Origin: an uncultured Desulfobacteraceae bacterium
Lineage (GTDB): Bacteria > Desulfobacterota > Desulfobacteria > Desulfobacterales > SKZT01
NCBI GenBank assembly: GCA_964478625.1
Contig: CAYZJH010000006.1
Location: forward strand, 12,543 to 76,542
DNA: 64,000 nucleotides
Reading direction: 5' to 3'
In this document: positions 1 to 64,000 of the stretch, piece by piece
How positions within the stretch are numbered: the first letter of the stretch is position 1
Layout: every line of letters starts with the position of its first letter
Position numbers and translations under genes: made by a program
Notes under the pieces: model-generated
What the model was told of the DNA's origin: nothing
The model's input: the letters and a program-made list of their open reading frames with translations, nothing else
Database searches by the model: none

Positions 1-2
1 CG

Positions 3-506
3 GATGTCGCACTGCTTAAAGATGTACTGATTGTTGGTGGTATGCCCGAAAAAACTGAAAACCTCAGGTATTTAAGTTTTAATCGCTATGTTCAGACACA
101 AGGAGACAGGACCATCGAATTTTCAGCGGTAGCCGTTCTCAATAACCGAAGGGCCGACCACTGGCGACTGGAAGGATACCATAAAAAAATCAGCCAAATG
201 GTATTCAGTACGCGATGGACTCGTAATCCCCTGGATCTTTTTCTGAACAACCTGAGATGTAACCCTGAACTGATGGACCTTATCGGTTCAGCCGCTTCCC
301 ACTACAGCCTGCTGGGCATTCTTCAAACAGATAACCTGGAAAAAACCGGCTTTTTAAAACGCAAGGTCCGAACAATCCGTCCTGTTGTCGCCATACCCGG
401 TCTTAAGGAGGATGATTTAAACAAAATCATCGCTTTTGAAACCAATAACGAAATTATAAAATCCAAAGTCAGGGGTGTCCTGATGTACCGAAAGGCCGGA
501 CGGTAA
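3..506 (+). CDS. hypothetical protein, C-terminal fragment (5' end lies left of the window)
   Basis: Frame 3 is open from base 3 to the TAA at 504-506. The ORF-track entry 42..506 is only the part after the first in-window Met. No family motif recognised. Confidence 0.4.
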   Translation, partial: DVALLKDVLIVGGMPEKTENLRYLSFNRYVQTQGDRTIEFSAVAVLNNRRADHWRLEGYHKKISQMVFSTRWTRNPLDLFLNNLRCNPELMDLIGSAASHYSLLGILQTDNLEKTGFLKRKVRTIRPVVAIPGLKEDDLNKIIAFETNNEIIKSKVRGVLMYRKAGR

Positions 507-558
507 AACAATTCTGAAAAGAATGATTCAATGTTGATACTGAAAAAGAAATCTTTCT

Positions 559-708
559 CACAAGAAACATGGTTCCGTCACTCCGGCGCAAGCCTGAGTC
601 CAGAATCATTATCCATAGATTCCGGCTTTTGCCGGAATGACGAAAGACAGGAACCACATGAAACCTGTTACTTGTCGGCTGGGGCTCAGCATGCTGAGTG
701 AAACGCTT
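559..708 (+). repeat. modular intergenic repeat (MITE-family fragment); inverted copy of 21771..21942
   Basis: acaagaaacatggttccgtcactccggcg...ccggaatgacgaaagacaggaaccacatgaaacctgttacttgtcggctggggctcagcatgctgagtgaaacgct aligns with the reverse complement of 21771..21942 apart from one inserted module. It ends 1 nt before the rluD stop codon. Confidence 0.85.
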
Positions 709-1659
709 CTAAGGATCTTTTAAACTATCCAGGATTTCTTTCATATCGTCAGGCATTTGCGCCTCAAACACCATCTCTTTTTTTTCAACAGGATGTTCAA
801 ATGCGATTCTCCACGCATGAAGCATTTGCCGCGGGATTTTCTTTTCGGAACCATCTTTTTTTCTAATGGTATTCTGCCTGTTTTTTCCGTAAATTTCATC
901 CCCAAGAATCGGATGGTTTATGGCTGCACAATGGACCCTGATTTGATGGGTACGGCCGGTTTTCAGATCCAGCTCAAGTAAGGAGGCACGGGTAAAAATT
1001 TCCTTGACATGCCACAGGGTTTCCGCGCGACGTCCCCTGAAACTGTTTACCGACATTTTTTTTCTGTCTTTCGGATGCCTTCCGATGGGAAAATCGATTC
1101 TTCCGCTTGCAGAGGGCATGTGACCCCAGACCAATGCAAGATATTCTTTTCTTATCTTTCGTTCCTTGAACTGATAGGACAATTTTTCATGGGCAAGGGA
1201 ACATTTGGCGACCAGAATAACTCCGGAAGTGTCTTTATCGAGACGATGTATGATTCCGGGCCGTTGTACCGCTCCGATATCTTTTACTTCAGGGCAATGA
1301 AACAACAACCCGTTTACCAGGGTCGCACCCGGATGTCCTGGTGCCGGATGAACCACCAGACCCGGAGGTTTGTCCACAGCCATTAGGTAATCATCTTCGA
1401 AAAGAATTCTGAAAGGGACGGGTTCAGGTGAGAACCTTACAGCGCTTGGAGTGGGAATGAAACCGGTGATAATATCTCCCGGCTTCAGCCGATAACCGGC
1501 TTTTCTCTCGGAGCCTTGGACTTTTATGGCTCCGGTTTTAATTAAATTGACTACTGAAGATCGTGAACACTCTTTGAGATAATTTGAAACAACTATATCA
1601 AGACGATTATTGAGATTGCTTTCATCAGCATGGATGGTAAAATCACGATCTTTTACCAT
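709..1659 (-). CDS. rluD: 23S rRNA pseudouridine synthase, RluA/RluD family
   Basis: 316 aa; S4-like N-terminus; RluA-family catalytic motif HRLDKDTSGVILVAK with the conserved Asp. Confidence 0.9.
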   Translation of the reverse strand: MVKDRDFTIHADESNLNNRLDIVVSNYLKECSRSSVVNLIKTGAIKVQGSERKAGYRLKPGDIITGFIPTPSAVRFSPEPVPFRILFEDDYLMAVDKPPGLVVHPAPGHPGATLVNGLLFHCPEVKDIGAVQRPGIIHRLDKDTSGVILVAKCSLAHEKLSYQFKERKIRKEYLALVWGHMPSASGRIDFPIGRHPKDRKKMSVNSFRGRRAETLWHVKEIFTRASLLELDLKTGRTHQIRVHCAAINHPILGDEIYGKNRQNTIRKKDGSEKKIPRQMLHAWRIAFEHPVEKKEMVFEAQMPDDMKEILDSLKDP

Positions 1660-1671
1660 GGTATTGTGAAG

Positions 1672-2223
1672 TTAAGCCTGCTCCTTGGATGGAAAAAGAG
1701 ATTCAATCTCAGACAAAATGGTGGTTTCATCCGAATTCATCGCTGTCGACAACTCTTTGACCAAAAGGAACTGAGCGGTGTCATAAAGTTTTCTTTCCCC
1801 AAAAGACAGATCCTTGTTGAGCTTGAGGAGGTATAGATCTCTGTAGACTTCAGCCACTTCATACAATGACCCGGTCTTGATTTTTTCCATGTAGTCCCTG
1901 TAACGGCGATTCCAGGTCTGGCTGTCCAAAGGAGATTCACGGTCTTTTCTCATGATTTCATATACTTTCGGAATATCACTTTCATTGATAATATCCCGCA
2001 ACCCAACTGAATCTACATTCCACGTGGGAATCATGATGACCATATTATTTTCCAGTACTTTCATAATATAAAAATCATGTTTTTCACCGCTGATCACTTT
2101 ACTTTCGATTGCCTCAATACGGCCCACACCATGAGCGGGATAGACTGCAAGATCCCCAATTTGAAATTCTCGGGTCTTTTTTCCTGGAATATCTTTTTTT
2201 TTGGCGGTCTCTTTTTCTGTCAT
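1672..2223 (-). CDS. carD: CarD/CdnL family RNA-polymerase-binding transcription factor
   Basis: 183 aa; N-terminal CarD/TRCF RNAP-interaction pattern GDLAVYPAHGVGRIEAIE...FYIMKV. Confidence 0.85.
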   Translation of the reverse strand: MTEKETAKKKDIPGKKTREFQIGDLAVYPAHGVGRIEAIESKVISGEKHDFYIMKVLENNMVIMIPTWNVDSVGLRDIINESDIPKVYEIMRKDRESPLDSQTWNRRYRDYMEKIKTGSLYEVAEVYRDLYLLKLNKDLSFGERKLYDTAQFLLVKELSTAMNSDETTILSEIESLFPSKEQA

Positions 2224-2306
2224 ATATTCACCAGTATGATCGTTACAAGGTTAGAGAAACGGCAAGTTTCAATATATATACCAATTTTACCCTGAACAAT
2301 CAATAG

Positions 2307-2350
2307 AAAAAAAGGATTGGCGTGCGTTGGCATCACCAATCCTTTTTTAT
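2307..2350 (-). terminator. rho-independent terminator downstream of hppA (looks bidirectional)
   Basis: Stem aaggattgg (2312-2320) pairs with ccaatcctt (2336-2344). It is flanked by an A-run on one side and a T-run on the other, about 50 nt after the hppA stop. Confidence 0.7.
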
Positions 2351-2392
2351 TTCAACATACTACAGCAAAAGTAACCCTGGTCCCTCTAAATT

Positions 2393-4405
2393 TTACATCA
2401 GGAAGGGCACCATAAGCAGAGCAACAACGTTGAGGATTTTGATCATGGGGTTAACGGCAGGTCCTGCGGTATCTTTGTAGGGGTCGCCTACGGTGTCGCC
2501 AGTAACGGCAGCTTTGTGAGCTTCGCTTCCTTTACCACCCAAATGACCATCTTCAATGTATTTCTTGGCGTTATCCCAGGCTGCTCCACCGGTTGTCATG
2601 GAGATCGCGACAAAAAGACCGGTAACGATACTACCAATCAACAGACCGCCCAAAGCAACTTTGCCCAGCAAAAAGCCGACAAGAATAGGAGTAACAACCG
2701 GAAGCAGAGCCGGAACGATCATTTCCTTGAGTGCAAACTTGGTGACGATGTCAACACAGGTTGCATAATCAGGTTTGGCTGTGCCTTCCATGATTCCGGG
2801 GATTTCACGGAATTGACGGCGAACTTCTTCAACAACAGCACCACCGGCGCTTCCAACGGCTTTCATGGTGATTGAGGCAAACAGGTAAGGAAGAAGACCA
2901 CCGATGAAAAGACCAACGATAACGTTAACATCGCTCAATGAAAAGCTGATTCCGCCGCCGTCACCACCGTGAATCTGGAACTCAAAAATGTAGCAGGCGA
3001 ACAGTACCAGAGCGGCCAGACCAGCTGAACCGATAGCATAACCTTTGGTTACTGCTTTTGTGGTGTTACCAACAGCATCCAGAGGATCGGTTACGGCACG
3101 GACGCTGTCGTCCATTCCGGCCATTTCCGCAATTCCACCCGCATTGTCAGTAATGGGGCCATAAGCATCAATGGCAATAACCATACCGGTCATGGAAAGC
3201 ATGGACATGGCAGCCATTGCGATTCCATAAAGGCCGGCAAAATAGTATGAACTTAAAATAGCGATACAGATAGCGATAACCGGAGCAGCAGTGGCCTGCA
3301 TGCTAATTGCCAGACCGGCGATAATGTTGGTGGCATGGCCGGTGGTGGAAGCTTCGGCAACACCTTTAACAGGTGAATAGATTCCGGTGTAGAATTCAGT
3401 GATAATAACGATAACAACGGTAAGAATAAGACCAACCAATGCTGAATAATAAATGGACATGGGATCCAAATCGGGAATACCGACCATCATCTGCATAGTT
3501 ACATAGTAGAATCCGAATGCGGCAAGAATTGCGGAACCAAACATCCCTTTGTACAAGGCACCCATGATGTACTGACTTTTTCCAAGTCTTACAAAAAATA
3601 CGGCAATAATTGAAGCCAGAATAGAAACAGCACCCAGCACCAGCGGGAATTCGGTGGCAATGGGGTTGTTGGGGAATAACAGGTGGCCCAACAGCATACC
3701 GGCAACAGCGGTCACCGCGTAGGTTTCAAAAAGGTCAGCGGCCATACCGGCGCAGTCACCCACGTTGTCGCCAACGTTATCAGCGATAACAGCCGGGTTT
3801 CTGGGATCGTCTTCGGGAATTCCGGCTTCGACTTTACCCACAAGGTCGGCACCAACATCAGCGCCTTTGGTGAAAATACCACCACCAAGTCGGGCAAAAA
3901 TGGAAATAAGGCTTCCACCAAATCCAAGAGCAACCAGAGCCACAACATCTCCTGTTGCAAAATAGAAACCGGCCACGGAGGTCAGGGCCAAACCGGCAAC
4001 CATCATACCGGTCACCGAGCCGCCTTTAAAAGCCAGTGACAAACCGGCGGCCAAACCTTTTTTGGCAGCTTCGGCCGTTCTGACGTTAGCCAGAACCGAT
4101 ACTCTCATTCCAATATAACCGGCGGCATAAGAGGCAACAGCACCGATAAGGAATCCAACAGCTGTAATCATGCCCATGGTGGCAAAAATAATGACAAAAA
4201 TAACACCACCGGCAATAGCAACACTTTTTAACTGGCGGTTCAGGTAGGCGATAGCACCTTCTGCAATAGCTCCAGAGATTGCCTGCATTTTATCGTCACC
4301 TGCAGGTGCGCCCTTAATAAGCCCTGCAATCAAAATGGCATAAATTACACCCACCACACCGATAAGTGTACATACCAGAGGTATATTGCTCATAAAAAAT
4401 TCCAT
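2393..4405 (-). CDS. hppA: membrane-bound proton-translocating pyrophosphatase (probably the K+-independent type)
   Basis: 670 aa, many TM helices. Signature motifs [21 protein letters not shown] and [20 protein letters not shown] (Lys rather than Ala) is the determinant I recall for K+-independent H+-PPases. Confidence 0.97.
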
Positions 4406-4432
4406 TCTTTTCCCTCCATCTGAAAAATTGCT

Positions 4433-5023
4433 TTAATTAATGGTTTTCAAACGATTAAACCGATTCATCCCTTCCTTTGCGCCTTCACAAAGGATTGTCA
4501 ATGCAGCGTCCATAGCTGTGGGGATTATTTTATCCAGCAGCACTCTTTCTTCCGGACTAAAACGGCCCAGAACGTGATCAACCACGTCCGCACCAGCCTC
4601 AGAACGCCCGATACCTATACGAAGTCTGGTAAAATTGCCTCCGCCAAAGGCATCGATAATGGATCTGATCCCTTTGTGTCCCCCATCCCCTCCTTTCTCT
4701 TTGATTTTTATTCTTCCGAATGTGAGATCTATGTCATCATGAATAACCAGCATATCCTCACATGATATCCTGTAAAAGCCCGCCAGCTTCTGAACCGGCG
4801 GACCACTAAGATTCATAAACATTTGGGGTTTGGCCAGCACGACATCATCACCCTGAATCCTGCCTTTGCCGTAAATGGTATTGAACTTGTTCTTATCCAT
4901 TGAAATTCGAAAAGCATCCGCCAGTTTATCCACCACAATAAATCCGGCATTGTGTCGCGTCATGGCATATTCTTTGCCCGGATTCCCCAGCCCAATGACA
5001 AGCTTTAAAGATGATTGAACCAT
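4433..5023 (-). CDS. pth: peptidyl-tRNA hydrolase
   Basis: 196 aa; N-terminal LVIGLGNPGKEYAMTRHNAGF motif; sits in the conserved pth-ctc-prs order. Confidence 0.95.
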   Translation of the reverse strand: MVQSSLKLVIGLGNPGKEYAMTRHNAGFIVVDKLADAFRISMDKNKFNTIYGKGRIQGDDVVLAKPQMFMNLSGPPVQKLAGFYRISCEDMLVIHDDIDLTFGRIKIKEKGGDGGHKGIRSIIDAFGGGNFTRLRIGIGRSEAGADVVDHVLGRFSPEERVLLDKIIPTAMDAALTILCEGAKEGMNRFNRLKTIN

Positions 5024-5032
5024 GTGTCCGGA

Positions 5033-5671
5033 TTATTCTTCATCACTACCTTCTTCACCGGATACCTCACCTTCTTCCTCAGCCTCGCCTTCTTCGGCCA
5101 CTTCTTCCATCATCGCCCCGGAAACCGTGACCACCGTAAAATTGGTGTCGGCGATGATCTCAAGGGTATCGGATACGGGTATATCTTCGACATGAATCGA
5201 ATCGCCGATTTGCATTTCAGAAACATCAAGGATAATGGATTCGGGAATATCAAGAGGAAAGCAAAGCACATCGATCTCTCTTCTGATCAGCTGAAGTGTT
5301 CCCCCTGCTTCAGTGCCTTTAGCCAGACCGGTCAGCACCACGGGTACTTTGACATAAATTTTTTTGTCCATGGCCACTTCATACAAATCAATATGTAAGA
5401 ATCTTCTGGACACCGGGTGAAGCTGAAGATCCTTGATCATCGCTGTTTTTTTGATCGCTTCACCGTTTTGTAGGGTCAGATTCAATGGGGCCTGGTTGCT
5501 TCCACTGTGTTTCAGTATTTTTTCGATATCCAACGTATTCACTGAAATGGCAATCGGCTCACTTTTAGGACCATAAAGCACACCCGGAATTGATCCTTCT
5601 CTTCTCAAAGCTCTGGAAATCCCTTTACCCCTTGTTTTTCGAATACTTGCCGTGAGTTCTAACAGTTCCAA
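5033..5671 (-). CDS. rplY: 50S ribosomal protein L25 / general stress protein Ctc
   Basis: 212 aa; L25/Ctc two-domain pattern with an acidic C-terminal tail (EEVAEEGEAEEEGE); conserved position between pth and prs. Confidence 0.9.
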   Translation of the reverse strand: MELLELTASIRKTRGKGISRALRREGSIPGVLYGPKSEPIAISVNTLDIEKILKHSGSNQAPLNLTLQNGEAIKKTAMIKDLQLHPVSRRFLHIDLYEVAMDKKIYVKVPVVLTGLAKGTEAGGTLQLIRREIDVLCFPLDIPESIILDVSEMQIGDSIHVEDIPVSDTLEIIADTNFTVVTVSGAMMEEVAEEGEAEEEGEVSGEEGSDEE

Positions 5672-5701
5672 AAAATTTTCCTCCTTACCAACACAAAAAA
5701 A

Positions 5702-6640
5702 TTATACAAACAGGGAAGTCACCGAGTCTCCCCTGTGGCTTCGAATAATGGCCTCTCCAAAAAGCTCTGTTACGGAAAGCACTTCAACCTTACCACATTC
5801 CAGAACTTCAGGTTTAACAGGAATGGTGTCGGCTACGATAACGCTTCGCAAATCCGAACTGCATATGCGGTCGACAGCCGGGCCGGACAGCACAGGATGA
5901 ACACAGCACGCGTAGACTTCTTTCGCCCCCTTATCCAGGATCGCATGGGCGGCTTCCGTCAGGGTTCCTGCAGTATCGACCATATCATCCAAGATAATGG
6001 CCACCTTGTCAGCCACGTCTCCAATAACGGCCATGGCCTGGGAAATATTCGGGGCATCCCTGCGCTTATCCACAACAGCTAGATTGGCATTGAGTCTTTT
6101 TGCAAAAGCGCGGGCCCGTTCGGCACCACCGGCATCCGGTGAAACAATAACCAGATTGCCGCTAAAATTTTCTCTGATATACTCGATTATTTTTGGGGCT
6201 GCAAAAAGGTTGTCCACGGGAATATCAAAATATCCCTGAATCTGACCGGCATGCAAATCCATGGTAATAATTCTTTTTGCACCGGCTTTTTGGAGAAGAT
6301 CGGCCACCAGCTTGGCACTGATCGGAACCCTCGGAGCGACTTTTTTATCCTGGCGGGCATATCCGTAATACGGCATGACCGCTGTAATTCTGGTGGCTGA
6401 TGCCCGCTTTAAGGCATCGATCATGAGCAACAGCTCGACAAGATTATCATTTACCGGTGCACATGTGGATTGGATAACAAAAACATCTCTCAACCGCACA
6501 TTATCATTGATCTCTATTCTGACCTCGCCGTCGCTGAAACGCTTTACCATACATTGGCCCAGAGGCAAGCCAAGATAGTCACATACCTTTTTTGCAAATT
6601 CAGGATTGGAATTTCCGGAGAAAATAATCAGTTCATTCAT
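5702..6640 (-). CDS. prs: ribose-phosphate pyrophosphokinase (PRPP synthetase)
   Basis: 312 aa; motifs DLHAGQIQGYF, VSPDAGG and ILDDMVDTAGT (PRPP-binding loop). Confidence 0.97.
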   Translation of the reverse strand: MNELIIFSGNSNPEFAKKVCDYLGLPLGQCMVKRFSDGEVRIEINDNVRLRDVFVIQSTCAPVNDNLVELLLMIDALKRASATRITAVMPYYGYARQDKKVAPRVPISAKLVADLLQKAGAKRIITMDLHAGQIQGYFDIPVDNLFAAPKIIEYIRENFSGNLVIVSPDAGGAERARAFAKRLNANLAVVDKRRDAPNISQAMAVIGDVADKVAIILDDMVDTAGTLTEAAHAILDKGAKEVYACCVHPVLSGPAVDRICSSDLRSVIVADTIPVKPEVLECGKVEVLSVTELFGEAIIRSHRGDSVTSLFV

Positions 6641-6692
6641 TAACGCACCGGTGATCGCATAACCAAAGCTTTTTTACCCATGTAACCCTTTT

Positions 6693-6767
6693 TGGCTGGG
6701 GCGGGAGGATTCGAACCTCCGAATGCAGGAACCAAAATCCTGTGTCTTACCGCTTGACGACGCCCCA
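6693..6767 (-). tRNA. tRNA-Gln (anticodon UUG), CCA encoded
   Basis: The reverse complement TGGGGCGTCGTCAAGCGGTAAGACACAGGATTTTGGTTCCTGCATTCGGAGGTTCGAATCCTCCCGCCCCAGCCA folds as a cloverleaf. It has a 7-bp acceptor stem, anticodon stem CAGGA/TCCTG with loop TTTTGGT, and a GGTTCGAATCC T-arm. Very similar to E. coli tRNA-Gln. Confidence 0.97.
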
Positions 6768-6847
6768 AAATCGCATTTTTGCCTCAGAACCCGTATTAAC
6801 CTCATATTAAAATCGACTTTTTCCTTTACCCTGAGCCGACCTTGCCC

Positions 6848-7690
6848 TCACAGTAAAAGGTGTGCAAAAAACACTTCCCACAACTTGTTTTCCGATAGCC
6901 TTTTGGCAGCCTCAGGCACTTTTGCCTCATCCATGAAAATCCCAAAAACGGTGGGACCGCTTCCGGTCATCAATGCAGCGTCTGCTCCGGATGAGATCAA
7001 GGCTTTTTTGGCTTCCAATATCTCAGGATGCCATGAAACAGCTACTGTTTCCAAATCGTTGTACAAATTACTACCAAACTCAAAACTCCGGTTTTTAAAA
7101 ATTGGATATTTAGGTTTTTTTTTGGAATTTGTCAATCTTAAATTAAGATTTTTGTAAACCTGCGCTGTGGACACCTTTATTTTCGGATAGATAAGAATCA
7201 CCTTGCAAGCAACCAGACCGGCATAACTTTTAAGTCTTTCACCAACCCCTCTGGCAATGGCCGGTTTGCCCATTACAAAGAAAGGAACATCAGCTCCAAT
7301 GGCAAGGCCCATCTCCATGAGCTGCCATTGTGATAACGGAAACCCATAGAATTGATTCAGCATTTTTAAAACTGCGGCAGCATTACTGGATCCACCTCCA
7401 AGTCCAGCTGCAACAGGTATTTTTTTATCAATTCTGATTACAAGACCCGGCGGAGAATCCCCCATTTTTTTGAAAAACAAAGAGGCTGCCCTGATTGCCA
7501 GGTTTGTCTCATCCTCAGGTACATCCGGATGATTGCATGAAATGGATAATGTTTTTCCTGTAAAATCAAACGTCATTGAATCATAGAGACTGACAGGACA
7601 CATCAGGGAGAAAATATCGTGATAACCATCCGGACGCTTTTTAAGGACCTTCAGGAACAAATTGATTTTTGCTGGCGCTAATATTTCCAT
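6848..7690 (-). CDS. ispE: 4-diphosphocytidyl-2-C-methyl-D-erythritol kinase
   Basis: 280 aa GHMP kinase; N-terminal APAKINLFLKV; ATP loop PVAAGLGGGSSNAAA; conserved neighbourhood with tRNA-Gln and prs. Confidence 0.93.
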   Translation of the reverse strand: MEILAPAKINLFLKVLKKRPDGYHDIFSLMCPVSLYDSMTFDFTGKTLSISCNHPDVPEDETNLAIRAASLFFKKMGDSPPGLVIRIDKKIPVAAGLGGGSSNAAAVLKMLNQFYGFPLSQWQLMEMGLAIGADVPFFVMGKPAIARGVGERLKSYAGLVACKVILIYPKIKVSTAQVYKNLNLRLTNSKKKPKYPIFKNRSFEFGSNLYNDLETVAVSWHPEILEAKKALISSGADAALMTGSGPTVFGIFMDEAKVPEAAKRLSENKLWEVFFAHLLL

Positions 7691-7703
7691 CTTAATTCAT
7701 TAA

Positions 7704-7883
7704 CTTGACAGTACAAAGTTCTCCGTGATGCCGGACTTGATCCGGCATCCAGAAAAACCAGCGTCCTTAATCCAACTGGACAGCGCTGCGCTTCACTTTG
7801 TGCCCGGCCTTCGCCAGAATGACGAACTATTAAAATCGATAAAAATTAATTCCAAGTATTTATGAGAACTTAGTACTGTCAAG
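7704..7883 (+). mobile_element. 180-bp MITE-like element, reference copy of the family
   Basis: Terminal inverted repeats CTTGACAGTACAAAGTTCTC (7704-) and GAGAACTTAGTACTGTCAAG (-7883). Internal hairpin ATGCCGGACTTGATCCGGCAT (7728-7748) and module agcgctgcgcttcactttgtgcccggccttcgcc. Near-twin of 54511..54690. No TSD visible at this copy. Confidence 0.85.
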
Positions 7884-7900
7884 ATCACCAATAAGCCTAT

Positions 7901-7927
7901 AAAAAAAGGGCAGAAAGCCCCTGCCCC
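7901..7927 (-). terminator. rho-independent terminator of the DUF1844 gene
   Basis: On the minus strand, GGGCAG-GGGCTTT-CTGCCC is followed by TTTTTTT, about 30 nt after the stop at 7957. Confidence 0.75.
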
Positions 7928-7956
7928 TTTTTCAAATGAAAGCCTCCGGGAAAAAA

Positions 7957-8391
7957 TCAGCTTATCTCACGCACATACATCATTCTCAAATCATAGAGGA
8001 TATTTTTCAACATCATCTCCTCTTCCTTGTTTAAATTTCCCTTTGTTTTTTCATCGAGCATTCCCAGGATATCGATGGTTTGCTTGGCCAAAGGAAGGTT
8101 TTTTTCCTTGCTGCCTGTCATCGGATCTTCGATAATACCCAGTTGCACCAGAACTGAAGAATTAAGGGAAAGAATAAACGTCTGGAAATTTATCTTGGGA
8201 AGCCGCGTTTCCCTGGTTTTGGCATTTTCCCGGTGTTTTGGTTCATCGGTTTTGGCTTCGGAGGGTTTCGTCCCGGATTCGCCAGCTTTGAGTTCCTCGG
8301 TTTCAGGTTTTTCATCTTTTCCGCTGTCCTGATTTTCGGAAGAAAACCTCCGACGGTCCTTTACTACAAATGTTTTTTTCTCCTCCGACAT
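7957..8391 (-). CDS. DUF1844 domain protein
   Basis: 144 aa; acidic/lysine-rich N-terminus, then the DUF1844 pattern FQTFILSLNSSVLVQLG...PLAKQTIDILGMLDEKTKGNL..EE..L.N.LYDLRM.YV. Confidence 0.75.
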   Translation of the reverse strand: MSEEKKTFVVKDRRRFSSENQDSGKDEKPETEELKAGESGTKPSEAKTDEPKHRENAKTRETRLPKINFQTFILSLNSSVLVQLGIIEDPMTGSKEKNLPLAKQTIDILGMLDEKTKGNLNKEEEMMLKNILYDLRMMYVREIS

Positions 8392-8527
8392 GATCCATCT
8401 CCTTCTTTTGCATCCATTTCAACTTTTTTACAGATTAACACTGACATCAATCTATTTTGATCATCATGTCAATGCTTTTCAATAAAAAAAACATGCGAGC
8501 AAAAGATCTTCCAACAGTTTCAGATTG

Positions 8528-10108
8528 CTAAAGTTCCAAAGGAAGCACCCAGTTCACCAGCGGTAAAGCCTCGATGGCTTCTTTCGCTTCAGGGGTAATG
8601 GGTGTGTCAGTACGCAGAAAGATGATATTGTTGTCTCCTTCTTCTTCCTGCCCCACAGTCATCCGGGAAATGTTAATGTTGTGTTTTCCCAGGGTGGTTC
8701 CGATACTGCCGATCGCACCGGGTTGGTCCAAATTCTGGATAATGGCCGCATGTCCTACGGGATTCATTTCCAAACGAAAATCGTTGATTTTGACAACACG
8801 GGCATCTTTTCTTCCGAATATCGTACCGGACACCGTGCTGGTCATTTCAGTGGTCACGGCCTTTAACGTAATCAGGTTAATATAATCTTCAGGCTCGGCC
8901 TTATTGGTTTCAGTGACTTTTATCCCTCTTTCTTTGGCCAGAACCGGTGCATTCACATAGTTGATATCGTCTTTGACGATCGGAGTCAGAATTCCCTTGA
9001 TGGCGGAAGTGGTAACGGGAGCCAGATCAAGCCCCTGGAAATCCCCGGCATATTCCACGGAAATCTCCTGCAATGCCCCGCAAATAAGTTGAGCTTGCAG
9101 ACACCCCATTCGATCTCCCAAAAACAGGTAAGGCCCAAGCTTTTTCAACAGTTCACCGGTCACCGAGGGAACATTGACCGCATTTCGAATGGTACCGTTT
9201 TTCAAATAATCGATAATCTGCTCAGCCACCTGAACCGCCACGTTGGTCTGTGCTTCCTTAGTGGATGCTCCCAGATGGGGTGTACAGATCACCTGGTCCA
9301 GTTCAAGCAACGGAATCAATCCCGGAGGCTCGGTCTCAAAGACATCCAGGGCGGCCCCGGCCACTTTGCCGGACTTGATGGCCTCATACAGGTCCGCTTC
9401 CTTGACAATTCCTCCGCGGGCGCAGTTGATAATCATCACGCCGTCTTTCATTTTTTCAAAAGACTCTTTGTTGATCAAACCGATCGTTTCTTTCAACTTG
9501 GGGACATGGACTGTAATGTAGTCTGCACGACGATACAATTCGTCAAGGGTAACATTTTCAAATCCGGATTTTTCAATCTGTTCCGGGTTTACAAACGGAT
9601 CATAAATAATAACCTGCATCCTCAGTCCCCGAGCCCGATCCGCCACAATAGAACCGATTTTGCCGAAACCGATCAAGCCGACGACTTTGTTAAAGAGTTC
9701 TTTGCCCTGAAGTTTTTTCTTGTCCCACCGCCCAGCTTTCAATGACAAGGTCCCCTGGGGAATGTTTCTGCTCAGGGAAACCATCATACCGATTGCATGT
9801 TCGGCAGTCGTCACCACATTTCCGGTCGGGGTATTCATGACCACCACGCCCCTTTTGGTAGCCGCCGGAATATCCACATTGTCCAGCCCGATTCCGGCCC
9901 TTCCGACAACCTTCAAATTTTCAGCGGCACTGAGCAAATCTTCCGTGACCTTGGTGGCACTTCGGATCACCAGGCCATCATATTTGCCGATAATTTCCTT
10001 CAATTCCTCAGGGGAAAGGCCTGTTTTGACATCAACCTGAATCCCTTCCTCCTGCTGGAACAATTTGATCCCTTCTTCACCAAGATTATCGCTGACCAAT
10101 ACTCTCAT
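8528..10108 (-). CDS. serA: D-3-phosphoglycerate dehydrogenase (long form with ACT domain)
   Basis: 526 aa; 2-hydroxyacid dehydrogenase NAD loop GLIGFGKIGSIV; catalytic region CTPHLGAST; C-terminal ACT-like regulatory domain. Confidence 0.93.
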   Translation of the reverse strand: MRVLVSDNLGEEGIKLFQQEEGIQVDVKTGLSPEELKEIIGKYDGLVIRSATKVTEDLLSAAENLKVVGRAGIGLDNVDIPAATKRGVVVMNTPTGNVVTTAEHAIGMMVSLSRNIPQGTLSLKAGRWDKKKLQGKELFNKVVGLIGFGKIGSIVADRARGLRMQVIIYDPFVNPEQIEKSGFENVTLDELYRRADYITVHVPKLKETIGLINKESFEKMKDGVMIINCARGGIVKEADLYEAIKSGKVAGAALDVFETEPPGLIPLLELDQVICTPHLGASTKEAQTNVAVQVAEQIIDYLKNGTIRNAVNVPSVTGELLKKLGPYLFLGDRMGCLQAQLICGALQEISVEYAGDFQGLDLAPVTTSAIKGILTPIVKDDINYVNAPVLAKERGIKVTETNKAEPEDYINLITLKAVTTEMTSTVSGTIFGRKDARVVKINDFRLEMNPVGHAAIIQNLDQPGAIGSIGTTLGKHNINISRMTVGQEEEGDNNIIFLRTDTPITPEAKEAIEALPLVNWVLPLEL

Positions 10109-10517
10109 TTTTCTACCCCCTGAACACCTCTTATCAAAATCAGATGGTTAAATCAAAACCCTATACCATTTTTCAACAATTGAATAAAAAGATAAAAGTT
10201 GCATAACATCTAAGTTCATAAATTTTGTCAAGGGTAAAGCTCATTTTTTGTTCAATGAAATCAATTTATTTATTTAACTTGAATTATTTTTTTATATATG
10301 ATTCTCCCACAACAAATAAACCGTTGGCTAAGGCTTTCGAACACCCTGTAGGTATTTTTCCCTTGCTTATCACCTGATTGCCGTATAAAATTTTTCCTGT
10401 CGGAAAATCGGGCGAAACATAAACCTCATTTAATGGATGCGGGCACCCCATTTGGACTTTTCAACAGTCTGTCATGCTTGATTATTTCAATGGTGAACCT
10501 GCCCAAAACGAGCAACT

Positions 10518-11819
10518 ATGACAAGTGATCGACTGCGTGTCTCATCGGGAATCGGAGAGCTGGACCGACTACTCGGAGGACTTTTTATCGGCGATAATGT
10601 GGTCTGGTATGACGATGCCGGAAGCCTTGCTCTGGTTTTTTGTCTCAATTTCATACAAGATTCGCAGTCCCACAACAAACCGATCATTTACGTCAGTTTC
10701 GACAGAAGTCCCAAAAACCTTCTGGAAACACTTGGACCATTGGCACAATATCCTCTGCTCACAATCCTGGACTGCTTTACTCATGGCAAGGGTGAAAGCA
10801 ATGAAGTGTTTTTAAAGTTTTATCAAAACAGGAAAATCAAAGAAACCGGACGCATCATTGCCGTTGAAAATCCGCGAAGCGTGGAAAAAACCATGAACGC
10901 ATTTTATGGAGTCCACGCCAAACTTGAAGGGGATGTCCGGTTCGTTTTTGAAAGCCTTACCGGTATGCAAAAACTCTGGTCAGGGGAAGAGGACATTTTG
11001 AATTTTTACTCCCACTCCTGTCCCCGGCTTTATGAATTAAATACCGTGGCCTATTGGATTATTGAAAAACGTGCTCATTCTTCCAGGCTCAAAGCCCAAA
11101 TCAATCGGGTGGCTCAGGTGGCTGTTGAACTTTCCCTAAAAAGGGGAACAACCACCCTGAGTATTGTAAAAGCTGAAAAGCGACAAACCGACACTCTCAA
11201 TACGCCATTCAAATACTGGACCCAGGATTTATCCATTACGCTTGAATCGGGGAAAAAAAGCACCGGCCGGATCGATCTGGGGACTCGCCTGAAAGATCTT
11301 CGAACCAAAAGAGGATTTTCCCAGACCGAGTTAGCCAAACTGGTGGGAGTGACGCCCTCCAGTATTTCCCAGATCGAAAGCAACCTGATACTCCCCTCCC
11401 TTCCGGCCCTTCTAAAAGTCGCCGAAGTCCTTTCAGTGGAGGTCAGTTCCTTTTTCCAGGACACTCAACATACCACTAACCGGGTAGTTTTTTCCTCATC
11501 CGAATCCATGGATTTCCAACTGAGCGGAATTCCCAAAAACACTGCCATTGCCAAGCGATTGACTCCGGTCGATTTCGACCCAAAGGCAGAACCATTCCTG
11601 ATCGAAATCCCCCCCAAAGAAACATTGCCGTCTCATTTTTTTGTCCACAAAGGTGACGAAATGGGCTACATGCTTACAGGTAACCTGGTGATTAAAATGC
11701 AAAAAACATCCCATACCATCAAGCCCGGAGATCTGATTTACCTGGATTCGGAAATCCCCTTACAATGGAAAAACCCCGGCCCCGGCACTGCAAGAATTCT
11801 TTGGATCAAATTAAAATAA
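10518..11819 (+). CDS. three-domain regulator: KaiC/RecA-like domain lacking a P-loop + XRE-type HTH + C-terminal cupin
   Basis: 433 aa. The N-terminus SGIGELDRLLGGLFIGDNVVWYDDAGSLA resembles the KaiC/RadA entry motif, but GxxGxGKT is absent. The middle LKDLRTKRGFSQTELAKLVGVTPSSISQIESN is an XRE HTH. The end GDEMGYMLTGNLVIKM...PGDLIYLDSEIPLQWKNPG is cupin-like. Confidence 0.7.
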   Translation: MTSDRLRVSSGIGELDRLLGGLFIGDNVVWYDDAGSLALVFCLNFIQDSQSHNKPIIYVSFDRSPKNLLETLGPLAQYPLLTILDCFTHGKGESNEVFLKFYQNRKIKETGRIIAVENPRSVEKTMNAFYGVHAKLEGDVRFVFESLTGMQKLWSGEEDILNFYSHSCPRLYELNTVAYWIIEKRAHSSRLKAQINRVAQVAVELSLKRGTTTLSIVKAEKRQTDTLNTPFKYWTQDLSITLESGKKSTGRIDLGTRLKDLRTKRGFSQTELAKLVGVTPSSISQIESNLILPSLPALLKVAEVLSVEVSSFFQDTQHTTNRVVFSSSESMDFQLSGIPKNTAIAKRLTPVDFDPKAEPFLIEIPPKETLPSHFFVHKGDEMGYMLTGNLVIKMQKTSHTIKPGDLIYLDSEIPLQWKNPGPGTARILWIKLK

Positions 11820-11852
11820 GCCAGGATCAGACAGGAAAATAAACTGATCGAT

Positions 11853-12056
11853 TTGACAATGACACTTTTTTAATTGGTGACCGGCAGCCTTAACCTGACC
11901 CCGATGGGCAAAGCCTGTCCCGGGCATGAACCGGTAGAGCCGGGCACGAAGTGAAGCCTTCAGGAACTATCCATAAGCTGAAACCATCCGGCTGGATGCC
12001 GGCTCCCGGTTTATGCCCGGGACAAGCTTCGCCGGTATGATGTTAAGAACTTTCTC
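11853..12056. repeat. MITE-family composite repeat
   Basis: Contains family modules cctgtcccgggcatgaaccggtagagccgggcacgaagtgaagcc and, inverted, ggctcccggtttatgcccgggacaagcttcgccgg. Boundaries approximate. Confidence 0.7.
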
Positions 12057-12532
12057 CATTTTAAACACATCAATTCAGATGGAAGCTTTTTTCATCCAAA
12101 TTCGCTGATTTTTGTTTTTTAAGAGGTCACAGAGTGCTTATGACAGCTTGTCGGCTAAAAGATCTCACAGATCCCTAACCGGCCATTTTCTTGCTGATCC
12201 TCAGGAGCCAAAGGCTGAGTGCCTGCTTGATGCCAACCAGTCTAACCATATAATATCAATAGAAAATTTCTATCATTATCCCTTATTAACTATTGACAAC
12301 TCAATAGATCAAAGCATAAAACGGAATCGTCCACTAACATGGATTCGGACTGCAAGCAAAAGCAGCCGCAGGGGGAGTTCTGATCTCCATACCGGTATAA
12401 CTCAATTTAGATATTTATAAACGATTCCTTCTTTTTCTAAGGGCAGGGATCGATTCGAGTCTTTTGTAAAATTGATACCATACAAAATAAAATGACGAAG
12501 CCTAACGGTTTCATTGAACCCATTTAAGGCGA

Positions 12533-14608
12533 TTGATGGACAGTTTTCAGGAAATTGGCCGCCTGGCGGATAACAATATTTTGGAAAACAGGCTGGAAAA
12601 AGGCCACAAAATTCACAGGCAATATCTGGTCAATATTTTGAATTACATCAACTTTCAAGACCGGGCGATCCTGATTAAATTTAAACATAAAAAATACAAT
12701 ACCCTGTTCTCACTGGAGGCCGAACCGCTTCCATGTATCAATGAAAAACTGGAATGCTCCTTTTTCGGCTCACCTGAGTTTTTGATGGAGATCCATTTTT
12801 ATGAACTGTTGCACCTGTTGATCAACAATGACCAGAAGATGATCATTGTAAAGCCTGAAATCGAATTGATCACTGAAAACAGAATCCATTTTATTCTCCC
12901 CCAATCCTGCCATGAATTGAATTTCCGCAAAGCACCAAGATATTCTAGCCGTAATATCCATGTCGAATTGATTCAAAACGGTGTATCATTTCGTGGTATT
13001 CTAATCGATTTCAGTTATATTTCCTTTTCTATGAAGCTATTTCCGGATCCATCCCAATCCTTTCAATGGATCAATCCCAGTGCGGTGGTCATGGTCATTT
13101 TCAAACGTGCCCAAGATATTATCTATTCCGGAACCTGTCATGTAATACGTCAGGAACAGGACCATGAATCCATGAAAATTGTCCTCGCACCTGTCGCCGA
13201 CGAAATATCCAGGTTTAAGCCTAAAATGTTCCGGAGTTTCCAGCAAAACCTGATCCCATCCCCAAATATTGTTTTTCGTCATCCTTTGACTGAAAAAACC
13301 ATCAGCATGGATGTATCCGGCCTGTCATGTGCGGACCTGTCATGTGAGGAATACCTTTCAGGAGCATCATTGTTTACGGGATTGATTATTCCCGGCCTAG
13401 ATATCGAGTTTGCACCAAATTTTAAAATCCGATGCCGCGCCCAGGTGGTCAAACGACACACTGAAGGTTCAATGAATCAAAATTCCCTGATTCGATGGGA
13501 TATTTCATTCATAGACATGAATATTCAGGACCAGGTTCAACTCTCCAATTTAATTTACCAGGCAGGAAACCGAAAGACTTATGTGTGTAATCGGCTGGAT
13601 ATGGATGCGCTTTGGAAATTCTTTTTTGATACCGGCTTTTTTTATCCTGAAAAATATTCCCATATCCAGATCAATAAAAATCAGTTCAAGAAGGTATATG
13701 AACGGCTCTATAATCATCACCCCGAAATCGCCCATCATTTTGTATTTCAGGATAAAGGTTCCATATATGGTCACATTGCCATGATCCGTTTTTACGATAA
13801 AACGTGGCTGATCCATCATCATGCAGCCAAAGGTCCGTCCCTGAAAAAAGCCGGGCTTATGGTGTTGAATCAAATCGGCCGGTATATCAACGATTTTTCC
13901 TGGCTGCACTCAACCCACATGCAATATGTCATGTGTTATTACCGCCCTGAAAACAAATTTCCGAACCGTATTTTCGGGGGGTTTGCGCTCTATTTGAACA
14001 ATCCGGGAAGATGTTCCGTTGATGAACTGGCCTATTGCTATTTTCCTGAAACCCATGGTTCACCGGATTCTCTTGAATCTTTTTTGGCGGATTCCGCAAC
14101 CAGCATTGAAAAAACTTGCATTGATGATATTCTTGCCCTGAACAATTTCTATCAAGGGATATCAGGCGGGCTTTTGCTGGATGCCCTGGACCTTAAACCC
14201 GGATCCTTCAACAAAAATGACCTTGGGCAAAAATACCGGCAACTTCATTTCAAACGGGAAAAATATGTGTTCTCTCTGAAGATCGACCGGCGATTGAACG
14301 CAGTGATTATGTTGACCTTGTCGGATATCGGTTTGAATTTATCCAACCTGACCAATTGTTTCCATGTAATCGTAATGGATTCGGAGACCCTTTCTGCCGA
14401 TATTTTGGTTTCCTCATTGCAGTTATTGGCAATGAATTATTCCTGTGCAGCCATGCAAAGCACTCCGGTGCTGATATATCCTGAAAGGTATGCGCAGAAT
14501 AAACGGCTTTTACAGGACAAATCCTACAAGGTTTGGGTTTTTGATATCCGTTATAGTGATCAATATTTTCAGTATATGGCTGATATTTACCCTTCCCATT
14601 CAGCTTGA
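12533..14608 (+). CDS. large hypothetical protein with two degenerate PilZ-like segments and an unassigned C-terminal half
   Basis: 691 aa. RKAPR (RxxxR) is followed 22 residues later by DFSYIS. A second DVSGLS lies about 100 residues downstream. Both have Ser where canonical PilZ has Gly in D/NxSxxG. Sits 29 bp upstream of the HD-GYP gene. Confidence 0.5.
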   Translation: MMDSFQEIGRLADNNILENRLEKGHKIHRQYLVNILNYINFQDRAILIKFKHKKYNTLFSLEAEPLPCINEKLECSFFGSPEFLMEIHFYELLHLLINNDQKMIIVKPEIELITENRIHFILPQSCHELNFRKAPRYSSRNIHVELIQNGVSFRGILIDFSYISFSMKLFPDPSQSFQWINPSAVVMVIFKRAQDIIYSGTCHVIRQEQDHESMKIVLAPVADEISRFKPKMFRSFQQNLIPSPNIVFRHPLTEKTISMDVSGLSCADLSCEEYLSGASLFTGLIIPGLDIEFAPNFKIRCRAQVVKRHTEGSMNQNSLIRWDISFIDMNIQDQVQLSNLIYQAGNRKTYVCNRLDMDALWKFFFDTGFFYPEKYSHIQINKNQFKKVYERLYNHHPEIAHHFVFQDKGSIYGHIAMIRFYDKTWLIHHHAAKGPSLKKAGLMVLNQIGRYINDFSWLHSTHMQYVMCYYRPENKFPNRIFGGFALYLNNPGRCSVDELAYCYFPETHGSPDSLESFLADSATSIEKTCIDDILALNNFYQGISGGLLLDALDLKPGSFNKNDLGQKYRQLHFKREKYVFSLKIDRRLNAVIMLTLSDIGLNLSNLTNCFHVIVMDSETLSADILVSSLQLLAMNYSCAAMQSTPVLIYPERYAQNKRLLQDKSYKVWVFDIRYSDQYFQYMADIYPSHSA

Positions 14609-14637
14609 ATAGGGTTTTCGGGATAAGGTGAAGCAAG

Positions 14638-16668
14638 ATGGAATCTATCGATGATCAACCCCTGTACAGCAGCAGAATCATTAATACCTATATCAAATTG
14701 CTTAAAAAGCGATACAGCTTTATTAATGTGGGAGAGCTGTTAAAAAAATCTGAAATGAAATCGTATCAGGTAGAAGATGAAGGTCACTGGTTTACCCAGA
14801 AACAGGTTGATCTTTTTTATGAAAATGTCAAAAATCTCACCCGCAATAAAAAAATAGCCAGAGAAGCCGGCCGTTATGCTGCTTCACCCGAAGCTTTGGG
14901 AATAATGCGTCATTTTATTCTCGGATGCGTGGAGCCTGCGACCGCCTATCTGATGCTTGAAAAAGCGGTTCCCAATTTTACCAAATCCTCCACCTTTAAA
15001 GTGAACCAAATCAATTCTTCAGCAGTGGAAATTATCGTTGAAACCATAAACGGATTCTGTGAAAAACCCTACCAGTGTGAAAACCGAATTGGCTACATCG
15101 AAGCCGTATCGCTGATATTCAACTATCGTTTGCCCAACGTGAAGCATCCTGAATGCATGTTTAACGGAGGAAAAGTCTGCAGATATATCGTGTCATGGAA
15201 AAGATCCCGTTCTGCAATTTGTAAAAGAATCAGAAACGGTGTCACCATCCCGATGCTGACCGTATGTGCGGCAACGGTTTTTATGCTTCCGGATGTCGCA
15301 TTACCCCTTGTATTGAGTTCCCTTTTTATTTTTCTATTGCTTTCCCTTCGTGCCGAATGTTTAAAAAAAAATGAATACCAATTTGCGTTAAACTGTCTGA
15401 TGGGCTCCAGCGACAAACTGTTAAACCAGATCAACATCAATTATAACAATGCCATGCTGGCCAATGAACTTGGCCAGTCCATCAATAAAAAACTGAGTGT
15501 CGAGGGTGTTGCCAACGAAGTCATTCAGGTAATCCAAAAACGGCTGGATTTTGACCGGGGGATCATCTGGATGGTGGATAAAGCCCAAAATAAACTGGTT
15601 TTCCAGTCCGGGTTCGGTTACACGGAAAAACAGCTGGATACGCTGATCAAAACAGAGTTTCATCTGGATAATCCGAAATCTAAAGGTGTTTTCGTCCTTT
15701 GTGTTCTGAAAAAAAGACCTTTTCTGATCAACAATGTGGATGATATCGCAGAATCGCTTTCCCCCAAGAGCCTGGAATATCTGAAACTATTGGAAAGCAC
15801 CTCCTTTATCTGCTGTCCCATTATCTATGAAGGTGAGGCCTTGGGGATTTTTGCAGTGGACAATGTTAAAAACAAAAGACCATTGTATCAAAGCGATATG
15901 AGTCTTCTGATGGGAATCGCTCCGGAAATCGGAATCAGTATCCATAACGCCACCCTGATTGAGTCCAAAGAGCGCCAGTTCAAATCGATCCTGCAAACAC
16001 TCGCTGCCAGCATTGATGCACGTGACCCTCTGACGGCCGGTCATTCCGAACGCGTCACACAATACTCACTTGGTATATGCCAGGAAATGAATCTTGCCGA
16101 AACCTTTTGTGAAACCATCAAAGTGGCCGCATTGCTTCATGACTATGGAAAAATCGGTATCAGTGATTCAATCCTGAAAAAGAAAGAAGCCCTGACCCCC
16201 GAAGAATATCGGCAAATTCAGACCCATGCTGAAAAATCGAGACGAATCCTGGAACAAATTAACTTTGAAGGCATCTACAGTGCGGTTCCGGATATAGCCG
16301 GATCCCATCATGAAAAATTTGATGGATCCGGATATCCCCATAACCTCAAAGGAGATGAGATCCCCTTAGGTTCCAGAATCATTGCCGTTGCTGATGTTTT
16401 CGAAGCCATCACATCCAAACGCCACTATCGGAATCCCATGCCGGAAGATATCGCTTTGGGCATCATTGCCCACCAGAGTGGAAAGCATTTTGACGGCGAA
16501 ATTGTACAGGCCTTTTTCCGGCATTACAATAAATTGAGAACAGGAGAAAACCGCCAGATTGATCTTTCAGTCAACCTGGAAAAAATAAGAAATGGAGGCG
16601 ATTTATCCAAAAGGCTTACGACCTTTGCATATAATCAGCGGAGTATAGGTAAATCTTCCGGGGTCTGA
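14638..16668 (+). CDS. membrane-anchored GAF / HD-GYP c-di-GMP phosphodiesterase with an N-terminal sensor-like domain
   Basis: 676 aa. The N-terminal ~190 aa is an unassigned domain ending HPECMFNGGKVCRYIV. Then a hydrophobic stretch (TIPMLTVCAATVFMLPDVALPLVLSSLFIFLLLSL), a GAF-like region, and HD-GYP motifs HDYGKI and HHEKFDGSGYP. Confidence 0.85.
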   Translation: MESIDDQPLYSSRIINTYIKLLKKRYSFINVGELLKKSEMKSYQVEDEGHWFTQKQVDLFYENVKNLTRNKKIAREAGRYAASPEALGIMRHFILGCVEPATAYLMLEKAVPNFTKSSTFKVNQINSSAVEIIVETINGFCEKPYQCENRIGYIEAVSLIFNYRLPNVKHPECMFNGGKVCRYIVSWKRSRSAICKRIRNGVTIPMLTVCAATVFMLPDVALPLVLSSLFIFLLLSLRAECLKKNEYQFALNCLMGSSDKLLNQININYNNAMLANELGQSINKKLSVEGVANEVIQVIQKRLDFDRGIIWMVDKAQNKLVFQSGFGYTEKQLDTLIKTEFHLDNPKSKGVFVLCVLKKRPFLINNVDDIAESLSPKSLEYLKLLESTSFICCPIIYEGEALGIFAVDNVKNKRPLYQSDMSLLMGIAPEIGISIHNATLIESKERQFKSILQTLAASIDARDPLTAGHSERVTQYSLGICQEMNLAETFCETIKVAALLHDYGKIGISDSILKKKEALTPEEYRQIQTHAEKSRRILEQINFEGIYSAVPDIAGSHHEKFDGSGYPHNLKGDEIPLGSRIIAVADVFEAITSKRHYRNPMPEDIALGIIAHQSGKHFDGEIVQAFFRHYNKLRTGENRQIDLSVNLEKIRNGGDLSKRLTTFAYNQRSIGKSSGV

Positions 16669-17433
16669 AAAAAACCGGTTGAATTCAAAAAGAAATTCAT
16701 CATAACCCTTTTCATATTCATCAAAGCGATAGCCGATTTTTTGAGAGGCCACCTCAATCTTTTTACCCCAATTATAGGCATCCTTCTGGTGTAACTGGCC
16801 GAAAATCAAATGGTGCGCCGTTATTTTCACATCAATATCCATAAACCCCAACCGATAGAGGTGGGAATATAATTTGCGACCCGCAAACGGATCAAAGTCA
16901 CTGCAATTTTCCAGGGATGTCATGAGCGAAAACACTGTCTTTTCAAGTCTTTTCGGAAGACCATAATGACTGAGGCAATTATGGTCCAAATCGATAAGGC
17001 AAAGAATTCCACCCGGCTTCACAAGCTTCGATAGATTGTTTACAATGTCAAAGGATGTTTTTCTGAAATATTCCAACATGAACCTGACCCACACAAAATC
17101 AAACACCCCCAAATCGGTCAGATCTTTTCGGATATCCCTGCAAAAAAATTGTAAACCGTTTTTTCCGTAGGTTCTTTCAGCGTATTCGATTCGATCTTGT
17201 GACAAATCGATACCGACAACCGCTCCATCAGGACTGACAAGATTATGGAGCGCATGGGTGGTTTTTCCTGAACCACAACCGATATCGGCAACCTGCATTC
17301 CTGTCCGGATACCCGCCCATACGGCCTGATCAGCAACAGACCGGCAATCCGTTTTGATGTTCAAGCGGGTTATCTCTTCCATGTTTTCCATGAGATATTC
17401 ATTCTGAAACATTTTGAAAGATCCCTCTACCAT
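16603..17433 (-). CDS. class I SAM-dependent methyltransferase
   Basis: 276 aa; SAM motif I VADIGCGSGKTT and downstream VVGIDLS. The 3' end overlaps the convergent HD-GYP gene by 66 bp. Confidence 0.8.
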   Translation of the reverse strand: MVEGSFKMFQNEYLMENMEEITRLNIKTDCRSVADQAVWAGIRTGMQVADIGCGSGKTTHALHNLVSPDGAVVGIDLSQDRIEYAERTYGKNGLQFFCRDIRKDLTDLGVFDFVWVRFMLEYFRKTSFDIVNNLSKLVKPGGILCLIDLDHNCLSHYGLPKRLEKTVFSLMTSLENCSDFDPFAGRKLYSHLYRLGFMDIDVKITAHHLIFGQLHQKDAYNWGKKIEVASQKIGYRFDEYEKGYDEFLFEFNRFFSDPGRFTYTPLIICKGRKPFG

Positions 17434-17605
17434 TTTGAATTGTCCAATCTCGACTGTGTCATGTATAGGCCATTGCCTCTGTGACTTCCCTAATAATTCG
17501 CTAAATCGTGGCTGAATGAAAACTTTCTGGTATGATTATCCTTTTTCCTGTTTTTCCCCCTTCAGGTAGTGGAAATAAAAGGCTTTTCAATACGGCACTG
17601 ATAAA

Positions 17606-17824
17606 CTTGACAGTCTTAAGTTCCCATAACTCCTTGAAATGAATTATTGCCGATTTTATTGTTTCGTCATTCCGGCGGAAGCCGGTATCCAGTCTCCATC
17701 ATTTCGGCGGAACTTGTCCCGTACTTGAACCGGGAGCCGGTATCCACCCCACGTGAATTCAGGAACTCGGTTTTCCTGGATGCCTGATCAAGTCCGGCAT
17801 GACGGAGAACTTTGTAGTGTCAAG
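17606..17824 (-). mobile_element. 219-bp MITE-family element with a 7-bp target-site duplication
   Basis: TIRs CTTGACAGTCTTAAGTTCCC (left) and GGAGAACTTTGTAGTGTCAAG (right). Hairpin module at 17780-17800. Flanked by identical TGATAAA at 17599-17605 and 17825-17831. Confidence 0.9.
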
Positions 17825-18123
17825 TGATAAACTGTCCGCATTCATATCATGTTCAGAAACCATAATGTTTCCGTTAACCATCTTCCGATCCTGAATCCAA
17901 TACCGATCATTCATCTTTTGACCGGTGTTCATTTTCTTAATCATCCTATGACAAAATCGATAGTACCTGTCAATTATTTGTTTTCATTAATCAATCACCG
18001 AATCATCCGGTACAATTCCCGGCCCTATGGCTACCACAGGATATTGATGTAGCCTCCGGGGATGGGGGGATATATATTGTGGTTGACCCTCGGACAAACT
18101 TTTTTTCCCCATAAAATTTTTCT

Positions 18124-19194
18124 TCATAGCAATCCGCCGGACCCGATCGCTTCATTGTAGACAATTCCCCGAAGAAGCCTTCCCAGAATATCAGATCCGG
18201 TGATGACCCTTTTTTCCTCACCCCAGAAAATAATGATATCCTCATCAATGACATCATCATCGCTTCGTTCAGGATTCACCTTAAATTTGGGAATCGTTTC
18301 CCCAAGACGTATCCGCTTGTCCCTGATAATAATGGGACGATGACAATGTTTATAGGGGTTGAAACCGGAATAATTGAACAGGGCATCTCTGAGGAAACTG
18401 TCGGAATTTAAGGTCATTTTGGGTTCACCGGTTGAATCGACCACAATAATCCATTTTTTACCGGAAACATGGATGCGGTTCAAAAAATCATCGGATCCAG
18501 AGGGTGTGATCTTTGGAAAAACCGGTTTACCGCCTTTAAATTCCATCATGATGATGCTTTTCGGATCGATGATCTCACCTTCTTCCGTCACGGGAAGATC
18601 GTCAATGGCCAGAAAATTGAGCGCTCCCCTTCCCTCCACACGGTCGATATCGGTATCTGCCGAATAGACATGCATGCTGATCAGTTTGCGAAAATCCTTT
18701 TCCTTAAAATAGGTAATGGCCTCCGCACCCAACAACTTGTCGAGAACAAGGGCCGTGGGTTTTGCCACCGGAAAAAGCAGAATTTGATAAAACCGGATCA
18801 TCGGAACCAGCAAGGATGCCACTTTTAGAGCATTACGAGAAAAGTAGGCCTGAGGCAGAATTTCACCTACAATGGTAATAAGGACTGTCGAAAACAAAAA
18901 GGCCATCGTACCGGTCAGTACTGATCCGGAGAGCAAGGCCAGAAGCACATTGACCGATACGTTTCCCCAAAGAATGGTGACCAGCAAAAAATTTGCATCC
19001 TGCCTCAAAGCCAAAACTCTGCGAGCGTGTTTGTTGTTTTTTGACACCTCGATTTCAAGACGCAGTTTCGTCACCATAAAAAAGGCCAGATTTGATCCCG
19101 AAAATACAGCAGACTGCAAAATACAAAGGGCGATCCCGGCCCATACAACGATTGTCATAAGAAGACCCCTTGAGTATTCATTGTAAATCCGCAA
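18124..19194 (-). CDS. DUF21/CNNM-family membrane protein (CorC/TlyC-like) with a CBS-like C-terminal region
   Basis: 356 aa; N-terminal four-TM DUF21 pattern (FSGSNLAFFMV...LVTILWGNVSVNVLLALL), then a soluble CBS-pair-like part. Confidence 0.75.
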   Translation of the reverse strand: MRIYNEYSRGLLMTIVVWAGIALCILQSAVFSGSNLAFFMVTKLRLEIEVSKNNKHARRVLALRQDANFLLVTILWGNVSVNVLLALLSGSVLTGTMAFLFSTVLITIVGEILPQAYFSRNALKVASLLVPMIRFYQILLFPVAKPTALVLDKLLGAEAITYFKEKDFRKLISMHVYSADTDIDRVEGRGALNFLAIDDLPVTEEGEIIDPKSIIMMEFKGGKPVFPKITPSGSDDFLNRIHVSGKKWIIVVDSTGEPKMTLNSDSFLRDALFNYSGFNPYKHCHRPIIIRDKRIRLGETIPKFKVNPERSDDDVIDEDIIIFWGEEKRVITGSDILGRLLRGIVYNEAIGSGGLL

Positions 19195-19247
19195 GTCCCC
19201 AAAAAGGATGCGGCCTCATTCCCCAGATTTTTGCGACTTTACAGTCT

Positions 19248-20222
19248 TCAGGTACCCCCCCGGACAGATACTATCAAGAATGCCACATACCCTATATAAG
19301 AGGTTAACAGGATCCCTCCCTCGACCCGATTGATTCTGCCCGGCCCGCGAAAACCGTATCCAACAACAAAAATCGAAAAAGTCAAAAGGGTCATCCATAA
19401 AAAATCTCGCCTTAAAATTTCCGGAGGAATACTTATCGGATGGATTACAGAGGCAATACCCACAACGGCCAGGGTGTTGAAAAGATTAGACCCGATCACA
19501 TTGCCCACAGCAATATCATGTTCTTTTCTGCGGGCAGCAACCGCCGACGAGGCCAGCTCCGGAAGAGATGTACCTAAAGCCACAATGGTCAGACCGATAA
19601 TCAGGTCACCGACACCAAAACCCTGCGCAATCTCCACAGCACCCCACACCAGCATGCGGGAACTGATCACCAACAGGGCAAATCCACCGAAAAGCCACAG
19701 GACCGCCAATTTCAGTGAAATCGTATATGCATTGAGTTTGCTTTGCATTTCAGTATGAAGATGATCCGTGGGCTTGCGAATCCCTTGCACGATGGTCCAT
19801 ACCATCAGCAGACCAAAAAATGACAGCAAAAACCATCCATCCATTCTGTTTAACTCACCATCCAATAGCTGGAACCCGGCAACCAGCGTGAGCCCAAATA
19901 AAATGGGGAGTTCTCTGGCAAGCACCCTTGAATTCACTGCAATCGGACTGATAACCGCCGTCAGTCCAAGAATCAGCGCGATATTGGCAATATTGGATCC
20001 ATAGGCATTCCCAAGGGCAATGCCCGGATTTCCCTGGAATGCGGCCAAGGCCGAAACCACCATTTCCGGGGCCGAAGTTCCAAATCCTACAATGACCATC
20101 CCGATAAGCAACGGAGGCATCCCTGCATAACGTGCCACTGCAGCCGAACCTTCAACAAACCGGTCAGCACCGTAAACCAACATCACCAATCCCGCAACAA
20201 CAGCAATTCCGGCTAAAATCAC
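19248..20222 (-). CDS. Ca2+/Na+ antiporter, CaCA (YrbG) family
   Basis: 324 aa, about 10 TM; duplicated alpha-repeat motifs GTSAPEMVVS and GTSLPELASS. Confidence 0.9.
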   Translation of the reverse strand: MILAGIAVVAGLVMLVYGADRFVEGSAAVARYAGMPPLLIGMVIVGFGTSAPEMVVSALAAFQGNPGIALGNAYGSNIANIALILGLTAVISPIAVNSRVLARELPILFGLTLVAGFQLLDGELNRMDGWFLLSFFGLLMVWTIVQGIRKPTDHLHTEMQSKLNAYTISLKLAVLWLFGGFALLVISSRMLVWGAVEIAQGFGVGDLIIGLTIVALGTSLPELASSAVAARRKEHDIAVGNVIGSNLFNTLAVVGIASVIHPISIPPEILRRDFLWMTLLTFSIFVVGYGFRGPGRINRVEGGILLTSYIGYVAFLIVSVRGGT

Positions 20223-20342
20223 CGCTACGTTCTCCTTTTGGATATCCTCTCCGGGTTTCAGTCCAACTCACACCGTAAGCTGTCGAACATTTTATCCCTT
20301 CGGCAGTTTTTTCATCCCATTCGCCAATTGTTGACGAGATAA

Positions 20343-20945
20343 TGTGACAGAACAAAGTTCTGAGTCATACCGGGCTTGATCCCTGGGTGAACCTTTTAGG
20401 TAGACAATATCTTTCCAGCTGTCCGAAGTTCACCGTCATGCCGGACTTGATCCGGCATCGGGGAAAAACAGGTACCAGAATTCACCACGATAGCGCTGCG
20501 CTTCTTTTCGTGCCCGGCCTTCGCCCATTGGTAATCAAGTTAAAGTCCTGCCTGATCCCAGCATCAGAGGCCGAAAACGGTTTCCTGCATGTCATTCTAA
20601 GGAAGCGACTCACAACAGCTTGGTTCTTGAAATAAATATTTCCCATTCAGATGGATTGAAACCACGGCGACCGACGAATCTCTATTTGCGAGCCCGCACG
20701 GATCATCGAATCTGACTCAAAGTTTAAACACAAGAAGCCGGGCCGGCATGAAAGATATGTTTTTTGCCGGCCGTTGAGCACTCGCCATCTACCCTTTTAC
20801 GATATCGGCCTCGCCAGAACCACATCCTTTTAATATATGGCCGGAAACCCTGACTTGGCACCAATGTTGCCCTCGCCGGAAAGGCGTTACAATAAAATCG
20901 ATATCGATTAATTCCAAACACTTATGATACCTTATGACTGTCAAG
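20343..20945. mobile_element. ~600-bp compound MITE-family element
   Basis: Left end gtgacagaacaaagttctgag; right end cttatgactgtcaagg. Contains the hairpin module (20438-20458), the agcgctgcgcttc...gtgcccggccttcgcc module, and a ~150-bp module shared (inverted) with 28440..28540 and 57990..58150. The small ORFs inside are repeat-derived. Confidence 0.75.
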
Positions 20946-20964
20946 GAATTAAAGATTCGCTCAT

Positions 20965-21285
20965 TTATTTAGACCTGATCAGGATGAGCAGCATCTTAAA
21001 CCTTTCAACTGCTTTTAATGCATGGGGTTCATTAGCCGGCATTACAATCATCTCTCCCTGTTTCAGATGATAGGGATTGCCGGAAATCCTGATTTCAACT
21101 TCTCCGTCCAAAACATGCACCATGGCATCAAATGGAGCCGTATGCTCACTTAATCCCTGTCCCTGATCGAATGCAAATAAAGTTACCGTCCCGGTAGTTT
21201 TTTCAATCAGGGTTTTGCTGACAATCGCCTCTTTTTGGTATTCCACCAAATCCGCCAAAACAACGGGTTTTAATTCAGATTTCAT
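20965..21285 (-). CDS. small cupin-domain protein
   Basis: ATG at 21285 is preferred over the TTG at 21333. Cupin motifs GLSEHTAPFDAMVHVLDGEVEI and GEMIVMPANEPHAL. Confidence 0.8.
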   Translation of the reverse strand: MKSELKPVVLADLVEYQKEAIVSKTLIEKTTGTVTLFAFDQGQGLSEHTAPFDAMVHVLDGEVEIRISGNPYHLKQGEMIVMPANEPHALKAVERFKMLLILIRSK

Positions 21286-21349
21286 GGTCAAGCCCTTTCT
21301 CTGGAAGTTTAATGTAGCATAATTCTTACCCAAACTGATCGATTCAGCA

Positions 21350-21950
21350 GGATAGTATCAGTCATTTCGGTGAAGCCTTTCCCAAGCACAAAACGTGAGC
21401 CGGTACCCACGTCAATTCAGGAACCTGTTTTTCCCGGATGCCGGATCAAGTCCGGCATGACGGAGAACACCGGGCTGTCAGGTAAATTTATCCGATACGA
21501 AATTTAAACAATAATGATCCATGGTGGGATTGTCAAAGCAGCTTTCAGATTCCGGTGAAATTCAAAATATGAACCTACCGCAAGACCTAATATCACGTTC
21601 AATCACGGCCGGTTCCTGCCGGAATCACCAGAGGAATTGAGTTTGAACTGCTCCCCCCCTTTTAATGAAAAAGGGGGGCGGGGGGACTTAACGTGAACCG
21701 ATACCGTTTTTAAAATCCCCCTGAATCCCCTTTTTTCATTAAAAGGGGGACTTGCGGTGAGTTACTTAGGAGCGTTTCACTCAGCATGCTGAGCCTTAGC
21801 CGACAAGTAATAGGTTTCATGTGGTTCCTGTTCTTTCGTCATTCCGGCGAAGCCTGTCCCGGGCTTGAACCGGGAGCCGGAATCCAGGGATAGTGGTTCT
21901 AAGCCTCGGCCTTCGCCGGAGTGACGGAACCATGTTACTTGTAAAATCAC
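21350..21950. repeat. compound repeat region (MITE modules plus C/G-tract hairpins)
   Basis: Hairpin module at 21438-21458 with a TIR-like ggagaacaccgggctgtcagg. Two oppositely oriented hairpins ccccccttttaatgaaaaagggggg (21653-21678) and ccccttttttcattaaaaggggg (21727-21749). 21771..21942 is the inverted copy of 559..708. Confidence 0.75.
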
Positions 21951-21966
21951 AACCCTTTAGGGCTGC

Positions 21967-23508
21967 TTAAAGCATGTTGATCGTGTCCTTGTATGTTTGA
22001 GCCTGGTTGAACAGCTCATGCCGGGTGGTGTCCTTCATTTTTTCCAGGATTCGGTACATCATGGCCATTCGCGGGTTTTTTGCGAGTTTATCCCGGTGGC
22101 GGTGGAGAAAATCCCAATAGAGACTGTTGAAAGGGCAGCAACGGTCTCCGGTACTGTTATCCGGTCTGTAAAAGCAGTCATTGCAGTAATCACTCAACTT
22201 GCGGATATAATTGGCCGTGGAAACATATGGCTTGGTGGCCACGATGCCTCCATCGGCAAACTGGCTCATTCCCCTGGTGTTGACGATCTCCACCCACTGA
22301 ATCGCATCCATGTAAACGCCCAGGTACCAGGAATCCACCTCGTCGGGATGCACACCGGAAAGCAGAGCGAAATTGCCGGTGACCATCAACCGTTGGATAT
22401 GATGGGCATAGGCATGATTAAGAGACTGAGTAATTGCCTTGTGCATGCAGTTCATGCGGGTTTTGCCGGTCCAGTAATAATCCGGAAGACTCTCTTTGTG
22501 ATCAAAATGGTTCAGAGTTTCATATTCGGGCATGTAAGCCCAGTAAATTCCCCGTACATATTCCCGCCACCCAAGGATCTGACGGACAAATCCCTCAAGT
22601 TGTTCGATGGATATCTTTTGGTCCGATGAGCTTTGAGCTTGTGTAACAGCCGCCTGAATCACTTCCATGGGGTGAAGCATTTTGGTATTAAGAGCAAATG
22701 AAAGCCGCGAATGAAACATGGACCAGCTTTCCGAGGTCATGGCATCCTGGTAGGTGCCGAAATACGGAAGACGTGTCCGGACAAAATCATTCAGCTGTTC
22801 CAAAGCCTGGCTGCGACTCACGGGCCATATGAAATTGCGGGGGTCTATTTCTCCAAAGGTTTTTACACCGCACAGAGAAATCATCTCGACAATATTGGAG
22901 ACATCATTTTTAAAAACCTTTGCCGGAGGAACAGGTACTTCCTTGTCGTAGCGGTTGCGGTTGAGCTGATCGTAATTCCATTTTCCGCCCACAGGTTTAC
23001 CCTCTTTGAGGATTATGTCGTATTTTTTGCGCATATAACGATAAAAAGACTCCATGAGATACCGTTTTTTACCCTTGAAAAACCGTTGGACTTCTTCCCT
23101 GCCGGTCAGAAAATGTTCCGAATCCATTGCCGAGGACCGAATTCTGAGACGTGACACAATCCTTTTTAACTGATTATCCAGCCGGTATTCATCAGGGTAC
23201 AAATACTCGAACCGGGTAATGTTTTCTTTCCTGATTATTTTTAAGAGGTTTTGTTCAATATCCTGTTCGTTTTCCGGGTCATCCAGACGAATATAGATCA
23301 CGCGATGACCCCGGCCCGAAATCTCCCGGGCAAAACGGCGCATGCACGCGAAAAAGCCGGTCACCTTCTGAATATGGTGCTTGACATAATCGGTCTCCTG
23401 ACGCACTTCCATCATGGTGTAGACCGTGTCTTTCCGGCTCGATGCGAACCACCCGTGCAAAATATTGAGCTGATCGCCCAGAATCAGGCGAAGGGTTCTT
23501 TCTGCCAT
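21967..23508 (-). CDS. cryptochrome/photolyase-family protein of the Fe-S CryB/PhrB (FeS-BCP, (6-4)-photolyase-like) class
   Basis: 513 aa. N-terminus LRLILGDQLN is typical of the 'photolyase-related' family. Cys ligand pattern MNCMHKA...DYCNDCFYRPDNSTGDRCCPFNSLYWDF is consistent with a 4Fe-4S cluster. Confidence 0.8.
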   Translation of the reverse strand: MAERTLRLILGDQLNILHGWFASSRKDTVYTMMEVRQETDYVKHHIQKVTGFFACMRRFAREISGRGHRVIYIRLDDPENEQDIEQNLLKIIRKENITRFEYLYPDEYRLDNQLKRIVSRLRIRSSAMDSEHFLTGREEVQRFFKGKKRYLMESFYRYMRKKYDIILKEGKPVGGKWNYDQLNRNRYDKEVPVPPAKVFKNDVSNIVEMISLCGVKTFGEIDPRNFIWPVSRSQALEQLNDFVRTRLPYFGTYQDAMTSESWSMFHSRLSFALNTKMLHPMEVIQAAVTQAQSSSDQKISIEQLEGFVRQILGWREYVRGIYWAYMPEYETLNHFDHKESLPDYYWTGKTRMNCMHKAITQSLNHAYAHHIQRLMVTGNFALLSGVHPDEVDSWYLGVYMDAIQWVEIVNTRGMSQFADGGIVATKPYVSTANYIRKLSDYCNDCFYRPDNSTGDRCCPFNSLYWDFLHRHRDKLAKNPRMAMMYRILEKMKDTTRHELFNQAQTYKDTINML

Positions 23509-23996
23509 GACCGTGCTCCATTTTCTTCAGTAAAAAGTTTCATATTTCACCCCGATTTGAAATCCATCGGCCGGATGCGGGACCATTGAACCAGTTTACC
23601 CAAACCGGTGGAGATGAACCCTTTTATGGCCGGAACGGCATGCTCCGGCTCTCTTTTCAGAATATCACGATGGGAATTATGCCGACAAGGCTGCCGCTGT
23701 TTTTTTCTCAACACCGAACCGGTCATGGAGAATCTTTCCGACGGAGTATATCAACGATCCCATGGATACGTGTAACAACTCACTTACGGAGGTATGCATT
23801 GCTTATAGTCAAAAAGCCTGACAGTCTTTTTGAAAAGATTTAATTTTTAAAACAGACACGATTGGGATAATCTTATCCATCTTGTTTTGATCTGGAAGAA
23901 GCGGTCACTTACCAGGTAACTATGCCAAGTAGTGATGAGCGGCAAAAGCATCGCTTTTGCCCTCTTGTCGAAAAAATTCCCCTGGACCCTTCCGGC

Positions 23997-24130
23997 TAAT
24001 ACCTAATACCTTATACCTTATTCCTTATACCTTATACCTTATACCTTTTCTTCCTGAACACTGAACACTGGAACCCAACTTCCGCCGGGATGTCGGTTTA
24101 AGATCGTGCCCGGATGACAATAAAATGCGC
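23997..24130 (+). repeat. heptamer array (TTATACC-type x7) followed by MITE-family modules
   Basis: taatacc taatacc ttatacc ttattcc ttatacc ttatacc ttatacc (23997-24045), then ttcttcctgaacactgaacactgg...ccgccgggatg...atcgtgcccggatgac. The same arrangement recurs at 28662..28800. Confidence 0.85.
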
Positions 24131-24280
24131 AACGGGATGACGGTATAAGCAAACAGAGTTGCTATTCTGCACCTCTCCTGTCGCTTTTTTGCAACCCTTT
24201 CAGGTTGGACGAAAATGGAATCAATATGTAACATCTCGATTTATTTGATCATACATATTTAGTCTCATTTCTTAAACCCT

Positions 24281-24296
24281 TGGCACATATCCTGCT
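24281..24296 (+). promoter_or_regulatory. sigma54 (-24/-12) promoter candidate
   Basis: TGGCACatatcCTGCT matches TGGCAC-N5-TTGC in spacing and in the GG/GC dinucleotides. It lies 29 nt upstream of ATG 24325, with SD aggagg at 24309-24314. Confidence 0.6.
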
Positions 24297-24324
24297 AACC
24301 TATCGGACAAGGAGGCATAGCCGG

Positions 24325-24930
24325 ATGAAAATCGCACTTACGGCTTGGGAAGACAGAATATCACCTGTTTTTGATGCTGCCAGAACTCTTCTGATCGCCC
24401 ATATCGAAAATGACCGGATTGTCGGCAGACACTATGAGCCTTTTAACCCCGGGGCAGTTGCCCGTTTGGTCGATTTTTTAAAAGCCCTGGAAATTGACGT
24501 GTTCATATGCGGGGCCATTTCCCAAACGCCATCGATCATTATCGAAGCCGGCGGTATCCGACTCATTTCTTTTATCGGAGGCAAAATCGACGACATTCTG
24601 GAATCCTGCACCAAGGACCTCAGGATCGTGGCAAAATTTTCAATGCCGGGGTGCGGAAGGCAGAATCGACATCAACAAAGAAGACGAAATGAATATTTAA
24701 AGGAAAACAAGGAGGTGAGCCATATGCCGAGAGGTGATGGAACAGGCCCCCAGAGACAGGGGGGAGGTCAGAAAGGCAAAGGCGGATGCAAGACCGGCCG
24801 GCGCGGACAGGGCGGTGGAAGCGGTAAGGGTTCCGGCCAGGGCTGCGGTAAAGGCCAGGGAAAAAGCCAGGGTCAGGGCAGAGGACAAAAACCGGGGGGA
24901 AAACAACCCCAAAATCAAAGTGGGGAATAA
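24325..24930 (+). CDS. NifX/NifB-C-terminal-like (FeMo-cofactor-binding fold) protein fused in frame to a DUF5320-like Gly/Gln/Lys-rich tail
   Basis: ATG 24325 with an SD is preferred over the TTG at 24280, which would overlap the promoter. N-terminus MKIALTAWEDRISPVFDAARTLLIA...VFICGAIS. The C-terminus starts MPRGDGTGPQRQGGG (DUF5320 N-terminal motif), preceded by its own SD and ATG at 24724. Confidence 0.75.
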   Translation: MKIALTAWEDRISPVFDAARTLLIAHIENDRIVGRHYEPFNPGAVARLVDFLKALEIDVFICGAISQTPSIIIEAGGIRLISFIGGKIDDILESCTKDLRIVAKFSMPGCGRQNRHQQRRRNEYLKENKEVSHMPRGDGTGPQRQGGGQKGKGGCKTGRRGQGGGSGKGSGQGCGKGQGKSQGQGRGQKPGGKQPQNQSGE

Positions 24931-24962
24931 AACAGGTTTTAATTCAACCAAAGGAGGACACC

Positions 24963-25280
24963 ATGCCTGGATTTGATGGAAACGGACCCATGGGCGAAGG
25001 TCCGATGACAGGAGGCGCCCGGGGATACTGCAATCGGCCGGAAACCGGATATGCAGGTCCGTACGGTTTTCGCTCAATGATGGCCTATGGTCGTGGTTAC
25101 AGAAAAGGCCTTGGCATGCGAAGAGGTTTCGGACGTTCTTGGAAAAGAGGCTTTGGAGCCTATGCACCGGAAAATTCCCTGACAGCCGAAAAAGAACTGG
25201 CCGTGCTTAAAAAGCAGGCGGATTCGGTCAGAGCCACTCTGGATTCAATCACCCAAAGAATCGCCGAAATTGAAAAGTAA
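24963..25280 (+). CDS. DUF5320 family protein
   Basis: 105 aa; MPGFDGNGPMGEGPMTGGARGYC N-terminal motif, RG-rich middle, and a C-terminal coiled-coil-like LAVLKKQADSVRATLDSITQRIAEIEK. Confidence 0.8.
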   Translation: MPGFDGNGPMGEGPMTGGARGYCNRPETGYAGPYGFRSMMAYGRGYRKGLGMRRGFGRSWKRGFGAYAPENSLTAEKELAVLKKQADSVRATLDSITQRIAEIEK

Positions 25281-25300
25281 AAACCCGCGGTTTAGAACCC

Positions 25301-25344
25301 ATCTTTGCGATCATACCGGGTCTTTCCGGTATGATCGCAAAGAT
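25301..25344 (+). promoter_or_regulatory. perfect 19-bp stem / 6-nt loop hairpin between cluster genes
   Basis: atctttgcgatcataccgg (25301-25319) and ccggtatgatcgcaaagat (25326-25344) are exact reverse complements. No U-tract follows. Confidence 0.6.
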
Positions 25345-25392
25345 GTCCCAAAGAGGAGTTGCTCAACCGATCATTATTTAAGGAGAAATTTT

Positions 25393-25647
25393 ATGCCGTT
25401 GTTTGATTATTTATGCGAACATTGCGGAAAAACAACCGAAATTCTAATATCGGGATCCCAGCCTGTTCTGGAATGCAGCAATTGCGGAAGCCGGAATTTA
25501 AAAAAACTGCTCTCTGCTCATTCATCCTATTTTGGAAATTCAAAACATAGAGTTCCAGGGCCGAAAGATACCGCCTGCTGCGGTTCAGCTCCGGGGCAGG
25601 CGTCAGGTTGCGCCGGTCCGGGAAGCTGCTGTGGAAAAAATTTCTAA
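25393..25647 (+). CDS. FmdB-family zinc-ribbon protein (CxxC..CxxC) with a Cys-rich tail
   Basis: 84 aa from ATG 25393 (SD aggaga). MPLFDYLCEHCGKTTE...LECSNCGS is the FmdB/CxxC_CxxC_SSSS pattern. Tail CCGSAPGQASGCAGPGSCCG. Confidence 0.8.
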   Translation: MPLFDYLCEHCGKTTEILISGSQPVLECSNCGSRNLKKLLSAHSSYFGNSKHRVPGPKDTACCGSAPGQASGCAGPGSCCGKNF

Positions 25648-25681
25648 AATCGATAAAGTTTATTGAAAGGGAGGTTCCCTT

Positions 25682-26149
25682 ATGAAAGTAGCCGTCAGTT
25701 CGACAGGAAAAGACCTTAATTCCCAGGTCGATCCCCATTTCGGCAGATGTGGGTTCTATATGATCGTCGAAACAGACGATATGAGTTTTCAAAGCTTTGA
25801 CAATGAGAACAGGGCTTCAAGCGGAGGAGCAGGGATCCAGGCCGCGGGTTTTTTATCCTCCCAGGGGGTCAAGGCCGTTTTAACCGGCAACTGTGGCCCC
25901 AATGCCATGAAAACGTTTTCTGCAGCCGGAGTTCTGGTTTTTACCGGAATTACAGGTACGGTAGCTGAAGCAGTTGAACAGTTTAAGCACGGAAGTCTGA
26001 CTCCTTCCGTTAAAGCAACCGTTTCAGAAAAAACAGGTACGAGGCCATTGGAAACGACAGGAAAGGGTATGGCCAAAGACGGCCTAGGCCGATGTGCGGG
26101 TGGGACCGGTCGCGGATTGGGCGGAGGCCGCAGGATGGGTGGAAGGTAA
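25682..26149 (+). CDS. NifX/NifB-like dinitrogenase FeMo-cofactor-binding-fold protein with a Gly/Arg tail
   Basis: 155 aa; MKVAVSSTGKDLNSQVDPHFGRCGFYMIVE...AVLTGNCGPNA pattern; tail GRCAGGTGRGLGGGRRMGGR. Confidence 0.8.
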   Translation: MKVAVSSTGKDLNSQVDPHFGRCGFYMIVETDDMSFQSFDNENRASSGGAGIQAAGFLSSQGVKAVLTGNCGPNAMKTFSAAGVLVFTGITGTVAEAVEQFKHGSLTPSVKATVSEKTGTRPLETTGKGMAKDGLGRCAGGTGRGLGGGRRMGGR

Positions 26150-26171
26150 CAAAAAAATATGAAAACCGGAT

Positions 26172-27125
26172 TCAGCACTTCCTGGGAACGGATCCCTCTT
26201 CTTTTAAGTGGGCATAAAATTTGGCAAAATCGATTTGATAATTGAAATCATCCCGTTCCCGGAACCGCTGACCTTTGATGTCCATGTTTCGGACCAGAAT
26301 CAATTCTTCGGTAATATTGGATGCCTGAACAATTTTCATTCCCGAAGGGGCCCAAATACCGCTTCCTCCCCAGAAATAGTCCCCGGTGACCCCATGACGT
26401 CCCACCATGTTTGCACCCAGGCTCCACACCTGATTGTAGGCAGCTTTGGAAGCATTCATCAGGTCCCAGAGAAAACCATAGTAATGGTCGCTCATGACAT
26501 TCATGCTCGGATATTCCCGTAGTGCCTCCGACCGCCAGTTCGCCATGGTAACGATGGCATCCACATGGTCACGAAACGCATAATTTCTCGACAGTTCCAC
26601 AAAGCAAAGGTCATAACAGATCAAAAATCCAAACCGCCCCCATTTGGTGTCTATGGTCAGGCGTCTGTCCGACCCGCGCCGGAAATAGGGCTGTTCTAGG
26701 GGAGGAAGAAACACTTTGTCATAAATATATTTTTCGTCCCGGTAATCGATACTTTTGCTCAGAATGAATGTGGAATTATAAAACTCACCGTTTTTTTTAC
26801 GTACGTTATTGTAAAATACATATTCAAGCCCCTTGCCGTCATCGCAAAGGCTTTCACGGATGCGCCCAAGTGTTGGTGCAATGTTTCCATTTTCACCTTC
26901 TTCAAGAAGTTCCTTAACCTCATGACCGTTGTTCTCATTCCAAACATATCCGGTGACAGTAAGCTCTGGAAAGATCGCCATGTTGGCCCCTTTCTCATGA
27001 GCTGTCTGAACCACTTCCTCCATTCGATTCAGATTGGTCTTTATGTCTGATGCCAGGTTCAGATTGGCAATCAGAATGCTCGGACAATCTTCCTTGTCGG
27101 AAAAATCCCTCTCTACCAGTCGCAT
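26172..27125 (-). CDS. carbon-nitrogen hydrolase (nitrilase superfamily) protein
   Basis: 317 aa; Glu in FPELTVTGY, Lys in YDKVFLPP and Cys in FLICYDLCF fit the E-K-C catalytic triad. Confidence 0.85.
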   Translation of the reverse strand: MRLVERDFSDKEDCPSILIANLNLASDIKTNLNRMEEVVQTAHEKGANMAIFPELTVTGYVWNENNGHEVKELLEEGENGNIAPTLGRIRESLCDDGKGLEYVFYNNVRKKNGEFYNSTFILSKSIDYRDEKYIYDKVFLPPLEQPYFRRGSDRRLTIDTKWGRFGFLICYDLCFVELSRNYAFRDHVDAIVTMANWRSEALREYPSMNVMSDHYYGFLWDLMNASKAAYNQVWSLGANMVGRHGVTGDYFWGGSGIWAPSGMKIVQASNITEELILVRNMDIKGQRFRERDDFNYQIDFAKFYAHLKEEGSVPRKC

Positions 27126-27164
27126 GATGTTTATCTCCTAAATGTTGCTGGTTTGGTTGATAGT

Positions 27165-28070
27165 TTAAAAAGGAACAAAAAATGGATAATTTTTTGTAAA
27201 TTGCAGAAAAGCCCGGGCTGCCGCTGTAATGGGTACTTTTTCCAGTCTGATCATTTTGAATGTTCTTGACCGGGTCATTTTCGGCACACTCAAAATGATG
27301 ACCGATCCTTCCCGAACCTCTTTGAATACGGACCATTTGGAAACCACCGACAGACCAATGCCGTATTTGACCATTTCGATAGCCAGATTCTGACTTTCGG
27401 TGGTCATGACGATAGTGAGTGATCCGGGATCAACGGCCATATTCTGAAAAAAAGTGTCGCCAACCCCCGGCATATCCTTTCCTGAGGAAACAAGCACCAC
27501 AGGGTGTTTGTACAAGTCTTTGGGTAAAATCGGATTTTTTTCGGCCAAAGGATGATTTTCCGGACCGATCAGGACCACCTCGTCTTCGACAAGTTCTTCT
27601 TCAAACCCAAAATTTCCGGGCATCGGCTCCGGTGTTACGGCAAAATCGATACGGGCATTATTCAGGTCCCGAATCATTTTCTCTGGATCCTGAACCAAAA
27701 CATGGAGAACCACATCGGTATAGTTAAGGTTGAATTGATAAAGGAGTTGGGGCAGAAGATCATGCGCAGCCGTGGCATCGGCCCCGATATGCAAAGCCCC
27801 TTTCACCTGATGCAGCAATTCAAGAATGTCTTCGGTTAATTGTGTATATCCGGAAAGAATCCTTTTGGCATGGTGATAGAAAATGGCTCCTGCCGGAGTT
27901 GGTCTGACTGCACGGGTATGCCGGTACACCAGGGGAGTTCCCAAATCCTTTTCAAGACCTTTAATCAGATGACTGATGGCCGACTGGGTCAGGCATTTGG
28001 ATTCAGCAGCCCTGGAAAAACTTTCATGTTCGATGACAGCGCAAAAGACCTGTAATTTGTGATCTTCCAT
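27165..28070 (-). CDS. LysR-family transcriptional regulator
   Basis: 301 aa; N-terminal HTH FSRAAESKCLTQSAISHLIKGLEKDLG; LysR substrate-binding-type C-terminus. Confidence 0.9.
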   Translation of the reverse strand: MEDHKLQVFCAVIEHESFSRAAESKCLTQSAISHLIKGLEKDLGTPLVYRHTRAVRPTPAGAIFYHHAKRILSGYTQLTEDILELLHQVKGALHIGADATAAHDLLPQLLYQFNLNYTDVVLHVLVQDPEKMIRDLNNARIDFAVTPEPMPGNFGFEEELVEDEVVLIGPENHPLAEKNPILPKDLYKHPVVLVSSGKDMPGVGDTFFQNMAVDPGSLTIVMTTESQNLAIEMVKYGIGLSVVSKWSVFKEVREGSVIILSVPKMTRSRTFKMIRLEKVPITAAARAFLQFTKNYPFFVPF

Positions 28071-28119
28071 AAGCCTCTATTCAGTTTTTTTTTAAATTCC
28101 AAAGTAAGCGGCTTTGAAA

Positions 28120-28890
28120 CATAAAAGCTTCCGACGTCTTTCCAGCGGAACCGGTCCCGGGCATGAACCGGGAGCAGGAATCCATTTTTGCAGCTGCACT
28201 CCATGGATAGCGCCTGAAGGCTTCACTTCGTGCCCGGTGTTCTTCGTTATGCCGGACTTGATCCGGCATCCACGAAAAACAGGTGCCTCAATCCGCATGG
28301 ATTCCGGTTTCAACCCATTGGCGCCGGGTTAAGGAATGAAAAAGCTATTTTAATTGTCATTCTGAGGAGGCCAACATGGTACGCGGTTATATGGCACACG
28401 ATCAGTGGCCGACGAAGAATCTATCCTCCATGCCGGCACGGTCTCTTGTGTTTAAACTCCAAGTCAGTACCGATGATCCTTCCGGGCTCGGGCAGATAGA
28501 TTCTTCGGTCGCTAACGCTCCCTCAGAATGACAAGTTCCAGGCAAGCTTCCTGAACCCTGAACACCTAATACCTAAAACCCGATCTTTCATGTTTCCGGT
28601 TCCCGGTTCAGGCCCGGGACAGGCCCCGCCGGAAAGACAGTACACTATCTCCTAAACACGTGAATACCTAAAACCTTAAACCTAATACCTTATACCTTAT
28701 ACCTCACACCTGAAACCTTTCCTTCCTGAACACTGGATCCCGACTCCCGGTTCAGGCCCGGGACAGGCCCCGCCGGGATGACGGCATAAAATCGTGCCGG
28801 GATAGCCATACGATCAGCCGCAATAACGTCAAAATAAACCGAGAGCACCTGATACCAGGCACTTATGAGATTTTTGGACAATCAAGAAAC
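28120..28890. mobile_element. ~770-bp compound of MITE-family modules and heptamer arrays
   Basis: Contains ggtcccgggcatgaaccgggagc, the hairpin module (28249-28269), the gttatatggcac...cttgtgtttaaactccaagtcag module shared with 57945..58030, NNNNACC heptamer runs (about 28555-28580 and 28662-28717), and two ccggttcaggcccgggacaggccccgccgg copies. The right end cacttatgagatttttggacaatc is a degenerate TIR. Confidence 0.75.
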
Positions 28891-28999
28891 AATATACCAT
28901 GAAAATATTTCATGCGAAATAGTAAAAAAATGAATTTGATTTCATAGAGGATGGGATGATAGAAATTTGACCTTGAAAACAAAGAAGGAGACCCGTCTG

Positions 29000-29767
29000 A
29001 TGAGTGGTGATCATAAGAAAATAATCCGGATCGCTTCCACCACCAGTGTCCAGAATTCGGGCCTGATGGATGTTTTGATACCTGAGTATGAAAAAAACAC
29101 CTGTTATCCTGTGTGTGTGGAACTGAAAGCGGTCGGTACCGGAAAAGCGATTCGTCTGGCCAAAAAAGGTCAGGCGGATCTGATTTTTGTCCATGATCCG
29201 TTCAGGGAAGAAAAATTTGTGGCCACGGGTTATGGGGTCAACCGCAGGACTGTCATGTACAATGAATTTTTGATCATCGGGCCTGAAAACGATCCTGCCC
29301 ATATCAGGCAGGCCTCAAGTGCTGAGGAGGCATTTGAAGCCATTGCGAAAAAATCAGCCCCTTTTGTTTCCCGGGGAGATGATTCCGGAACCAACTTCAG
29401 GGAGATGGATTTGTGGGAGGACATCGGAATCAATCCTGTGGGGAAAGGATGGTATTTCGTAACAGGAGCCGGTATGGGGCAAACATTGCTGGCGGCCAAC
29501 AATAAAAAAGCATACACCCTGGTGGACAGCGGCACTTTCCTTTTCTGTCAAAAGCAGATCGGCCTTTTGGAACTTTTCAGAAACGATCCGATCCTGAAAA
29601 ATGATTACAGCCTGATTGCAGTCAATCCTGCGAATGATCCGGAAGTAAACTATCGTGAAAGCATGGATTTTATCGCTTTTGCCACCTCGCCGGAAGGTCA
29701 GAAAGTCATTGCCGGATATACTCGCGACGGTGTTGTCTTATTTAATCCGGCGGCGGTCCCAGTTTGA
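29000..29767 (+). CDS. TupA-like tungstate/molybdate-binding protein paralog without a signal peptide
   Basis: 255 aa from ATG 29000 (SD aaggag). Shares ASTTS..NSGL, GTG.AI and SRGD.SGT motifs with the downstream TupA. The N-terminus MSGDHKKIIRIASTTS has no hydrophobic leader, and neither does the longer TTG-28967 version. Confidence 0.75.
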   Translation: MSGDHKKIIRIASTTSVQNSGLMDVLIPEYEKNTCYPVCVELKAVGTGKAIRLAKKGQADLIFVHDPFREEKFVATGYGVNRRTVMYNEFLIIGPENDPAHIRQASSAEEAFEAIAKKSAPFVSRGDDSGTNFREMDLWEDIGINPVGKGWYFVTGAGMGQTLLAANNKKAYTLVDSGTFLFCQKQIGLLELFRNDPILKNDYSLIAVNPANDPEVNYRESMDFIAFATSPEGQKVIAGYTRDGVVLFNPAAVPV

Positions 29768-29921
29768 CCCCATCCTTCGTACCGTGGAAAGAAATCATAG
29801 GGTTTCCTGAAAAAAAACAGGTCGTCTATTTTTCAAACCACCCGTGTTCAAGGTAAAGGAGTGGTTCCGGACTGTTGGATCGCCTTTTTGAACACCGACC
29901 ACTTTTTTTAAATAAGGAGAA

Positions 29922-30740
29922 ATGAAGATGAGAAGATTTTTCAGGTTTGGAAGTGTTGGATGTTTTCTGATTCTGCTGGTCTCGGGAACGGTTTATGCCG
30001 ACAGTATCATTTGTGCTTCCACCACCAGCACGGAAAATTCCGGATTGTTCGGCCACATTTTGCCGATGTTTGAAAAAGAGACGGGTATCGCAGTCAAAGT
30101 GGTGGCCCGGGGAACCGGTGCAGCCATTGAAATGGGGCGTCGAGGGGATGCGGATGTGGTGTTTGTGCATGCCAGGGAACAGGAATTGCAAGCGGTGGCC
30201 GAAGGGTTTTTTGTGAATCGCCATGATGTCATGTACAATGATTTTGTCATTATCGGTCCACCTGATGACCCGGCTTCCATTAAAGGGGTGGTTTCCGTGG
30301 TGGAAGGTTTTAAAAAAATTGCCGACCAACAGGCTTCCTATGTATCCCGGGGGGATCAATCCGGCACTCACACCAAAGAGCTTGCCATATGGAAACAGGC
30401 GGGTATTCATCCGACCGGACAGAAATGGTACCTGGAGGTGGGCCAGGGAATGGAAAAAACCCAACGGATCGGAAATGAAAAACGGGCCTATGTTCTGACC
30501 GACCGGGGAACCTGGCTGGCCACAAAAGATCAACTGGAAATGGACATTCTTCTGGAAGGCGATCCGGCTCTGTTCAATCAGTATGGCATTATGGCGGTTA
30601 ATCCCGAAAAACATGCTCATGTGAAATATGATCAAGCCATGAAGTTTATCGACTGGATCATTTCCGACAAAGGTCAGGCAGCCATTGACAGCTTCAGGGA
30701 CAAGCAGGGCAATCCCTTGTTTGTCCCAAATGCGAAATAA
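29922..30740 (+). CDS. tupA: periplasmic tungstate-binding protein of the ABC transporter
   Basis: 272 aa; signal peptide MKMRRFFRFGSVGCFLILLVSGTVYA; TupA-type motifs CASTTSTENSGL and SRGDQSGT; followed by permease and ATPase genes. Confidence 0.85.
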   Translation: MKMRRFFRFGSVGCFLILLVSGTVYADSIICASTTSTENSGLFGHILPMFEKETGIAVKVVARGTGAAIEMGRRGDADVVFVHAREQELQAVAEGFFVNRHDVMYNDFVIIGPPDDPASIKGVVSVVEGFKKIADQQASYVSRGDQSGTHTKELAIWKQAGIHPTGQKWYLEVGQGMEKTQRIGNEKRAYVLTDRGTWLATKDQLEMDILLEGDPALFNQYGIMAVNPEKHAHVKYDQAMKFIDWIISDKGQAAIDSFRDKQGNPLFVPNAK

Positions 30741-30748
30741 AAAACACC

Positions 30749-31453
30749 ATGGGATTTGTTATTGAGAGTTTTCACAACGCGTTGATTCTCATTTTCCGTC
30801 TGGATCCGGAACTGTTGAGCATTATGGTGCTGTCGCTAAAAGTATCCGGATCAGCGCTTTTGCTGGCCACCATTTTGGGAGTTCCGCCAGCGGCACTTTT
30901 CGGGTTGACCCGGATACCTCTGAAAGGATTTTTTTTAAACCTGATGAACACCTGCATGGGACTTCCTCCGGTGGTGGTAGGGCTTTTTATCTACCTGATG
31001 CTTTCCCGAAGCGGTCCACTGGGATTTATGGGGCTTCTCTATACGCCGACAGCCATGATTATTGCCCAATTTGTCCTTGCCTGGCCCATTATCGTGGCAC
31101 TATGCCATTCCGCCATCGTAAGCGTGGACCCGGTAATCCGTCAGGCAGCCGTCACCCTGGGAGCGACCCAAAGACAGGCATCCCTTACGGTGATTGTCGA
31201 AGCCCGTTATGGCATTATTTCAGCAATTATTGCGGGATTCGGCCGACTGATGGCCGAGGTGGGAGCCATCTTAATTGTCGGAGGAAACATTGCAGGGTAT
31301 ACAAGGGTCATGACAACAACGATCGCTCTGGAAGCCGACAAGGGAAACTTTGAGCTTGCGCTGGCCCTTGGAATTATTCTACTGGCAATGGCTTTAATGA
31401 TCAACTCGTTGCTGCTTGTTTTCCAGCGAAGAGGATTTGCCGAAAAATCATGA
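30749..31453 (+). CDS. tupB: tungstate ABC transporter permease
   Basis: 234 aa, about 5-6 TM; ABC permease (BPD_transp_1-like) region; 4-bp overlap with the ATPase gene. Confidence 0.85.
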   Translation: MGFVIESFHNALILIFRLDPELLSIMVLSLKVSGSALLLATILGVPPAALFGLTRIPLKGFFLNLMNTCMGLPPVVVGLFIYLMLSRSGPLGFMGLLYTPTAMIIAQFVLAWPIIVALCHSAIVSVDPVIRQAAVTLGATQRQASLTVIVEARYGIISAIIAGFGRLMAEVGAILIVGGNIAGYTRVMTTTIALEADKGNFELALALGIILLAMALMINSLLLVFQRRGFAEKS

Positions 31454-32100
31454 GTATCATTTTAGAAATTGAAAATATCACCAAGACTTATAACGGCAAA
31501 CCGGTTCTCAAAAACTGTTCTTTCAGGTTTGATCGGAAGGGGATTTATGTTTTACGGGGGTCCAACGGCACCGGCAAATCCACATTGCTCAGGATATGTG
31601 CGATGCTTGAGAGGCCTGATGAGGGTACTATCTCATATTATTCAAACGGTGAGCGGTTGCCGAAAAATATCGGCCTTCAAAGACAGATCAGCCTGGTACT
31701 ACCGAAAGTAGGCGTATTTAACCGAAGTGTCGCCGCCAATGTGGCGTATCCCCTTAAATTAAGGCATATTCCACGGGATGAGACAGCCGGGCGGGTGGCT
31801 AAAATACTTGAACTGGTGGGATTGTCCCATAAAAAAAATCAGCCGGCTCTGACCCTTTCAAGCGGTGAGACCCAGCGAATGGGGATGGCCCGGGCTCTGG
31901 TGATCGAACCTGAAATTCTTTTCCTCGATGAACCCACGGCTTCCATTGATGACCAAAATACCCTGATCATTGAGAATCTTTTAAAAACTCTGAAACAAAA
32001 CGGCCGCACAACCATTATCATGACCACCCATGACACAGTACAGGCCGGCCGGGTGGGCGATTATGTCCTGTGGCTCAAAAACGGACAAATCACGACGTAA
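31450..32100 (+). CDS. tupC: tungstate ABC transporter ATP-binding protein
   Basis: 216 aa; Walker A GSNGTGKST, signature LSSGETQR, Walker B ILFLDEP. Confidence 0.88.
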   Translation: MSIILEIENITKTYNGKPVLKNCSFRFDRKGIYVLRGSNGTGKSTLLRICAMLERPDEGTISYYSNGERLPKNIGLQRQISLVLPKVGVFNRSVAANVAYPLKLRHIPRDETAGRVAKILELVGLSHKKNQPALTLSSGETQRMGMARALVIEPEILFLDEPTASIDDQNTLIIENLLKTLKQNGRTTIIMTTHDTVQAGRVGDYVLWLKNGQITT

Positions 32101-32181
32101 TTTGGAAAACAAGACAGAATCAATTCCCCCGGATGATCCGCAGCACCAGATTGGATCCTGTCCTGGTTTTGATATGAACCT

Positions 32182-33339
32182 TCATGAAAGACGGGTCTTG
32201 TAGTCTTCATAACCAAAACTTCGAACCACAGAGAATCGACCGGATTCAGGCCGATATCGCGCGATGGATGGAAGATTCACTCCATTGAATGTGGTGGTTT
32301 TGACCATGCTGTAAATGGCCATATCCAGAAATGCCAGTCGGTCGCCGGGTTTCAATGGACTGTCAAAGGAATATTCACCGATCACATCCCCTGCCAGGCA
32401 TGATTTTCCCGCCAACCGACAGGTCCACTGTTTTTCACCGGCAAGGCCGGCCCCGATGATTTCAGGGCGGTAGGGCATTTCAAGCACATCCGGCATGTGG
32501 CACGACGCGGAAGTGTCCAGAATAGCCACCGGCATATCGGCGGTGATTATATCCAACACCGTGCTGACAAGAATACCGGCATTCAAAGCGACCGCCTCAC
32601 CGGGTTCAAGATAGACCTGGACGTCATATCGATGGCGGATCCGGTCGATACAGCGGCACAGACGGTCGATATCATAATCGTTTCGGGTGATATGATGGCC
32701 GCCTCCCATATTGAGCCATTTCATTTTCAGGATATGGGTTCCGAATTTTTTTTCAACCACCTCTAGAGTGCGATCAAGGGCATCGGCATTCTGCTGGCAG
32801 AGGGTGTGAAAGTGAAGTCCGGTGATATTGTCCAGGGAATCGGGTTCAAATTGCCCTATCCGAACCCCCAATCTGGATCCGACGGAACAGGGATCATAAA
32901 TGGGGACGGTCCCTTCGGAATGTTCCGGATTGATTCGAATTCCCATCTGAATGGGTCTTTCTGATTTCGATATTACAGGGCAAAACCGGCGATACTGATC
33001 AAACGAGTTAAATATGATATGGTCTGCAACCTCGACAAGCGCTTCCATTTCCGAATCCGAATAAGCCGGAGAGAAGACATGCACCTGTTTTCCGAATTCT
33101 TCGCGACCCAGCCGGGCCTCATGAATGCCACTGGCGCAAGTTCCATGCAATACCGGTCGTATCAACGGAAAAAGGCTGAACATGGCAAAGCCTTTCAACG
33201 CCAGTAAGATTTTTGCACCGGTACGCTGCTGGACGGAATTTAAAATACGCAGGTTTTTTTCGATCAGGGATTCATCCACCACAAAGCATGGGGATGGAAC
33301 ACGGTCCAGGTTTAACCGTTCCAGATAATTTCGGTCCAT
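32182..33339 (-). CDS. nspC: carboxynorspermidine/carboxyspermidine decarboxylase
   Basis: Alanine-racemase-fold PLP decarboxylase pattern (SPCFVVDE...ILLALKGFAMF...GGGHH...). Start chosen at MDRNY (33339); the track start 33420 would overlap the upstream gene by more than 100 bp. Confidence 0.85.
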   Translation of the reverse strand: MDRNYLERLNLDRVPSPCFVVDESLIEKNLRILNSVQQRTGAKILLALKGFAMFSLFPLIRPVLHGTCASGIHEARLGREEFGKQVHVFSPAYSDSEMEALVEVADHIIFNSFDQYRRFCPVISKSERPIQMGIRINPEHSEGTVPIYDPCSVGSRLGVRIGQFEPDSLDNITGLHFHTLCQQNADALDRTLEVVEKKFGTHILKMKWLNMGGGHHITRNDYDIDRLCRCIDRIRHRYDVQVYLEPGEAVALNAGILVSTVLDIITADMPVAILDTSASCHMPDVLEMPYRPEIIGAGLAGEKQWTCRLAGKSCLAGDVIGEYSFDSPLKPGDRLAFLDMAIYSMVKTTTFNGVNLPSIARYRPESGRFSVVRSFGYEDYKTRLS

Positions 33340-34508
33340 GGCAAGCCGTAAACATTCAATTTTTCCATAAACGGGTCGGGATCGAATTGCTCCATATTGA
33401 AAACCCCTTTTCCCCGCCATTTTCCGGTAAGCATCATCATAGCGCCGATCATGGCCGGTACGCCTGTCGTGTAGGAGATGGCCTGAGCTCCGACCTCCCT
33501 AAAGGCCTTCTGGTGATCGCAGATGTTGTAGATATAGTATTTTATTTGTTTACCGTTTTTTAGCCCTTTGATCAGGCAACCGATGCATGTCCGTCCTTTT
33601 GTGACAGGTCCTAATGATGCCGGGTCCGGAAGCAACGCTTTGAGAAATTGAATCGGGACGATTTCAATCCCTTTATAACATACGGGATCAATGCGGGTCA
33701 TCCCGACATTCCGGAGAACTTCCAGATGGTTGAGGTAATTGTCGCTGAAAGTCATCCAGAATCGCGCTTTTTTAAGACCCTTTAAATGTTTTACCAGCGA
33801 CTCCAATTCTTCATGATACAACAGGTAACACTTTTTAGGGCCGATACCTTCGGGAAAATCAAATGTCATGGATTCGGCAAGGGGTTCGGTTTCCACCCAG
33901 TTTCCATTCTCCCAATAGCGACCCTTTGCGGTGACCTCACGAATATTGATTTCCGGATTGAAATTGGTGGCAAATGGATGGCCGTGGTCTCCGGCATTGC
34001 AGTCGATAATGTCCAGTTCATGAATTTCATCAAACCGGTGTTTGAGAGCATGGGCACAGAAAACATTGGTGACTCCGGGGTCAAAGCCGCTTCCCAGAAG
34101 CGCCATAATCCCTTTGTCTCTGAAACGCTCATGATAAGCCCATTGCTGTTTATATTCAAATTTGGCTTCATCAGGATGTTCATAATTGGCCGTATCCAGA
34201 TAATCCACTCCTGTTTGAAGACAGGATTCCATGATGGCCAGGTCCTGGTAGGGAAGCGCCACGTTAATCACCAATTCAGGTTTAAAAAAACGGATAAGAT
34301 CAATGGTTTCCGATGTATTGTCGGCATCGACCTGCCGGGTATGAACAGTTCTGCCGGTCCTGGACTTCACACCTTCAGCGATGGTATGGCATTTGCTTAT
34401 ACTTCGGCTAGCCAGCATGATTTCGGAAAAAACCGAGGGGACCTGTGCGCATTTATTAACAACCACATTTCCGACCCCTCCTGCACCGATAATCAATACA
34501 CGGGACAT
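33312..34508 (-). CDS. carboxynorspermidine/carboxyspermidine synthase (saccharopine-dehydrogenase-like)
   Basis: Rossmann N-terminus MSRVLIIGAGGVGNVV. Full-length saccharopine-dehydrogenase-like pattern directly upstream of nspC. ATG 34508 with an SD is preferred over GTG 34526. Confidence 0.85.
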   Translation of the reverse strand: MSRVLIIGAGGVGNVVVNKCAQVPSVFSEIMLASRSISKCHTIAEGVKSRTGRTVHTRQVDADNTSETIDLIRFFKPELVINVALPYQDLAIMESCLQTGVDYLDTANYEHPDEAKFEYKQQWAYHERFRDKGIMALLGSGFDPGVTNVFCAHALKHRFDEIHELDIIDCNAGDHGHPFATNFNPEINIREVTAKGRYWENGNWVETEPLAESMTFDFPEGIGPKKCYLLYHEELESLVKHLKGLKKARFWMTFSDNYLNHLEVLRNVGMTRIDPVCYKGIEIVPIQFLKALLPDPASLGPVTKGRTCIGCLIKGLKNGKQIKYYIYNICDHQKAFREVGAQAISYTTGVPAMIGAMMMLTGKWRGKGVFNMEQFDPDPFMEKLNVYGLPWTEIIWNG

Positions 34509-34808
34509 ACGGCGGTTTCCTTTCACAAATTGTCAGAAGCGTTCGTTTTTTTTGAATTTTGGATATTAGCGGTCTCTATGGCCAATAACAAGAGCAAGGC
34601 GGTGAACAAAGGCCATGAAACAAAGCTTTTCATGGGCAAAATTATATGCCAAATGTTCAAGGATGTGTCAACATCGTTTCAAAAAGGATAATCCTTGACG
34701 CCATTTTCCAAATTTTGCATAGTAAACAGTGATTTATATAGAACTGACTTAACAGCATACTATCCATGCAAAGGAATCCATTTACAACATTATCAGGGGG
34801 GTAATGGG

Positions 34809-35660
34809 ATGGTACAGTCAGAATCAGCTGTTTCCAAGATAGTCAAAATACTGCTTGCTGAAGACAACCCGGTCAATCAGGAGGTTATTTCTGAAATGCT
34901 CACTTCCATAGGCTGTCAGGTGCAAGTCGTGTCCAACGGTCAACAGGCGTTGGACACTTTGAACCATGAATCGTTTGATTTGATTTTGATGGACTGCCAG
35001 ATGCCGATTATGGACGGCCATGAGGCGGCTCATCATATCCGTTCACTCGAACGGCAAAAAGGGCGTAAATTAATCCCGATTATTGGTATTACGGGCCGTT
35101 CTGTCCGGGACAATTATGAAAAAGGGGAAAAAGCATTCATGGATGACCTGCTTGACAAGCCATTCACCATCGATCAACTCAAAGACACGATTTTGAAATG
35201 GACCGGGGTTCATTTAGAAGAGAATATCGAACAGCACGAACAAACGACCATTTCAGATCCATATCAGTCCTTGGCTGATTCAGACAGCAGCAGTTCGAAT
35301 CGCCTGGATATTATGGCTTTGAAATCGATTTCAAAATTGGAATCCGGATCGACACGGTTTTTGAAAAAAATAGTGAGCATCTATTTCAGGGACTCTGCAA
35401 AACTAATTTCTGAAATCAATATGGGGATTCAGGAGAAAAACACGGTAAAAATATCCCGGGCGGCCCATAGCCTGAAGTCCATCAGTGCCAGTGTGGGAGC
35501 AACAACATTATCGATGTTGTGCGCACAACTGGAAGACATTGCGGGCCGGGAAATAATGGATGATATTGTATTCCGACTTACCGGAATTGAGTCTGAATAC
35601 GCGATGGTGATCGACGCTCTCAACTGCTTTGTCAATGATGTCGATCAGTTACCGTCATAA
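34809..35660 (+). CDS. response-regulator receiver + HPt phosphotransfer protein
   Basis: Start at ATG 34809. Receiver KILLAEDNPVNQ...DLILMDCQMPIMDG...KP. C-terminal HPt with RAAHSLKSISASVGA. Confidence 0.85.
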   Translation: MVQSESAVSKIVKILLAEDNPVNQEVISEMLTSIGCQVQVVSNGQQALDTLNHESFDLILMDCQMPIMDGHEAAHHIRSLERQKGRKLIPIIGITGRSVRDNYEKGEKAFMDDLLDKPFTIDQLKDTILKWTGVHLEENIEQHEQTTISDPYQSLADSDSSSSNRLDIMALKSISKLESGSTRFLKKIVSIYFRDSAKLISEINMGIQEKNTVKISRAAHSLKSISASVGATTLSMLCAQLEDIAGREIMDDIVFRLTGIESEYAMVIDALNCFVNDVDQLPS

Positions 35661-35689
35661 GTTGATTGATTCCTAAACCAGGAGATACC

Positions 35690-37843
35690 ATGACAGAAAC
35701 CGACACCCGGGATAATCCTTTCATTGCCCTGTTGGCGGATGACGATGAAATGATGCGGATTTTGATGCGTTCCTCTTTGGAAAAATCGGGTTTTTGGGTC
35801 AAGGAAGTGGAGGATGGGGCATCGGCCCTGAAGGAATATAAATCACTTTTGCCGGATGTTGTACTGCTGGATCTCATGATGCCCGGCATAAACGGGTTTG
35901 AGGTATGCAAGGAAATTCGCAAACTGCCCGAAGCCCTGTTTACGCCCATTCTGGTCATCACCGGATTATCCGACATCAAATCCATTGAAAGGGCTTACGA
36001 AGCGGGTGCCACGGATTTTATCACCAAACCGGTCAATTGGGACACTCTCGGGCACCATGTTCGTTACTTGCTGCGATCCGGCCAGATCGCCGAACAACTT
36101 CACAAAAACAAAGAAGCACTCCGCAAAAGCGAAGAGCGTTACGCCCTGGCGGCCCAAGGGGCTAATGACGGTTTATGGGATTGGGATCTGCACACGGGAA
36201 ATCTTTTTTTTTCGGAGCGTTGGCAAAAGATTCTGGGATATGATTACGGGACGTTCGGAAATACACTGGAGGATTGGTTCGACCATATCCACAAGGATGA
36301 CCTTCCAGATGTTGAAGTGGCCTTGAGCAACCATCTGGAGGGTTTAACCGAACATTTCGAACATGAGCATCGAATGCGTTACAAAGATCAGGAGTATATA
36401 TGGGTTCTGGTCAGGGGGCTAGCCATTCGGGATCCTGATGGAACCCCCTACCGGATGGCGGGGTCCCTTACGGATATTACCAGACGCAAAAAAACAGAAG
36501 AACAACTCATTCATAATGCTCTTTACGACAGTCTTACGCGCCTTGCCAACCGAACCCTGTTTTCCAACCGGCTGTCCCACGCCCTGCAACGTCTTAAACG
36601 AAATCACGACTCTGCATTTGCGATTCTTTTCCTGGATCTGGATCGTTTCAAGGTGATCAATGACAGCCTCGGGCACCAGACTGGAGATGAAATACTCAAA
36701 ACCATTGCTCGTCGTCTTGAATTGTGTATTCGACCGGGTGACACAGTGGCACGACTGGGAGGAGATGAATTCGTCATTTTGCTGGAAGGGATTCAGGATA
36801 TCCATGATGCGGAGAGAGTGGTGGAAAGAGTAAAAGCCAGGTTTAAGGAACCGATACAGCTTCAACACCATGAAGTCATCTACACCAGCGCCAGTATCGG
36901 CATTGTGATGGGATCATTGGATTACAACCGCCCGGAGGAACTGCTCAGGGATGCGGATACGGCCATGTATCGGGCCAAGTCCAAGGGCTTGGGCCGTTTT
37001 GAGAAATTTGATCCGTCCATGCACCACCATGTGGTCAGCCAGCTTCAACTCGAAAATGACCTGAGACGGTCTCTGGATACCCATGATTTCATTATCCACT
37101 ATCAGCCGATTGTTTCCTTGTTAACGGGTAAAATAACTGCCTTGGAAGCCCTGGTTCGCTGGAATCACCCCAAAAAAGGGCTTTTGCAGCCCGCCGATTT
37201 TATCTGGCTGGCCGAGGAAACCGGATTGATCGTTCCTTTAGGACATTGGATATTGCGTACCGTATGTCAACAGATCAGTCAATGGGAAGAGGCGGGAATG
37301 AACAAAATTCGTGTCGCCGTCAACATTTCCGCACGGCAACTTCTTTTTGACGGATTTGTGGATTCAGTATCCCAAATTATCAAACAGACCAATATCAATC
37401 CCGGGGTTTTAGAATTGGAAATCACCGAATCCGTGGTAATGGAAAATCTTCAACACGCCAAAGAGGCATTGCAGCGGCTCAGCCAAATCGGTGTGCAACT
37501 GGCACTGGATGATTTCGGGACGGGCTACTCCTCCCTGAGTTATCTGCATCACTTTCCGGTCAATAAAATTAAAATAGACCGCTCTTTTATTCATCAGGCA
37601 GGCTCAAATGCAGAGAGCAAGGACCTGGTGAATGCCATCATCAATATCGCCAAAAGCCTGTCCATGGATCTGGTGGCCGAGGGGGTAGAAACAAAAGATC
37701 AACTGGAGTGGCTTCAGAACAAACATTGCCAGTCGGCCCAGGGATTTTTGTTCTCCCACCCTTTGAGCGCTGTGGATATCGAAAAAATGTTAATGTCAGA
37801 GCAAAACCTTCTGGACCATGAACAATTGAAACGGTGCAGCTGA
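35690..37843 (+). CDS. response-regulator receiver / PAS / GGDEF / EAL c-di-GMP turnover protein
   Basis: ATG 35690 with SD aggaga. Receiver DVVLLDLMMPGINGFE. PAS region. RPGD I-site five residues before GGDEF. EAL-domain motifs EALVRW, DDFGTGYSSL, KIDRSF, EGVET and QGFLFSHP. Confidence 0.92.
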   Translation: MTETDTRDNPFIALLADDDEMMRILMRSSLEKSGFWVKEVEDGASALKEYKSLLPDVVLLDLMMPGINGFEVCKEIRKLPEALFTPILVITGLSDIKSIERAYEAGATDFITKPVNWDTLGHHVRYLLRSGQIAEQLHKNKEALRKSEERYALAAQGANDGLWDWDLHTGNLFFSERWQKILGYDYGTFGNTLEDWFDHIHKDDLPDVEVALSNHLEGLTEHFEHEHRMRYKDQEYIWVLVRGLAIRDPDGTPYRMAGSLTDITRRKKTEEQLIHNALYDSLTRLANRTLFSNRLSHALQRLKRNHDSAFAILFLDLDRFKVINDSLGHQTGDEILKTIARRLELCIRPGDTVARLGGDEFVILLEGIQDIHDAERVVERVKARFKEPIQLQHHEVIYTSASIGIVMGSLDYNRPEELLRDADTAMYRAKSKGLGRFEKFDPSMHHHVVSQLQLENDLRRSLDTHDFIIHYQPIVSLLTGKITALEALVRWNHPKKGLLQPADFIWLAEETGLIVPLGHWILRTVCQQISQWEEAGMNKIRVAVNISARQLLFDGFVDSVSQIIKQTNINPGVLELEITESVVMENLQHAKEALQRLSQIGVQLALDDFGTGYSSLSYLHHFPVNKIKIDRSFIHQAGSNAESKDLVNAIINIAKSLSMDLVAEGVETKDQLEWLQNKHCQSAQGFLFSHPLSAVDIEKMLMSEQNLLDHEQLKRCS

Positions 37844-37904
37844 CATTTCAAACATACCGGCCTTCACCGGTATGACGACAATAGATTCTCCCAAATAAAA
37901 TCAC

Positions 37905-38642
37905 TCACTTTAGCTCTGAATCACTTAGGGGTTCGGGTATGGCCCTAGACTCGGGGCGACGTTTTATCAACACGAGAACACGGGATTGATTCAGGAAAGG
38001 AAGTTGATATTTTCGGGTTGAAATACTCCAGTGGGAAACTGAAATCCTTTCATTTTCTCTCAGATTTTGAATTTCATCTATTTCTGTTTCAACCGGTTTT
38101 CCCTTATACGCCAGAAGGAAACCCTTTTCAGAGAGCAGAGGACCGGCCATCTCTACAAAAGATTTCAAATCTGTCAACGCCCTGCATACGATCACATCAA
38201 AAAGATTCTTAAATTCCGAATCGTGTGTCAAATTTTCGGCTCGGACATGGCGTGCGAACATATCAGGAAGTTTCATCAACCGAATCAGATGATTTAAAAA
38301 GGCAACCTTTTTTCTCGAAGCATCAATGAGAAACATCGGATTGGAGACAAGCATGATTTTCAGGGGGATTCCGGGGAAACCGGCACCTGAACCGATATCC
38401 AATATTCTTTTACCTGAACCGATTTCAGGAACTGCGGCAATGGAATCCAGAAAGTGTTTCACAGCGATTTCCATCGGGTCGGTAATGGCGGTCAGGTTTA
38501 CTTTCCGGTTCCAGACCAATAATTCCGAAGCATGAAGCGCAAAGAGTTCAGCCTGCTCTGAACTTATCCGGATTCCCAACAATTGAGCTCCGTCCCTAAT
38601 AGTTTTTTTCCACTCTAAAAAATCAATCTTTCCCACTTGCAC
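37905..38642 (-). CDS. rsmG: 16S rRNA (guanine527-N7)-methyltransferase
   Basis: 245 aa (GTG start, uncertain); WNRKVNLTAI, HFLDS and SAM loop DIGSGAGFPGIPLKI. Confidence 0.88.
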   Translation of the reverse strand: MQVGKIDFLEWKKTIRDGAQLLGIRISSEQAELFALHASELLVWNRKVNLTAITDPMEIAVKHFLDSIAAVPEIGSGKRILDIGSGAGFPGIPLKIMLVSNPMFLIDASRKKVAFLNHLIRLMKLPDMFARHVRAENLTHDSEFKNLFDVIVCRALTDLKSFVEMAGPLLSEKGFLLAYKGKPVETEIDEIQNLRENERISVSHWSISTRKYQLPFLNQSRVLVLIKRRPESRAIPEPLSDSELK

Positions 38643-40543
38643 TCTTTATCGCTTTCGGAATGATCCGGTGAATTTTCGAAATCGATCAGGAATTTGATTT
38701 CATTGTCTTTGATATTAAACACTTTTGCATCCGGATAATGGTCGTTAAATATTTTTTGCATGGCCTTATTTTCAGGAAGAACCGATGCTGAAAACCCTGT
38801 ATAATTATTTTCTTTGGCAATTTTTTCAAGCATTTTCAGCAGGTATGAGCCGATACCCAGATTCTGGTAATCTTCCCGAACCACAAAAGCCACCTCTGCC
38901 CTATTGTCATCTGCCTGAGCATAACTTCCGATAGCAATTATTTCCTTGCCCCCCAGTTTTTGCACCTTGCCGATAATGGACAGGTTTTTTTTATAATCCA
39001 TGGATGCCCAGTGTTTCTGAATGACTTCATGGGAAAAGAGTTTAACCCGGTGGAAAAACCGGGAATAAATGGTTTTTTCCTGAAGAGAGTAAAAAAAGTT
39101 TCTGTATTCGAATTCATCGGATGGAAACAGCGGCTGGAATTCCACCGTTTTTCCGCTTTGAAGCCTGAAGGTATCCTTATATTTTTCCACAAATATCAGA
39201 TCATGCTGAAGGGGGGGGAGCTGATCAGGGAATATATAACGATGTTTTTTAGCTTCGTTGACCAATTGCTCCCGGAATTTGGGATGGGCAATTTGGGCCA
39301 GTTCCATAACCCGCTGATAAATACTTTTGCCCTGCAATTCTGCGATGCCGTATTCGGTGACCACGAAATTGATATCCCCCCTCGTGGTCGCCGTCCCCGC
39401 TCCTTCACTCAGGTGGGAAACGATTCGGGAAATTTTACCATCCTGGGCTGTTGAGGGCAGAGCAATAATGGAAAAGCCGCCTTTGGACATGGCGCTTCCT
39501 CGAATAAAATCAACCTGATCACCGATACCGCTGTAAAACCGATAACCCACCGAGTCGGTGCAGACCTGGCCGGTTAAATCCACTTCAAGCGCACTGGAGA
39601 TAGAAATCAGGTGATCGTTTCTGGCAATAACCGTGGGATCGTTGACAAAATCGGAAGCCCTGAAATAGAATCCGGGATTGCCATTGATATAATGATAAAG
39701 TTTTTCAGATCCCATGCAAAGGGATGCAACGGTTCTTCCACGAAGATAATTTTTTCGTTTATTGGTAATGACTTTCTGGGTAAACAGCGGCAAAAAGGCA
39801 TCGGTAATGACCTGGGTATGAACCCCCAGATCTTTTTTGGCATCCAGATATTTCAAAATGGCATTGGGAAGATGTCCGAACCCGATCTGGATAGTGGCAC
39901 CGTCATCCACAAGTTGCGACACATACCGCCCTATTCTTTCGGAAATCTCATTTTCCTTTTTGATCGGCGTACTTTCCACCAGAGGCTCATCATGGTAAAC
40001 CAGATAATCGATATCATCCACATGTACAAAAGAATTTCCACCGGTTCTGGGCATCCTGGGATTTACCTGAGCAATGGTCAGTGCGGCATTTTCCATTCCC
40101 GAGCGGGTGATATCCACGGATACCCCAAGGCTGCAATATCCGAAACCATCAGGAGGACTCACCTGTATCAGAGCCACATCCAACCCGATACGATGGCTGG
40201 AAAAAAGTTTGGGAATTTGTGACAGGTATGTGGGGATGTAGTCGATCTTTCCTTCAAACGCCGCTTCCCGGATATCTCTGGAAATAAAAAACAACTTCAG
40301 AAGAAATCGTTTATGAAAATCCGGGTCGTCCACATAACGGGCCAGCGTAAAAGAAAGCATCTGATAGATCATGATATCCTGAAGCCCGGGATCTTTGACC
40401 ATGGCTCTTATTAAATGTTGCGGCTCACCGCATCCGGTACCGATAAACACACGGCTTCCCTGCCGGATTCCGGATATGGCCTCCTTTGCCGAAACTACCT
40501 TATCAGGATAAATTTCAGACAGTTTGTTTTTTTCACTGGTCAT
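38615..40543 (-). CDS. acetyl-CoA hydrolase/transferase-family domain fused to a C-terminal GNAT acetyltransferase domain
   Basis: 642 aa. The N-terminal ~430 aa is CoA-transferase-like (VSAKEAISGIRQGSRVFIGTGCGEPQHL...). The C-terminal GNAT motif A is FVVREDYQNLGIGSYLLKMLEKIA. Confidence 0.8.
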   Translation of the reverse strand: MTSEKNKLSEIYPDKVVSAKEAISGIRQGSRVFIGTGCGEPQHLIRAMVKDPGLQDIMIYQMLSFTLARYVDDPDFHKRFLLKLFFISRDIREAAFEGKIDYIPTYLSQIPKLFSSHRIGLDVALIQVSPPDGFGYCSLGVSVDITRSGMENAALTIAQVNPRMPRTGGNSFVHVDDIDYLVYHDEPLVESTPIKKENEISERIGRYVSQLVDDGATIQIGFGHLPNAILKYLDAKKDLGVHTQVITDAFLPLFTQKVITNKRKNYLRGRTVASLCMGSEKLYHYINGNPGFYFRASDFVNDPTVIARNDHLISISSALEVDLTGQVCTDSVGYRFYSGIGDQVDFIRGSAMSKGGFSIIALPSTAQDGKISRIVSHLSEGAGTATTRGDINFVVTEYGIAELQGKSIYQRVMELAQIAHPKFREQLVNEAKKHRYIFPDQLPPLQHDLIFVEKYKDTFRLQSGKTVEFQPLFPSDEFEYRNFFYSLQEKTIYSRFFHRVKLFSHEVIQKHWASMDYKKNLSIIGKVQKLGGKEIIAIGSYAQADDNRAEVAFVVREDYQNLGIGSYLLKMLEKIAKENNYTGFSASVLPENKAMQKIFNDHYPDAKVFNIKDNEIKFLIDFENSPDHSESDKECKWERLIF

Positions 40544-40581
40544 TATTTTTTCCTCGACTCAATTGACCCTGGAAATAACTC

Positions 40582-43500
40582 TTAAGGGGTCTTTTCCTGT
40601 TTTCTGATTCCATCGGTTGATTTTTCCTGTCCGAATTTGTTACGGATATATTGCATAAACGGTTTGATCACTCGAATGCGCTGCGGCGGTTTTTCCTTAA
40701 AAATCTCTTCAAGAGACAAATGGGGATCACTGATCGGGTTTCTCAGATATTTCCTTATGGCCTCCAGGCGATTTTTAATTTCTTTTTCAAACCGGACCGT
40801 TAACATATTTTTCATCTCCTGAATTTCTTCTTGCATATTTTCAGGGGATTTAACTCCCTGATAAGCCGATAACTTGTAATGAATCCTCATGCTGATCAAT
40901 TTCTGAAGGATTTTTTCATAGTCTTTATCGAGGCAGACCACCTCGGGAACCAGATCCCCAAAATGGGTCACGGCAAGAATATCCTTGTCCTGGGCCCAGT
41001 AATTGGCCAAAAACTCAGGTTCCAGGTCCTTGTAGTTTTGAAGCGGCATATACATGCGCCTGAGGTACATCAGAACCTTTTCGGCCTTTTTTTTATGCCC
41101 TCCGATAATGACCGAACCCCCTACTTCACCACTTTTAACCCCTTTAGTCCATGGAGCGCCCGTGATTCCGAAATCATTATAGATGGGAATATGGAGCAGT
41201 GCGGATAAGGTGTTCAAGGCCAGCGCATAACCGGCAGAGGGACCGCCGACATGATAGGAAGCCGATAACAACTGATGGTGAAGGGTGTATTTATCCAGAA
41301 ATTCTCCCAGTAGCTTGGGAATGCTCACTTTGTGATCCATGCTCTGAAAATAATTTTTGATCATGGTGAGCGCTTCTTTTGCCGACTGCTGGGTCATCTG
41401 GACCGCCATATCCAATTCCGCCGCACCCGGACTTGACGTGGACACAGCGCCGGTCACCAGTACTTTTTCAGGTGAAAGACTGTAAGTGAGGCTCGTGGCT
41501 ATCGGCAGCAACACACCGGTCACATCGTTTGCACCCACCCCGATGATAAAACCGACCTGAGGTTCCTGGCTGAGTTCCGCTTCGAGAAACTCATCCAGTT
41601 GAACTTTTCCCTTTCGTATGGGACTTCCGGAAATTTCGCTTCTGGCCGATAACAAATGTGAAGGCATCAACGGATAAGTTTCCATGTCATGGACTGTTGA
41701 AAACATATCGACAATCCGGTCAAAACGCTCCAGAAATTCGTTCGGGTCGTTTCGAACCTCATTTCTCAATGATTCCGGAGCATTAATGGCATCCAGGATT
41801 CCGATCAAGGTTTTAAAATTGAACTTGACAAAATTTTCTCGCTTCCCAACGGGCTGGTTCAGATAGGTTCTTGCACGCAAAAGGACTTCATACTCCGTGC
41901 TTCGAAGACTTCGCGCTTTTTCCACAAATGCGGTGTAATCGGCCGGAGTATTGCACACTCCTCTGGCTTTTTCAATGATTACCGGAACATCGATTCCCTC
42001 GGCCATGGGCACGCCATATAAACATTGGTCAACAATTCTTTCAATATCATCCTTGCTTAAATGCCCTGATACCTCGAGCACTTTGAGTCTTTTGGATCGA
42101 ATCAGGGCAGGGTCTAAAATGTCCAGCCGGTTGGTGGTCAGTGTGGTAAAAACCCTGTGCAAGGGAATTTCACCGTCAATAATGTTTAAAAATTTATTGG
42201 TCAGTTTGTCCGAAGGTGAACCTCCTGACTGACTTCGCTTCGGGGCCAGGGCATCCCCTTCATCAAAAAACACCACGGTCGGGGCAATCATCTTGGCAAT
42301 ATCATAAATTTTTTCGAGATTTTCCACCGCACCGTCAATGGGATTCACCGGATCCTGAAGCGCTACCGGATTGGTGGATATATCATGGACATCTTTGTTT
42401 TCACTCAACCACGCCCGTGCCAGAAAGGTTTTGCCTGAGCCCGGGGGTCCATTTAACACCACTCCTTTTTCTTCACTGACACCATAAAAAAGGCAGTTGT
42501 TGGCCATTTCCGAGAAAACATCCTTAATGTTGCCAATGTATTCATCCCATCTAACCTGACGATCCAGACGGCCGACCACCTTATCAAAAAGATCGCCGTA
42601 AGAATTTTTTGCCACCAGCTCGAAAGCCTTTCGCACAAGAAGGGAATCATCAAGGTATTCCGGTTTGAATTCGCTCTTGATTTCAATAATGGATCGAACC
42701 AACTTTCGAACATAAGCCGGCGTTATTTTTAGCGTTCTCTCCTGAAAAATCCGGTAAATTTTATCCACACCCGAATCAAGAAATTCGGGAGGAATACACG
42801 ATATGGATCTGTGGCATCGATGGTCCAATTTTTCTGCAACCCGTATATCACTCCGGTTTAATTCGATTCTGACAATTTCCTTGAGGTTATCGGGATTTTT
42901 CCAGTATTCTGAAATATCGACGATTTTTCCTTTTTCTACAAACCGTCTGTAAATCGTGTTATCAAAACGCTCCGGCTTGTCGGTAGTGGCGATAAGCAAA
43001 CAATCCCTTTTGCCGGTAATAATTTCATCGATGACAATATTGGCCGTATCAATCAGTGTGCGCTGTTGTCTTTCAACTCCACTGTCGCGGCCCTCTGATT
43101 TTCCGAACGCACTGTGGGCTTCTTCGATATGCCTTATGGTCGGTTTTCGGGAATCACCAAGGGCTTTTTTAAAATAATTTCCCGGCTCCCCTGCCAGGGC
43201 TGTCTGATAATCATTGGGGGTCACCATGGAATAGTCAACCATCAGACCGGGCTCCTCCAGTTCCGAAAGGTTCCTTCCGATTCTCTTCTTGAAGATTCTT
43301 CGTAACAAAGGAATTCTGGACATGATTTTGTAAAACCGGATTTTTTTGCGACGCTCCATCTCCATCGCCAAAGTAGGATCGATGTTTTCAATGGATTTCC
43401 AGAACGGTTCGGAGGCAAGCAGTTCTTCTTTTTTAAGTTTTAGATCTATTTCCGGAAGAACCCGGTCGCCGAAAATCACATTTTCGATAGCCTGGTTGAC

Positions 43501-44016
43501 CGTTGCGGTTTTTCCACTGCCTGAGGGGCCGACAACAAGAAGAAGCGCCGCTTTCGGGACACCGGGATCGGATATGTATTCCTTCCGAAGATGTGCTCTG
43601 TACACTTTTTCAAACAAGGCATCCAACTCCCATGGAACATGGACATCCGTGAGTTCATCGTCTAACAGGGAAAGCAGGTAGGCATAATCTTTGGCAGACA
43701 ACTCTTTTTCAAGAATCTTGCTCCAGGCCTCCTGAGGGTCTGTTTGACCCGATATTTCAAACCGCCTTTGCCAGTCGGTCAAAATATCCGGATCTTTTAG
43801 TATGGAGAAATTTTTTTCCGGTGATTCATAAAAAAATGAGAGGAAAGATTCCAGCAGGGTGTTGAGGATATCGGACCTGGGTTTATACTGGAGAAAACGG
43901 GCACGCATGAAAGCCTTGGTTTCATAAGGCCAAAGTGAAACCAGTTCTTCGATTTCCCGGATTCGCTTTTCAGAAAGCCTGATGTATTTGACCGCCTTTG
44001 TAAATCTTCGGGCCAT
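40582..44016 (-). CDS. 1144-aa double P-loop/AAA protein with a C-terminal Lon (S16)-like Ser-Lys protease domain
   Basis: First P-loop VVGPSGSGKT. Second module GPPGSGKT + VVFFDEGDAL + TTNRLDILDPALIRSKRL (classical AAA second region of homology). C-terminal YHVGGPSAGYALAL...IIGGHKKKAEK resembles the Lon catalytic Ser and Lys motifs. No hydrophobic TM segment seen. Confidence 0.8.
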   Translation of the reverse strand: MARRFTKAVKYIRLSEKRIREIEELVSLWPYETKAFMRARFLQYKPRSDILNTLLESFLSFFYESPEKNFSILKDPDILTDWQRRFEISGQTDPQEAWSKILEKELSAKDYAYLLSLLDDELTDVHVPWELDALFEKVYRAHLRKEYISDPGVPKAALLLVVGPSGSGKTATVNQAIENVIFGDRVLPEIDLKLKKEELLASEPFWKSIENIDPTLAMEMERRKKIRFYKIMSRIPLLRRIFKKRIGRNLSELEEPGLMVDYSMVTPNDYQTALAGEPGNYFKKALGDSRKPTIRHIEEAHSAFGKSEGRDSGVERQQRTLIDTANIVIDEIITGKRDCLLIATTDKPERFDNTIYRRFVEKGKIVDISEYWKNPDNLKEIVRIELNRSDIRVAEKLDHRCHRSISCIPPEFLDSGVDKIYRIFQERTLKITPAYVRKLVRSIIEIKSEFKPEYLDDSLLVRKAFELVAKNSYGDLFDKVVGRLDRQVRWDEYIGNIKDVFSEMANNCLFYGVSEEKGVVLNGPPGSGKTFLARAWLSENKDVHDISTNPVALQDPVNPIDGAVENLEKIYDIAKMIAPTVVFFDEGDALAPKRSQSGGSPSDKLTNKFLNIIDGEIPLHRVFTTLTTNRLDILDPALIRSKRLKVLEVSGHLSKDDIERIVDQCLYGVPMAEGIDVPVIIEKARGVCNTPADYTAFVEKARSLRSTEYEVLLRARTYLNQPVGKRENFVKFNFKTLIGILDAINAPESLRNEVRNDPNEFLERFDRIVDMFSTVHDMETYPLMPSHLLSARSEISGSPIRKGKVQLDEFLEAELSQEPQVGFIIGVGANDVTGVLLPIATSLTYSLSPEKVLVTGAVSTSSPGAAELDMAVQMTQQSAKEALTMIKNYFQSMDHKVSIPKLLGEFLDKYTLHHQLLSASYHVGGPSAGYALALNTLSALLHIPIYNDFGITGAPWTKGVKSGEVGGSVIIGGHKKKAEKVLMYLRRMYMPLQNYKDLEPEFLANYWAQDKDILAVTHFGDLVPEVVCLDKDYEKILQKLISMRIHYKLSAYQGVKSPENMQEEIQEMKNMLTVRFEKEIKNRLEAIRKYLRNPISDPHLSLEEIFKEKPPQRIRVIKPFMQYIRNKFGQEKSTDGIRKQEKTP

Positions 44017-44979
44017 TTACTTCTCCTTTACACTTTCTTTCTGGGAAATCCCTTTAGCCGAGGCATCCGGTACCGGTATCGTCAGGGCCGGACCCGGTCC
44101 CGCGGTGTTTTGAATCACCACCGTGCTTTGTGCCGACTGATTTTTCTCATAAGCCGTGGCCCATTTTTGCTGTGCCAAAAACTGGAACAAAGCGGCATCC
44201 GTTGCCCCATCAGGTCTTCCCACACTTTTTTGCAATGCCTGAATACTGTCCACATATGCCGCATACAGTTTTCGGATCCGACTTGCCTCCTGGTCTGCTG
44301 CATAGTTCTCCGCCTCGGCAATCAATTCTCTTCGCTTTTTTTCTTCAGTGGCCTCCACCAGTTTGTCTCCAAACCGGGTCTCCTTGAGCACAAAACTGAC
44401 CACTTCAATCCCGTATTTTTGTTCGAGGGTCGGACCTCCCTCGTTGATGGGGCGCGATTTCAGGGCCCTGAAAATTTCTTCCTTAATATCTTCTCTCAGA
44501 CTGACCAGTTCTCCCACTTTTTTGGCCTGAAGAATATCCTTGACAATACCGTCGTAATCTCCCTGCAGAAGATTCATGGGATCAAGGTTTTCAATGGCCC
44601 AGATTTTCAAATCATTAATTCTGTAAGTTAGCACCGCCGAAGTCCACAGGGCTACATTTTCCTGAGAAATAATCCGGTTGGGTTCTGTTTGCCCGCTTAA
44701 AAACATCGCCTGGTTCATCAGGGGAACTTCCTGTTCAATCCGGGTAAAAAAGGGCAACCGCATATGCCATCCCTGTTCGGTAACCGGCACACGTTTTCCT
44801 CCAAATTTCTCCAGCACGATGGCATAATTCATTTTGACTTTGTAAATGGTCTTGGTGGCATATACCATGGCTACCAAACCATAAACGATTCCCACAACCA
44901 GGGCCAAGGCGAAAATCCTTCGCAAAAAAGTCTTCACAAAGGCTCGTCTGAATATTTTCCTCGAAAGCTCTTCCGTCAT
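44017..44979 (-). CDS. SPFH/band-7 (stomatin/prohibitin/HflC-like) membrane protein
   Basis: 320 aa; N-terminal TM FALALVVGIVYGLVAMVYA; SPFH core (YAIVLEKFGGKRV...LTYRI...); coiled-coil-like region EEKKRRELIAEAENYAADQEASRIRK. Its stop codon directly abuts the ATG of the AAA/Lon gene. Confidence 0.85.
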   Translation of the reverse strand: MTEELSRKIFRRAFVKTFLRRIFALALVVGIVYGLVAMVYATKTIYKVKMNYAIVLEKFGGKRVPVTEQGWHMRLPFFTRIEQEVPLMNQAMFLSGQTEPNRIISQENVALWTSAVLTYRINDLKIWAIENLDPMNLLQGDYDGIVKDILQAKKVGELVSLREDIKEEIFRALKSRPINEGGPTLEQKYGIEVVSFVLKETRFGDKLVEATEEKKRRELIAEAENYAADQEASRIRKLYAAYVDSIQALQKSVGRPDGATDAALFQFLAQQKWATAYEKNQSAQSTVVIQNTAGPGPALTIPVPDASAKGISQKESVKEK

Positions 44980-45722
44980 GACATTGAACTCCTTTCAAAT
45001 CCCTTGCGAAACCAATCGGCAGCCATTCGGAGAAACTCTTCCTGATGGGCCATGTGGGTCATCCGATGGTCACCATTTTTCTGAATCACCAGTTTTTTGG
45101 GTTTCCCGACCAATTGATAGATTTTAAAAGCCTCTGAAACCGGAACCACTTCATCATTATTTCCATGAATCACCAGTATATCTTTAATATAAGAAAGGTG
45201 TTTTTCAATGTCGAAAGACAGGTTGTTGATTAATTCCGTCAGTTGGATCACCGGGGTCTCATGTCTCTGCATGGAATCCAACAGGCAGTTGCTGTTTACC
45301 GGTGCGGCAAAAGTGACCAGTGCTGCAGGTCGAATTATGGCTGAAACCCGGCATGCCACCGCTCCGCCAAGACTGCTTCCAAAAAAGGCAATACTATTTC
45401 CAGTATCACTTCTTTTCCTCAGGGTTTCACACGCCATGACAAGATCCCGACACCGGCCTTCAAAAGAAATCAACTCTCTTTCTCCACCTTCACTCCGGCC
45501 GCACCCTCTGTGATCAAAGCGGAAAAAAGCCATGCCCGACAAATTGCAGGCATGAGCCAATGCCAGTTGTTTGGGTGATTCCTGTGTGGCAAACAATCCG
45601 TGGGAGCCGATAATGACAGGCGGATTTATTCCTGAAGGAAGATGAAGATGACCTTCGAGTCGATAACCATCGCAAAAAAAACAGAGTTTTTTACAAACAA
45701 GATTCACTGTTAATTCCGCCAT
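44976..45722 (-). CDS. alpha/beta-fold serine hydrolase
   Basis: 248 aa; nucleophile elbow FGSSLGG; C-terminal GDHRMTH (catalytic His candidate); ATGA overlap with the SPFH gene. Confidence 0.8.
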   Translation of the reverse strand: MAELTVNLVCKKLCFFCDGYRLEGHLHLPSGINPPVIIGSHGLFATQESPKQLALAHACNLSGMAFFRFDHRGCGRSEGGERELISFEGRCRDLVMACETLRKRSDTGNSIAFFGSSLGGAVACRVSAIIRPAALVTFAAPVNSNCLLDSMQRHETPVIQLTELINNLSFDIEKHLSYIKDILVIHGNNDEVVPVSEAFKIYQLVGKPKKLVIQKNGDHRMTHMAHQEEFLRMAADWFRKGFERSSMS

Positions 45723-45847
45723 AACATACGGCTTATTTTGTATTTTTTTGTGCTTGTGCTATGCTCAATGTGTGATAAGGTTGATATTTTAATTGAGTAT
45801 ACCATAAATCATTTAAAAGCATATACCATATATTTTAAAGTTCTAAA

Positions 45848-47239
45848 ATGTCACTGAAAAAAGGAAATGTATATGAGGTAAATATTTCGGATCTGGCATT
45901 CGGAGGCAAAGGCTTTGCCAAAATCGATGGGTTTGCCGTTTTCGTAGACCAGGCTGCTCCCGGAGATGTCGTAATGGCTCGGGTGATCCGGAAGAAAAAA
46001 AATTACGCCGAAGCCCGGATCGTTGAGATGATATCGCCTTCGCCGCTGAGAATCGATGCTCCCTGTCCCTACAGCGGTGTCTGCGGAGGCTGCAAATGGC
46101 AATATTTGCCTTATAAATTACAACTGGAATACAAGCAACGGCACGTGAAAGAGACTCTGGAACATATCGGTGATATCCGCAACACCCCGATCAATCCGAC
46201 CTTGCCCTCTCCAGACATTTTTGAGTATCGGAACAAAATGGAATTTTCCTGTTCGGATCGAAAATGGCTGATGCCTGATCAGATGACCGGTGAAGAGGTC
46301 GATACCGGTTTTGCAATCGGGCTTCATGTGCCCGGTACTTTTTATAAAGTGCTTGATATTCGGGCATGCCTGCTCCAGCCAGACCAGGGAAACCAAATAC
46401 TGGATGATGTTCGCTGTTTTATCGGAGATTCCGGATTACCGGTCTATGGATTGAAAAGCCATGAAGGTTTCTGGCGTTTTTTGATGCTTCGTCACTCCGT
46501 ATCGGAAGATCAATGGATGGTCAATATGATCACCGCCTCTGAACAACATGATGCAATTTCTTCGCTGGCCGGCATTCTTATGGAAAAATATCCGAATATC
46601 GTGTCGGTGGTCAATAATGTGACAGCCCGAAAAGCGGGTATCGCCGTGGGAGAATATGAGATTCCCATCGCAGGAAAAGCATCTATAAAAGATGCCATTG
46701 GGCCATTTGTTTTTGAAATTTCCGCCAACTCGTTTTTTCAGACCAACAGCCGGGCCGCAAAGATTCTCTATGACACGGTGGCCAGGTATGCGCAATTGAC
46801 CGGAAAAGAGACGGTCCTGGATCTATACAGCGGAACCGGAACGATTCCCATTTATCTTTCACAACAGGCCTCCCGGATAGTAGGAATGGAAATTGTCGAC
46901 AGCGCCATCTCAGATGCTGAAAACAACTGTCGTTTAAATCAGGTGGACAATTGCCGCTTTATCAGCGGTGATATCCGGACGTCTTTGACCCGGATTGATT
47001 TCAAACCCCAGGTGATGATCATTGATCCACCCCGAGATGGCATGCACAAGGATGTTGTCAAACAGGTCCTGGATATGGGACCTGAGCGGATCGTTTATGT
47101 TTCGTGCAATCCGGCAACCCTGGCCAGAGATCTGGCTCTTATGAAAGAATTTTACCATGTGACCGAGGTTCAGCCTGTGGATATGTTTCCGCATACCTTT
47201 CATATCGAATCGGTGGCTTGCCTCAGAAAGGGTTCTTAA
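45848..47239 (+). CDS. rlmD: 23S rRNA (uracil-C5)-methyltransferase, RlmD/RumA family
   Basis: 463 aa; TRAM N-terminus; Fe-S cysteines CPYSGVCGGCKWQ; SAM motif LDLYSGTGT; catalytic VSCNPAT. Confidence 0.9.
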   Translation: MSLKKGNVYEVNISDLAFGGKGFAKIDGFAVFVDQAAPGDVVMARVIRKKKNYAEARIVEMISPSPLRIDAPCPYSGVCGGCKWQYLPYKLQLEYKQRHVKETLEHIGDIRNTPINPTLPSPDIFEYRNKMEFSCSDRKWLMPDQMTGEEVDTGFAIGLHVPGTFYKVLDIRACLLQPDQGNQILDDVRCFIGDSGLPVYGLKSHEGFWRFLMLRHSVSEDQWMVNMITASEQHDAISSLAGILMEKYPNIVSVVNNVTARKAGIAVGEYEIPIAGKASIKDAIGPFVFEISANSFFQTNSRAAKILYDTVARYAQLTGKETVLDLYSGTGTIPIYLSQQASRIVGMEIVDSAISDAENNCRLNQVDNCRFISGDIRTSLTRIDFKPQVMIIDPPRDGMHKDVVKQVLDMGPERIVYVSCNPATLARDLALMKEFYHVTEVQPVDMFPHTFHIESVACLRKGS

Positions 47240-47242
47240 ATT

Positions 47243-48154
47243 ATGCCGACCGCCGCCTGCGGAATCAACTGCGATGTGTGCAAATTAAAGGTCATGGGGA
47301 TCTGTTCCACTTGCGGGGATGGACTGAGCCACGAAGCCAGGTTAAAAATCGAAGCTCAAATCAGGTTGCTGGGGCAACCCTGCCCTATCCTGGCCTGTGC
47401 CGAAATGAATCACGTGGGATACTGCCTGAGAGATTGCCACCATTTTCCCTGTGACAATTTCAATATGGGATCTTATCCCTTTAGCCAAGGATTTTTGAGC
47501 ATGCAGCAACGAAGGCGACAACAAAAACCGCCGGCAAGAAATCCACAGGGAAACCCTTTTACCGTGCCGGAACAATTCTGGGATGAAATCTGTCGTAAAG
47601 ACCTGAAGGTCCTTTCGGGAATTTCTCTTTGCCGGCAAGATCCTGAAGGCGCTTTACTAATCCCTCATCTTGGAAAAAATTTTCTTTTGGATATCAACAA
47701 ACGCTGTATTTTTCAGTCAGATGACGGACAGGAGCGGGAAAAGACCGATTATCCGCTTTTGGAACTGATGATTCTGGTTTACCTGTTGAATGTGAAAGGC
47801 GATCCGGTTCAAAATCATATGATCAGTGTATCTGAACTCAGGGATGCCCATTTTTTTCAGGGACCTCACGCACTGAAAATCAATCCGCTTCTGGAACGGT
47901 TTGGAAACGACCTTCAGGGATTCAAAAACGCTGCTCAACGGCTGGCGGGCCAGAGCAAGGACCTGGCAGATATGGCTTTTAAGTTTTATCCCTTTCCCAA
48001 GATTCCCTTATACTACCTTTTGTGGGAAGGCGATGATGAATTCGGCCCTGATCTTAAAATTCTTTTTGATCGATCTATCGAAGCGCACCTTTCGGCCGAT
48101 GCCATTTGGGGCGTAGTCAACCTTGTTTCCGACGCTCTTTTAATGGCGGGCTGA
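47243..48154 (+). CDS. Cys-rich DUF3795-like N-terminus + DUF3786-like protein
   Basis: 303 aa; ACGINCDVCKL..GICSTCG...CPILACAEMNHVGYCLRDCHHFPCDNF. The C-terminal ~200 aa resembles DUF3786. Starts 4 nt after the rlmD stop. Confidence 0.6.
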   Translation: MPTAACGINCDVCKLKVMGICSTCGDGLSHEARLKIEAQIRLLGQPCPILACAEMNHVGYCLRDCHHFPCDNFNMGSYPFSQGFLSMQQRRRQQKPPARNPQGNPFTVPEQFWDEICRKDLKVLSGISLCRQDPEGALLIPHLGKNFLLDINKRCIFQSDDGQEREKTDYPLLELMILVYLLNVKGDPVQNHMISVSELRDAHFFQGPHALKINPLLERFGNDLQGFKNAAQRLAGQSKDLADMAFKFYPFPKIPLYYLLWEGDDEFGPDLKILFDRSIEAHLSADAIWGVVNLVSDALLMAG

Positions 48155-48625
48155 TTACCGTACCACCCAGATGGTACAGTTTTCAGCATGATTTACGATT
48201 TTACTGGATATGCTTCCGAATAAAAATTCCTCGCTTCGCGAAACCCCCTGTCGTCCGACCACGATGGTGTCAAAGAGGGTTTCATCACGCTCGGCAAGAA
48301 TGCACTCGGCCATGGAAGGACAATATCGCAGGGTGGATCTCACCGAGACGGAATCCTCCGGGAAACCCTTTTCGATCAGAATTTCCCTGTAGTTTGCCAG
48401 CATGGTGTCCACCTTTTCTTTAGTACGCGCCAGCCAGCTATCCTTTTCTTTCTGCTCTGAAAAATAATCTTCTTCAGGATCAGGGATCACATGCAACACG
48501 GTAACCTTGAACCCCGGAAGTCCACCCAGCAGTTGACCGACGTAGGATACCGCACGCCTGGCATTTTCCGATTCATCAACTGCAATCAGTATGTTTTTAT
48601 TGATTTTGAATTCAGCCTCAGCCAT
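48155..48625 (-). CDS. universal stress protein (UspA family)
   Basis: 156 aa; ILIAVDESE N-terminus and ATP-type motif VVGRQGVSRSEEFLFGSISSKIV. Confidence 0.88.
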   Translation of the reverse strand: MAEAEFKINKNILIAVDESENARRAVSYVGQLLGGLPGFKVTVLHVIPDPEEDYFSEQKEKDSWLARTKEKVDTMLANYREILIEKGFPEDSVSVRSTLRYCPSMAECILAERDETLFDTIVVGRQGVSRSEEFLFGSISSKIVNHAENCTIWVVR

Positions 48626-48655
48626 GCCTTTTCCCCTATGGTTTCGGATAAAATT

Positions 48656-49630
48656 CTAGATGTCTCTTTGGGCATCCTGCAAATCTTCAAGCAATTGCGA
48701 TGTATGCTCGTAGTACCAGTTGGCACCCAGTGAAAAGTGCAACATAACCCGATTGAGTCGTTCTGGAATGTACGGGTAAACTTTTCGCAGGTTAGCCAAA
48801 CGGTTTCTGAAAACAATATTGACATCCCCTTCAATGAGCTTGTCCACCACGTCGGGTCGTTGGCGTTTCAGGTCCTGCAGAAGAACATCGCCTTTGCCCG
48901 CCAAAAACATCAGGATGTTTCCTAACCCGAAAAGATCGTACCCGTAAATATTTTCTCTATGGCGGTAATTATAGTCGAAATCAATCCATCGATATTTTTT
49001 GCTTTCCCTGTCCACAAAAATATGATCACGACGGATATCCCCGTGCTTTTCGCCATGATCGTGGAGAAATCGGATTGCATCAATGCATTCAATAAAATTT
49101 TTTAAGATCTCAGGAAAATGTTCGAAAAAATATCGGCGATGATCCACGTTAAAATTTTCGACTACCTGAGATAAAGGACGTCCATGAATGAAATCCAGTA
49201 TGCGGATGAGGTTGTCCTTTTCATCCTTCACACTGAAACCATGCATAAAATTCGGGTGGTCTTTTACCAGATCCAGAATTCTGGCTTCTTTTTTGGGGCT
49301 GCGAAAACATTCAAACTCGATATGACCAATAGTGGTCATAAATTTTTCATAAAATACCAGCTTGATCACCTTGAATTTTTCGGTTTCAAGATCAATGGAA
49401 CGTTTGACCCATTGCTTGACTTCATCATCCAGGCCAAAACGCCCTTCTTTTGCGTTGTTCCGGATCAGGTAGGCTTTTTCTCCCAACTGAACGACATCGT
49501 TGTACTGAACCTTGAAAAAATCGGTCGTATCGGTAACAATCTTAACCGGCTTTTTACCGTCATGGTTCGGAATCCAACGGGAAACCCGCTCTAGTATCTT
49601 TTCTCTGTCAAAATAAAGGGTCGTGTTCAT
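48656..49630 (-). CDS. atypical protein-kinase-like fold protein (RIO/LPS-kinase-like)
   Basis: Start taken at ATG 49630. Catalytic-loop-like HGDIRRDHIFVD and WIDFDYNY (a DFD in place of DFG). No obvious Gly-rich loop. Confidence 0.6.
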   Translation of the reverse strand: MNTTLYFDREKILERVSRWIPNHDGKKPVKIVTDTTDFFKVQYNDVVQLGEKAYLIRNNAKEGRFGLDDEVKQWVKRSIDLETEKFKVIKLVFYEKFMTTIGHIEFECFRSPKKEARILDLVKDHPNFMHGFSVKDEKDNLIRILDFIHGRPLSQVVENFNVDHRRYFFEHFPEILKNFIECIDAIRFLHDHGEKHGDIRRDHIFVDRESKKYRWIDFDYNYRHRENIYGYDLFGLGNILMFLAGKGDVLLQDLKRQRPDVVDKLIEGDVNIVFRNRLANLRKVYPYIPERLNRVMLHFSLGANWYYEHTSQLLEDLQDAQRDI

Positions 49631-49673
49631 GAGGGAAACTATGGCAATAAATCGGTTATGTGTCAATATGGAT

Positions 49674-51158
49674 CTAATTTTTGGGAAGTAAAAAGCAATA
49701 TCCGAAACATAGGATTGAAACAGCAAAAATAATCCAGAAAACAAGAGAAAGACTTGATAATGCCGTTATCCTCAGCACCTCCAGCGTGTCATCGGAAAAT
49801 TTTGAAAGCATTTCCGGATTCAATATATTTTCAATCTGCTGATGGGCATTTCCACGTGTCATGATTTCCGACAGATGATCAGAGGAGAGTTTATCCAGTT
49901 CCATGGACAATCGAGCCGTGAAAAGTCCTCCGCAAATGCCTATTCCCAAGGTGCCGCCCAGGGTTCTTGCAAACTGATGCGATGATGTTGCAACTCCGAT
50001 ATCCTCGGATTTCAGGCTGTTTTGAACGACCAGAAGGGTTGCCAGTGTTACAAAACCCATTCCCAGACCGGCAAGAAGAAACGTCCCGAAACAAATCACC
50101 ATGGTCGTTTCCATGGTAAACAACAGGGTGATTCCGGTACCTGCCGCCAGAAAAGCAGCACCAGCCATTGCTGAAGCTTTTTTTTCCATGCGATGGATAA
50201 ATTGTCCAAGCATCATTGAACCCACCGACCATCCAAGACTCAGTGACAACATGGCCATTCCGACTTCCATGGGTGTTTTGAGCAAAACGCCCTGGATAAA
50301 TAACGGAGCATAGGCAAATAACGAGAAAATAACAAAACTGCTGAAAAATACCGCGAGGTTTCCGTTGCGAAATCCTTTAAACCGAAAAAAATCCAAAGAC
50401 AGAATCGGTTCGGGGGCACGTTTTTCAGCCCAATAAAATCCGATTGAAAATACAAGGGTGATCAGGCAAAGTCCCAGGATTTCATAAGAAATCCATGAAT
50501 ATCTCCGGCCTCCTACCAAAAAAATTGTCAGAAGGCTTAGAATTGATACAGATAGAGTGATAACCCCTGCAAAGTCCAAATAGACCTTTTTTTTCTTTTC
50601 CCGGATTTCAATGAGATAAAAATACACCCCGCCAAGGGAAAGAATTCCGAGAGGGATATTCATAAAAAAAATCCATCTCCAGGAAAAATAAGTCACAATC
50701 AGACCGCCCAACGTGGGACCCAATAAGCTGGCGATCCCCCATATAAAACTTGCAAAACCCAGAGTTTTTCCACGCTGGTCAGGTGAGGAAACATCGGTCA
50801 GAAGGACATAGACCAGTGCAAAATTACCGCCGGCGCCGATCCCTTGGATGACTCTCGCAAAAATCAAAAACCCCATACTGGTCGATGAACCGGCCAGGAT
50901 CGACGCAACGAGAAATATGGTCGTGGAAATCATGAAAAGAGATTTGGTTTTAAACAGGTCGGAGAGTTTTCCGAAAATCGGCAGAGCCACCGTACGAGAT
51001 AACAATGCGGCAGAATAGACCCAGCTGTAAAGGGTTAATCCGCCAAGATCTGCAACGATGGTCGGCATGGCAGCAGCCATGATCAGAGCATCCAGTGCAC
51101 TCAGGAATAACACCAGCAATGCCGCCGCGATTACCGGAAAGCGTTTGAAATTTTCCAC
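49674..51158 (-). CDS. MFS transporter, 14-TM DHA2 (EmrB/QacA)-like
   Basis: 494 aa; about 14 hydrophobic segments; MFS motif-A-like region FGKLSDLFKTK. Confidence 0.85.
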   Translation of the reverse strand: MENFKRFPVIAAALLVLFLSALDALIMAAAMPTIVADLGGLTLYSWVYSAALLSRTVALPIFGKLSDLFKTKSLFMISTTIFLVASILAGSSTSMGFLIFARVIQGIGAGGNFALVYVLLTDVSSPDQRGKTLGFASFIWGIASLLGPTLGGLIVTYFSWRWIFFMNIPLGILSLGGVYFYLIEIREKKKKVYLDFAGVITLSVSILSLLTIFLVGGRRYSWISYEILGLCLITLVFSIGFYWAEKRAPEPILSLDFFRFKGFRNGNLAVFFSSFVIFSLFAYAPLFIQGVLLKTPMEVGMAMLSLSLGWSVGSMMLGQFIHRMEKKASAMAGAAFLAAGTGITLLFTMETTMVICFGTFLLAGLGMGFVTLATLLVVQNSLKSEDIGVATSSHQFARTLGGTLGIGICGGLFTARLSMELDKLSSDHLSEIMTRGNAHQQIENILNPEMLSKFSDDTLEVLRITALSSLSLVFWIIFAVSILCFGYCFLLPKN

Positions 51159-51293
51159 TGTTTCCTCTTCTGGTTTTCATGATTGACATCAATTTGTCGT
51201 TTTATATATTGATGGATCAGTTATCTTATAACAATCAAGCAGAAAGAACAGGATGAAAAATTTAAATATTAACCCAAAATTCATGAGGTTCAT

Positions 51294-51710
51294 ATGAAAA
51301 GCTACAGAAAAGAACTTTGGTTTGAAGTACCTACCAGGAGGGCATTTATCAATATTACACCCCAAGTGGAGAAATGCCTGATTGAAAGCGGAATTCAGGA
51401 GGGACTGATTCTGGTCAATGCCATGCACATTACCGCATCCGTTTTTATCAATGATGATGAATCGGGTCTTCACCACGATTATGAAGTATGGCTGGAAAAA
51501 CTGGCTCCTCATGCTCCTGTGGATCAGTATCGCCACAATGTCGGTGAGGACAACGCAGATGCCCATATGAAAAGACAGATCATGGGCCGGGAAGTCGTGG
51601 TGGCTGTTACAAACGGAAAGCTCGATTTCGGCACCTGGGAACGAATTTTCTACGGAGAATTTGACGGGCGCCGCCGAAAGAGGGTTCTGGTCAAAATTAT
51701 CGGGGAGTAA
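51294..51710 (+). CDS. yjbQ: YjbQ/UPF0047 family (secondary thiamine-phosphate synthase) protein
   Basis: 138 aa; pattern FINITPQVE...[31 protein letters not shown]...[19 protein letters not shown]. Confidence 0.85.
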
Positions 51711-51800
51711 AGGTTTTGCAATATAATCTCAGGCAACTAATGAATTTTTCATCCGAGGCAAAAGTGCGTCTTTCCTTTTGGAACCTCTTTCCATAAGATT

Positions 51801-52982
51801 CTAATACGCCTTTTTCAAAATTGCTAACGCATCGTCATAATCAAGCTCTTCCGGATTGAATATGAGAGATCCGTCGTTAATGGCATGCCTGGCGATAGGT
51901 TCCAGCACCGTTTGGGAAACCCCGGCTTCCTTGAGTGACCTTGGAAGTCCGCAAATATCATAAAGGTTTTGCTGCAATCTTCTGATTAACGCTATGGTCT
52001 TTTCAGCCCGATTGTTTTTGGCTGTTTGGACGAATTCTTCCTGACCTCCCAAGGGAAGGAGCAATTCACCGACAAAAGGTCTTGTTTTGTTTAGATTATA
52101 TTCAAGGCCAAAAGGAAGAAAAATTGACATGACCATACCATGGTGCAGATTGCACAATGCCCCGACCGCATGCCCGAGTGAATGCACCATCCCTACCATT
52201 GAATTTGAAAAAGCAATGCCGGCCATAGTGGATGCATTGGCCATGGCCATACGAGCTTCAATATTTTTACCATCGGTTACAGCTTTGATCAGATGGTTGC
52301 CAATCAATTGAACAGCGGCAAAAGCATAGGCATCGCTGACAGGATTTTTCTGGAGACAGGTGTAAGCCTCCATCGCATGGGTGAGAGCATCCATGCCGGT
52401 GGCGGCGGTAATAAAGGGTGGCATGGTTTGTGTCATTCTGGGATCTAAAATCGCTAGCCTGGGAAACAAAAGATGAGAAGCAAAACTCATTTTAACCTTT
52501 TTTTCCTCATCTTTGATTACCGCCACAAAAGTGACTTCAGATCCGGTTCCTGCTGTTGTTGGGACAACAATCAAAGGTTTTACCTCTGCTTTCAACCGAT
52601 CGGCACCTTCATATTTTTTTAAATCATCCGAATTTTCAGATAATATGATGTTGGCAGCTTTGGCCGTATCGATGGGAGAGCCTCCACCAACGGCCACAAG
52701 TGAATCACATCGGTTTTGTCTAAAGACTTCGGCGACCCGGCGAACCACCTCAACGGACGAATCAGAAGGCACATCATCGAAAATGGCACCGATCATTATG
52801 TCTGAACTGTCAAAAGCTTTTTTCACATGGACTATAAGGCCGGAGTTGACCACTCCGGAATCGGTAATGATCAGGGGGCGCCGAACACCCATTTGGTCAA
52901 GCTCAAAAGGAAGGTTTTCCAGGGCCTTGTTTCCGGAAATAATTTTAACCGGACTGAAAAATTCATAATAAGCGGGCAGCAT
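51801..52982 (-). CDS. iron-containing (group III) alcohol dehydrogenase
   Basis: 393 aa; VAVGGGSPIDTAKA NAD-binding motif and His-rich metal site (HAMEAY, HSLGHAVG, HHG). Confidence 0.9.
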   Translation of the reverse strand: MLPAYYEFFSPVKIISGNKALENLPFELDQMGVRRPLIITDSGVVNSGLIVHVKKAFDSSDIMIGAIFDDVPSDSSVEVVRRVAEVFRQNRCDSLVAVGGGSPIDTAKAANIILSENSDDLKKYEGADRLKAEVKPLIVVPTTAGTGSEVTFVAVIKDEEKKVKMSFASHLLFPRLAILDPRMTQTMPPFITAATGMDALTHAMEAYTCLQKNPVSDAYAFAAVQLIGNHLIKAVTDGKNIEARMAMANASTMAGIAFSNSMVGMVHSLGHAVGALCNLHHGMVMSIFLPFGLEYNLNKTRPFVGELLLPLGGQEEFVQTAKNNRAEKTIALIRRLQQNLYDICGLPRSLKEAGVSQTVLEPIARHAINDGSLIFNPEELDYDDALAILKKAY

Positions 52983-53145
52983 CGCTTGCTCCTTATTAAA
53001 AGCAACATATGTCTAAAGTGAGTGATTTCATATGGAAGAGTCTATTGTCGTCATTCTTGCGAATACTTCCTGGTTAAATCGATCCGTTTGGGATAAATTC
53101 ACGTGCTGTTGTTCAGAGAACAAATTGGAGTCTTCCGCCAACAAA

Positions 53146-53175
53146 CCCGGCAAAAAACTCTGCTTTTTTGCCGGG
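53146..53175. terminator. bidirectional rho-independent terminator
   Basis: cccggcaaaaaa (53146-53157) and ttttttgccggg (53164-53175) around loop ctctgc, about 60 nt downstream of the minus-strand gene ending at 53236. Confidence 0.7.
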
Positions 53176-53235
53176 TTTGATCTTAGTCATGGTAGATAAA
53201 ACTGTTTATTCCATAACATGATTGCTATAAAGCCC

Positions 53236-53841
53236 TTAAAATCCGAAAGGAATGCCTGCCGCATAAATAATGATCCGGGTAAGCTGTTTTTCCAGCGGCA
53301 TTGCCGGTACCCGTTTCAGCAACTGCTTGCTTATGGATTTCGGATAAAGGTATGCGATCATTATATTTAAACACCGTGTAAAAATCATGGCATCGGCCAA
53401 GTTGCCGGTGACCGTCATTCGCCTTTGGGCAAATGCCTGAGCAGGTCCGATTTGCGGGGTCAGCACCATGAAAGCACATTCAATGTTTTTAAAATGGATT
53501 ACCAGATTGCTTTTGACGGCAATATTTCTCTTATACGTTAGTTGGTAGCCGGTTTTTTCAAGAACCATTCGGGGACCTTGGGGTAACACATTCATCATGA
53601 TCGTGAAGCTTTCCGGCCAGACGGCAATTTCCTTTTGAATTTCAGGATCATGCCGGGACCCCGATTGAAAAGCCCTTCCCAATACGATAAATATAATTTT
53701 TACCACCAGTTCTTTAAACCATTTTTTTCCGGGTGTTATGGACGGATATTTTTTCCCACACGAAATAGAGTTAAACTTCAGGCGGTCGGCAGTATTTATC
53801 AGCAGTTTTTTTAATCTCTCAACTATCATAGGCAATTGCAC
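53236..53841 (-). CDS. hypothetical protein (possibly SCP2-like lipid-binding C-terminus)
   Basis: 201 aa. Only weak resemblance of GPAQAFAQRRMTVTGNLADAMIFTRCLN to SCP2-type helices. The coding call rests on ORF length and the downstream terminator. Confidence 0.45.
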   Translation of the reverse strand: MQLPMIVERLKKLLINTADRLKFNSISCGKKYPSITPGKKWFKELVVKIIFIVLGRAFQSGSRHDPEIQKEIAVWPESFTIMMNVLPQGPRMVLEKTGYQLTYKRNIAVKSNLVIHFKNIECAFMVLTPQIGPAQAFAQRRMTVTGNLADAMIFTRCLNIMIAYLYPKSISKQLLKRVPAMPLEKQLTRIIIYAAGIPFGF

Positions 53842-53898
53842 GACTTATAGGGTTCCGACAAAAGTATCCTGTTGAATTTTTATCAATTTTTTATTTAA

Positions 53899-54453
53899 AT
53901 GGAAACTGATATTTATGGGACCCCAAAAGGGAAATCGTGTCTGATGCAGATAATTAAATTAAGTCATGAGTTAAAAAATACCAAGGGCACATATATTATC
54001 TTTACTTGCCTGAAAACTGAAAAATATATCCGGATTGGAAAACTTGGGACTTTTTGCTTTTATCCGGGGTATTATGGTTACGTGGGAAGCGCATTCGGTC
54101 CGGGAGGGATTTCATCCCGTGTCGGACACCATCTTCATACAGCATCCGAGCCTCACTGGCATATGGACTATTTTCGCAAAGAAATCTTGATCGAGGAGAT
54201 ATGGATCTGCAACGATGAAAAGCCCCTTGAGCATGTTTTTGCAGATCTTTTTCTCCGGATGGTTGGTACATCCATACCGGTCAAGGGATTCGGGAGTTCC
54301 GATTGCCGATGTGTTTCCCATCTTTTTTATTTTCAGAGGGTTCCGGATGCAATTGAGTTTGAAAAGAAACTTGGCCAAGAAGGTATCATGTGTCGGGTGT
54401 CGGTTTTAAGTTTGTGGAATGAAAGCACAGAGGTTTTTCAGGATTCCGGCTGA
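53899..54453 (+). CDS. DUF123 / GIY-YIG-superfamily (Uri-like) protein
   Basis: 184 aa; GTYIIF...IRIGKLGTFCFYPGYYGYVGSAFGPGGISSRVGHHL...PHWHMDYF matches the DUF123 pattern as I recall it. Confidence 0.7.
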   Translation: METDIYGTPKGKSCLMQIIKLSHELKNTKGTYIIFTCLKTEKYIRIGKLGTFCFYPGYYGYVGSAFGPGGISSRVGHHLHTASEPHWHMDYFRKEILIEEIWICNDEKPLEHVFADLFLRMVGTSIPVKGFGSSDCRCVSHLFYFQRVPDAIEFEKKLGQEGIMCRVSVLSLWNESTEVFQDSG

Positions 54454-54510
54454 AAGCAAAACACATGAACAATGGAACCCAATACATGTTAATATCGGTT
54501 TTCCTGGAAT

Positions 54511-54690
54511 CTTAACAGTACAAAGTTCTCCGTCATGCCGGACTTGATCCGACATCCAGAAAAACCAGCTTCCTTAATTCACCTGGATAGCGCTGCGCTT
54601 CACTTTGTGCCCGGCCTTCGCCGGAATGACGATACAATAAATTTGATATTATTGAATTCCAGGTACTTATAAAAACTTAAGACTGTCAAG
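54511..54690 (+). mobile_element. 180-bp MITE, near-twin of 7704..7883, with a 7-bp target-site duplication
   Basis: TIRs CTTAACAGTACAAAGTTCTC and AAAAACTTAAGACTGTCAAG. Hairpin module at 54535-54555. Flanked by CTGGAAT at 54504-54510 and 54691-54697. Lies 40 bp upstream of the tryptophanase-family gene. Confidence 0.9.
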
Positions 54691-54729
54691 CTGGAATAAT
54701 GGTTTATACATATACAAGCAGGAGTTGAA

Positions 54730-56103
54730 ATGAAAACAATCATCGAACCGTTCCGGATTAAAATGACCGAACCTGTCCGGTTTACCACCCGTGAACAGCG
54801 ATTGGATAAACTTGAAAAAGCCCATTACAATGTTTTTTATCTGGATGCTGAAGATTGCATGATTGATCTTCTAACCGACAGCGGAACCGGTGCGATGTCT
54901 TCCAATCAATGGGCTGCGCTCATGCTGGCCGATGAGAGTTATGCCGGAAGCCGTTCATGGAAAAAATTTGAACATACCGTCAAAAATATCACCGGTTTTA
55001 AACATATTTTTCCGACCCATCAGGGAAGAGCCGCCGAAGGAATCCTAGCACAAGCATTATTGAAAAAAGGAGACGTGGTTCCCAACAACAGCCACTTTGA
55101 TACCACACGGGCCAACATCGAATTTGTGGGGGCCAATGCAGTGGATTTGCTGTGTCAGGAATGCTACCGGACCCAGGAAAGAATCCCTTTCAAGGGGAAC
55201 ATGGATCTTAAAAAGCTTCAGAAATGTATCAAAGATCATGGACCCGCCAGAATTCCGTTCGCAATGATCACCATTACCAACAATACCGGAGGAGGTCAGC
55301 CCGTATCCCTCGAAAATTTAGAGGCGGTCAAGGAAATTCTCAATAAACATAACATCCCGCTAATCATTGATGCTTGCCGCTTTGCCGAGAACGCATTTTT
55401 CATTCGTGAAAGAGAGCCATCCTACGAAAATATGCCGCTGATCGATATTGCCGGGAAAATATTTTCCTTTGCCGATGGTGCCACCATGAGCTGTAAAAAA
55501 GACGGGCTTGCCAATATCGGAGGATTTCTTGCGTGCAATGACGACCAGTGGGCCGAAAAGTTCAGAAATTTGCTTATTCTTCGGGAAGGATTCCCTACTT
55601 ATGGAGGATTGGCCGGAAGAGACCTGGAAGCTATCGCCGTGGGCTTGATGGAAGCCCTGGAATATGAATATCAGGTATATCGCCATGCCACAGTCCGTTA
55701 TATGGGTAGAAAATTAGAATCTCTTCAAATACCTTTTGTCAAGCCTGTGGGCGGACATGCCGTCTTTTTGGATGCCAGGGCATTTTTACCTCACATTCCC
55801 ATAGAGCATTATCCTGGTATAGGCCTGGTCAATGCCTTGTATATTGAAGGCGGTATCCGCAGCGTTGAGCTTGGTAGTGTCATGTTTGGCAAAAAGAATC
55901 CAAATGGCAAAGAAATACCATCTCCTCTGGAATTGGTAAGACTGGCCTTTCCCCGGCGTGTTTATACCCAGAGCCATTTTGATTATGTGGTGGAAACTTT
56001 GGAAGCGGTTTGGGATAAAAGAGAAAAAATCCCGGGCTACCAGATTACCTACCAGCCGGAATTTTTAAGGCATTTTACCTGCCATTTTCAGCCTCTATCA
56101 TAA
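54730..56103 (+). CDS. beta-eliminating lyase: tryptophanase / tyrosine phenol-lyase family
   Basis: 457 aa; EPFRIKMTEP...IDLLTDSGTGAMS, PTHQGRAAE, PLP-lysine region SCKKDGLANIGG, FPTYGGLAGRD. I cannot distinguish Trp from Tyr specificity by eye. Confidence 0.9.
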   Translation: MKTIIEPFRIKMTEPVRFTTREQRLDKLEKAHYNVFYLDAEDCMIDLLTDSGTGAMSSNQWAALMLADESYAGSRSWKKFEHTVKNITGFKHIFPTHQGRAAEGILAQALLKKGDVVPNNSHFDTTRANIEFVGANAVDLLCQECYRTQERIPFKGNMDLKKLQKCIKDHGPARIPFAMITITNNTGGGQPVSLENLEAVKEILNKHNIPLIIDACRFAENAFFIREREPSYENMPLIDIAGKIFSFADGATMSCKKDGLANIGGFLACNDDQWAEKFRNLLILREGFPTYGGLAGRDLEAIAVGLMEALEYEYQVYRHATVRYMGRKLESLQIPFVKPVGGHAVFLDARAFLPHIPIEHYPGIGLVNALYIEGGIRSVELGSVMFGKKNPNGKEIPSPLELVRLAFPRRVYTQSHFDYVVETLEAVWDKREKIPGYQITYQPEFLRHFTCHFQPLS

Positions 56104-56228
56104 ATTGATGTCACAGCATCCCAAATTAACAACAAACAAAAAAAAATGAAAAACACAGCGCAATTTTTAAAAATCTCTGATATAGTTGAAAAACAATTTT
56201 TGATCGAATCCATAACAGGAGAGCTGGT

Positions 56229-56930
56229 ATGTGCGCCTATCAGGTTGAGTATGTTTTCACTTATCCAGATGGTAAAAAAGAAAAATTCCATTATTGTTTT
56301 AATGATAATCCTTTTGAACTGATCCAAAAGCCCATAGACAATCCACCTGAATGGATAAAGCTGGAATTTCATCAGTGCACCAACTGCAGTCTCAGCCCGG
56401 ATGAAACCCCGTATTGTCCTCAGGCTGCCAATCTTTTACCCTTGATCGAAAAATTTGGTGATGTGGTGTCCTATGAACCCGTGCATCTTGAAGTCATAAC
56501 AAATCACAGAACAATTATTCAGGATACCACTGTGGCACGGGGGGTGAGTTCCCTGATGGGATTACTGATCGCAACTTGCGGATGTCCGGCCACCCGGTTT
56601 TTTATTCCCATGGGCCGGTTTCACCTTCCTTTGGCAAGCCATGAAGAAACAATGTTTCGGGCAGCAGCCACCTTCCTTTTAAACCAGTACTTCCTGAAAA
56701 AAGACGGCCATCCGGCAGGTGTCGAACTGGACGGCCTTCTGAAAGTATACAAAGAGATACAGGCGGTCAACAACGCCATACTGAAGCGACTCAGAACGGC
56801 TGTCCAGACGGACTCCGCCGTCAATGCCCTGATATTGTTGGATGTATACGCGAAATTTGCCCTCATTGACATTGATGACTGTTTAGATGAAATCCGCTAC
56901 TTGTTTCAGCCATTCCTGGATAGTATTTAA
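56229..56930 (+). CDS. hypothetical Cys-containing protein
   Basis: 233 aa; HQCTNCS, PYCPQA and ATCGCPATRF cysteine motifs; no family recognised; 125 bp downstream of the lyase gene on the same strand. Confidence 0.55.
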   Translation: MCAYQVEYVFTYPDGKKEKFHYCFNDNPFELIQKPIDNPPEWIKLEFHQCTNCSLSPDETPYCPQAANLLPLIEKFGDVVSYEPVHLEVITNHRTIIQDTTVARGVSSLMGLLIATCGCPATRFFIPMGRFHLPLASHEETMFRAAATFLLNQYFLKKDGHPAGVELDGLLKVYKEIQAVNNAILKRLRTAVQTDSAVNALILLDVYAKFALIDIDDCLDEIRYLFQPFLDSI

Positions 56931-56992
56931 TATGCAAGCCCAATCGAATTCAGATACCCAAAGCTTTCATCTCAAATAAGGGATTACCCTGA

Positions 56993-57022
56993 TTGACAGA
57001 TTCTCTCACTTTGCCCTATAAA
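56993..57022 (+). promoter_or_regulatory. sigma70-type promoter candidate
   Basis: TTGACA (56993-56998), 18-nt spacer, TATAAA (57017-57022). This would give a ~200-nt leader before the PilZ gene. Confidence 0.45.
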
Positions 57023-57229
57023 ATATGATCGTAGGTATTTTTTTATAATGGTTCAAAGAAAATCCCCGCATACCTTTTCCGGAAAGGAAGTTATATGGAA
57101 GTGACAGATCCTAGCAGCAGATGATCTGCCAATTCTCCGTATTTTCCCTGCCGGTAAATGAGTTTCGTTAACGCCGCTAATTTCGGAAAAATCACCTCCG
57201 GTTAGTTTTGATGGTCGAAGGAGGAAAAA

Positions 57230-57721
57230 ATGTATGAGTCCAATTATATTCCACGCGTGCACTCTCGATATTCTATAGAGACGCCCATCAGGTTTGCCCG
57301 GCAAGACACAAAAAATTTATTACCGGCGCATATGCGAAATATTAGTGACGGAGGCATGTATTTCGAATCCCGCCATCCGGTAACACCTCATTCGGATGTA
57401 TTTATCTGGTTACAGAAAAAGCTGCCCAAAAACCAAAATAAAATTCAAATTTATGATTTTTATCGTTCGAAGGTGCTTTGGTGCCGGGAAATCAACAAGG
57501 GAAAAGCCATGGGTATAGGAGTCAAGCATATTAACAAAACTCTATGGGCATTAGGTCCCGAGTTCAACTGCAGTATTTGTGAGGATAGAATTCCTTTGGG
57601 CAAAGTTCATTTTCTTAAAGATTTTGTATATCTGTGCTCAGACTGTTATCATGGGATGGAAAATTGTTCTAAAACCAGCAAGGATGAAATTCTCAGATTT
57701 TTGGAAGGAAACGTCTTTTAG
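57230..57721 (+). CDS. PilZ-domain protein with a C-terminal CxxC..CxxC zinc-ribbon
   Basis: 163 aa; canonical c-di-GMP motifs RVHSR (RxxxR) and NISDGG (D/NxSxxG); C-terminal CSICEDR...CSDCYHG. Confidence 0.85.
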   Translation: MYESNYIPRVHSRYSIETPIRFARQDTKNLLPAHMRNISDGGMYFESRHPVTPHSDVFIWLQKKLPKNQNKIQIYDFYRSKVLWCREINKGKAMGIGVKHINKTLWALGPEFNCSICEDRIPLGKVHFLKDFVYLCSDCYHGMENCSKTSKDEILRFLEGNVF

Positions 57722-57807
57722 GGTTAAATAGATCGGTGAAATGAGCCACCTTTATCGCCTCCTGAACCCCTTGAATTCCGTTATTTGCTGAAAAATCCTT
57801 TCAGCCC

Positions 57808-58250
57808 AGAATTCTCATAAGTACCTGGAATCAATGATTATCGATTTTTTTTTGCATCGTCATTCCGGCGAAAGCCCATTGCCGTCGAGTTCAGGAACTG
57901 ATAGGGAATTCAAGGTTGTCATCCTGAGGGGACCAACCTGGTAGACGGTTATATGGCACGCGTTCAAGGGCAGCCGAAGAATCTTTCCTTCACACCGCCA
58001 CAATTTCTTGTGTTTAAACTCCAAGTCAGATTCGATGATCGGTCAGGGCTGGGGAATAGAGATTCTTCGGTTGCCGTGGTTTCAATCCACTTCATGGGAA
58101 ATATTTTTTCAAGTATTAAGACGTTGCGAGTCGCTCCCTCAGAATGCCATGCAAGAAACCGTTTTCGGCCCCTGATGCCGGTATCAAGATAGGACCTTAA
58201 CTTGACGCCAGTGACAATGACCCCTGGCCGGAACAACAGGTTTGTCAATT
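57808..58250. mobile_element. ~440-bp compound MITE-family element
   Basis: Left end agaattctcataagtacctggaat is the inverted version of the 7850-7875 and 54655-54680 sub-terminal sequence. Contains gtcattccggcgaaagcc, the gttatatggcacgcg...cttgtgtttaaactccaagtcag module, and the module shared with 20590-20730. Ends about 9 bp from the etfA stop. Confidence 0.7.
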
Positions 58251-58258
58251 AAACCTTT

Positions 58259-59245
58259 TCAGCCTTTGATCTCCTGAATTTTTTGGGTCAGTTCCGGCAC
58301 AAATTCAAGAATATCCGCCACGATGCCCACGTCCGCCACCTGGAAAATGGGCGCTTTGGGGTTTTTATTGACGGCCACGATAAACGGTGAGCCTTTAATG
58401 CCTCCCAGGTGTTGGAATGACCCGCTGATACCCAATGCAAGGTATACTTTCGGTTTTACGGTTTTACCCGATGTTCCTACCTGACGTGATTTATCAAGCC
58501 ACTTAGCATCCACAATGGGTCTTGAACAGGAGACATCCCCTCCTATAGCCGCTGCCAGTTCATGAATAATATCCATGTTATCCTGGTCTTCGATACCCCG
58601 CCCCACGGATACCAGGATATCGGATTTGGTGATATCCACATCACCGACTTCAGCTTCAATGACTTCCAAATACCGGCGTTTCATTCCTGAAGAAACGCCT
58701 TTGAGGGCTTCGGATGTCTTGTCAAGAACTTGACCTGCTCCTGATTTGGATTCTTCCGGTTTAAAAGCTCCGGCCCGAACAGAAATGACCGCTCCCTGGG
58801 ATAGGTCGCATTCCACATGGGTACTGACTTGTCCGGTGAACTCTTCACGGACCAACTTTATTTTCTGATCTTTAATCTCTTCAAAGTCGATGGCATCCGA
58901 GACAAATGTGGAACCCATTTTTATAGAAAGACCCGGGGCAAGATCCATACCGAAATGTTCATGGGGAAGAAGAACAATACTTCCTTTGGGAATGATTCGT
59001 GCCAGCATGGGACGAATAGTCTCGGCTATGATATATGAGAGGCTTTCGTGATCAATTTTCCATACCTCGTTAAATAAGGGGGAAATCTGTGTGACCGCTT
59101 TTTCAAGTTCATCTCCGAATCCTGCCACAAGTGCGGTGACGGAAGCATTGGGATCTATTTTTTTGGCTGCGGATAACAACTCCAGAGCGGTGTCATCGGC
59201 AACACCCTGTTTGTGGAGAATATAGGCGAAAATTTTTCCGGACAT
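58259..59245 (-). CDS. etfA: electron transfer flavoprotein, alpha subunit
   Basis: 328 aa; C-terminal FAD domain VYLALGISGSFQHLGGIKGSPFIVAVNKNPKAPIF. Confidence 0.95.
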   Translation of the reverse strand: MSGKIFAYILHKQGVADDTALELLSAAKKIDPNASVTALVAGFGDELEKAVTQISPLFNEVWKIDHESLSYIIAETIRPMLARIIPKGSIVLLPHEHFGMDLAPGLSIKMGSTFVSDAIDFEEIKDQKIKLVREEFTGQVSTHVECDLSQGAVISVRAGAFKPEESKSGAGQVLDKTSEALKGVSSGMKRRYLEVIEAEVGDVDITKSDILVSVGRGIEDQDNMDIIHELAAAIGGDVSCSRPIVDAKWLDKSRQVGTSGKTVKPKVYLALGISGSFQHLGGIKGSPFIVAVNKNPKAPIFQVADVGIVADILEFVPELTQKIQEIKG

Positions 59246-60036
59246 TATTTGATACCTCCTTTGGATTTGAGGATTTCAACGAGTTTTTCCAGGATTTCTT
59301 CGGTGCTCCCTTCCAGCATCTCCGCACCTTCTCCCGGATCAGGCACAAAATAATCCAGACGGTTAACCTTGGCTCCGATTTTTCCGACCATATCCGGAGA
59401 AAGCCCTAAATCGCCCGAGCTATGAACTGGAATATCTGCTGAAGCAACTTTCCGAATCCCCCTGATTCCAACATAGCGCGGTTCATTAATACCTGTCTGA
59501 ATGGACAATACACAAGGCAAGTCCATTTCATTCATTTCCTGGTTGCCCCCGGCAATTTCACGACCGACACAAATTGTTTTGTCATCAATAACCTCTATTT
59601 TGTTGACCAGCGATGCAAATGGCCATTTGAGCAGTTCCGCAAGCATTCCGCCCACCTGTCCAGCACCATCATCAGCCTGTGCCCCGGTTAAGACAAGATC
59701 GTATTTGCCCTTCTCGATTTCGGCTTTCAGAATAGTGGCAATCCCTTTGCCGTCGGAACCTTCAAAAACATCATCACTCAACAAAATACCCCTATCCGCC
59801 CCCATGGCCATTTCACGCCGGATCACCTCCTCTGCATTCTCATCGCCTACGGAAACTACGGTAACATTTCCCCCGACTTTGTCTTTGATCTGAATAGCCT
59901 CTTCAACGGCGTAATTATCCCATTCATTTACCGAATAAACAAGATCATCACGCTCAATATCCGTGCCATCCCGGTTAACAACAATTTCATTTTCCGCAGT
60001 ATCCGGAACCCGTTTTATGCAGACTAAAATTTCCAT
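59245..60036 (-). CDS. etfB: electron transfer flavoprotein, beta subunit
   Basis: Start at ATG 60036 (SD aggagg 6 nt upstream), giving MEILVCIKRVPD. The track start 60132 would overlap the upstream gene. One-nt stop/start overlap with etfA. Confidence 0.93.
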   Translation of the reverse strand: MEILVCIKRVPDTAENEIVVNRDGTDIERDDLVYSVNEWDNYAVEEAIQIKDKVGGNVTVVSVGDENAEEVIRREMAMGADRGILLSDDVFEGSDGKGIATILKAEIEKGKYDLVLTGAQADDGAGQVGGMLAELLKWPFASLVNKIEVIDDKTICVGREIAGGNQEMNEMDLPCVLSIQTGINEPRYVGIRGIRKVASADIPVHSSGDLGLSPDMVGKIGAKVNRLDYFVPDPGEGAEMLEGSTEEILEKLVEILKSKGGIK

Positions 60037-60091
60037 ATATTCCTCCTGTTCTTCTTCGGAGTGCGAAAGCCCTGTTTCGCATTGACAGAAT

Positions 60092-62167
60092 TTATATTTC
60101 CAATTGACGATCCACCAGTTCAACCAAATCAATCACCTCCATTTTCCCCTCCATTCCGCTGGTCTTTACAGCATCCTCCAGATTGATCATACAAAATGGA
60201 CATGCGGTAACAATAACATTCGCACCGGCTTCGGCAGCCATTTCAACTCTGACCTGCCCCATGCGTTTCTCTTCAATAGGCTCATAAAACAGATAAAGTC
60301 CCCCACCGCCACAACAAAATGATCGGTCCCTGCACCTTTTGCCCATCTCAACACGAACAATTCCCTGGATAGAATCGATAACCTTCCGGGGAACATCGTA
60401 AAGTCCGTTATGACGCCCCAGATAGCAGGGATCATGGTATGTAAACACTTTTCCCTTCTCGGTGAAGGGTTTTAACCTGATTTTTTGAATGGAAATTGCG
60501 CGTGCAATCAACTGACTGACATGTTGAACTTCAGGAATTCCTGTGTAATCATTTTTTAATGCATTATAAGCGTGCGGGTCAGCTGTAACAAGGCTTTTTG
60601 CTCCGCTGGCCGATATCGCCTCAATATTCTTGTCTCTTAACTGCTGAAACAGCATTTCCTCTCCAAAACGACGCACCTCATGGCCTGAATCCATCTCAGC
60701 AGGCCCAAGAATCCCAAAATCAATTCCGGATGCTTTCAGAACCCTGGCGGTTGACCGGCCGATCTGCTGGATACGATCATCATAAGAAGTTACACTGTCA
60801 ACGAAATAAAGGGTATCCGCCTTTACCTGATCACCCAGAACCTTGACTCTGCATCGATCTTCAAAATTCTTCTCCTTTATCCAGTCCGCTCTTTTTCGTT
60901 CCATTTTTCCATAAGGGTTTCCACGTTTTTCCAGCGCACCCAGTGGTTTTTGAAGAGACTGAGGAACCATACCTTCCTCAACCATGTATCTGCGAAGGTC
61001 CACGACCTTATCGATGTATTCGATCATTACCGGGCATTCTTCTTCACAGGCCCCGCATGTGGTGCAGGACCAGATTTCATGTTCCTCAAGGATAGACCCG
61101 ATCAACGGTTCATGACTGATTTTAAAATCGCCCAATAGCGAATAATGATTGAATGAATAATCCCGGGATTTAATAGTGATAAACCTGGGCGAAAGGGGTC
61201 TTCCGACCGCATTGGCCGGACAATGATCACTGCATCTACCGCAATCGGCACAGGAATAAAAATCGAGCATATGTTTCCAGGTAAAATCCTCGTATTTTCC
61301 AACACCAAAATTTTTAAGCTCATCCAAGCGGCTGTCTGGAACTCCCCATCGAACCGGTTTGACAGTGCCTTTGTCCAATTTCAGCATAAACACATTGGGA
61401 AGAGACGTGATAATGTGAAAATGCTTTCCCAATGGCAAATAACAGAGGAAAAAGAAAAAAATCAATTCATGAGAAAAATAGGCCCCGATATGAATATGTT
61501 GAAGACTTTCAAGTGAAACACCGGATATCAGTCGAGCGGCAATCCATGGAGTGGTTCCAAAAATCATTGACTCCGGAGGCATCCCTTTTTGGATCCGGGC
61601 TGCGGCAAGGCTTCCTTCAAAAAAAGAATCCGAAATCAGCAAGCCTGAGATCAGCGCCAGCACAAAAACAGCTTCTTTGGTGTGATCTTTCCCGTACTTT
61701 GGCGGCACGGCATATCGTTCCGGTTTCACAATTCCCCTGCGGATCATCGCCGCAATAGCCACAATCAGCATCACAGTCACGGTAATATCCTTTAAGATGT
61801 CATATGCCGTGCCCAGCTCACCACCGAATCCCGGAAGATGATACCCTTCGGATATGCCTAGCAACACCAGTGTGATGGATCGCAGGGAAATGATAAAAAA
61901 ACCTGCAAAAAGAAGAATATGGATAATTCCTGCAGTCATGTACCGGGGATGTTTATATTGGCCGAAGTAATATTTCAATACTGCGGCGAGTCGCTTGGCG
62001 GGACGGTCCATCCGTTCATCCGGCAAAGCCCTTACCAGAGGCGCCATGCGCTTTGCCATAATGTAGGCAAACACGGCGACTCCGACTACCGGAATGATCA
62101 GGGAAAAGATAACGGTGGGAATTCCGAGGAATGCTGCTTTTGCTGGTGAAATCAGCGCTGTTTCCAT
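60092..62167 (-). CDS. membrane Fe-S oxidoreductase: NarI/DsrM-like heme-b TM domain + 2x[4Fe-4S] ferredoxin + HdrD/GlpC-like CCG domains (Etf-associated)
   Basis: 691 aa; N-terminal ~6 TM with conserved His; CADCGRCSDHCP and CTTCGACEEECP ferredoxin motifs; CCG-type motifs YHDPCYLGRH and FCCGGGG...CPFC. Confidence 0.88.
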   Translation of the reverse strand: METALISPAKAAFLGIPTVIFSLIIPVVGVAVFAYIMAKRMAPLVRALPDERMDRPAKRLAAVLKYYFGQYKHPRYMTAGIIHILLFAGFFIISLRSITLVLLGISEGYHLPGFGGELGTAYDILKDITVTVMLIVAIAAMIRRGIVKPERYAVPPKYGKDHTKEAVFVLALISGLLISDSFFEGSLAAARIQKGMPPESMIFGTTPWIAARLISGVSLESLQHIHIGAYFSHELIFFFFLCYLPLGKHFHIITSLPNVFMLKLDKGTVKPVRWGVPDSRLDELKNFGVGKYEDFTWKHMLDFYSCADCGRCSDHCPANAVGRPLSPRFITIKSRDYSFNHYSLLGDFKISHEPLIGSILEEHEIWSCTTCGACEEECPVMIEYIDKVVDLRRYMVEEGMVPQSLQKPLGALEKRGNPYGKMERKRADWIKEKNFEDRCRVKVLGDQVKADTLYFVDSVTSYDDRIQQIGRSTARVLKASGIDFGILGPAEMDSGHEVRRFGEEMLFQQLRDKNIEAISASGAKSLVTADPHAYNALKNDYTGIPEVQHVSQLIARAISIQKIRLKPFTEKGKVFTYHDPCYLGRHNGLYDVPRKVIDSIQGIVRVEMGKRCRDRSFCCGGGGLYLFYEPIEEKRMGQVRVEMAAEAGANVIVTACPFCMINLEDAVKTSGMEGKMEVIDLVELVDRQLEI

Positions 62168-62214
62168 TGGTTCTCCTTGCTGTTTTTTTAAATTGAGACG
62201 GAAAACTGGAGTAA

Positions 62215-62236
62215 ACTGAATGAATATTCATTCAGT
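62215..62236. promoter_or_regulatory. perfect 22-bp palindrome, candidate operator in the divergent etf / fadD control region
   Basis: ACTGAATGAAT|ATTCATTCAGT. Lies 48 bp upstream of the Fe-S oxidoreductase start and 219 bp upstream of the fadD GTG. Confidence 0.55.
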
Positions 62237-62454
62237 ATCAAAAAACACCTTCGACTGTCAAGAAAAAAAGCGATAATTTCATGAATAACAATTTGCAATA
62301 GCTGCCAGAATTCAGGCTTTTAACCACCGGTTCACATCCCCTATTGACTTTCAGTTCAATACATCATAAGTAGTATTTAAATCAAAAATCCTCTATTCCC
62401 ACTCCTTGAAAAGAGAAAATCAGGATGGGGCAATATAATATAAGGAGGTTTTTC

Positions 62455-64000
62455 GTGTCACCAGAAATCAGCTATCAGAATAAGCCATGGCTTGCACATT
62501 ACGAAAAAAATGTGCCCGAATTTATCGATTATGAAGAAATCTGTATTCCGGATTTTCTTGAACGGACCGCAAAAAACTTCCCGGATCGCATGGCCCTCTC
62601 CTTTCAAGGTTATGAAGTCACCTATCAGGGACTTAAAGATATGGTAGACAGGTTTGCTGCCTGTCTGGCCGATTTCGGTATCCAAAAAGGGGATCGTGTC
62701 GCAATTTTGCTTCCGAACCTTATTCCATGCGTTGCCGCTTATTTCGCGATATTAAAAATCGGCGGCATTGTTGTCATGAACAATCCTCTTTATTCAGACC
62801 GGGAACTTGAACATCAGTTTAACGACTCAAATTCCAAAGTATTGATCACCCTTGACCTGCTGGCTAATCGAATGATCGACCTGAGAAATAAAACCAGCAT
62901 CCGGGAAATTGTGGTCACATCCATCGGAGACTACCTTCCCTTTCCCAAAAACCTTTTATTTCCTCTAGTAGGCAAAAGAAAAAAACTGGCGGCATCGGTC
63001 AAGAGTGCCGATCATGTTTATCGGTGGAAGGAATTGATCAAAAAATATCCGCCTGATCCGCCTCGGGTTGACCTCAGTTTCACTGACACTGCCCAGTATC
63101 AGTATACCGGAGGAACTACCGGGGTTTCAAAAGGGGTTATGCTCACCCATGCCAATTTAAGTAAACAGGTTCAGCAAATCGGGGCATGGCTGCCGACCCT
63201 TCGGAAAAATCATGAAATTATGCTGGGAGCCTTGCCCTTTTTTCATGTGTTCGGATTGTCGGTCGCCATGAACTTTGCCATTTACACCTGCTGGGGCATT
63301 GTTCTGGTTCCTAAACCTCAGCCTCAGCCACTTCTTGAAGCCATTGCCAAGTACAAGCCGACTTTTGCGCCTCTGGTTCCCACGATGTATATCGGGATGC
63401 TCAACCACAAAGATATCGAAAAAACAGATATGACCTGTTTGAAAGGGTGTTTTTCGGGAAGCGCACCACTTCCGGTAGAAGTCATCCGGGAGTTTGAAAG
63501 CAAAACAGGTGCGATCATTATTGAGGGCTACGGCCTGACGGAATCATCACCGGTGACTCATGTCAATCCTTTCCTGGGGCAGCGAAAAGTTGGAAGTATA
63601 GGCATACCGGTTCCGGACACTCAATGCCGGGTGGTGAGCCTTGAAGACGGAAAAACCGATGTTCCGGTAGGAGAACCCGGAGAAATTGCCATAAAAGGCC
63701 CCCAGGTCATGAAAGGGTACTGGAACATGCCCAATGAAACCGATGCCGTACTTAGTGACGGGTGGCTTTTGACCGGTGACATCGGTAAAATGGATGAGGA
63801 AGGTTACTTTTATATTGTTGACCGAAAAAAGGATTTAATCATTTCCGGAGGATTAAATGTTTATCCGAGAGATATTGATGAAGTCCTTTTTGAACACCCC
63901 AAAATCCAGGAAGCGTGCGCCATTGGAATTCCTCATCCGACACGGGGGGAGGCTGTCAAAGTTTTTGTTGTCCTCAAAGAGGGAGAAAGAGCAACCCCGG
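62455..64000 (+). CDS. fadD: long-chain-fatty-acid--CoA ligase (AMP-forming), 3' end beyond the window
   Basis: Not in the ORF track because it runs off the window. GTG 62455 sits 7 nt after SD aaggagg. Frame open to the end. Motifs YTGGTTGVSKGVMLTH (AMP-binding), GYGLTE and TGDIGKMDEEGYFYIVDRKKD. Confidence 0.9.
   Translation, partial: MSPEISYQNKPWLAHYEKNVPEFIDYEEICIPDFLERTAKNFPDRMALSFQGYEVTYQGLKDMVDRFAACLADFGIQKGDRVAILLPNLIPCVAAYFAILKIGGIVVMNNPLYSDRELEHQFNDSNSKVLITLDLLANRMIDLRNKTSIREIVVTSIGDYLPFPKNLLFPLVGKRKKLAASVKSADHVYRWKELIKKYPPDPPRVDLSFTDTAQYQYTGGTTGVSKGVMLTHANLSKQVQQIGAWLPTLRKNHEIMLGALPFFHVFGLSVAMNFAIYTCWGIVLVPKPQPQPLLEAIAKYKPTFAPLVPTMYIGMLNHKDIEKTDMTCLKGCFSGSAPLPVEVIREFESKTGAIIIEGYGLTESSPVTHVNPFLGQRKVGSIGIPVPDTQCRVVSLEDGKTDVPVGEPGEIAIKGPQVMKGYWNMPNETDAVLSDGWLLTGDIGKMDEEGYFYIVDRKKDLIISGGLNVYPRDIDEVLFEHPKIQEACAIGIPHPTRGEAVKVFVVLKEGERATP

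Follow-up and report, generated by a model that had tools for sequence, protein, structure and literature searches.

What might a PilZ-like protein and a membrane phosphodiesterase, encoded side by side, control through c-di-GMP? This question is raised by a gene pair in a 64,000-nt stretch of DNA (the window) from an uncultured Desulfobacteraceae bacterium. A preliminary description identified two same-strand genes here, and both open reading frames were recovered, together with every peptide string quoted from them. Gene 1 (12536..14608, + strand) encodes 690 aa from an ATG, gene 2 (14638..16668, + strand) encodes 676 aa, and 29 bp (14609-14637) separate them. An AAGG 6 nt before the ATG at 12536, and a database protein (P0001) of the same 690-aa length, make this ATG the likely start of gene 1 in place of a TTG at 12533. 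Gene 2 has its own ribosome-binding site, with AAGGTGA preceding its ATG.

On the ORF list and gene calls for the identical contig, the intergenic region upstream (11820..12535) measures 713-716 bp rather than the roughly 475 bp first given. It contains a promoter-like site at 12227-12254 (a consensus match only), and an Rfam search of it returned nothing credible and no c-di-GMP riboswitch. The corresponding region of the closest relative (L006) is only about 250 bp long. The AT-richness earlier noticed by eye is real but mild, with a GC content of 42.2% at the locus against 45.5% for the window (2.3rd percentile among equal-sized windows). As a flanking methyltransferase gene has the same GC content and the neighbouring genes are housekeeping genes, the bias does not argue for recent acquisition.

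A conserved module with a methyltransferase

Judged by their relatives, genes 1 and 2 are real genes rather than chance open reading frames, since a database search at E ≤ 1e-3 gives 1486 relatives of gene 1, and relatives occur in 371 species genomes. The family forms more than 1000 clusters at 50% identity and ranges over Desulfobacterota, Nitrospirota and anammox Planctomycetota, and a literature search found no paper on it. Synteny was counted at 57 informative loci, defined as those with at least 3.2 kb downstream. A methyltransferase lies near gene 1 in 55 of these and a gene of the gene 2 type in 43 (both in 42 loci, methyltransferase only in 13, gene 2 type only in one, neither in one), while the flanking genes beyond the module vary. 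The two-gene module originally proposed stands in that the pairing with the gene 2 type is kept across phyla, but gene 1's most constant neighbour is the methyltransferase, which fell outside the span first considered. What the window carries is a single representative of a module conserved across phyla, which has three genes and, in many genomes, a fourth.

The methyltransferase gene (16603..17433, - strand, 276 aa) encodes a class I SAM-dependent enzyme (Pfam Methyltransf_25/31/11/12) with no NCBIfam equivalog. In the PDB the enzyme comes closest to an uncharacterised archaeal enzyme and to juvenile-hormone acid methyltransferase, and it has no informative close homologue. In distant relatives it is 51-65% identical, against 41-48% for gene 1 in those same relatives. 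The gene is convergent with gene 2, their 3' ends overlapping by 66 bp, so it is not co-transcribed with genes 1 and 2. A FadL/TodX outer-membrane channel (Pfam E 1.3e-65) is adjacent in about 22 loci belonging to Planctomycetota, Nitrospirota, Geobacterales and Syntrophobacter; the 64,000-nt window contains no FadL gene.

PilZ-type barrels and a tandem-GNAT half in gene 1

The AlphaFold2 (AF2) model of gene 1 (pLDDT 85.3, pTM 0.76) consists of three beta-barrel domains followed by a tandem-GNAT half. Its Foldseek matches in the PDB, all at probability 1.0, form two groups, namely c-di-GMP receptors (MrkH, VCA0042/PlzD, MotI, YcgR and PP4397) and tandem-GNAT acyl-CoA transferases. The N-terminal barrels resemble PilZ receptors of the YcgR/MrkH/PlzD type, with TM scores of 0.60 to YcgR (5y6f) and 0.62 to PP4397 (3kyf) over about 210-225 columns, a match not resolved to individual barrels. 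Structure prediction thus bears out both the PilZ-like character first assigned to gene 1 and the guess that its C-terminal half, joined to these barrels, has an acyltransferase fold.

Domain A (12605..12919, + strand; aa 24-128, from AF2 secondary structure) is taken to occupy the PilZN/xPilZ position; it has no c-di-GMP motifs and no Pfam match. PilZ-1 (12920..13204, + strand; aa 129-223) carries RKAPR (R131-R135) and, 22 residues on, DFSYIS (D158-S163). Its RxxxR is intact here, as it is in 81 of 82 relatives. Across the family the second motif reads [D/E/N]x[S/N]xxS, Gly never being present in the 82. The Pfam PilZ match to this barrel is weak (E 0.22, profile positions 3-77). PilZ-2 (13205..13573, + strand; aa 224-346, with a C-terminal helix at its end) has RxxR in 78/82 relatives and the canonical [D/N]xSxxG in 75/82. 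The window clade, however, is one of only 3 in 82 with GxSxxD in its place, and the second Arg of RxxR is also gone, leaving the degenerate motifs RSFQQN and GLSCAD. Both PilZ motifs had been described as having Ser for the canonical Gly, which holds for DFSYIS; DVSGLS (259-264) is out of register with the true PilZ-2 motif, where the aligned residues are GLSCAD (262-267). Pfam PilZ matches PilZ-2 at aa 292-342 with E 0.11, and gene 1 scores 13.2 bits, below the threshold of 22.5, whereas 22 of 33 family members are matched (best E 1.9e-8).

Because the best-conserved PilZ motif of the family, that of PilZ-2, is lost, binding of c-di-GMP appears less certain for the window protein than for its family, and the ligand, if bound, must use the RKAPR/DFSYIS site of PilZ-1. 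It is possible, although we think it unlikely, that this protein no longer senses c-di-GMP, its barrels being degenerate interaction modules and the enzyme constitutive or otherwise regulated. The lost PilZ-2 motifs, the sub-threshold Pfam score and the missing Gly of PilZ-1 (a family-wide feature) would all fit such a loss. Against it stand the intact RxxxR, the retention of an intact HD-GYP gene with its own ribosome-binding site immediately downstream, and the precedent of Myxococcus PixB. This PilZ-PilZ-GNAT protein, which requires its acetyltransferase domain, is reported to bind c-di-GMP even though its PilZ domains are without a conserved second-motif residue (PMC8316039).

The GNAT half is covered by no Pfam or NCBIfam model, and GNAT Pfam models match none of 33 family members. 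Foldseek aligns it over 295-377 columns with VipF, the glucosamine N-acetyltransferase of C. acetobutylicum and a clavulanate-pathway tandem GNAT, and over the same range with two further two-lobed acyl-CoA transferases, N-myristoyltransferase and histidine acetyltransferase. In the first lobe (13574..14059, + strand; aa 347-508), beta4 (TWLIHHHAA), a loop and a helix (AGLMVLNQ) take the motif-A position (AF2 elements E423-431 and H439-454). The segment HHAAKGPSLKKAGLMVLNQ (428-446), previously thought faintly reminiscent of GNAT motif A, does span strand beta4, the next loop and helix alpha3 of this lobe in the model. The motif-A loop reads AxRSxxxxAG, not the canonical Q/RxxGxG/A. The second lobe (14060..14605, + strand; aa 509-690, from AF2 and Foldseek), from which a P-loop-like motif is absent, probably binds the acceptor.

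Conservation is high in both lobes. In the first, between 78 and 82 of the 82 relatives retain H401, H413, R418, H427-429, Y468, R470, N473, R478, S494 and D496. In the second, 80-82 retain D531, D597, N601, T606 and K662, while Y664 and W667 persist in 78-79. In total, some 30 polar positions in the GNAT half, occupied by His, Arg, Asp, Tyr, Asn and Ser, are nearly invariant across phyla, as expected for an enzyme, and almost every one of the 150 best family clusters retains full length. Gene 1 is a probable c-di-GMP-controlled acyltransferase. It would not be the undescribed kind of enzyme first suggested, as c-di-GMP-linked acyltransferases are already precedented by PixB (PMC8316039) and by HfsK of Caulobacter (PMC5362036).

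The acceptor could instead be protein, with c-di-GMP regulating an acetylation of lysines or N-termini by gene 1 in the manner of PixB or the cAMP-GNAT enzymes of mycobacteria, the methyltransferase unrelated or itself protein-modifying, and no small-molecule product. N-myristoyltransferase acylates proteins, as VipF reportedly does, and in some gene 1 relatives (P0021) a Ser/Thr protein kinase is fused on, a hint of signalling at the protein level. The domain logic of PixB (PMC8316039) also agrees with this idea. We nevertheless consider it rather improbable, as the tight adjacency of the methyltransferase across phyla and the recurrent FadL/TodX channel would be unexpected, and the other top fold matches act on small molecules (glucosamine, histidine and a clavulanate intermediate).

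A predicted sensor-linked phosphodiesterase in gene 2

Gene 2 comprises, in order, an H-NOX-like domain, a membrane hairpin, a GAF domain and an HD-GYP domain. The GAF (15493..15945, + strand; aa 286-436; Pfam GAF_2 E 5.2e-12, GAF E 1.5e-10) and HD-GYP (16003..16503, + strand; aa 456-622; Pfam HD_5 E 2.8e-42) assignments agree with those made earlier, and the HD, HHE and GYP motifs are intact (HDYGKI 501-506, HHEKFDGSGYP 557-567). The transmembrane segment noted before corresponds to one hydrophobic stretch at about aa 203-238 (15244..15351, + strand; Kyte-Doolittle profile) with a central Pro-Asp. With AF2 helices at 191-216 and 218-269 around it, we read it as a two-helix membrane hairpin.

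The N-terminal domain (14638..15207, + strand; aa 1-190; AF2 pLDDT 86.6), originally left unassigned, is modelled as a fold of the H-NOX/V4R class and is read as haem-less. Its top 38 Foldseek matches are all H-NOX proteins or H-NOX-bearing soluble guanylate cyclase subunits (best, 4u9b, TM 0.74), followed by Bet3, MopR and VirS, which bind lipids or aromatic compounds. C147, H170, C173 and C181 are invariant, preserving a Cys3His zinc motif; the closing cysteine pair is C173-x7-C181 and not C-x10-C as first given. The S. oneidensis H-NOX protein shares the aligned H-x2-C-x7-C pattern. The haem ligands appear to be absent from gene 2. These matches, the shared pattern and hosts that include anammox bacteria, for which NO is an intermediate, would suit a true haem H-NOX coupling NO or O2 to c-di-GMP, as in H-NOX/HaCE circuits, with no product feedback. 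We regard this as improbable. An hhalign comparison with Tt H-NOX (probability only 49%) places Val at His102 and Glu at Arg135, V..T..E replacing the haem-propionate motif Y-x-S-x-R. No conserved His is present in the family alignment in the segment paired with the proximal-His helix, Pfam HNOB does not match the domain, and its weaker relatives are V4R, MopR and AraC-type ligand-binding domains.

The sensor and GAF domains remain next to the methyltransferase also in loci whose output is instead a histidine kinase (L033, L047, L055), and in Geobacterales the HD-GYP protein acquires a PilZ domain of its own.

A proposed c-di-GMP-gated pathway

The initial reading of a receptor/effector with a degrading enzyme is consistent with the predicted folds and the conserved pairing, but it omitted the methyltransferase, and the PilZ-2 motif is lost in the window protein. 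We propose, with about even confidence, that a c-di-GMP-gated acyltransferase works with the methyltransferase while a ligand-sensing phosphodiesterase sets the signal. Gene 1 would be a soluble enzyme whose tandem-GNAT half moves an acyl group from acyl-CoA onto an acceptor, its YcgR-like stack of PilZ-type barrels making this activity c-di-GMP-dependent, and the methyltransferase would methylate the same substrate or product. The FadL/TodX channel beside many relatives suggests a hydrophobic pathway compound, either a small molecule or a lipid. Gene 2, anchored in the membrane, would reduce c-di-GMP, with its haem-less H-NOX/V4R-type and GAF domains tuning its activity to a ligand; possibly this ligand is the pathway product, which would close a feedback loop.

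A non-catalytic tandem-GNAT scaffold, with gene 1 a YcgR/MrkH-like adaptor whose c-di-GMP-bound form binds and regulates the methyltransferase or gene 2, would accord with the non-canonical motif-A loop, the absent GNAT Pfam matches and the protein-protein contacts through which many PilZ proteins work (PilZ reviews), but is quite unlikely given the near-invariant polar residues, more typical of an active site, and the retention of full length. On the proposed acyltransferase pathway, the module probably ties the biofilm second messenger c-di-GMP to acylation and methylation chemistry.

Fold and c-di-GMP motifs of the gene 1 protein

Genes 1 and 2 belong to a module that is real, conserved and uncharacterised. 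In the ORF list, both reading frames lie on the forward strand where the preliminary description had placed them (gene 1 at 12533/12536-14608, gene 2 at 14638-16668), with the 29 bp spacing it gave, and every peptide string it quoted was found in the translated genes. Gene 1 is likely to start at the ATG at 12536, ahead of which lies a Shine-Dalgarno-like AAGG, and the database protein identical to its product (P0001) has 690 residues. The homologue search returned 1486 relatives at E<=1e-3; relatives are present in 371 species-representative genomes, and the family is strongly conserved across its full length. A profile search with the C-terminal half gave 1058 clusters at 50% identity. Nearly all of the 150 listed are about 680 residues long with an identical layout, and no differing domain context that might hint at function appeared among them.

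Pfam and NCBIfam together gave only a sub-threshold PilZ match for gene 1 (PF07238, 13.2 bits, under the gathering threshold of 22.5), NCBIfam having none, and the family alignment profile matched nothing at E<=10 among PDB sequences, so that structure prediction was needed. The AlphaFold model built on an alignment of 33 relatives (pLDDT 85.3, pTM 0.76), a check suggested in the preliminary description, contains PilZ-like barrels and GNAT lobes: three beta domains (residues about 24-128, 129-223 and 224-346) precede a pair of alpha/beta lobes (347-508, 509-690). Foldseek comparison with the PDB gave two groups of matches, all at probability 1.0. The first comprises the two-barrel c-di-GMP receptors MrkH, PlzD/VCA0042, MotI, YcgR and PP4397 (TM up to 0.62), and gives the N-terminal half a beta-barrel fold like that of PilZ receptors (model pLDDT 85). 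The second consists of two-lobed GNAT enzymes. No significant similarity was found by hhalign among the three barrel sub-domains or between the two GNAT lobes, with shallow profiles (Neff about 3).

Motif counts were taken across 82 loci. The first PilZ domain keeps its RxxxR in 81 of the 82 (R131-K-A-P-R135 in the window protein), and its second motif reads [D/E/N]x[S/N]xxS family-wide, never with Gly. RxxR is present in the second PilZ domain at 78 loci, and the canonical [D/N]xSxxG at 75. An exception is formed by the window protein and those nearest to it, which have RSFQQN and GLSCAD at these places and hence RSFQ at the RxxR position. DVSGLS, read in the preliminary description as a PilZ motif, does not fall in the register of the family motif. 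The Pfam PilZ model matches 22 of 33 relatives at E<=1 (best E 1.9e-8), and the PilZ-2 segment of one relative, scored alone, reaches 22.9 bits. Judged on these motifs, the gene 1 family is very probably a c-di-GMP receptor family, and we consider binding of the nucleotide by its members likely.

For the window copy, the alternative that c-di-GMP sensing has been lost carries some weight. Neither of its PilZ domains contains [D/N]hSxxG (DFSYIS in the first, GLSCAD in the second), and compared with the YcgR-type receptors this motif is altered throughout the family in PilZ-1 and lost in the window PilZ-2. PilZ-1 (RKAPR ... DFSYIS) is plausibly the only remaining candidate site, and the chances that this copy binds c-di-GMP seem to us evenly balanced.

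In the C-terminal half, the two-lobed GNAT fold aligns over 295-377 columns (Foldseek E 6e-8 to 2e-6) with VipF, 5kf1, 2wpw, N-myristoyltransferase and 9en3; the enzymes matched include a clostridial (C. acetobutylicum) glucosamine N-acetyltransferase, a clavulanate-pathway tandem GNAT and histidine acetyltransferase. These acyl-CoA transferases share the two-lobed arrangement over about 300-370 columns at 9-11% sequence identity, and none carries a PilZ fusion. The HHH strand and the other residues specific to the gene 1 family are not known to us from any of these enzymes. Because no GNAT Pfam family matches any of 33 family members at E<=1, this half is, by its predicted fold, a tandem-GNAT family that lacks a domain model. 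The segment described at first as faintly resembling GNAT motif A (428-446) does coincide with the motif-A position in the AlphaFold model, where it forms strand beta4 (TWLIHHHAA), a loop and helix alpha3 of the first lobe. The beta4-alpha3 loop (430-439) reads AKGPSLKKAG in the window protein and AAxRSxxxxAG in the family consensus; its place in the model is correct, but it departs from the canonical Q/RxxGxG/A.

The preliminary description knew of no c-di-GMP-gated enzyme of this kind, but a PilZ-gated GNAT has been described in PixB (PMC8316039), and a c-di-GMP-linked one is reported in HfsK (PMC5362036). PixB (MXAN_2604) of Myxococcus xanthus is a PilZ-PilZ-GNAT protein that binds c-di-GMP in vitro and whose acetyltransferase domain is needed for function; its substrate is not known, and its authors cite cAMP-regulated mycobacterial acetyltransferases as an analogue (PMC8316039). 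Gene 1 might likewise encode a PixB-like protein acetyltransferase, and the two proteins are indeed alike in having two PilZ domains N-terminal to a GNAT-type acetyltransferase and in their non-canonical PilZ motifs (PMC8316039). They differ in that PixB is described with a single, Pfam-recognised GNAT, whereas that of gene 1 is a two-lobed tandem of about 340 residues undetected by Pfam; the RxxxR motifs are about 210 residues apart in PixB (R121, R331) and about 100 in gene 1; PixB is reported to be conserved in close Cystobacterineae relatives only, whereas the gene 1 family spans several phyla; and PixB is not reported to partner with a methyltransferase or an HD-GYP protein (PMC8316039). 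Gene 1 also has an extra N-terminal barrel. Motif spacing, Pfam detectability and taxonomic range, which set gene 1 apart, were taken from the description of PixB. HfsK of Caulobacter crescentus reportedly responds to c-di-GMP although it lacks a PilZ domain, and modifies holdfast polysaccharide. It resembles gene 1, by description, as a c-di-GMP effector of the GNAT acyltransferase family, and its title and the start of its abstract mention no PilZ domain (PMC5362036).

A further alternative is that the GNAT half is a non-catalytic adaptor. YcgR, PP4397, MotI/DgrA, PlzD (VCA0042) and MrkH share with gene 1 successive beta-barrels and an Arg-rich linker (TM 0.60-0.62 to YcgR and PP4397), and receptors of this type act through partner binding. 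They are, however, stand-alone PilZN/xPilZ-PilZ adaptors of about 220-250 residues, whereas gene 1 has three barrels and an output with an enzyme fold. Around 30 polar residues of the GNAT half are nearly invariant across phyla, among them H401, H413, R418, H427-429, Y468, R470, N473, R478, S494, D496, D531, D597, N601, T606 and K662, which favours an enzyme over a scaffold. Catalytic activity of this half is somewhat better than an even prospect.

The predicted sensor phosphodiesterase encoded by gene 2

Gene 2, with a Shine-Dalgarno-like AAGGTGA ahead of its ATG at 14638, carries the GAF and HD-GYP domains first recognised by eye, both of which Pfam confirms (HD_5, E 2.8e-42; GAF_2, 46.6 bits against a cutoff of 28.6; GAF, 42.1 against 22.4). 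The HD, HHE and GYP motifs are all present and the phosphodiesterase motifs are intact (HDYGKI at 501-506, HHEKFDGSGYP at 557-567). The protein thereby resembles the PmGH-family GAF-HD-GYP phosphodiesterases in its core and in its full set of catalytic motifs. A GAF-HD-GYP architecture class is listed in an HD-GYP survey, in which term searches turned up no N-terminal domain like that of gene 2 (10.1101/2021.11.05.467447).

The 190 N-terminal residues match nothing in Pfam or NCBIfam, and a single-sequence PDB search gave chance matches only. A homologue search returned mostly fragments, which were used for building an alignment; the model made with 31 sequences has a pLDDT of 86.6. Foldseek ranks H-NOX proteins first, with TM scores (normalised to the target) of 0.70-0.74 for those of S. 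oneidensis (4u9b, 0.74), K. algicida, T. tengcongensis (Tt) and Nostoc, and the matches extend to the H-NOX-bearing subunit of soluble guanylate cyclase. Alignment with Tt H-NOX by hhalign covers 149 columns at E 1.8e-4 and a probability of 49%, the Tt sequence having been supplied by hand rather than from a database record.

C147, H170, C173 and C181 are invariant in the 31 sequences, and the cysteine pair first described as C-x10-C is in fact C173-x7-C181. The family segment HpeCifkGgevCrY (H170-x2-C173-x7-C181) is matched in a profile alignment to HdtCmhtGadhC, which we take to be the zinc site of the S. oneidensis H-NOX protein. Some H-NOX proteins have a C-terminal Cys3His zinc site, and a pattern of this type is present in the gene 2 domain in the same alignment. 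The haem determinants fared differently. Val111, in a column that is not conserved, stands opposite the proximal His102 of Tt H-NOX (hhalign 49%, hand-supplied Tt sequence), and the family alignment has no conserved His in the proximal-His segment. The Y-x-S-x-R haem-propionate motif is also missing, with V134, T136 and a near-invariant E142 opposite Y131, S133 and R135 in that same alignment (49%, hand-supplied sequence). On its sequence, therefore, the domain is without haem determinants, which speaks against a true haem gas sensor in gene 2 despite its H-NOX-like fold.

After the N-terminal domain comes a hydrophobic stretch of 36 residues, interrupted in the middle by Pro-Asp, which would form a membrane hairpin; GAF and HD-GYP follow. 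In bacteria, H-NOX usually occurs as a separate haem protein that acts on partner enzymes. Gene 2 is like the H-NOX-controlled c-di-GMP enzymes in tying an H-NOX-fold sensor to c-di-GMP turnover, but differs in carrying the domain in cis, through the putative hairpin, and without haem ligands. More distant fold likenesses, scoring below H-NOX, are to sensors of hydrophobic ligands: V4R, MopR (a phenol sensor, crystallised with phenol), the ligand-binding domain of VirS and AraC-type domains (PF12625), together with Bet3/TRAPPC3 (crystallised with covalent palmitate, according to the PDB descriptions). No model reaches its Pfam threshold; a weak V4R match falls on the zinc-motif segment of one relative, and some relatives are labelled PF12625 or 'hydrocarbon binding protein'.

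Conserved neighbourhood and variants of the module

Neighbourhoods were sampled at 80 loci of other genomes and in Kuenenia, and neighbours were tallied at the 57 with enough downstream sequence. Gene 1 has as its most constant neighbour a 270-residue class I SAM methyltransferase, placed tail-to-tail with whichever gene precedes it; the window copy (16603-17433, reverse strand) shares 66 bp with the end of gene 2. Both a gene of the gene 2 type and the methyltransferase lie beside gene 1 at 42 of the 57 loci, the methyltransferase alone at 13, the gene 2 type alone at one and neither at one. Gene 1 and the methyltransferase, usually with the sensor phosphodiesterase, are thus linked across phyla. 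The expected co-occurrence of genes 1 and 2 holds in most loci, but the pair is not complete and the methyltransferase is the more constant partner.

Methyltransferase identity is 51-65% in relatives whose gene 1 is at 41-48%. Between the two 3' ends the spacing mostly runs from -72 to +150 bp (median about 9 bp); 35 of the 39 loci that have gene 2 fall in this range, as do 21 of the 22 that lack it. Conservation of this convergent arrangement across phyla (16603-16668 in the window; L007, L016, L080 and most other loci) is unusual, shared termination and antisense interference being possibilities. The window enzyme scores above the Pfam thresholds for Methyltransf_25, _31, _11 and _12 (Rossmann-type SAM-binding domain) and matches no NCBIfam equivalog at cutoff. 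Among proteins of solved structure, those closest to it are an uncharacterised archaeal enzyme, juvenile-hormone acid O-methyltransferases and phosphoethanolamine N-methyltransferases. A role in making mid-chain methyl-branched fatty acids was considered, as the taxa overlap, and was dropped, its sole support being a sub-threshold CMAS match on the SAM-binding core.

A FadL/TodX outer-membrane channel (E 1.3e-65) adjoins at about 22 loci in Planctomycetota, Nitrospirota, Geobacterales and Syntrophobacter; none is encoded within the 64-kb window. A gene for a B12-binding radical SAM protein lies directly beside the methyltransferase at five loci (L004, Kuenenia, 14090-15454; L013, L037, L043, L052), and in Kuenenia a FadL/TodX gene follows it. 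In a small clade (L049, L054, L058, L062, L082) no methyltransferase and no gene of the gene 2 type was found beside gene 1, some contigs ending within about 2 kb downstream. In four of these, gene 1 is followed by two other conserved small ORFs (clusters c33 and c36); in L058, where the contig ends 829 bp downstream of gene 1, only c36 was found.

Both principal genes vary among relatives. Gene 2 orthologues of 761-802 residues occur in Geobacterales (L023, L038, L044, L063, L065, L066, L068, L070, L074, L078, L084), and the sole one scanned (L023, 4005-6299) has an extra, canonical PilZ domain C-terminal to HD-GYP (E 2.8e-12); it would be a c-di-GMP phosphodiesterase carrying its own c-di-GMP receptor domain. 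In Desulfobacterales and Nitrospinaceae MAGs (L033, 3382-6261; L047; L055) the H-NOX-like sensor, hairpin and GAF are joined to PAS-HisKA-HATPase-REC in place of HD-GYP. These histidine-kinase variants still adjoin the methyltransferase, and the sensor rather than the output seems to be tied to the module. Gene 1 relatives of about 1200 residues in Syntrophobacter MAGs (P0021, P0246; L009, L013) have an N-terminal NERD and Ser/Thr kinase fused to the PilZ-tandem-GNAT part, the kinase resembling PglW in PADLOC. The closest GTDB relative (L006, 74% identity) is labelled Flavobacteriaceae and L014 Candidatus Methanoperedens. In both cases the label has the look of a binning artefact, because the other hosts of the family are Desulfobacterota, Nitrospirota and Planctomycetota.

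A defence role was rejected, since PADLOC places gene 1 in no defence family, its mad2 match of the methyltransferase spans the SAM-binding core only, and its PglW and PD-T4-6 matches are confined to the kinase fusion of a relative. The non-coding DNA upstream of gene 1 measures about 715 bp rather than the 475 bp first estimated. The region had also been called AT-rich, which calculation bears out only mildly (42.2% GC against 45.5% for the window, 2.3rd percentile). A horizontally acquired AT-rich island was rejected because GC lies no more than about 2 SD low, the surrounding genes have housekeeping functions (serA, PRPP synthase, ribosomal protein L25, peptidyl-tRNA hydrolase), and the flanking synteny partly recurs in relatives. 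Rfam found no riboswitch in the upstream region or the whole window, where its sole match at the gathering threshold is a tRNA gene (6696-6767, reverse strand), and a promoter and terminator scan gave nothing above chance. Upstream of gene 1, 10518-11819 on the forward strand encodes a 433-residue protein whose N-terminal region weakly resembles KaiC/RecA and which also has HTH_3 and Cupin_2 domains. It has a relative in the matching position in L006 and may be a local regulator.

A candidate c-di-GMP-to-metabolite circuit

The domain assignment of the module is held with high confidence, and suggests how its parts could work together. Binding of c-di-GMP to the PilZ stack of gene 1 would gate the tandem-GNAT acyltransferase, and the methyltransferase would work on its substrate or product. 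That this compound is a hydrophobic small molecule or lipid is a tentative suggestion, made because the FadL channel recurs, relatives of the sensor fold bind lipids or aromatics, and the sensor appears membrane-anchored. The sensor phosphodiesterase would reset c-di-GMP; feedback through the sensor, perhaps in response to the compound, is doubtful. Combined, these steps would have the module make and sense an acylated, methylated hydrophobic compound (lipid or diffusible signal), with c-di-GMP-triggered synthesis, outer-membrane passage through the FadL-type channel and readback by the haem-less H-NOX-like domain driving c-di-GMP hydrolysis, a scheme that we think unlikely to hold in its entirety.

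We found no description of the gene 1 family or of its tandem-GNAT output, nor of the methyltransferase that almost always accompanies it or of the H-NOX-like/hairpin/GAF/HD-GYP architecture. Term searches of the HD-GYP survey and of two surveys on PilZ met with no mention of them, and a literature search by Kuenenia locus tags returned nothing. Two domains missed by current profile libraries are now defined, namely the tandem GNAT and the haem-less, zinc-motif H-NOX-like sensor fused to GAF-HD-GYP or histidine kinases.

Effectors of c-di-GMP with enzymatic output are few, PixB being the closest precedent. The gene 1 family is much larger than that of PixB, is very conserved and has informative partners (the methyltransferase, a dedicated sensor phosphodiesterase and, in many cases, a FadL-type channel), and the chemistry behind the c-di-GMP output is therefore directly testable. 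Its hosts are aggregate- and biofilm-forming anaerobes (anammox bacteria, sulfate reducers, Geobacter relatives and Nitrospirota) in which, to our knowledge, c-di-GMP outputs are barely known. Were the compound reading true, these organisms would have in common a self-limiting circuit from second messenger to metabolite, and a non-haem H-NOX-fold sensor would have its first assigned ligand class. The module offers a tractable route to the chemistry of a c-di-GMP output in environmentally important anaerobes.

Follow-up and report, generated by a model that had tools for sequence, protein, structure and literature searches.

Probable chimeric MITEs joining insertion-sequence-type ends to Ssn-type hairpin pairs in a Desulfobacterales-like genome

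Element copies and their insertion sites

The window, the 64,000-nucleotide stretch of DNA analyzed here, consists of long open reading frames (ORFs) over ~84% of its length, and all copies of the repeats described below are intergenic. Only four sites in the window are bounded by inverted repeats (7704-7883, 17606-17824, 20343-20945, and 54511-54690). These elements, their parts, and two decayed relatives are as follows.

7704-7883 (+): MITE copy of 180 bp, inverted repeats of 20 bp, target-site duplication absent
17599-17605: left 7-bp target-site duplication TGATAAA, the same as at 17825-17831
17606-17824 (-): MITE copy of 219 bp, with end B at 17606-17623 and end A at 17807-17824
17665-17692 (+): apparently Ssn-related (NTS-like) hairpin unit, CGTCATTCCGGCGGAAGCCGGTATCCAG
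17697-17746 (+): extra degenerate unit whose loop contains a nested hairpin (TCCCG...CCGGGA)
17775-17803 (-): hairpin-1 unit, CGTCATGCCGGACTTGATCAGGCATCCAG
17825-17831: right 7-bp target-site duplication TGATAAA
20343-20945 (+): decayed composite MITE of 603 bp, left end degraded (TGTGACAG...), right end intact
21352-21483 (-): shortened MITE remnant, homologous to the end-A half of 17606-17824
54504-54510 and 54691-54697: CTGGAAT duplications of the MITE at 54511-54690
54511-54690 (+): MITE copy of 180 bp
54531-54559: hairpin-1 unit inside the MITE at 54511-54690
57812-58205: decayed composite remnant with end-B-proximal sequence and a CGTCATTCCGGCGAAAGCC half-unit

The transposon ends are the outer ~19 to 22 bp of the elements, CTTGA(C/G)AGT..AAGTTCT; the inverted repeats of 17606-17824 and 54511-54690 measure ~18 bp (CTTGACAGT..AAGTTC). 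A live partner insertion sequence would be expected to have the ends CTTGACAGTACAAAGTTCTCC. At 17606-17824, one end reads CTTGACAGTCTTAAGTTC and the other, when reverse-complemented, reads CTTGACACTACAAAGTTC. The end consensus CTTGACAGTACAAAGTTC, searched with up to three mismatches, gave 6 matches in the window versus 0.03 expected. An exact 7-bp duplication flanks two of the three intact copies, and by our own calculation the chance of a perfect 7-bp flank match is ~6e-5 per element. These two copies, 17606-17824 and 54511-54690, had been proposed as elements in a sequence-only reading of this DNA, and their coordinates, sequences, terminal inverted repeats (TIRs), and TGATAAA and CTGGAAT duplications were all confirmed. 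The flanks of 7704-7883 differ (TCATTAA versus ATCACCA) and the composite at 20343-20945 is also without a target-site duplication, leaving two of the four bounded elements without one.

The interior of 17606-17824 is made up of an AT-rich arm and three hairpin units, and this copy measures 219 bp instead of 180 bp because of the inserted degenerate unit at 17697-17746. In the MITE, an AT-rich arm of ~45 nt separates the hairpin pair from end B; in 54511-54690, the partial inverted unit ends at 54631. The two 180-bp copies (7704-7883 and 54511-54690) are only 87% identical and therefore are not recent. The MITEs of the window, 180 to 219 bp in length, carry no transposase gene. The composite at 20343-20945 contains a second, internal end-A/hairpin-1 segment. 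An unrelated repeat is nested in it as well (~20560-20860), and the remnant at 57812-58205 has another nested copy of that repeat. In the remnant at 21352-21483, end A has decayed to CTGTCAGG.

Insertion at two of these sites is suggested by relatives of the host, in which gene order is kept and the inserts are absent (62 to 76% protein identity). The DUF1844-ispE spacer, which holds MITE 7704-7883 with the terminator hairpin of DUF1844 on one side and the start codon of ispE on the other, is 39 to 95 bp long in relatives versus 266 bp in the window, and the DUF123-lyase spacer, which holds MITE 54511-54690, is 118 bp long in relatives versus 276 bp in the window. The sequence-only reading had suggested comparing strains for empty sites; relatives lack the inserts at two sites, and the same-strain assemblies fetched showed no presence/absence polymorphism, the MITE being at the identical place or the assembly breaking inside it.

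Hairpin units with and without transposon ends

The core of the MITE is an inverted pair of ~28-nt units, arranged as CGTCAT-palindrome-ATCCAG, a spacer of 23 to 26 nt, and CTGGAT-palindrome-ATGACG. Sequences of the hairpin units include CGTCATTCCGGCGAAGGCCGGAATCCAG and CGTCATTCCGGCG.... The sequence-only reading had listed six occurrences of the ATGCCGGACTTGATCCGGCAT hairpin, and we found it at exactly those six positions (four exact and two with one mismatch; 0 expected).

Chenal et al. (2025) reported that the Ssn/NTS hairpin class is widespread, drew no link to transposons, and posed as a question how the hairpins multiply (PMC11893778). Both an SRM search pattern, HGTCWYN(0-2)YYVSBRHN(0-5)WNVSBRGN(0-2)RNCYNB, and an NTS consensus have been published, and an SRM is defined by oriented flanks, the palindrome being preceded by CGTCAT and followed immediately by C (PMC11893778). 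The units in the window have these oriented flanks, since they start with CGTCAT or a one-base variant and most finish with ATCCAG. Unit 2 of related MITE cores fits the SRM pattern, as do units from IMG/VR viral contigs, and differs from the NTS consensus in one compensatory stem pair (C:G to G:C). The unit at 17665-17692 has four mismatches to the NTS consensus, two of which make up a compensatory stem pair. Neither this unit nor the hairpin-1 unit fits the strict SRM pattern, which is matched in the window only at 615-642(-) (1 match versus 0.18 in shuffles). When a Desulfobia MITE was used as the blastn query, it matched a Neisseria gonorrhoeae NTS-spacer-NTS unit and also a Rhizobium inverted pair. 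By these likenesses, the puzzling "modules" of the sequence-only reading are re-identified as apparent members of the recently characterized Ssn/NTS class, that is, as Ssn-related (NTS/dRS3-like) motifs.

In single-stranded form, the canonical 80-nt pair of related genomes adopts a perfect four-way junction; the window copies fold less cleanly. Fold z-scores were about -5.5 to -6 for the related-genome cores and -2.5 and -1.5 for the MITE cores of the window; because palindromes fold equally on both strands, these scores are uninformative on RNA function.

Hairpin modules were also found at five window sites without inverted-repeat ends (560-713, 11907-12050, 21765-21942, 28135-28793, and 37858-37884), where they take the form of single or paired units, nested hairpins, and arrays. 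Their main features are listed here.

575-643 (+): solo inverted pair of apparent Ssn-type hairpin units, without transposon ends
11898-12052: palindromic pair of a nested-hairpin module (…GCCTGTCCCGGGCATGAACCGG…), without transposon ends
21829-21927 (+): solo inverted pair, left unit with a nested hairpin, without transposon ends
28135-28793: hairpin modules arrayed in a divergent spacer and interleaved with other repeats
28135-28184: unit with a nested hairpin in the 28135-28793 array
28249-28269: hairpin-1 in the same array
28596-28649 and 28740-28793: reverse units in the same array

The pair at 21829-21927 belongs to the repeat 21765-21942, whose reverse complement lies at 560-713; the stretch 21835-21887 shares 98% identity with a Desulfonatronovibrio MAG. 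Outside the window, hairpin pairs without transposon ends are present in one further locus (L128) and in IMG/VR contigs.

The sequence-only reading had assigned at least ten sites to one family of MITEs built from shuffled modules. The four TIR-bounded elements and the remnants at 21352-21483 and 57812-58205 are MITE copies or their decayed forms; the other sites hold hairpins without ends, and the hairpins account for most of the ten. The idea of one family of shuffled modules does not hold, since the modules appear to be Ssn-related/NTS-like hairpins that exist alone in bacteria and in viral contigs. The modules are not transposon-derived. Because hairpins also occur without transposon ends, the repeats fall into two layers, the chimeric MITE and the independently spread hairpins, and the end-less hairpins are spread by something other than the DDE_5 transposase described below.

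We searched for enzymes that might act on the hairpins; ssn genes (cd10448 GIY-YIG) often have the motif beside them. No Ssn-type gene was found in the window by motif regex and tblastn (with an E. coli YhbQ query), and ~15 kb of extra flanks contained no GIY-YIG gene besides a DUF123 gene that lies inside the window. This gene (COG1833, GIY-YIG-like; 53899-54453) is 58 bp upstream of the MITE at 54511 and was considered and rejected as the cognate nuclease. DUF123 belongs to a GIY-YIG family other than Ssn (cd10448), and its adjacency to the MITE is best read as coincidence, because DUF123 homologues in four loci (L300 to L303) have no Ssn-type hairpins nearby. A small GIY-YIG gene at another locus (L127), the sole one in the fetched loci, was likewise rejected, having no hairpins around it. 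No RAYT gene was found among ~20 window proteins scanned against Pfam, and the hairpin units open with CGTCAT, not with a GTAG-type REP motif.

A cognate insertion sequence in other genomes

The sequence-only reading had claimed that the window holds no cognate transposase. This was confirmed by tblastn over the 64 kb, and none was present in ~15 kb of additional flank; nor did this flank, ~7 kb on the left side of the window (L304) and ~8 kb on the right (L307), contain further MITE copies. The insertion sequence with the MITE TIR and 7-bp duplications for which that reading had proposed a search was found in other genomes (L010, L162, and L170). This autonomous partner is 1.6 to 2.1 kb long, has the identical end type, makes 7-bp duplications, and encodes a DDE_5 (IS701-like) transposase. 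A Paenibacillus copy (L010:3606-5227) spans 1622 bp, with MITE-type ends, the duplication TTATAAG, and a 491-amino-acid DDE_5 protein. MITE-type ends also bound ~30 elements of 1.94 to 2.09 kb in metagenome contigs, and exact duplications flank the long elements at L162 and L170. A transposase gene adjoins a MITE-type end in eight loci. Of the Desulfobacterota copies examined, those at L060, L163, and L200 have genes for a small HARE-HTH protein and a DDE_5 transposase, and the one at L008 is incomplete. Most of the full-length insertion sequences on short metagenome contigs have nonidentical flanks, which may reflect chimeric assembly across a repeat.

The transposases passed the Pfam DDE_5 cutoff of 27 bits with scores of 28 to 41 bits; NCBIfam IS701_3 was their best match, yet its scores of 118 to 161 bits lie below the cutoff of 170. 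IS701 proper makes 4-bp duplications. The size of the insertion sequence (1.6 to 1.9 kb) and its 6- to 7-bp duplications presumably fit the ISDol1 group of ISNCY (ISfinder). We did not adopt the name ISDol1, for which the searchable literature offers name mentions only, and a plasmid database labels relatives of the insertion sequence merely "transposase." The missing partner of the MITE family is named here as an IS701-like element that makes 7-bp duplications.

Small elements with the same ends are also found in other genomes. A scan of the genome collection for the ends was expected to give several hundred chance matches, so isolated single matches in unrelated phyla were disregarded, and a match was kept only if its similarity extended further, if it had a duplication, or if a transposase adjoined it. 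Among the matches listed, elements of 130 to 160 bp with MITE ends occur in Desulfobia, Desulfonatronovibrio, and other Desulfobacterota MAGs, and 7 of 13 distinct small elements have an exact 7-bp duplication (TTCTAAT, ATATAAA, CTGTGCA, TTATTAA, TTATTAG, CTAGAAA, and TTAACAA). The hairpin core is present in only a subset of the small elements; MITEs with MITE-type ends yet no hairpins lie at L026, L029, L084, L020, and L087. The architecture of the MITE is conserved between genera, and the element is common to Desulfobia, Desulfonatronovibrio, Desulfonatronospira, and the Desulfobacterales-like source genome. The MITEs of Candidatus Thiomargarita nelsonii were considered as kin and set aside; from their description they look unrelated, with 10-bp direct repeats at the hupL MITE and TATAG termini in the dsrA-intron MITE (PMC4853749).

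These data bear on two other accounts of the elements. MITEs classically originate by internal deletion of an insertion sequence. If the MITE were such a simple deletion derivative of a full-length copy in this genome, its ends should match those of full-length insertion sequences, and they do so at 95 to 100% over ~20 bp. The similarity is confined to the terminal 19 to 25 bp in the full-length copies examined, however, and beyond this the MITE interior is unlike any of them; moreover, the interior hairpin pair exists independently elsewhere, and ~79 kb of this genome contains no full-length copy. We consider this origin quite improbable. According to the second account, all of the repeats form one REP/BIME- or NIME-like hairpin system, spread by an Ssn-type GIY-YIG nuclease, a RAYT-type Y1 transposase, a site-specific recombinase, or recombination, and the TIR ends and 7-bp duplications are incidental. 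End-less units or pairs in the window (575-643, 21829-21927, and 28135-28793) and in IMG/VR contigs, Neisseria, and Rhizobium agree with such a system, as do the nested hairpins that occupy the loops of other hairpins, and for the modules without transposon ends it is the correct reading. For the bounded elements it is highly improbable, given the exact 7-bp duplications in two window copies and at least seven elsewhere, ends that match those of a transposase-encoding insertion sequence (19 to 20 bp at 95 to 100%), the existence of hairpin-less MITEs with the identical end type, and the lack of a RAYT or Ssn gene in the window.

The TIR-bounded elements are thus very probably chimeric MITEs, in which insertion-sequence-type ends enclose an inverted pair of Ssn-type hairpins as cargo. 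A transposase produced at another place, whether in the present genome or in an earlier one, would bind the ends and insert the element at AT-rich sites by a 7-bp staggered cut, the repair of which would yield the 7-bp duplications. The sequence-only reading had called the elements nonautonomous and mobilized in trans. The MITE type and 7-bp duplications uphold the first part; with no transposase in the window or its flank, present mobilization in trans in this genome is a matter of inference.

Genomic placement and comparison with known repeats

It had also been suggested that the elements act at 3' ends in termination or mRNA stabilization, and that their TIRs carry TTGACA hexamers. Maintenance of the elements as RNA or regulatory modules (terminators, stabilizing hairpins at mRNA ends, or TTGACA promoters) would accord with the intergenic position of every copy in an ORF-rich window, with the strong folding of the related-genome cores, and with viral contigs in which many single units, judged by eye, adjoin a ribosome-binding site and start codon. 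Several copies do lie 0 to 25 bp from a stop codon, as claimed, and one MITE terminates 13 bp ahead of the ispE start codon. A 3'-end bias is nevertheless not evident: repeats occur in both orientations and in spacers that are tandem (7704, 17606, 20343, 54511, 21352-21942, and 11907), convergent (560, 37858, and 57812), or divergent (23996 and 28135). Terminator and promoter scans covering two MITE regions found no intrinsic-terminator-like site inside the MITEs, whose hairpins are without a T-run. The TTGACA hexamer is present in each TIR, but it points inward at both ends and has no -10 partner in the scan, which argues against a promoter role. At gathering thresholds, Rfam reported tRNA-Gln alone for the whole window, and a permissive scan of 28050-28920 (E up to 1) gave only a chance miRNA match; neither supports the repeats as RNA elements. 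The fold z-scores say nothing on RNA function, and the Neisseria SsnA protein, a small GIY-YIG nuclease, binds and cuts such hairpins as single-stranded DNA, not RNA (PMC11893778). A regulatory role is therefore unlikely to account for the elements. The hairpins may interact with an Ssn nuclease here.

As a MITE, the chimeric element is ordinary. Like MITEs derived from insertion sequences, it is short, noncoding, multicopy, and intergenic, with matching TIRs of ~20 bp and an equal 7-bp duplication; unlike them, it has an interior that consists of an apparent Ssn-type hairpin pair and an AT-rich arm and does not come from the insertion sequence. No earlier description was found of its combination with Ssn-type hairpins.

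The hairpins resemble NTS/SRM repeats in their 28-nt unit, CGTCAT and ATCCAG flanks, 6-bp arms, and 8-nt center, and, like NTS/SRM and NIME repeats, they are intergenic and able to form arrays. They differ in that no ssn gene was seen (window and ~15 kb of flank) and in that the host is Desulfobacterales-like, not a symbiont or pathogen as for NTS/SRM. NIMEs, which belong to the same class as NTS/SRM, were described as arrays in Neisseria only (Bentley et al., 2007; PMC1797815). Like the NIME (dRS3-RS-dRS3), the pair is inverted around a short AT-rich spacer, with the architecture of the N. gonorrhoeae unit; unlike it, the pair here has ATTCCG-N8-CGGAAT in place of ATTCCC-N8-GGGAAT and a spacer of 23 to 26 nt in place of a 50- to 150-bp RS element. 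Packaging between transposon ends is described in neither PMC11893778 nor PMC1797815.

REPINs also consist of two inverted imperfect palindromes with a short spacer, which form a long hairpin or cruciform, and are multicopy and intergenic, with both singles and pairs. In contrast to REPIN/RAYT systems, we found no RAYT gene and no GTAG-type 5' motif, and the window copies bear DDE-type TIR ends and 7-bp duplications, which are absent from REPINs. Correia elements (CREE) offer a parallel in being MITE-like and in coexisting with dRS3/NTS repeats in the intergenic regions of Neisseria. They duplicate TA and are not known to have a transposase. They show no sequence similarity to the window elements. 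Their inverted repeats span 51 bp, and the elements are 156 bp long, or 51 bp after internal deletion (PMC1797815).

A transposon-borne inverted pair offers a concrete and testable route by which such hairpins could disperse. A wider reading, possible but doubtful, is that the element is a vehicle for Ssn-type hairpins that hitchhike on a DDE transposon: the inverted pairs would form a mobile or recombinogenic unit in their own right, spread across bacteria, and their capture between insertion-sequence ends would give them a second route to multiply and to cross Desulfobacterota orders. If this is true, and if an Ssn nuclease is encoded by the host or its neighbors, every insertion would create a further cut site in incoming or replicating single-stranded DNA, and spread of the MITE would reshape which loci exchange by transformation or conjugation.

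The repeats also affect assembly and annotation. Spurious ORFs arise in the repeat regions; peptide strings from them (WIPAFAGMT-like) returned no papers in a literature search. In one locus (L001), two short gene calls lie within or beside a MITE. The repeats also break short-read assemblies, in which contigs stop inside them.

MITE copies in the window

Self-comparison of the window revealed repeats in 13 or 14 intergenic places. The sequence-only reading had described a modular MITE family at ten or more sites; repeats do occupy that many, but only four are bounded by inverted repeats. Beyond these and two truncated or decayed copies, also from self-comparison, the repeat sites are hairpin modules without transposon ends.

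MITE copies in the window
17606-17824: 219 bp; start CTTGACAGTCTTAAGTTC, end the reverse complement of CTTGACACTACAAAGTTC; duplication TGATAAA at 17599-17605 and 17825-17831
54511-54690: 180 bp; ends as in 17606-17824, opposite orientation; duplication CTGGAAT at 54504-54510 and 54691-54697
7704-7883: 180 bp; 20-bp inverted repeats, 87% identity to 54511-54690; no duplication
20343-20945: decayed composite, 603 bp, inverted-repeat-bounded; no duplication
21352-21483 and 57812-58205: truncated or decayed copies

Coordinates and occurrence counts confirmed both duplicated elements, their ends and the six hairpin sites of the sequence-only reading. The MITE end consensus occurred six times in the window (0.03 expected), and the 21-nt hairpin was found at 7728, 17780, 20438, 21438, 28249 and 54535 (0 expected). 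What chiefly sets the 219-bp copy apart from the 180-bp copies is an extra hairpin unit with a nested hairpin.

The genes around the MITEs are ordinary housekeeping genes. About 84% of the window lies under long ORFs; those overlapping repeats by more than a few bases are almost entirely confined to repeat regions and look spurious. Tandem, convergent and divergent spacers are all occupied, with no evidence of the proposed 3'-end bias, and consensus scans supported neither a terminator role nor a promoter role.

At the insertion site of MITE 7704-7883, relatives with 72-75% ispE identity that retain the order serA-DUF1844-ispE-prs have a spacer of 39-95 bp, versus 266 bp in the window. At that of MITE 54511-54690, relatives with 62% identity that retain the DUF123-lyase pair have 118 bp, versus 276 bp. 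MITE 7704-7883 has a conserved terminator-like hairpin on one side and the start codon of ispE on the other. Most similar to the window ispE are genes from Desulfobacterales MAGs (67%) and from Desulfonema magnum (57%). The window is metagenomic, and proteins identical to its own are encoded on contigs from ENA, Logan and NCBI. The strain comparison proposed in the sequence-only reading yielded no empty MITE site among same-strain assemblies and thus no evidence of current activity.

Insertion sequences with the same ends

As had been stated, the window contains no relative of the cognate transposase; about 15 kb of additional flank lists none either, and no further MITE copies were found there. 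The view of the element as a non-autonomous MITE mobilised in trans was supported by insertion sequences elsewhere that encode DDE_5 and share its ends and 7-bp duplications. In Paenibacillus medicaginis, a 1,622-bp element (L010:3606-5227) has the MITE ends and the duplication TTATAAG. Its 491-aa product matches Pfam DDE_5, and its top NCBIfam match, IS701_3, scored 161 bits, below its cut-off of 170. This transposase family adjoins a MITE-type end in eight loci.

A metagenome scan with an alignment of the N-terminal domain of the L010 protein returned 80 loci. In about 30 of them the element is complete (1.94-2.09 kb), with ends CTTGA(G/C)AGTC.AAAGTTCT. The copies read encode both a HARE-HTH protein (~102 aa) and a DDE_5 transposase (~478 aa). 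Of these copies, L200 is intact and L008 truncated, and in L060 and L163 the transposase is broken into two ORFs. In these Desulfobacterota versions the accessory gene lies upstream of the transposase (L200:773-1168; L163:468-776; L060:554-862; L008:4846-5166), and its product matched Pfam HARE-HTH in L200 and in L163, the copies that were scanned. The 1.6-kb Paenibacillus insertion sequence has no such gene. The full-length insertion sequences L162 and L170 carry exact 7-bp duplications. Most others, on short contigs, have non-identical flanks that both resemble WTAnTAA by eye, from which we infer an AT-rich target preference and chimeric assembly across the repeat. Element size and the 6-7-bp duplication presumably agree with the ISDol1 group (ISNCY, ISfinder).

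Small elements were sought with CTTGACAGTNNWAAGTTC in one genome per species, giving at least 116 loci; because we estimate several hundred chance matches to this pattern, only matches with extra evidence were used. Among the matches listed, sorting by the following sequence revealed a strong excess of CTTGACAGTCAAAAGTTCT, and many lay at the end of a contig or on several contigs of the same MAG. Also among these were 130-160 bp elements with MITE ends and exact 7-bp duplications (TTCTAAT, ATATAAA, CTGTGCA, TTATTAA, TTATTAG, CTAGAAA, TTAACAA) in Desulfobia, Desulfonatronovibrio and other Desulfobacterota MAGs. A DDE_5 transposase acting in trans, which would have moved the bounded copies, is the mechanism with the best support.

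Hairpin modules and the build of the MITE

Copies from the window and other genera were aligned by eye. The common plan is end A; CGTCAT-GCCGGACTTGATCCGGC-ATCCAG; an AT-rich spacer of 23-26 nt; CTGGAT-TCCGGCTTTCGCCGGA-ATGACG; an AT-rich arm of ~45 nt; and end B. The canonical 80-nt core of related genomes folds into a perfect four-way junction (z = -6), and the window cores fold more weakly (z = -2.5 and -1.5). In one Desulfobia copy, ATCCGG...CCGGAT replaces ATCCAG...CTGGAT, a compensatory change. The match to full-length insertion sequences is confined to the terminal 19-25 bp, which argues against a simple deletion derivative.

The hairpins resemble a known repeat. The 28-nt Neisseria Transformation Sequence (NTS), CGTCATTCCCGCGMAVGCGGGAATCYRG, includes dRS3 and is bound and cut, as single-stranded DNA only, by the small GIY-YIG nuclease SsnA; Ssn-related motifs (SRMs) occur widely and show an association with ssn genes (Chenal et al. 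2025, PMC11893778). That paper mentions neither MITEs nor Desulfobacterota. Unit 2 of the MITE core in related genomes, CGTCATTCCGGCGAAAGCCGGAATCCAG, fits the published SRM search pattern, and its two differences from the NTS consensus form a compensatory stem pair. In the window, the strict pattern matched only at 615-642 (reverse strand; one match versus 0.18 in shuffles); the other units have diverged from it or are lengthened by a nested hairpin. The build of the MITE's hairpin pair resembles that of a Neisseria intergenic mosaic element unit (dRS3-RS-dRS3; PMC1797815).

Such hairpins also occur without transposon ends. An IMG/VR scan with GTCATTCCGGC-N4-GCCGGAATCCAG found 97 copies in 85 stretches, mostly single units on unrelated contigs, and the hairpin-1 unit forms inverted pairs without transposon ends there. 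L128 has a solo pair next to an insertion sequence. With the Desulfobia MITE as query, blastn matched N. gonorrhoeae at an NTS-spacer-NTS unit and a Rhizobium plasmid at an intergenic inverted pair. Judged by sequence, the modules form an independent hairpin-repeat class and are not, as had been proposed, shuffled parts of one MITE family. Because hairpins occur without the ends, and MITEs with the same ends occur without hairpins, we read the window MITE as a chimera in which insertion-sequence ends enclose an Ssn-type hairpin pair. The earlier interpretation was partly right and partly wrong. The element is ordinary as a MITE; what is new is that it is combined with Ssn-type hairpins and shared between orders of Desulfobacterota.

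The MITE hairpins are candidate Ssn targets in the window's organism; no ssn-like gene was found within the window. The DUF123 gene beside a MITE (COG1833, GIY-YIG-like; 53899-54453) was rejected as an Ssn-type nuclease: it belongs to a different GIY-YIG family, and its homologues lack such hairpins nearby. Its start is probably Met16 (53944), the database representative has 169 aa, and in relatives too the gene is paired with that of a beta-eliminating lyase.

By eye, many single 27-nt Ssn-type units on unrelated viral contigs (IMG/VR loci L207-L291, e.g. L209, L230, L276, L287) lie, in one orientation or the other, immediately next to a ribosome-binding site and start codon, which suggests precise insertions of single units into 5' leaders. 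A smaller hairpin, TCCCGG-loop-CCGGGACAAGC, is set exactly in the loops of both Ssn-type hairpin kinds, giving a hairpin within a hairpin (L006 7772-7899, reverse strand; window 21837-21887, 17697-17746 and 28135-28184). Window 21835-21887 has 98% identity to a Desulfonatronovibrio MAG. An N. gonorrhoeae replicon (L310, NZ_CP119140.1) is filed among plasmids as 'plasmid p2022NG-0076_1'; its size of 2.17 Mb suggests the chromosome.

Other repeats in the window

28354-28535, 57916-58150 and, inverted, within 20560-20860: third, unrelated repeat family, ~180-240 bp
23996-24063 and 28654-28735: two runs of 7-bp tandem repeats (CCTTATA / CCTAATA)
560-713 and 21765-21942: ~150-180 bp repeat, mutual reverse complements

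The third family is bounded by TGTCATTCTGAGG...CCTCAGAATGACA, and its core, TTCTTGTGTTTAAACTCCAAGTCAG..CGATGATC, is highly conserved. Both strands of the repeat fold strongly (z about -5), and two of its three copies are nested in decayed MITEs. A permissive scan of the 28050-28920 copy returned no Rfam family, and the core had no exact match in IMG/VR. The tandem-repeat runs share a 68-nt stretch (85% identity) ending CTTCCTGAACACTG, and both lie in divergent spacers beside hairpin modules. The ~150-180 bp repeat consists of a solo Ssn-type hairpin pair and a segment with the palindrome GCTCAGCATGCTGAGC; one copy (560-713) reaches the rluD stop codon (709), and 24 bp separate the end of the other from the stop codon of the photolyase-related gene. 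A hairpin of C- and G-runs occurs twice at 21640-21760, as CCCCCCCTTTTAATGAAAAAGGGGGG and CCCCTTTTTTCATTAAAAGGGGG, in the spacer that separates this gene from the cupin gene; the two copies lie ~60 bp apart.

Follow-up and report, generated by a model that had tools for sequence, protein, structure and literature searches.

Four small genes on the plus strand (g1 to g4, 24325-26149, found by ORF calling in the 64-kb window, the whole stretch of DNA that was analysed) form what is on balance probably a compact enhancer-dependent operon of the orp/IssA family of sulfate-reducer-type anaerobes, with proposed OrpR regulation and a proposed Fe-S function. The regulation and family assignment of the operon are well supported by sequence comparison; it appears to be kin to two known systems of anaerobes, "orange protein" (orp) and IssA, and would carry or store Fe-S. 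The locus is best read as a reduced satellite of the orp system that sigma-54 and OrpR control in Desulfovibrio, because its promoter and palindrome recur in relatives that have an OrpR-type activator, Orp3/4-like ATPases and MrpORP. The analysis established the domains and folds of the products, the conservation of the promoter and enhancer, and the gene neighbourhoods.

A first-pass annotation of this DNA had described a near-consensus -24/-12 element followed by four plus-strand genes, outside any nitrogenase context, and all four genes are present (Table 1). The cluster is conserved in related genomes, and the exact g1-g2-g3-g4 order is found again in loci L093 and L095, where g4 identity is ~75%. 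No nif genes came up when most of the larger ORFs of the window were scanned with Pfam, and neither a GAFTGA motif nor a deviant Walker A motif was present in any frame, in agreement with the earlier statement that the window lacks both nif genes and a sigma-54 activator. Genes for ATPase, Mrp and NifU partners were likewise absent from the window by motif search and Pfam scans of most larger ORFs; regulation in trans and client machinery encoded elsewhere are therefore assumed. A nitrogenase role was ruled out, since nif genes are missing from the window ORFs scanned and from the related loci inspected. In an Rfam search of the 64 kb, tRNA was the sole match and no riboswitch was found near the cluster or near the Tup genes discussed below.

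Table 1. Features of the four-gene cluster and its upstream region, in window coordinates
Feature	Position	Strand	Details
Degenerate second activator-site copy	24158-24173	+	GTTGCTATTCTGCACC; direct-repeat family D2 with the 24180 site
Predicted enhancer (activator-binding) palindrome	24180-24195	+	GTCGCTTTTTTGCAAC; sole GTYGC-N6-GCRAC match in window
A+T-rich tract with candidate IHF-like site	24219-24231	+	AATCAATATGTAA; 12/13 to WATCAANNNNTTR; read by eye
Predicted sigma-54 (-24/-12) promoter	24281-24296	+	TGGCACatatcCTGCT; consensus match, conservation
g1	24325-24930	+	201 aa; NifX-fold domain and disordered Gly/Gln/Lys tail
In-frame internal start in g1 (putative)	24724-24930	+	Shine-Dalgarno AAGGAGGTG at 24709-24717; ATG at 24724
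g2	24963-25280	+	105 aa; DUF5320
Perfect 20-bp inverted repeat, 6-nt loop	25300-25345	+	between g2 and g3; no U tract after
g3	25393-25647	+	84 aa; FmdB-type zinc ribbon
g4	25682-26149	+	155 aa; NifX/ORP/MTH1175-type domain and Gly/Arg tail; apparent 3'-truncated form

The promoter element, TGGCACATATCCTGCT at 24281-24296, is the sole match to TGGCAC-N5-YTGCW on both strands of the 64 kb, with 0.11 expected by chance. Judged by GG-N10-GC, the TGGCAC-N5-TTGCW consensus and correct placement before a gene, the site at 24281 qualifies as a predicted sigma-54 promoter; it reads TGGCAC-N5-CTGCT and starts 44 nt 5' of the g1 ATG, and in most orthologous clusters the element likewise sits 44-51 nt ahead of g1. 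Across 80 genomes, sigma-54-type motifs were found just 5' of homologous genes 45 times versus 1.7 expected (~26-fold; P ~4e-52), such that 45 of the 92 strong motifs fall within the 1.9% of sequence space lying 5' of homologous clusters. The near-consensus element was thus borne out: it occurs once in the window and is kept in orthologous clusters.

A search for a conserved upstream activator site, which had been suggested along with the promoter, identified a palindrome shared with homologous clusters. GTYGC-N6-GCRAC has one match in the window (0.14 expected), with ~86 nt between it and the sigma-54 element (101 nt start to start), and a second copy with one mismatch to the same motif is placed 22 nt from the 24180 site; both GTCGCTTTTTTGCAAC and the degenerate GTTGCTATTCTGCACC fall within the interval of about 80-200 nt from the promoter that defines such sites. 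Paired palindromes, spaced 22-27 nt, also occur in relatives, the palindrome is likewise present in L093, L094 and L095, and in the loci of other species 11 out of 11 matches are located ~100-150 nt 5' of the sigma-54 motif that precedes a homologous cluster. The promoter and palindrome pair recurs, with its spacing kept, before homologous clusters in many Desulfobacterales genomes. Enhancer and promoter are separated by a stretch that holds a weak candidate for an IHF-like site, an arrangement shared with the orp promoters of Desulfovibrio (PMC3897727). Consensus scans of 23400-26400 for sigma-70 promoters and intrinsic terminators gave matches no commoner than in shuffled sequences, and none that accounts for the gap between g2 and g3.

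Enhancer-dependent control is thus backed by the motif enrichment, the upstream palindrome and sigma-54 activator genes adjacent to the cluster in several relatives. Activator genes are present in L014, L075, L076, L084, L009, L011 and L095; those adjacent in L014 and L075 encode PAS-Sigma54_activat-HTH_8 proteins with the motif CWEVxRSNMCExxC, which is the OrpR signature C52/E54/C61/C65, i.e. the PAS Cx8Cx3C (PMC8359166). In these two loci a pair of MinD/ferredoxin ATPases of the Orp3/4 type is co-operonic with the homologues, as is MrpORP in L056 and L057 (513-518 bits against an NCBIfam equivalog cut-off of 450), and other co-operonic genes in relatives encode Mrp/NBP35-type, pyridine-nucleotide-disulfide oxidoreductase, CGGC and NifU_N proteins. 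The company of MinD-type ATPases and MrpORP also fits a possible but rather unlikely alternative, in which g1-g4 are subunits or adaptors of an Orp3/Orp4/MrpORP complex encoded elsewhere, with a structural or positional role (cell division, polar localisation) instead of metal storage, and the tails and coiled coil mediate protein-protein assembly. The D. vulgaris ORP complex contains the NifX-fold protein Orp8 and is linked to cell morphology, MrpORP is polar (PMC6345978, PMC8359166), and involvement of the Desulfovibrio complex in cell division has been suggested (PMC8359166). However, the window cluster, L093 and L095 have no adjacent ATPase genes, and the conserved Cys residues and neighbouring Fe-S carrier genes favour cluster chemistry; moreover, a role as ATPase accessory overlaps the Fe-S operon reading and does not exclude it.

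Both proteins annotated as NifX-like proved to be so. Residues 9-94 of g1, which is preceded by the Shine-Dalgarno sequence AAGGAGG at 24309-24315, match Pfam Nitro_FeMo-Co (PF02579 / IPR003731, NifX-like fold) with an E value of 4.9e-9 and 36.8 bits against the gathering cut-off of 26.3 bits. The AlphaFold model has a pLDDT of >90 for residues 1-100 and <50 for 121-201, and Foldseek matches it to PH0822 (TM 0.78) as well as to TM1816, NifX, MJ0327, MTH1175, NafY and ORP. A PDB sequence search with full-length g1 returned RG-rich-tail matches only, which were treated as compositional bias, and was superseded by the fold search. A link between the domain and Orp5 (DVU2105 / Dde_3197, a small [2Fe-2S] protein) was sought, but no named Desulfovibrio homologue was among the best 120 matches. 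The NifX-fold domain spans residues 1 to about 110, with Cys62 (ICGAIS) and Cys110 (MPGC) invariant in a 30-sequence alignment, and the tail contains 2 Cys. A Shine-Dalgarno-like G-run and ATG inside g1 are kept in 6/6 clusters examined despite residue changes (KEV, KGV, KGA), and the internal Met is retained in most of 30 g1 homologues, suggesting that the g1 tail may also be translated separately. The product, MPRGDGTGPQ..., would be 68 aa long with a pI of 11.1, a net charge of +10.5 and an N-terminus that mimics DUF5320.

For g4, the Nitro_FeMo-Co match is stronger (E 3.7e-24, 85.3 bits vs the 26.3 cut-off) and PDB sequence matches were obtained to 1eo1 (2.2e-18), 1rdu (1.7e-15) and the D. 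gigas ORP, 2wfb (2.5e-15), the best being MTH1175; the alignment to 2wfb covers 105 residues. Alignment also revealed clade-specific Cys23 (HFGRC) and Cys71 (GNCGP) as well as Cys138 in the short Gly/Arg tail, which is disordered in the structure model. The closest orthologues are 215-220 aa long and end in a coiled coil, but the similarity of the window protein stops at ...GGGRRMGGR*, and its 3' neighbour is a convergent CN_hydrolase (carbon-nitrogen hydrolase) gene absent from the syntenic L093. Relative to L093, L094 and L095, g4 therefore appears to be 3'-truncated. The match to MTH1175/ORP and the homologues co-operonic with Fe-S genes lend support to the earlier suggestion that the module would handle metal clusters.

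The same match to 2wfb could point to molybdenum or tungsten, with the proteins handling thiomolybdate/thiotungstate heterometal clusters akin to the Mo-Cu cluster that the orange protein binds, in connection with a tungstate-type ABC transporter (two TupA-like binding proteins, a permease and an ATPase) encoded 2.8 kb downstream of the cluster. The g1-g4 / LysR / TupA-like synteny is retained in L093, but the Tup genes are not beside the cluster in L094, L095 or other layouts, the TupA matches are under the equivalog cut-off, and the Tup genes are faced by the divergent LysR gene rather than by the sigma-54 promoter. Furthermore, no Cys takes part in cluster binding by the orange protein, but two loops in the g4 clade have acquired Cys, and a role in Mo/W handling is considered improbable.

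The free-standing DUF5320 protein, g2, passes the Pfam cut-off of 27 bits comfortably, matching PF17253 over the full model length (E 1.8e-21, 77.6 bits). Its N-terminal 70 aa are Gly-, Arg- and aromatic-rich, with 11 aromatic residues and one Cys, and its C-terminus is a coiled coil. The family contains 1822 representative clusters at E<=1e-3; among the matches listed, at least one Cys is present in 120/120 relatives and exactly one in 95/120, and the Gly-rich part has 29% Gly, 12% Arg and 14% aromatic residues, usually with one Cys. The first-pass annotation had proposed a co-occurrence analysis of NifX-like and DUF5320 genes; homologous clusters were found in other genomes and fused forms too, the DUF5320 domain being repeatedly joined to NifX-fold domains. 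The tail fused to the NifX-like domain of g1 had also been called DUF5320-like, which is only partly upheld: the window tail aligns in register to model positions 1-60 with just 9.7 bits (E 2.5), but the tail of the L075 g1 homologue scores 28.9 bits. The model found no match on the window g4 tail, although those of the L095 and L093 orthologues score 38.1 and 24.5 bits, respectively. The g1 and g4 tails are thus probably degenerate or truncated DUF5320 derivatives, not members by score, because their orthologues pass or nearly pass.

Gly/Arg/Gln segments might alternatively be RGG-like, i.e. nucleic-acid-binding or condensate-forming, which would make DUF5320 regulatory and not metal-binding. 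DUF5320 genes are also paired, apart from NifX genes, with DUF134, a family of putative DNA-binding proteins. The PDB yields a single sequence match to the g1 tail, in the RG-rich tail of a ribosomal protein (E 0.003). This match is compositional, however, and the Cys in every DUF5320 relative examined (120, among the matches listed), the repeated fusion to NifX-fold domains and the Fe-S assembly genes inside the same operons in relatives make a nucleic-acid role very unlikely.

The FmdB-type zinc ribbon assignment of g3 was confirmed by both HMMs, Zn_ribbon_8 (PF09723; E 1.1e-10, 41.7 bits vs a cut-off of 34.4) and FmdB (TIGR02605; E 6e-12, 45.4 bits vs 31.3), and the N-terminal CxxC pair reads CEHC and CSNC. 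Low-complexity, Cys-studded tails had been ascribed to three products; the description stands except for g3, whose C-terminal 5-Cys motif (DTACCG-x5-Q-x3-CAGPGSCCGK) is conserved and is not degenerate low complexity. Orthologues of g3 sit immediately 5' of g4 homologues in ~16/80 loci. According to the TIGR02605 family description, FmdB-family proteins reportedly have C-terminal regions similar to those found in certain bacteriocin precursors, and on this likeness g3 could be the precursor of a Cys-rich modified peptide (RiPP) with unrelated neighbour genes. Such a role was rejected as extremely improbable, given that modification, protease and export genes were not found near g3, that its tail is strongly conserved along with the zinc ribbon and that g3 is consistently paired with g4. 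Between g2 and g3, the 123-nt hairpin region folds with -47.3 kcal/mol (z -6.0). The 20-bp hairpin is unique in the window, ruling out a dispersed repeat, and it may act as a partial terminator or as a processing or stabilising hairpin.

In the Fe-S operon model, an OrpR-type activator encoded outside the window would bind the paired palindromes (24158-24195), the A+T-rich, IHF-like tract would bend the DNA, and the activator would open the sigma-54 promoter at 24281-24296, with transcription starting near 24307, ~18 nt 5' of the g1 start codon. The transcript would cover g1-g2 and probably g3-g4, the 25300-25345 hairpin would set the ratio of both halves, and, going by Desulfovibrio OrpR, the operon would be expressed when the redox potential is low. 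The NifX-fold domains would hold Fe-S or related metal-sulfide clusters via C62/C110 in g1 and C23/C71/C138 in g4. Cationic, Gly-rich, disordered, Cys-bearing segments, which occur as the tails of g1 and g4 and as the free-standing DUF5320 protein, could offset the charge of anionic metal-sulfide material, enfold it and drive oligomerisation, a role already suggested for the tail of IssA; the DUF5320 coiled coil could multimerise g2, and the Cys-rich zinc ribbon of g3 may be a further small metal-binding partner. Jointly, g1-g4 would buffer, store or pass Fe-S units to Mrp/NifU/Orp machinery encoded elsewhere. What we infer is which activator, signal and metal ligand are involved and that the proteins store or carry Fe-S. 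A more speculative proposal, put forward tentatively and not favoured, is that DUF5320 and the NifX-fused, Cys-bearing Gly/Arg(Gln) tails are the bacterial counterpart of the IssA tail and bind a polymeric iron-sulfide (thioferrate-like) phase, creating a redox-regulated (OrpR/sigma-54) storage body in Desulfobacterales, with the internal RBS of g1 releasing the 68-residue tail and so tuning the tail-to-domain ratio.

Fe-S storage and distribution in strict anaerobes are poorly understood, and IssA-type storage has so far been characterised in one hyperthermophilic archaeon only. The set of four small proteins can occur by itself, with no ATPases, and the locus offers a small, tractable protein set and a precise promoter/enhancer pair for hypotheses on bacterial Fe-S storage or carriers. 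The widespread DUF5320 family, which has no assigned function, is now placed as a recurrent and often fused partner of NifX-fold proteins, sharing their sigma-54/OrpR-type control as well as the composition of the IssA tail. Furthermore, GTYGC-N6-GCRAC followed by TGGCAY-N5-TTGCT is a candidate regulon motif for genome-wide searches in Desulfobacterales.

The orp1 and orp2 operons of Desulfovibrio vulgaris Hildenborough (DvH) were reportedly described by Fievet in 2011. They depend on sigma-54, OrpR and IHF (PMC3897727; PMC8359166; PMC6345978) and share with the window cluster a sigma-54 promoter with an imperfect palindrome upstream and small NifX-fold proteins of the Orp8/ORP type without nitrogenase context, g4 qualifying as an Orp8-type NifX-fold protein of the ORP complex. 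In relatives the likeness extends to an adjacent activator with the OrpR PAS signature and to co-operonic Orp3/4-like ATPases and true MrpORP. The DvH site, GGGCGYRTTTTGCGCCC, has the layout xxCGC / A+T spacer / GCGxx, as does GTCGC-TTTTTT-GCAAC here, but its spacer is 5 nt and not 6 nt. Unlike the orp operons, the window cluster lacks the activator, ATPases and MrpORP, and its NifX-fold proteins have extra Cys and cationic Gly-rich tails that are missing from the D. gigas ORP; the ORP literature searched names neither DUF5320 nor an FmdB ribbon as an ORP component. The Di-Nase (NifX-like) domain of MrpORP/Orp9 belongs to the same fold family and likewise has three conserved Cys per domain or protein (PMC6345978), one of which follows HFGx both in g4 (HFGRC) and in the MrpORP motif CxHFGHCE, proposed to bind a [3Fe-4S] cluster (PMC6345978). 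NCBIfam matches of g1 and g4 to the Di-Nase region are partial (24 and 35 bits, cut-off 450), neither protein has a P-loop NTPase domain, and their third Cys is in the tail and not in a CDH motif. The NifX/NafY/NifB-C-terminal domain shares the fold (Foldseek NifX 9ian, NafY 1p90) and the Pfam family, but no nif context exists in the window or the related loci examined, and the sequences are nearer to the MTH1175/ORP subgroup.

IssA of Pyrococcus furiosus is a thioferrate iron-sulfur storage protein, MTH1175 has been placed among IssA-type proteins, and 'IssX' is an uncharacterised clade (Vaccaro 2017, PMC5524996). As in the window, an IPR003731/NifX-fold domain is followed by a disordered cationic Gly-rich tail, which in IssA has a single Cys. 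Under the operational definitions of IssA (IPR003731, pI >= 9, <5 Cys, >= 20% Gly in the last 40 residues) and IssX (pI >= 8, <10 Cys, >= 10% Gly in the last 40 residues; PMC5524996), g4 (pI 9.37; 3 Cys; 35% Gly) would classify as IssA and g1 (pI 9.89; 5 Cys; 40% Gly) as IssX, having one Cys too many for IssA. By composition, the Gly-rich part of DUF5320 proteins parallels the IssA tail as described (PMC5524996). The g1 and g4 tails differ in having no aromatic residues; the IssA tail is rich in aromatics and proline, and only the free-standing DUF5320 protein is like it in this respect. The globular domains here carry conserved Cys, predicted control is by sigma-54, and the host is bacterial and probably mesophilic. 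The pattern is nevertheless one already described for Desulfovibrio orp operons and IssA, and the finding is therefore less isolated than the first reading suggested.

The sigma-54 promoter of the four-gene cluster g1 to g4 is real by comparative criteria, and the regulatory architecture and the family placement of the gene products are both well supported. The near-consensus -24/-12 element of the first-pass annotation (TGGCACATATCCTGCT, starting 44 nt 5' of the g1 start codon) is unique in the window and is also enriched upstream of homologues in other species. Eighty loci of other species were collected with g4 as query and homologues of all four genes were mapped by phmmer; strong sigma-54 motifs cluster in the 200 nt upstream of homologous genes (45/92 against 1.7 expected, these positions making up 1.9% of 1.84 million strand positions; binomial P about 4e-52), and 43 of the 80 loci carry such a motif. 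Its start lies 45-51 nt before the start codon in most clusters beginning with a g1 homologue, and the three closest relatives (L093, L094 and L095) have it at 45-46 nt.

Features of the cluster and its upstream region (window coordinates)
Feature	Position	Strand	Description
GTYGC-N6-GCRAC site	24180-24195		GTCGCTTTTTTGCAAC; sole match in window, 0.14 expected
Sigma-54 motif	24281-24296	+	sole TGGCAC-N5-YTGCW match in window, 0.11 expected
g1	24325-24930	+	201 aa; Nitro_FeMo-Co (NifX-like) aa 9-94, E 4.9e-9, above Pfam cut-off
g2	24963-25280	+	105 aa; DUF5320 over full length, E 1.8e-21
g3	25393-25647	+	84 aa; FmdB-type zinc ribbon, TIGR02605 E 6e-12
g4	25682-26149	+	155 aa; strong Nitro_FeMo-Co domain, E 3.7e-24

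A conserved candidate activator site, proposed earlier as something to look for, was found as GTYGC-N6-GCRAC upstream of the promoters of homologous clusters. These regions share a palindrome that approximates aGTCGCAATATTGCGACt and is often duplicated at a distance of 22-27 nt; L093, L094 and L095 also carry it. In the window, 101 nt separate the start of the exact site from that of the sigma-54 motif downstream, and a second copy (one mismatch) is found 22 nt further upstream. The loci collected from other species contain 11 exact matches, every one of them about 100-150 nt upstream of a homologous-cluster sigma-54 motif. From the expected counts, the joint chance of both unique elements in such an arrangement is estimated at ~1e-5. 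An A+T-rich tract with an IHF-like site (12/13 match), read from the sequence between palindrome and promoter, is weak evidence.

No GAFTGA motif occurs in any frame of the window, in keeping with the earlier statement that it holds no sigma-54 activator gene, and Pfam scans of most of the larger window ORFs returned no activator. Immediately upstream of the g1 homologue in L014 and L075 lies a gene for a PAS-Sigma54_activat-HTH_8 protein, in which CWEVxRSNMCExxC (residues 55-68 and 58-71, respectively) matches the C52/E54/C61/C65 pattern of OrpR, the sigma-54 activator of the Desulfovibrio orange protein (orp) operons, where these residues bind a redox-sensing [4Fe-4S] cluster (PMC8359166). 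The OrpR binding site, GGGCGYRTTTTGCGCCC, has the same layout as the window-type palindrome, i.e. CGC, A+T spacer, GCG. From these adjacent activators and the similar site layout we infer that an OrpR-type activator would control the cluster in trans, with expression at low redox potential. The kind of activator differs in other relatives, being of the response-regulator type in L011 and a different PAS activator in L095. After the four genes in L095 (9928-18000) comes a convergent gene for this PAS sigma-54 activator, and beyond it lie TusA, FlpD, HdrA-like, CCG and DsrE-like genes, a sulfur-relay/heterodisulfide-reductase-type neighbourhood.

HMM matches bear out the reading of four close-set plus-strand genes with NifX-like, DUF5320, FmdB and NifX-like domains. 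An AlphaFold model of g1 (input alignment of 30 homologues) is confident over residues 1-100 (pLDDT above 90) with disorder from residue 121 on, and in structure it comes closest to PH0822, TM1816, NifX, MJ0327, MTH1175, NafY and orange protein. The g4 sequence is similar to those of MTH1175 (E 2.2e-18), TM1290 and D. gigas ORP (E 2.5e-15), and disorder is predicted for its tail. Both tails are strongly cationic by computed composition (g1, 76 residues, pI 10.6, net charge +10.8, with 27 Gly, 12 Gln, 10 Lys and 2 Cys; g4, 40 residues, pI 11.4, with 14 Gly, 6 Arg and 1 Cys). The carrying or storage of Fe-S or metal-sulfide would be the most economical function of the cluster, with nucleic-acid binding by its proteins as a rival. 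The g3 tail is a conserved 5-Cys motif rather than low-complexity sequence. In two variants of the g1 family (L076 5983-6678 and L009 10045-10566) the NifX-like domain is joined by a Gly/Gln-rich linker to a C-terminal zinc ribbon (CxCPKCG...CPKCG), and these fusions are a second, independent tie of the NifX-like domain to zinc ribbons. Between g2 and g3 there is a 20-bp perfect inverted repeat with a 6-nt loop (25300-25345), unique within the window, with no U tract 3' of the hairpin.

The first-pass annotation took g1 for a NifX-like protein fused to a DUF5320-like tail; the first half stands, but the g1 tail does not reach significance with the DUF5320 model (9.7 bits). The model gives no match on the g4 tail and is significant in orthologues of the window genes. 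Close g4 homologues are mostly 200-220 aa, many with PF17253 after the NifX domain, and their tails consist of GRCxGGxGRGMG repeats and then a coiled coil, LxxLKEQAxxLQ. Every free-standing DUF5320 relative examined has at least one Cys, and the Gly-rich part (29% Gly, 12% Arg, 14% aromatic, 10% Pro) is close in composition to the tail of IssA, the Pyrococcus furiosus iron-sulfur storage protein, as described. The family comprises 1822 representative clusters at E<=1e-3, and a full-text literature search found no paper discussing its function. Conserved gene pairs of DUF5320 with DUF134, a putative DNA-binding family, occur in L089-L092 (about 7300-8360) with no NifX-like gene near them, and are a second genomic context for DUF5320.

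The first residues of the g1 tail, MPRGDGTGPQ, are in frame and copy the DUF5320 N-terminus. A Shine-Dalgarno sequence (AAGGAGGTG) lies 6 nt 5' of the internal ATG (24724, Met134 of g1). This ATG and a G-rich Shine-Dalgarno-like run are conserved in 6/6 clusters examined despite changes in the encoded residues, which suggests, but does not prove, that a 68-aa product is translated separately.

Three layouts recur among the homologues. In the first (L014, L075) an activator, a sigma-54 promoter, a tailed g1, DUF5320 and a receiver-domain protein precede a pair of Orp3/4-like MinD-type ATPases that contain ferredoxin inserts. Genes for a NifX-like protein, a metallo-beta-lactamase, a CGGC protein and a g4 homologue come next, and L014 has an Mrp-type gene beyond them. 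The second has a sigma-54 promoter, a tailed g4, a g1-like protein without tail and a 415-aa protein that passes the NCBIfam MrpORP equivalog cut-off (513 and 518 bits against 450). In the third, g4 directly follows g3, as in L011 (sigma-54 promoter, DUF5320, Mrp, pyridine-nucleotide-disulfide oxidoreductase, CGGC, g3, g4, NifU_N). The exact window order recurs in L093 and L095 (g4 identity about 75%), and L094 has g1-g2-g4-NifU_N-CGGC. Judged from this shared order and the relatives' layouts, the window cluster is a conserved, stripped-down version without the ATPases.

Beyond the cluster (27165-32100), a LysR regulator (top NCBIfam match 'selenium metabolism-associated LysR', 196 bits, under the cut-off of 250) is transcribed divergently from a tandem pair of genes for TupA-like tungstate-binding proteins (194 and 243 bits, under the cut-off of 400) and from those for a permease and an ATPase, an arrangement kept in L093. 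Mo/W-sulfide handling, linked to this Tup-like transporter, would be an alternative to Fe-S or metal-sulfide carrying or storage, but L093 is the only locus to keep the synteny.

Similarity between g4 and L093 stops at GGGRRMGGR*. At this point g4 abuts a convergent CN_hydrolase gene, and by this comparison g4 is a truncated form. L093, though otherwise syntenic, lacks the carbon-nitrogen hydrolase gene (26172-27125; window 26150-27125 against L093 7665-7746), whose presence coincides with loss of the ~60 final g4 codons, which encode a second GRC repeat and a coiled coil. Two direct copies of a ~110-nt intergenic element (23990-24150 and 28660-28790) flank g1-g4, the CN_hydrolase gene and the LysR gene and may therefore be a recombination or insertion scar. 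In each, an array of heptamers (ATACCTT x7 at 23999-24047; ACCTTAA-like x7.7 at 28666-28719) is followed by TTCCTGAACACTG and then CGGGATGACGGYATAA (24086, 24133, 28774; 0.06 expected). Short intergenic repeats at about 20390-20640, 21370-21510 and 28090-28330, with similar spurious ORF translations (…CRIKSGMTENTG…, …MPDLIRH.KTG…), look like a dispersed REP-like element. A 691-aa ORF (12533-14608) has no Pfam match at E<=1e-5.

In D. vulgaris the orp operons depend on sigma-54, OrpR and IHF, and their products include Orp3, Orp4, Orp5, Orp8 (NifX-fold, orange protein) and Orp9 (MrpORP). A further rival to Fe-S or metal-sulfide carrying or storage is a structural or cell-division role of the ORP kind for the four proteins. 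New here are the connection with DUF5320, tails that bear Cys, a four-gene form without ATPases and a candidate enhancer motif. IssA has an IPR003731 domain and a cationic, glycine-/aromatic-rich tail with a single Cys, proposed to wrap thioferrate, and the same paper notes an uncharacterised non-thermophilic clade, 'IssX' (PMC5524996); by its operational criteria (supplement) g4 is IssA-like and g1 IssX-like. In alignment, two conserved loops of the g4 clade (HFGRC and GNCGP) contain cysteines that ORP, MTH1175 and TM1290 lack. [quoted passage not shown]
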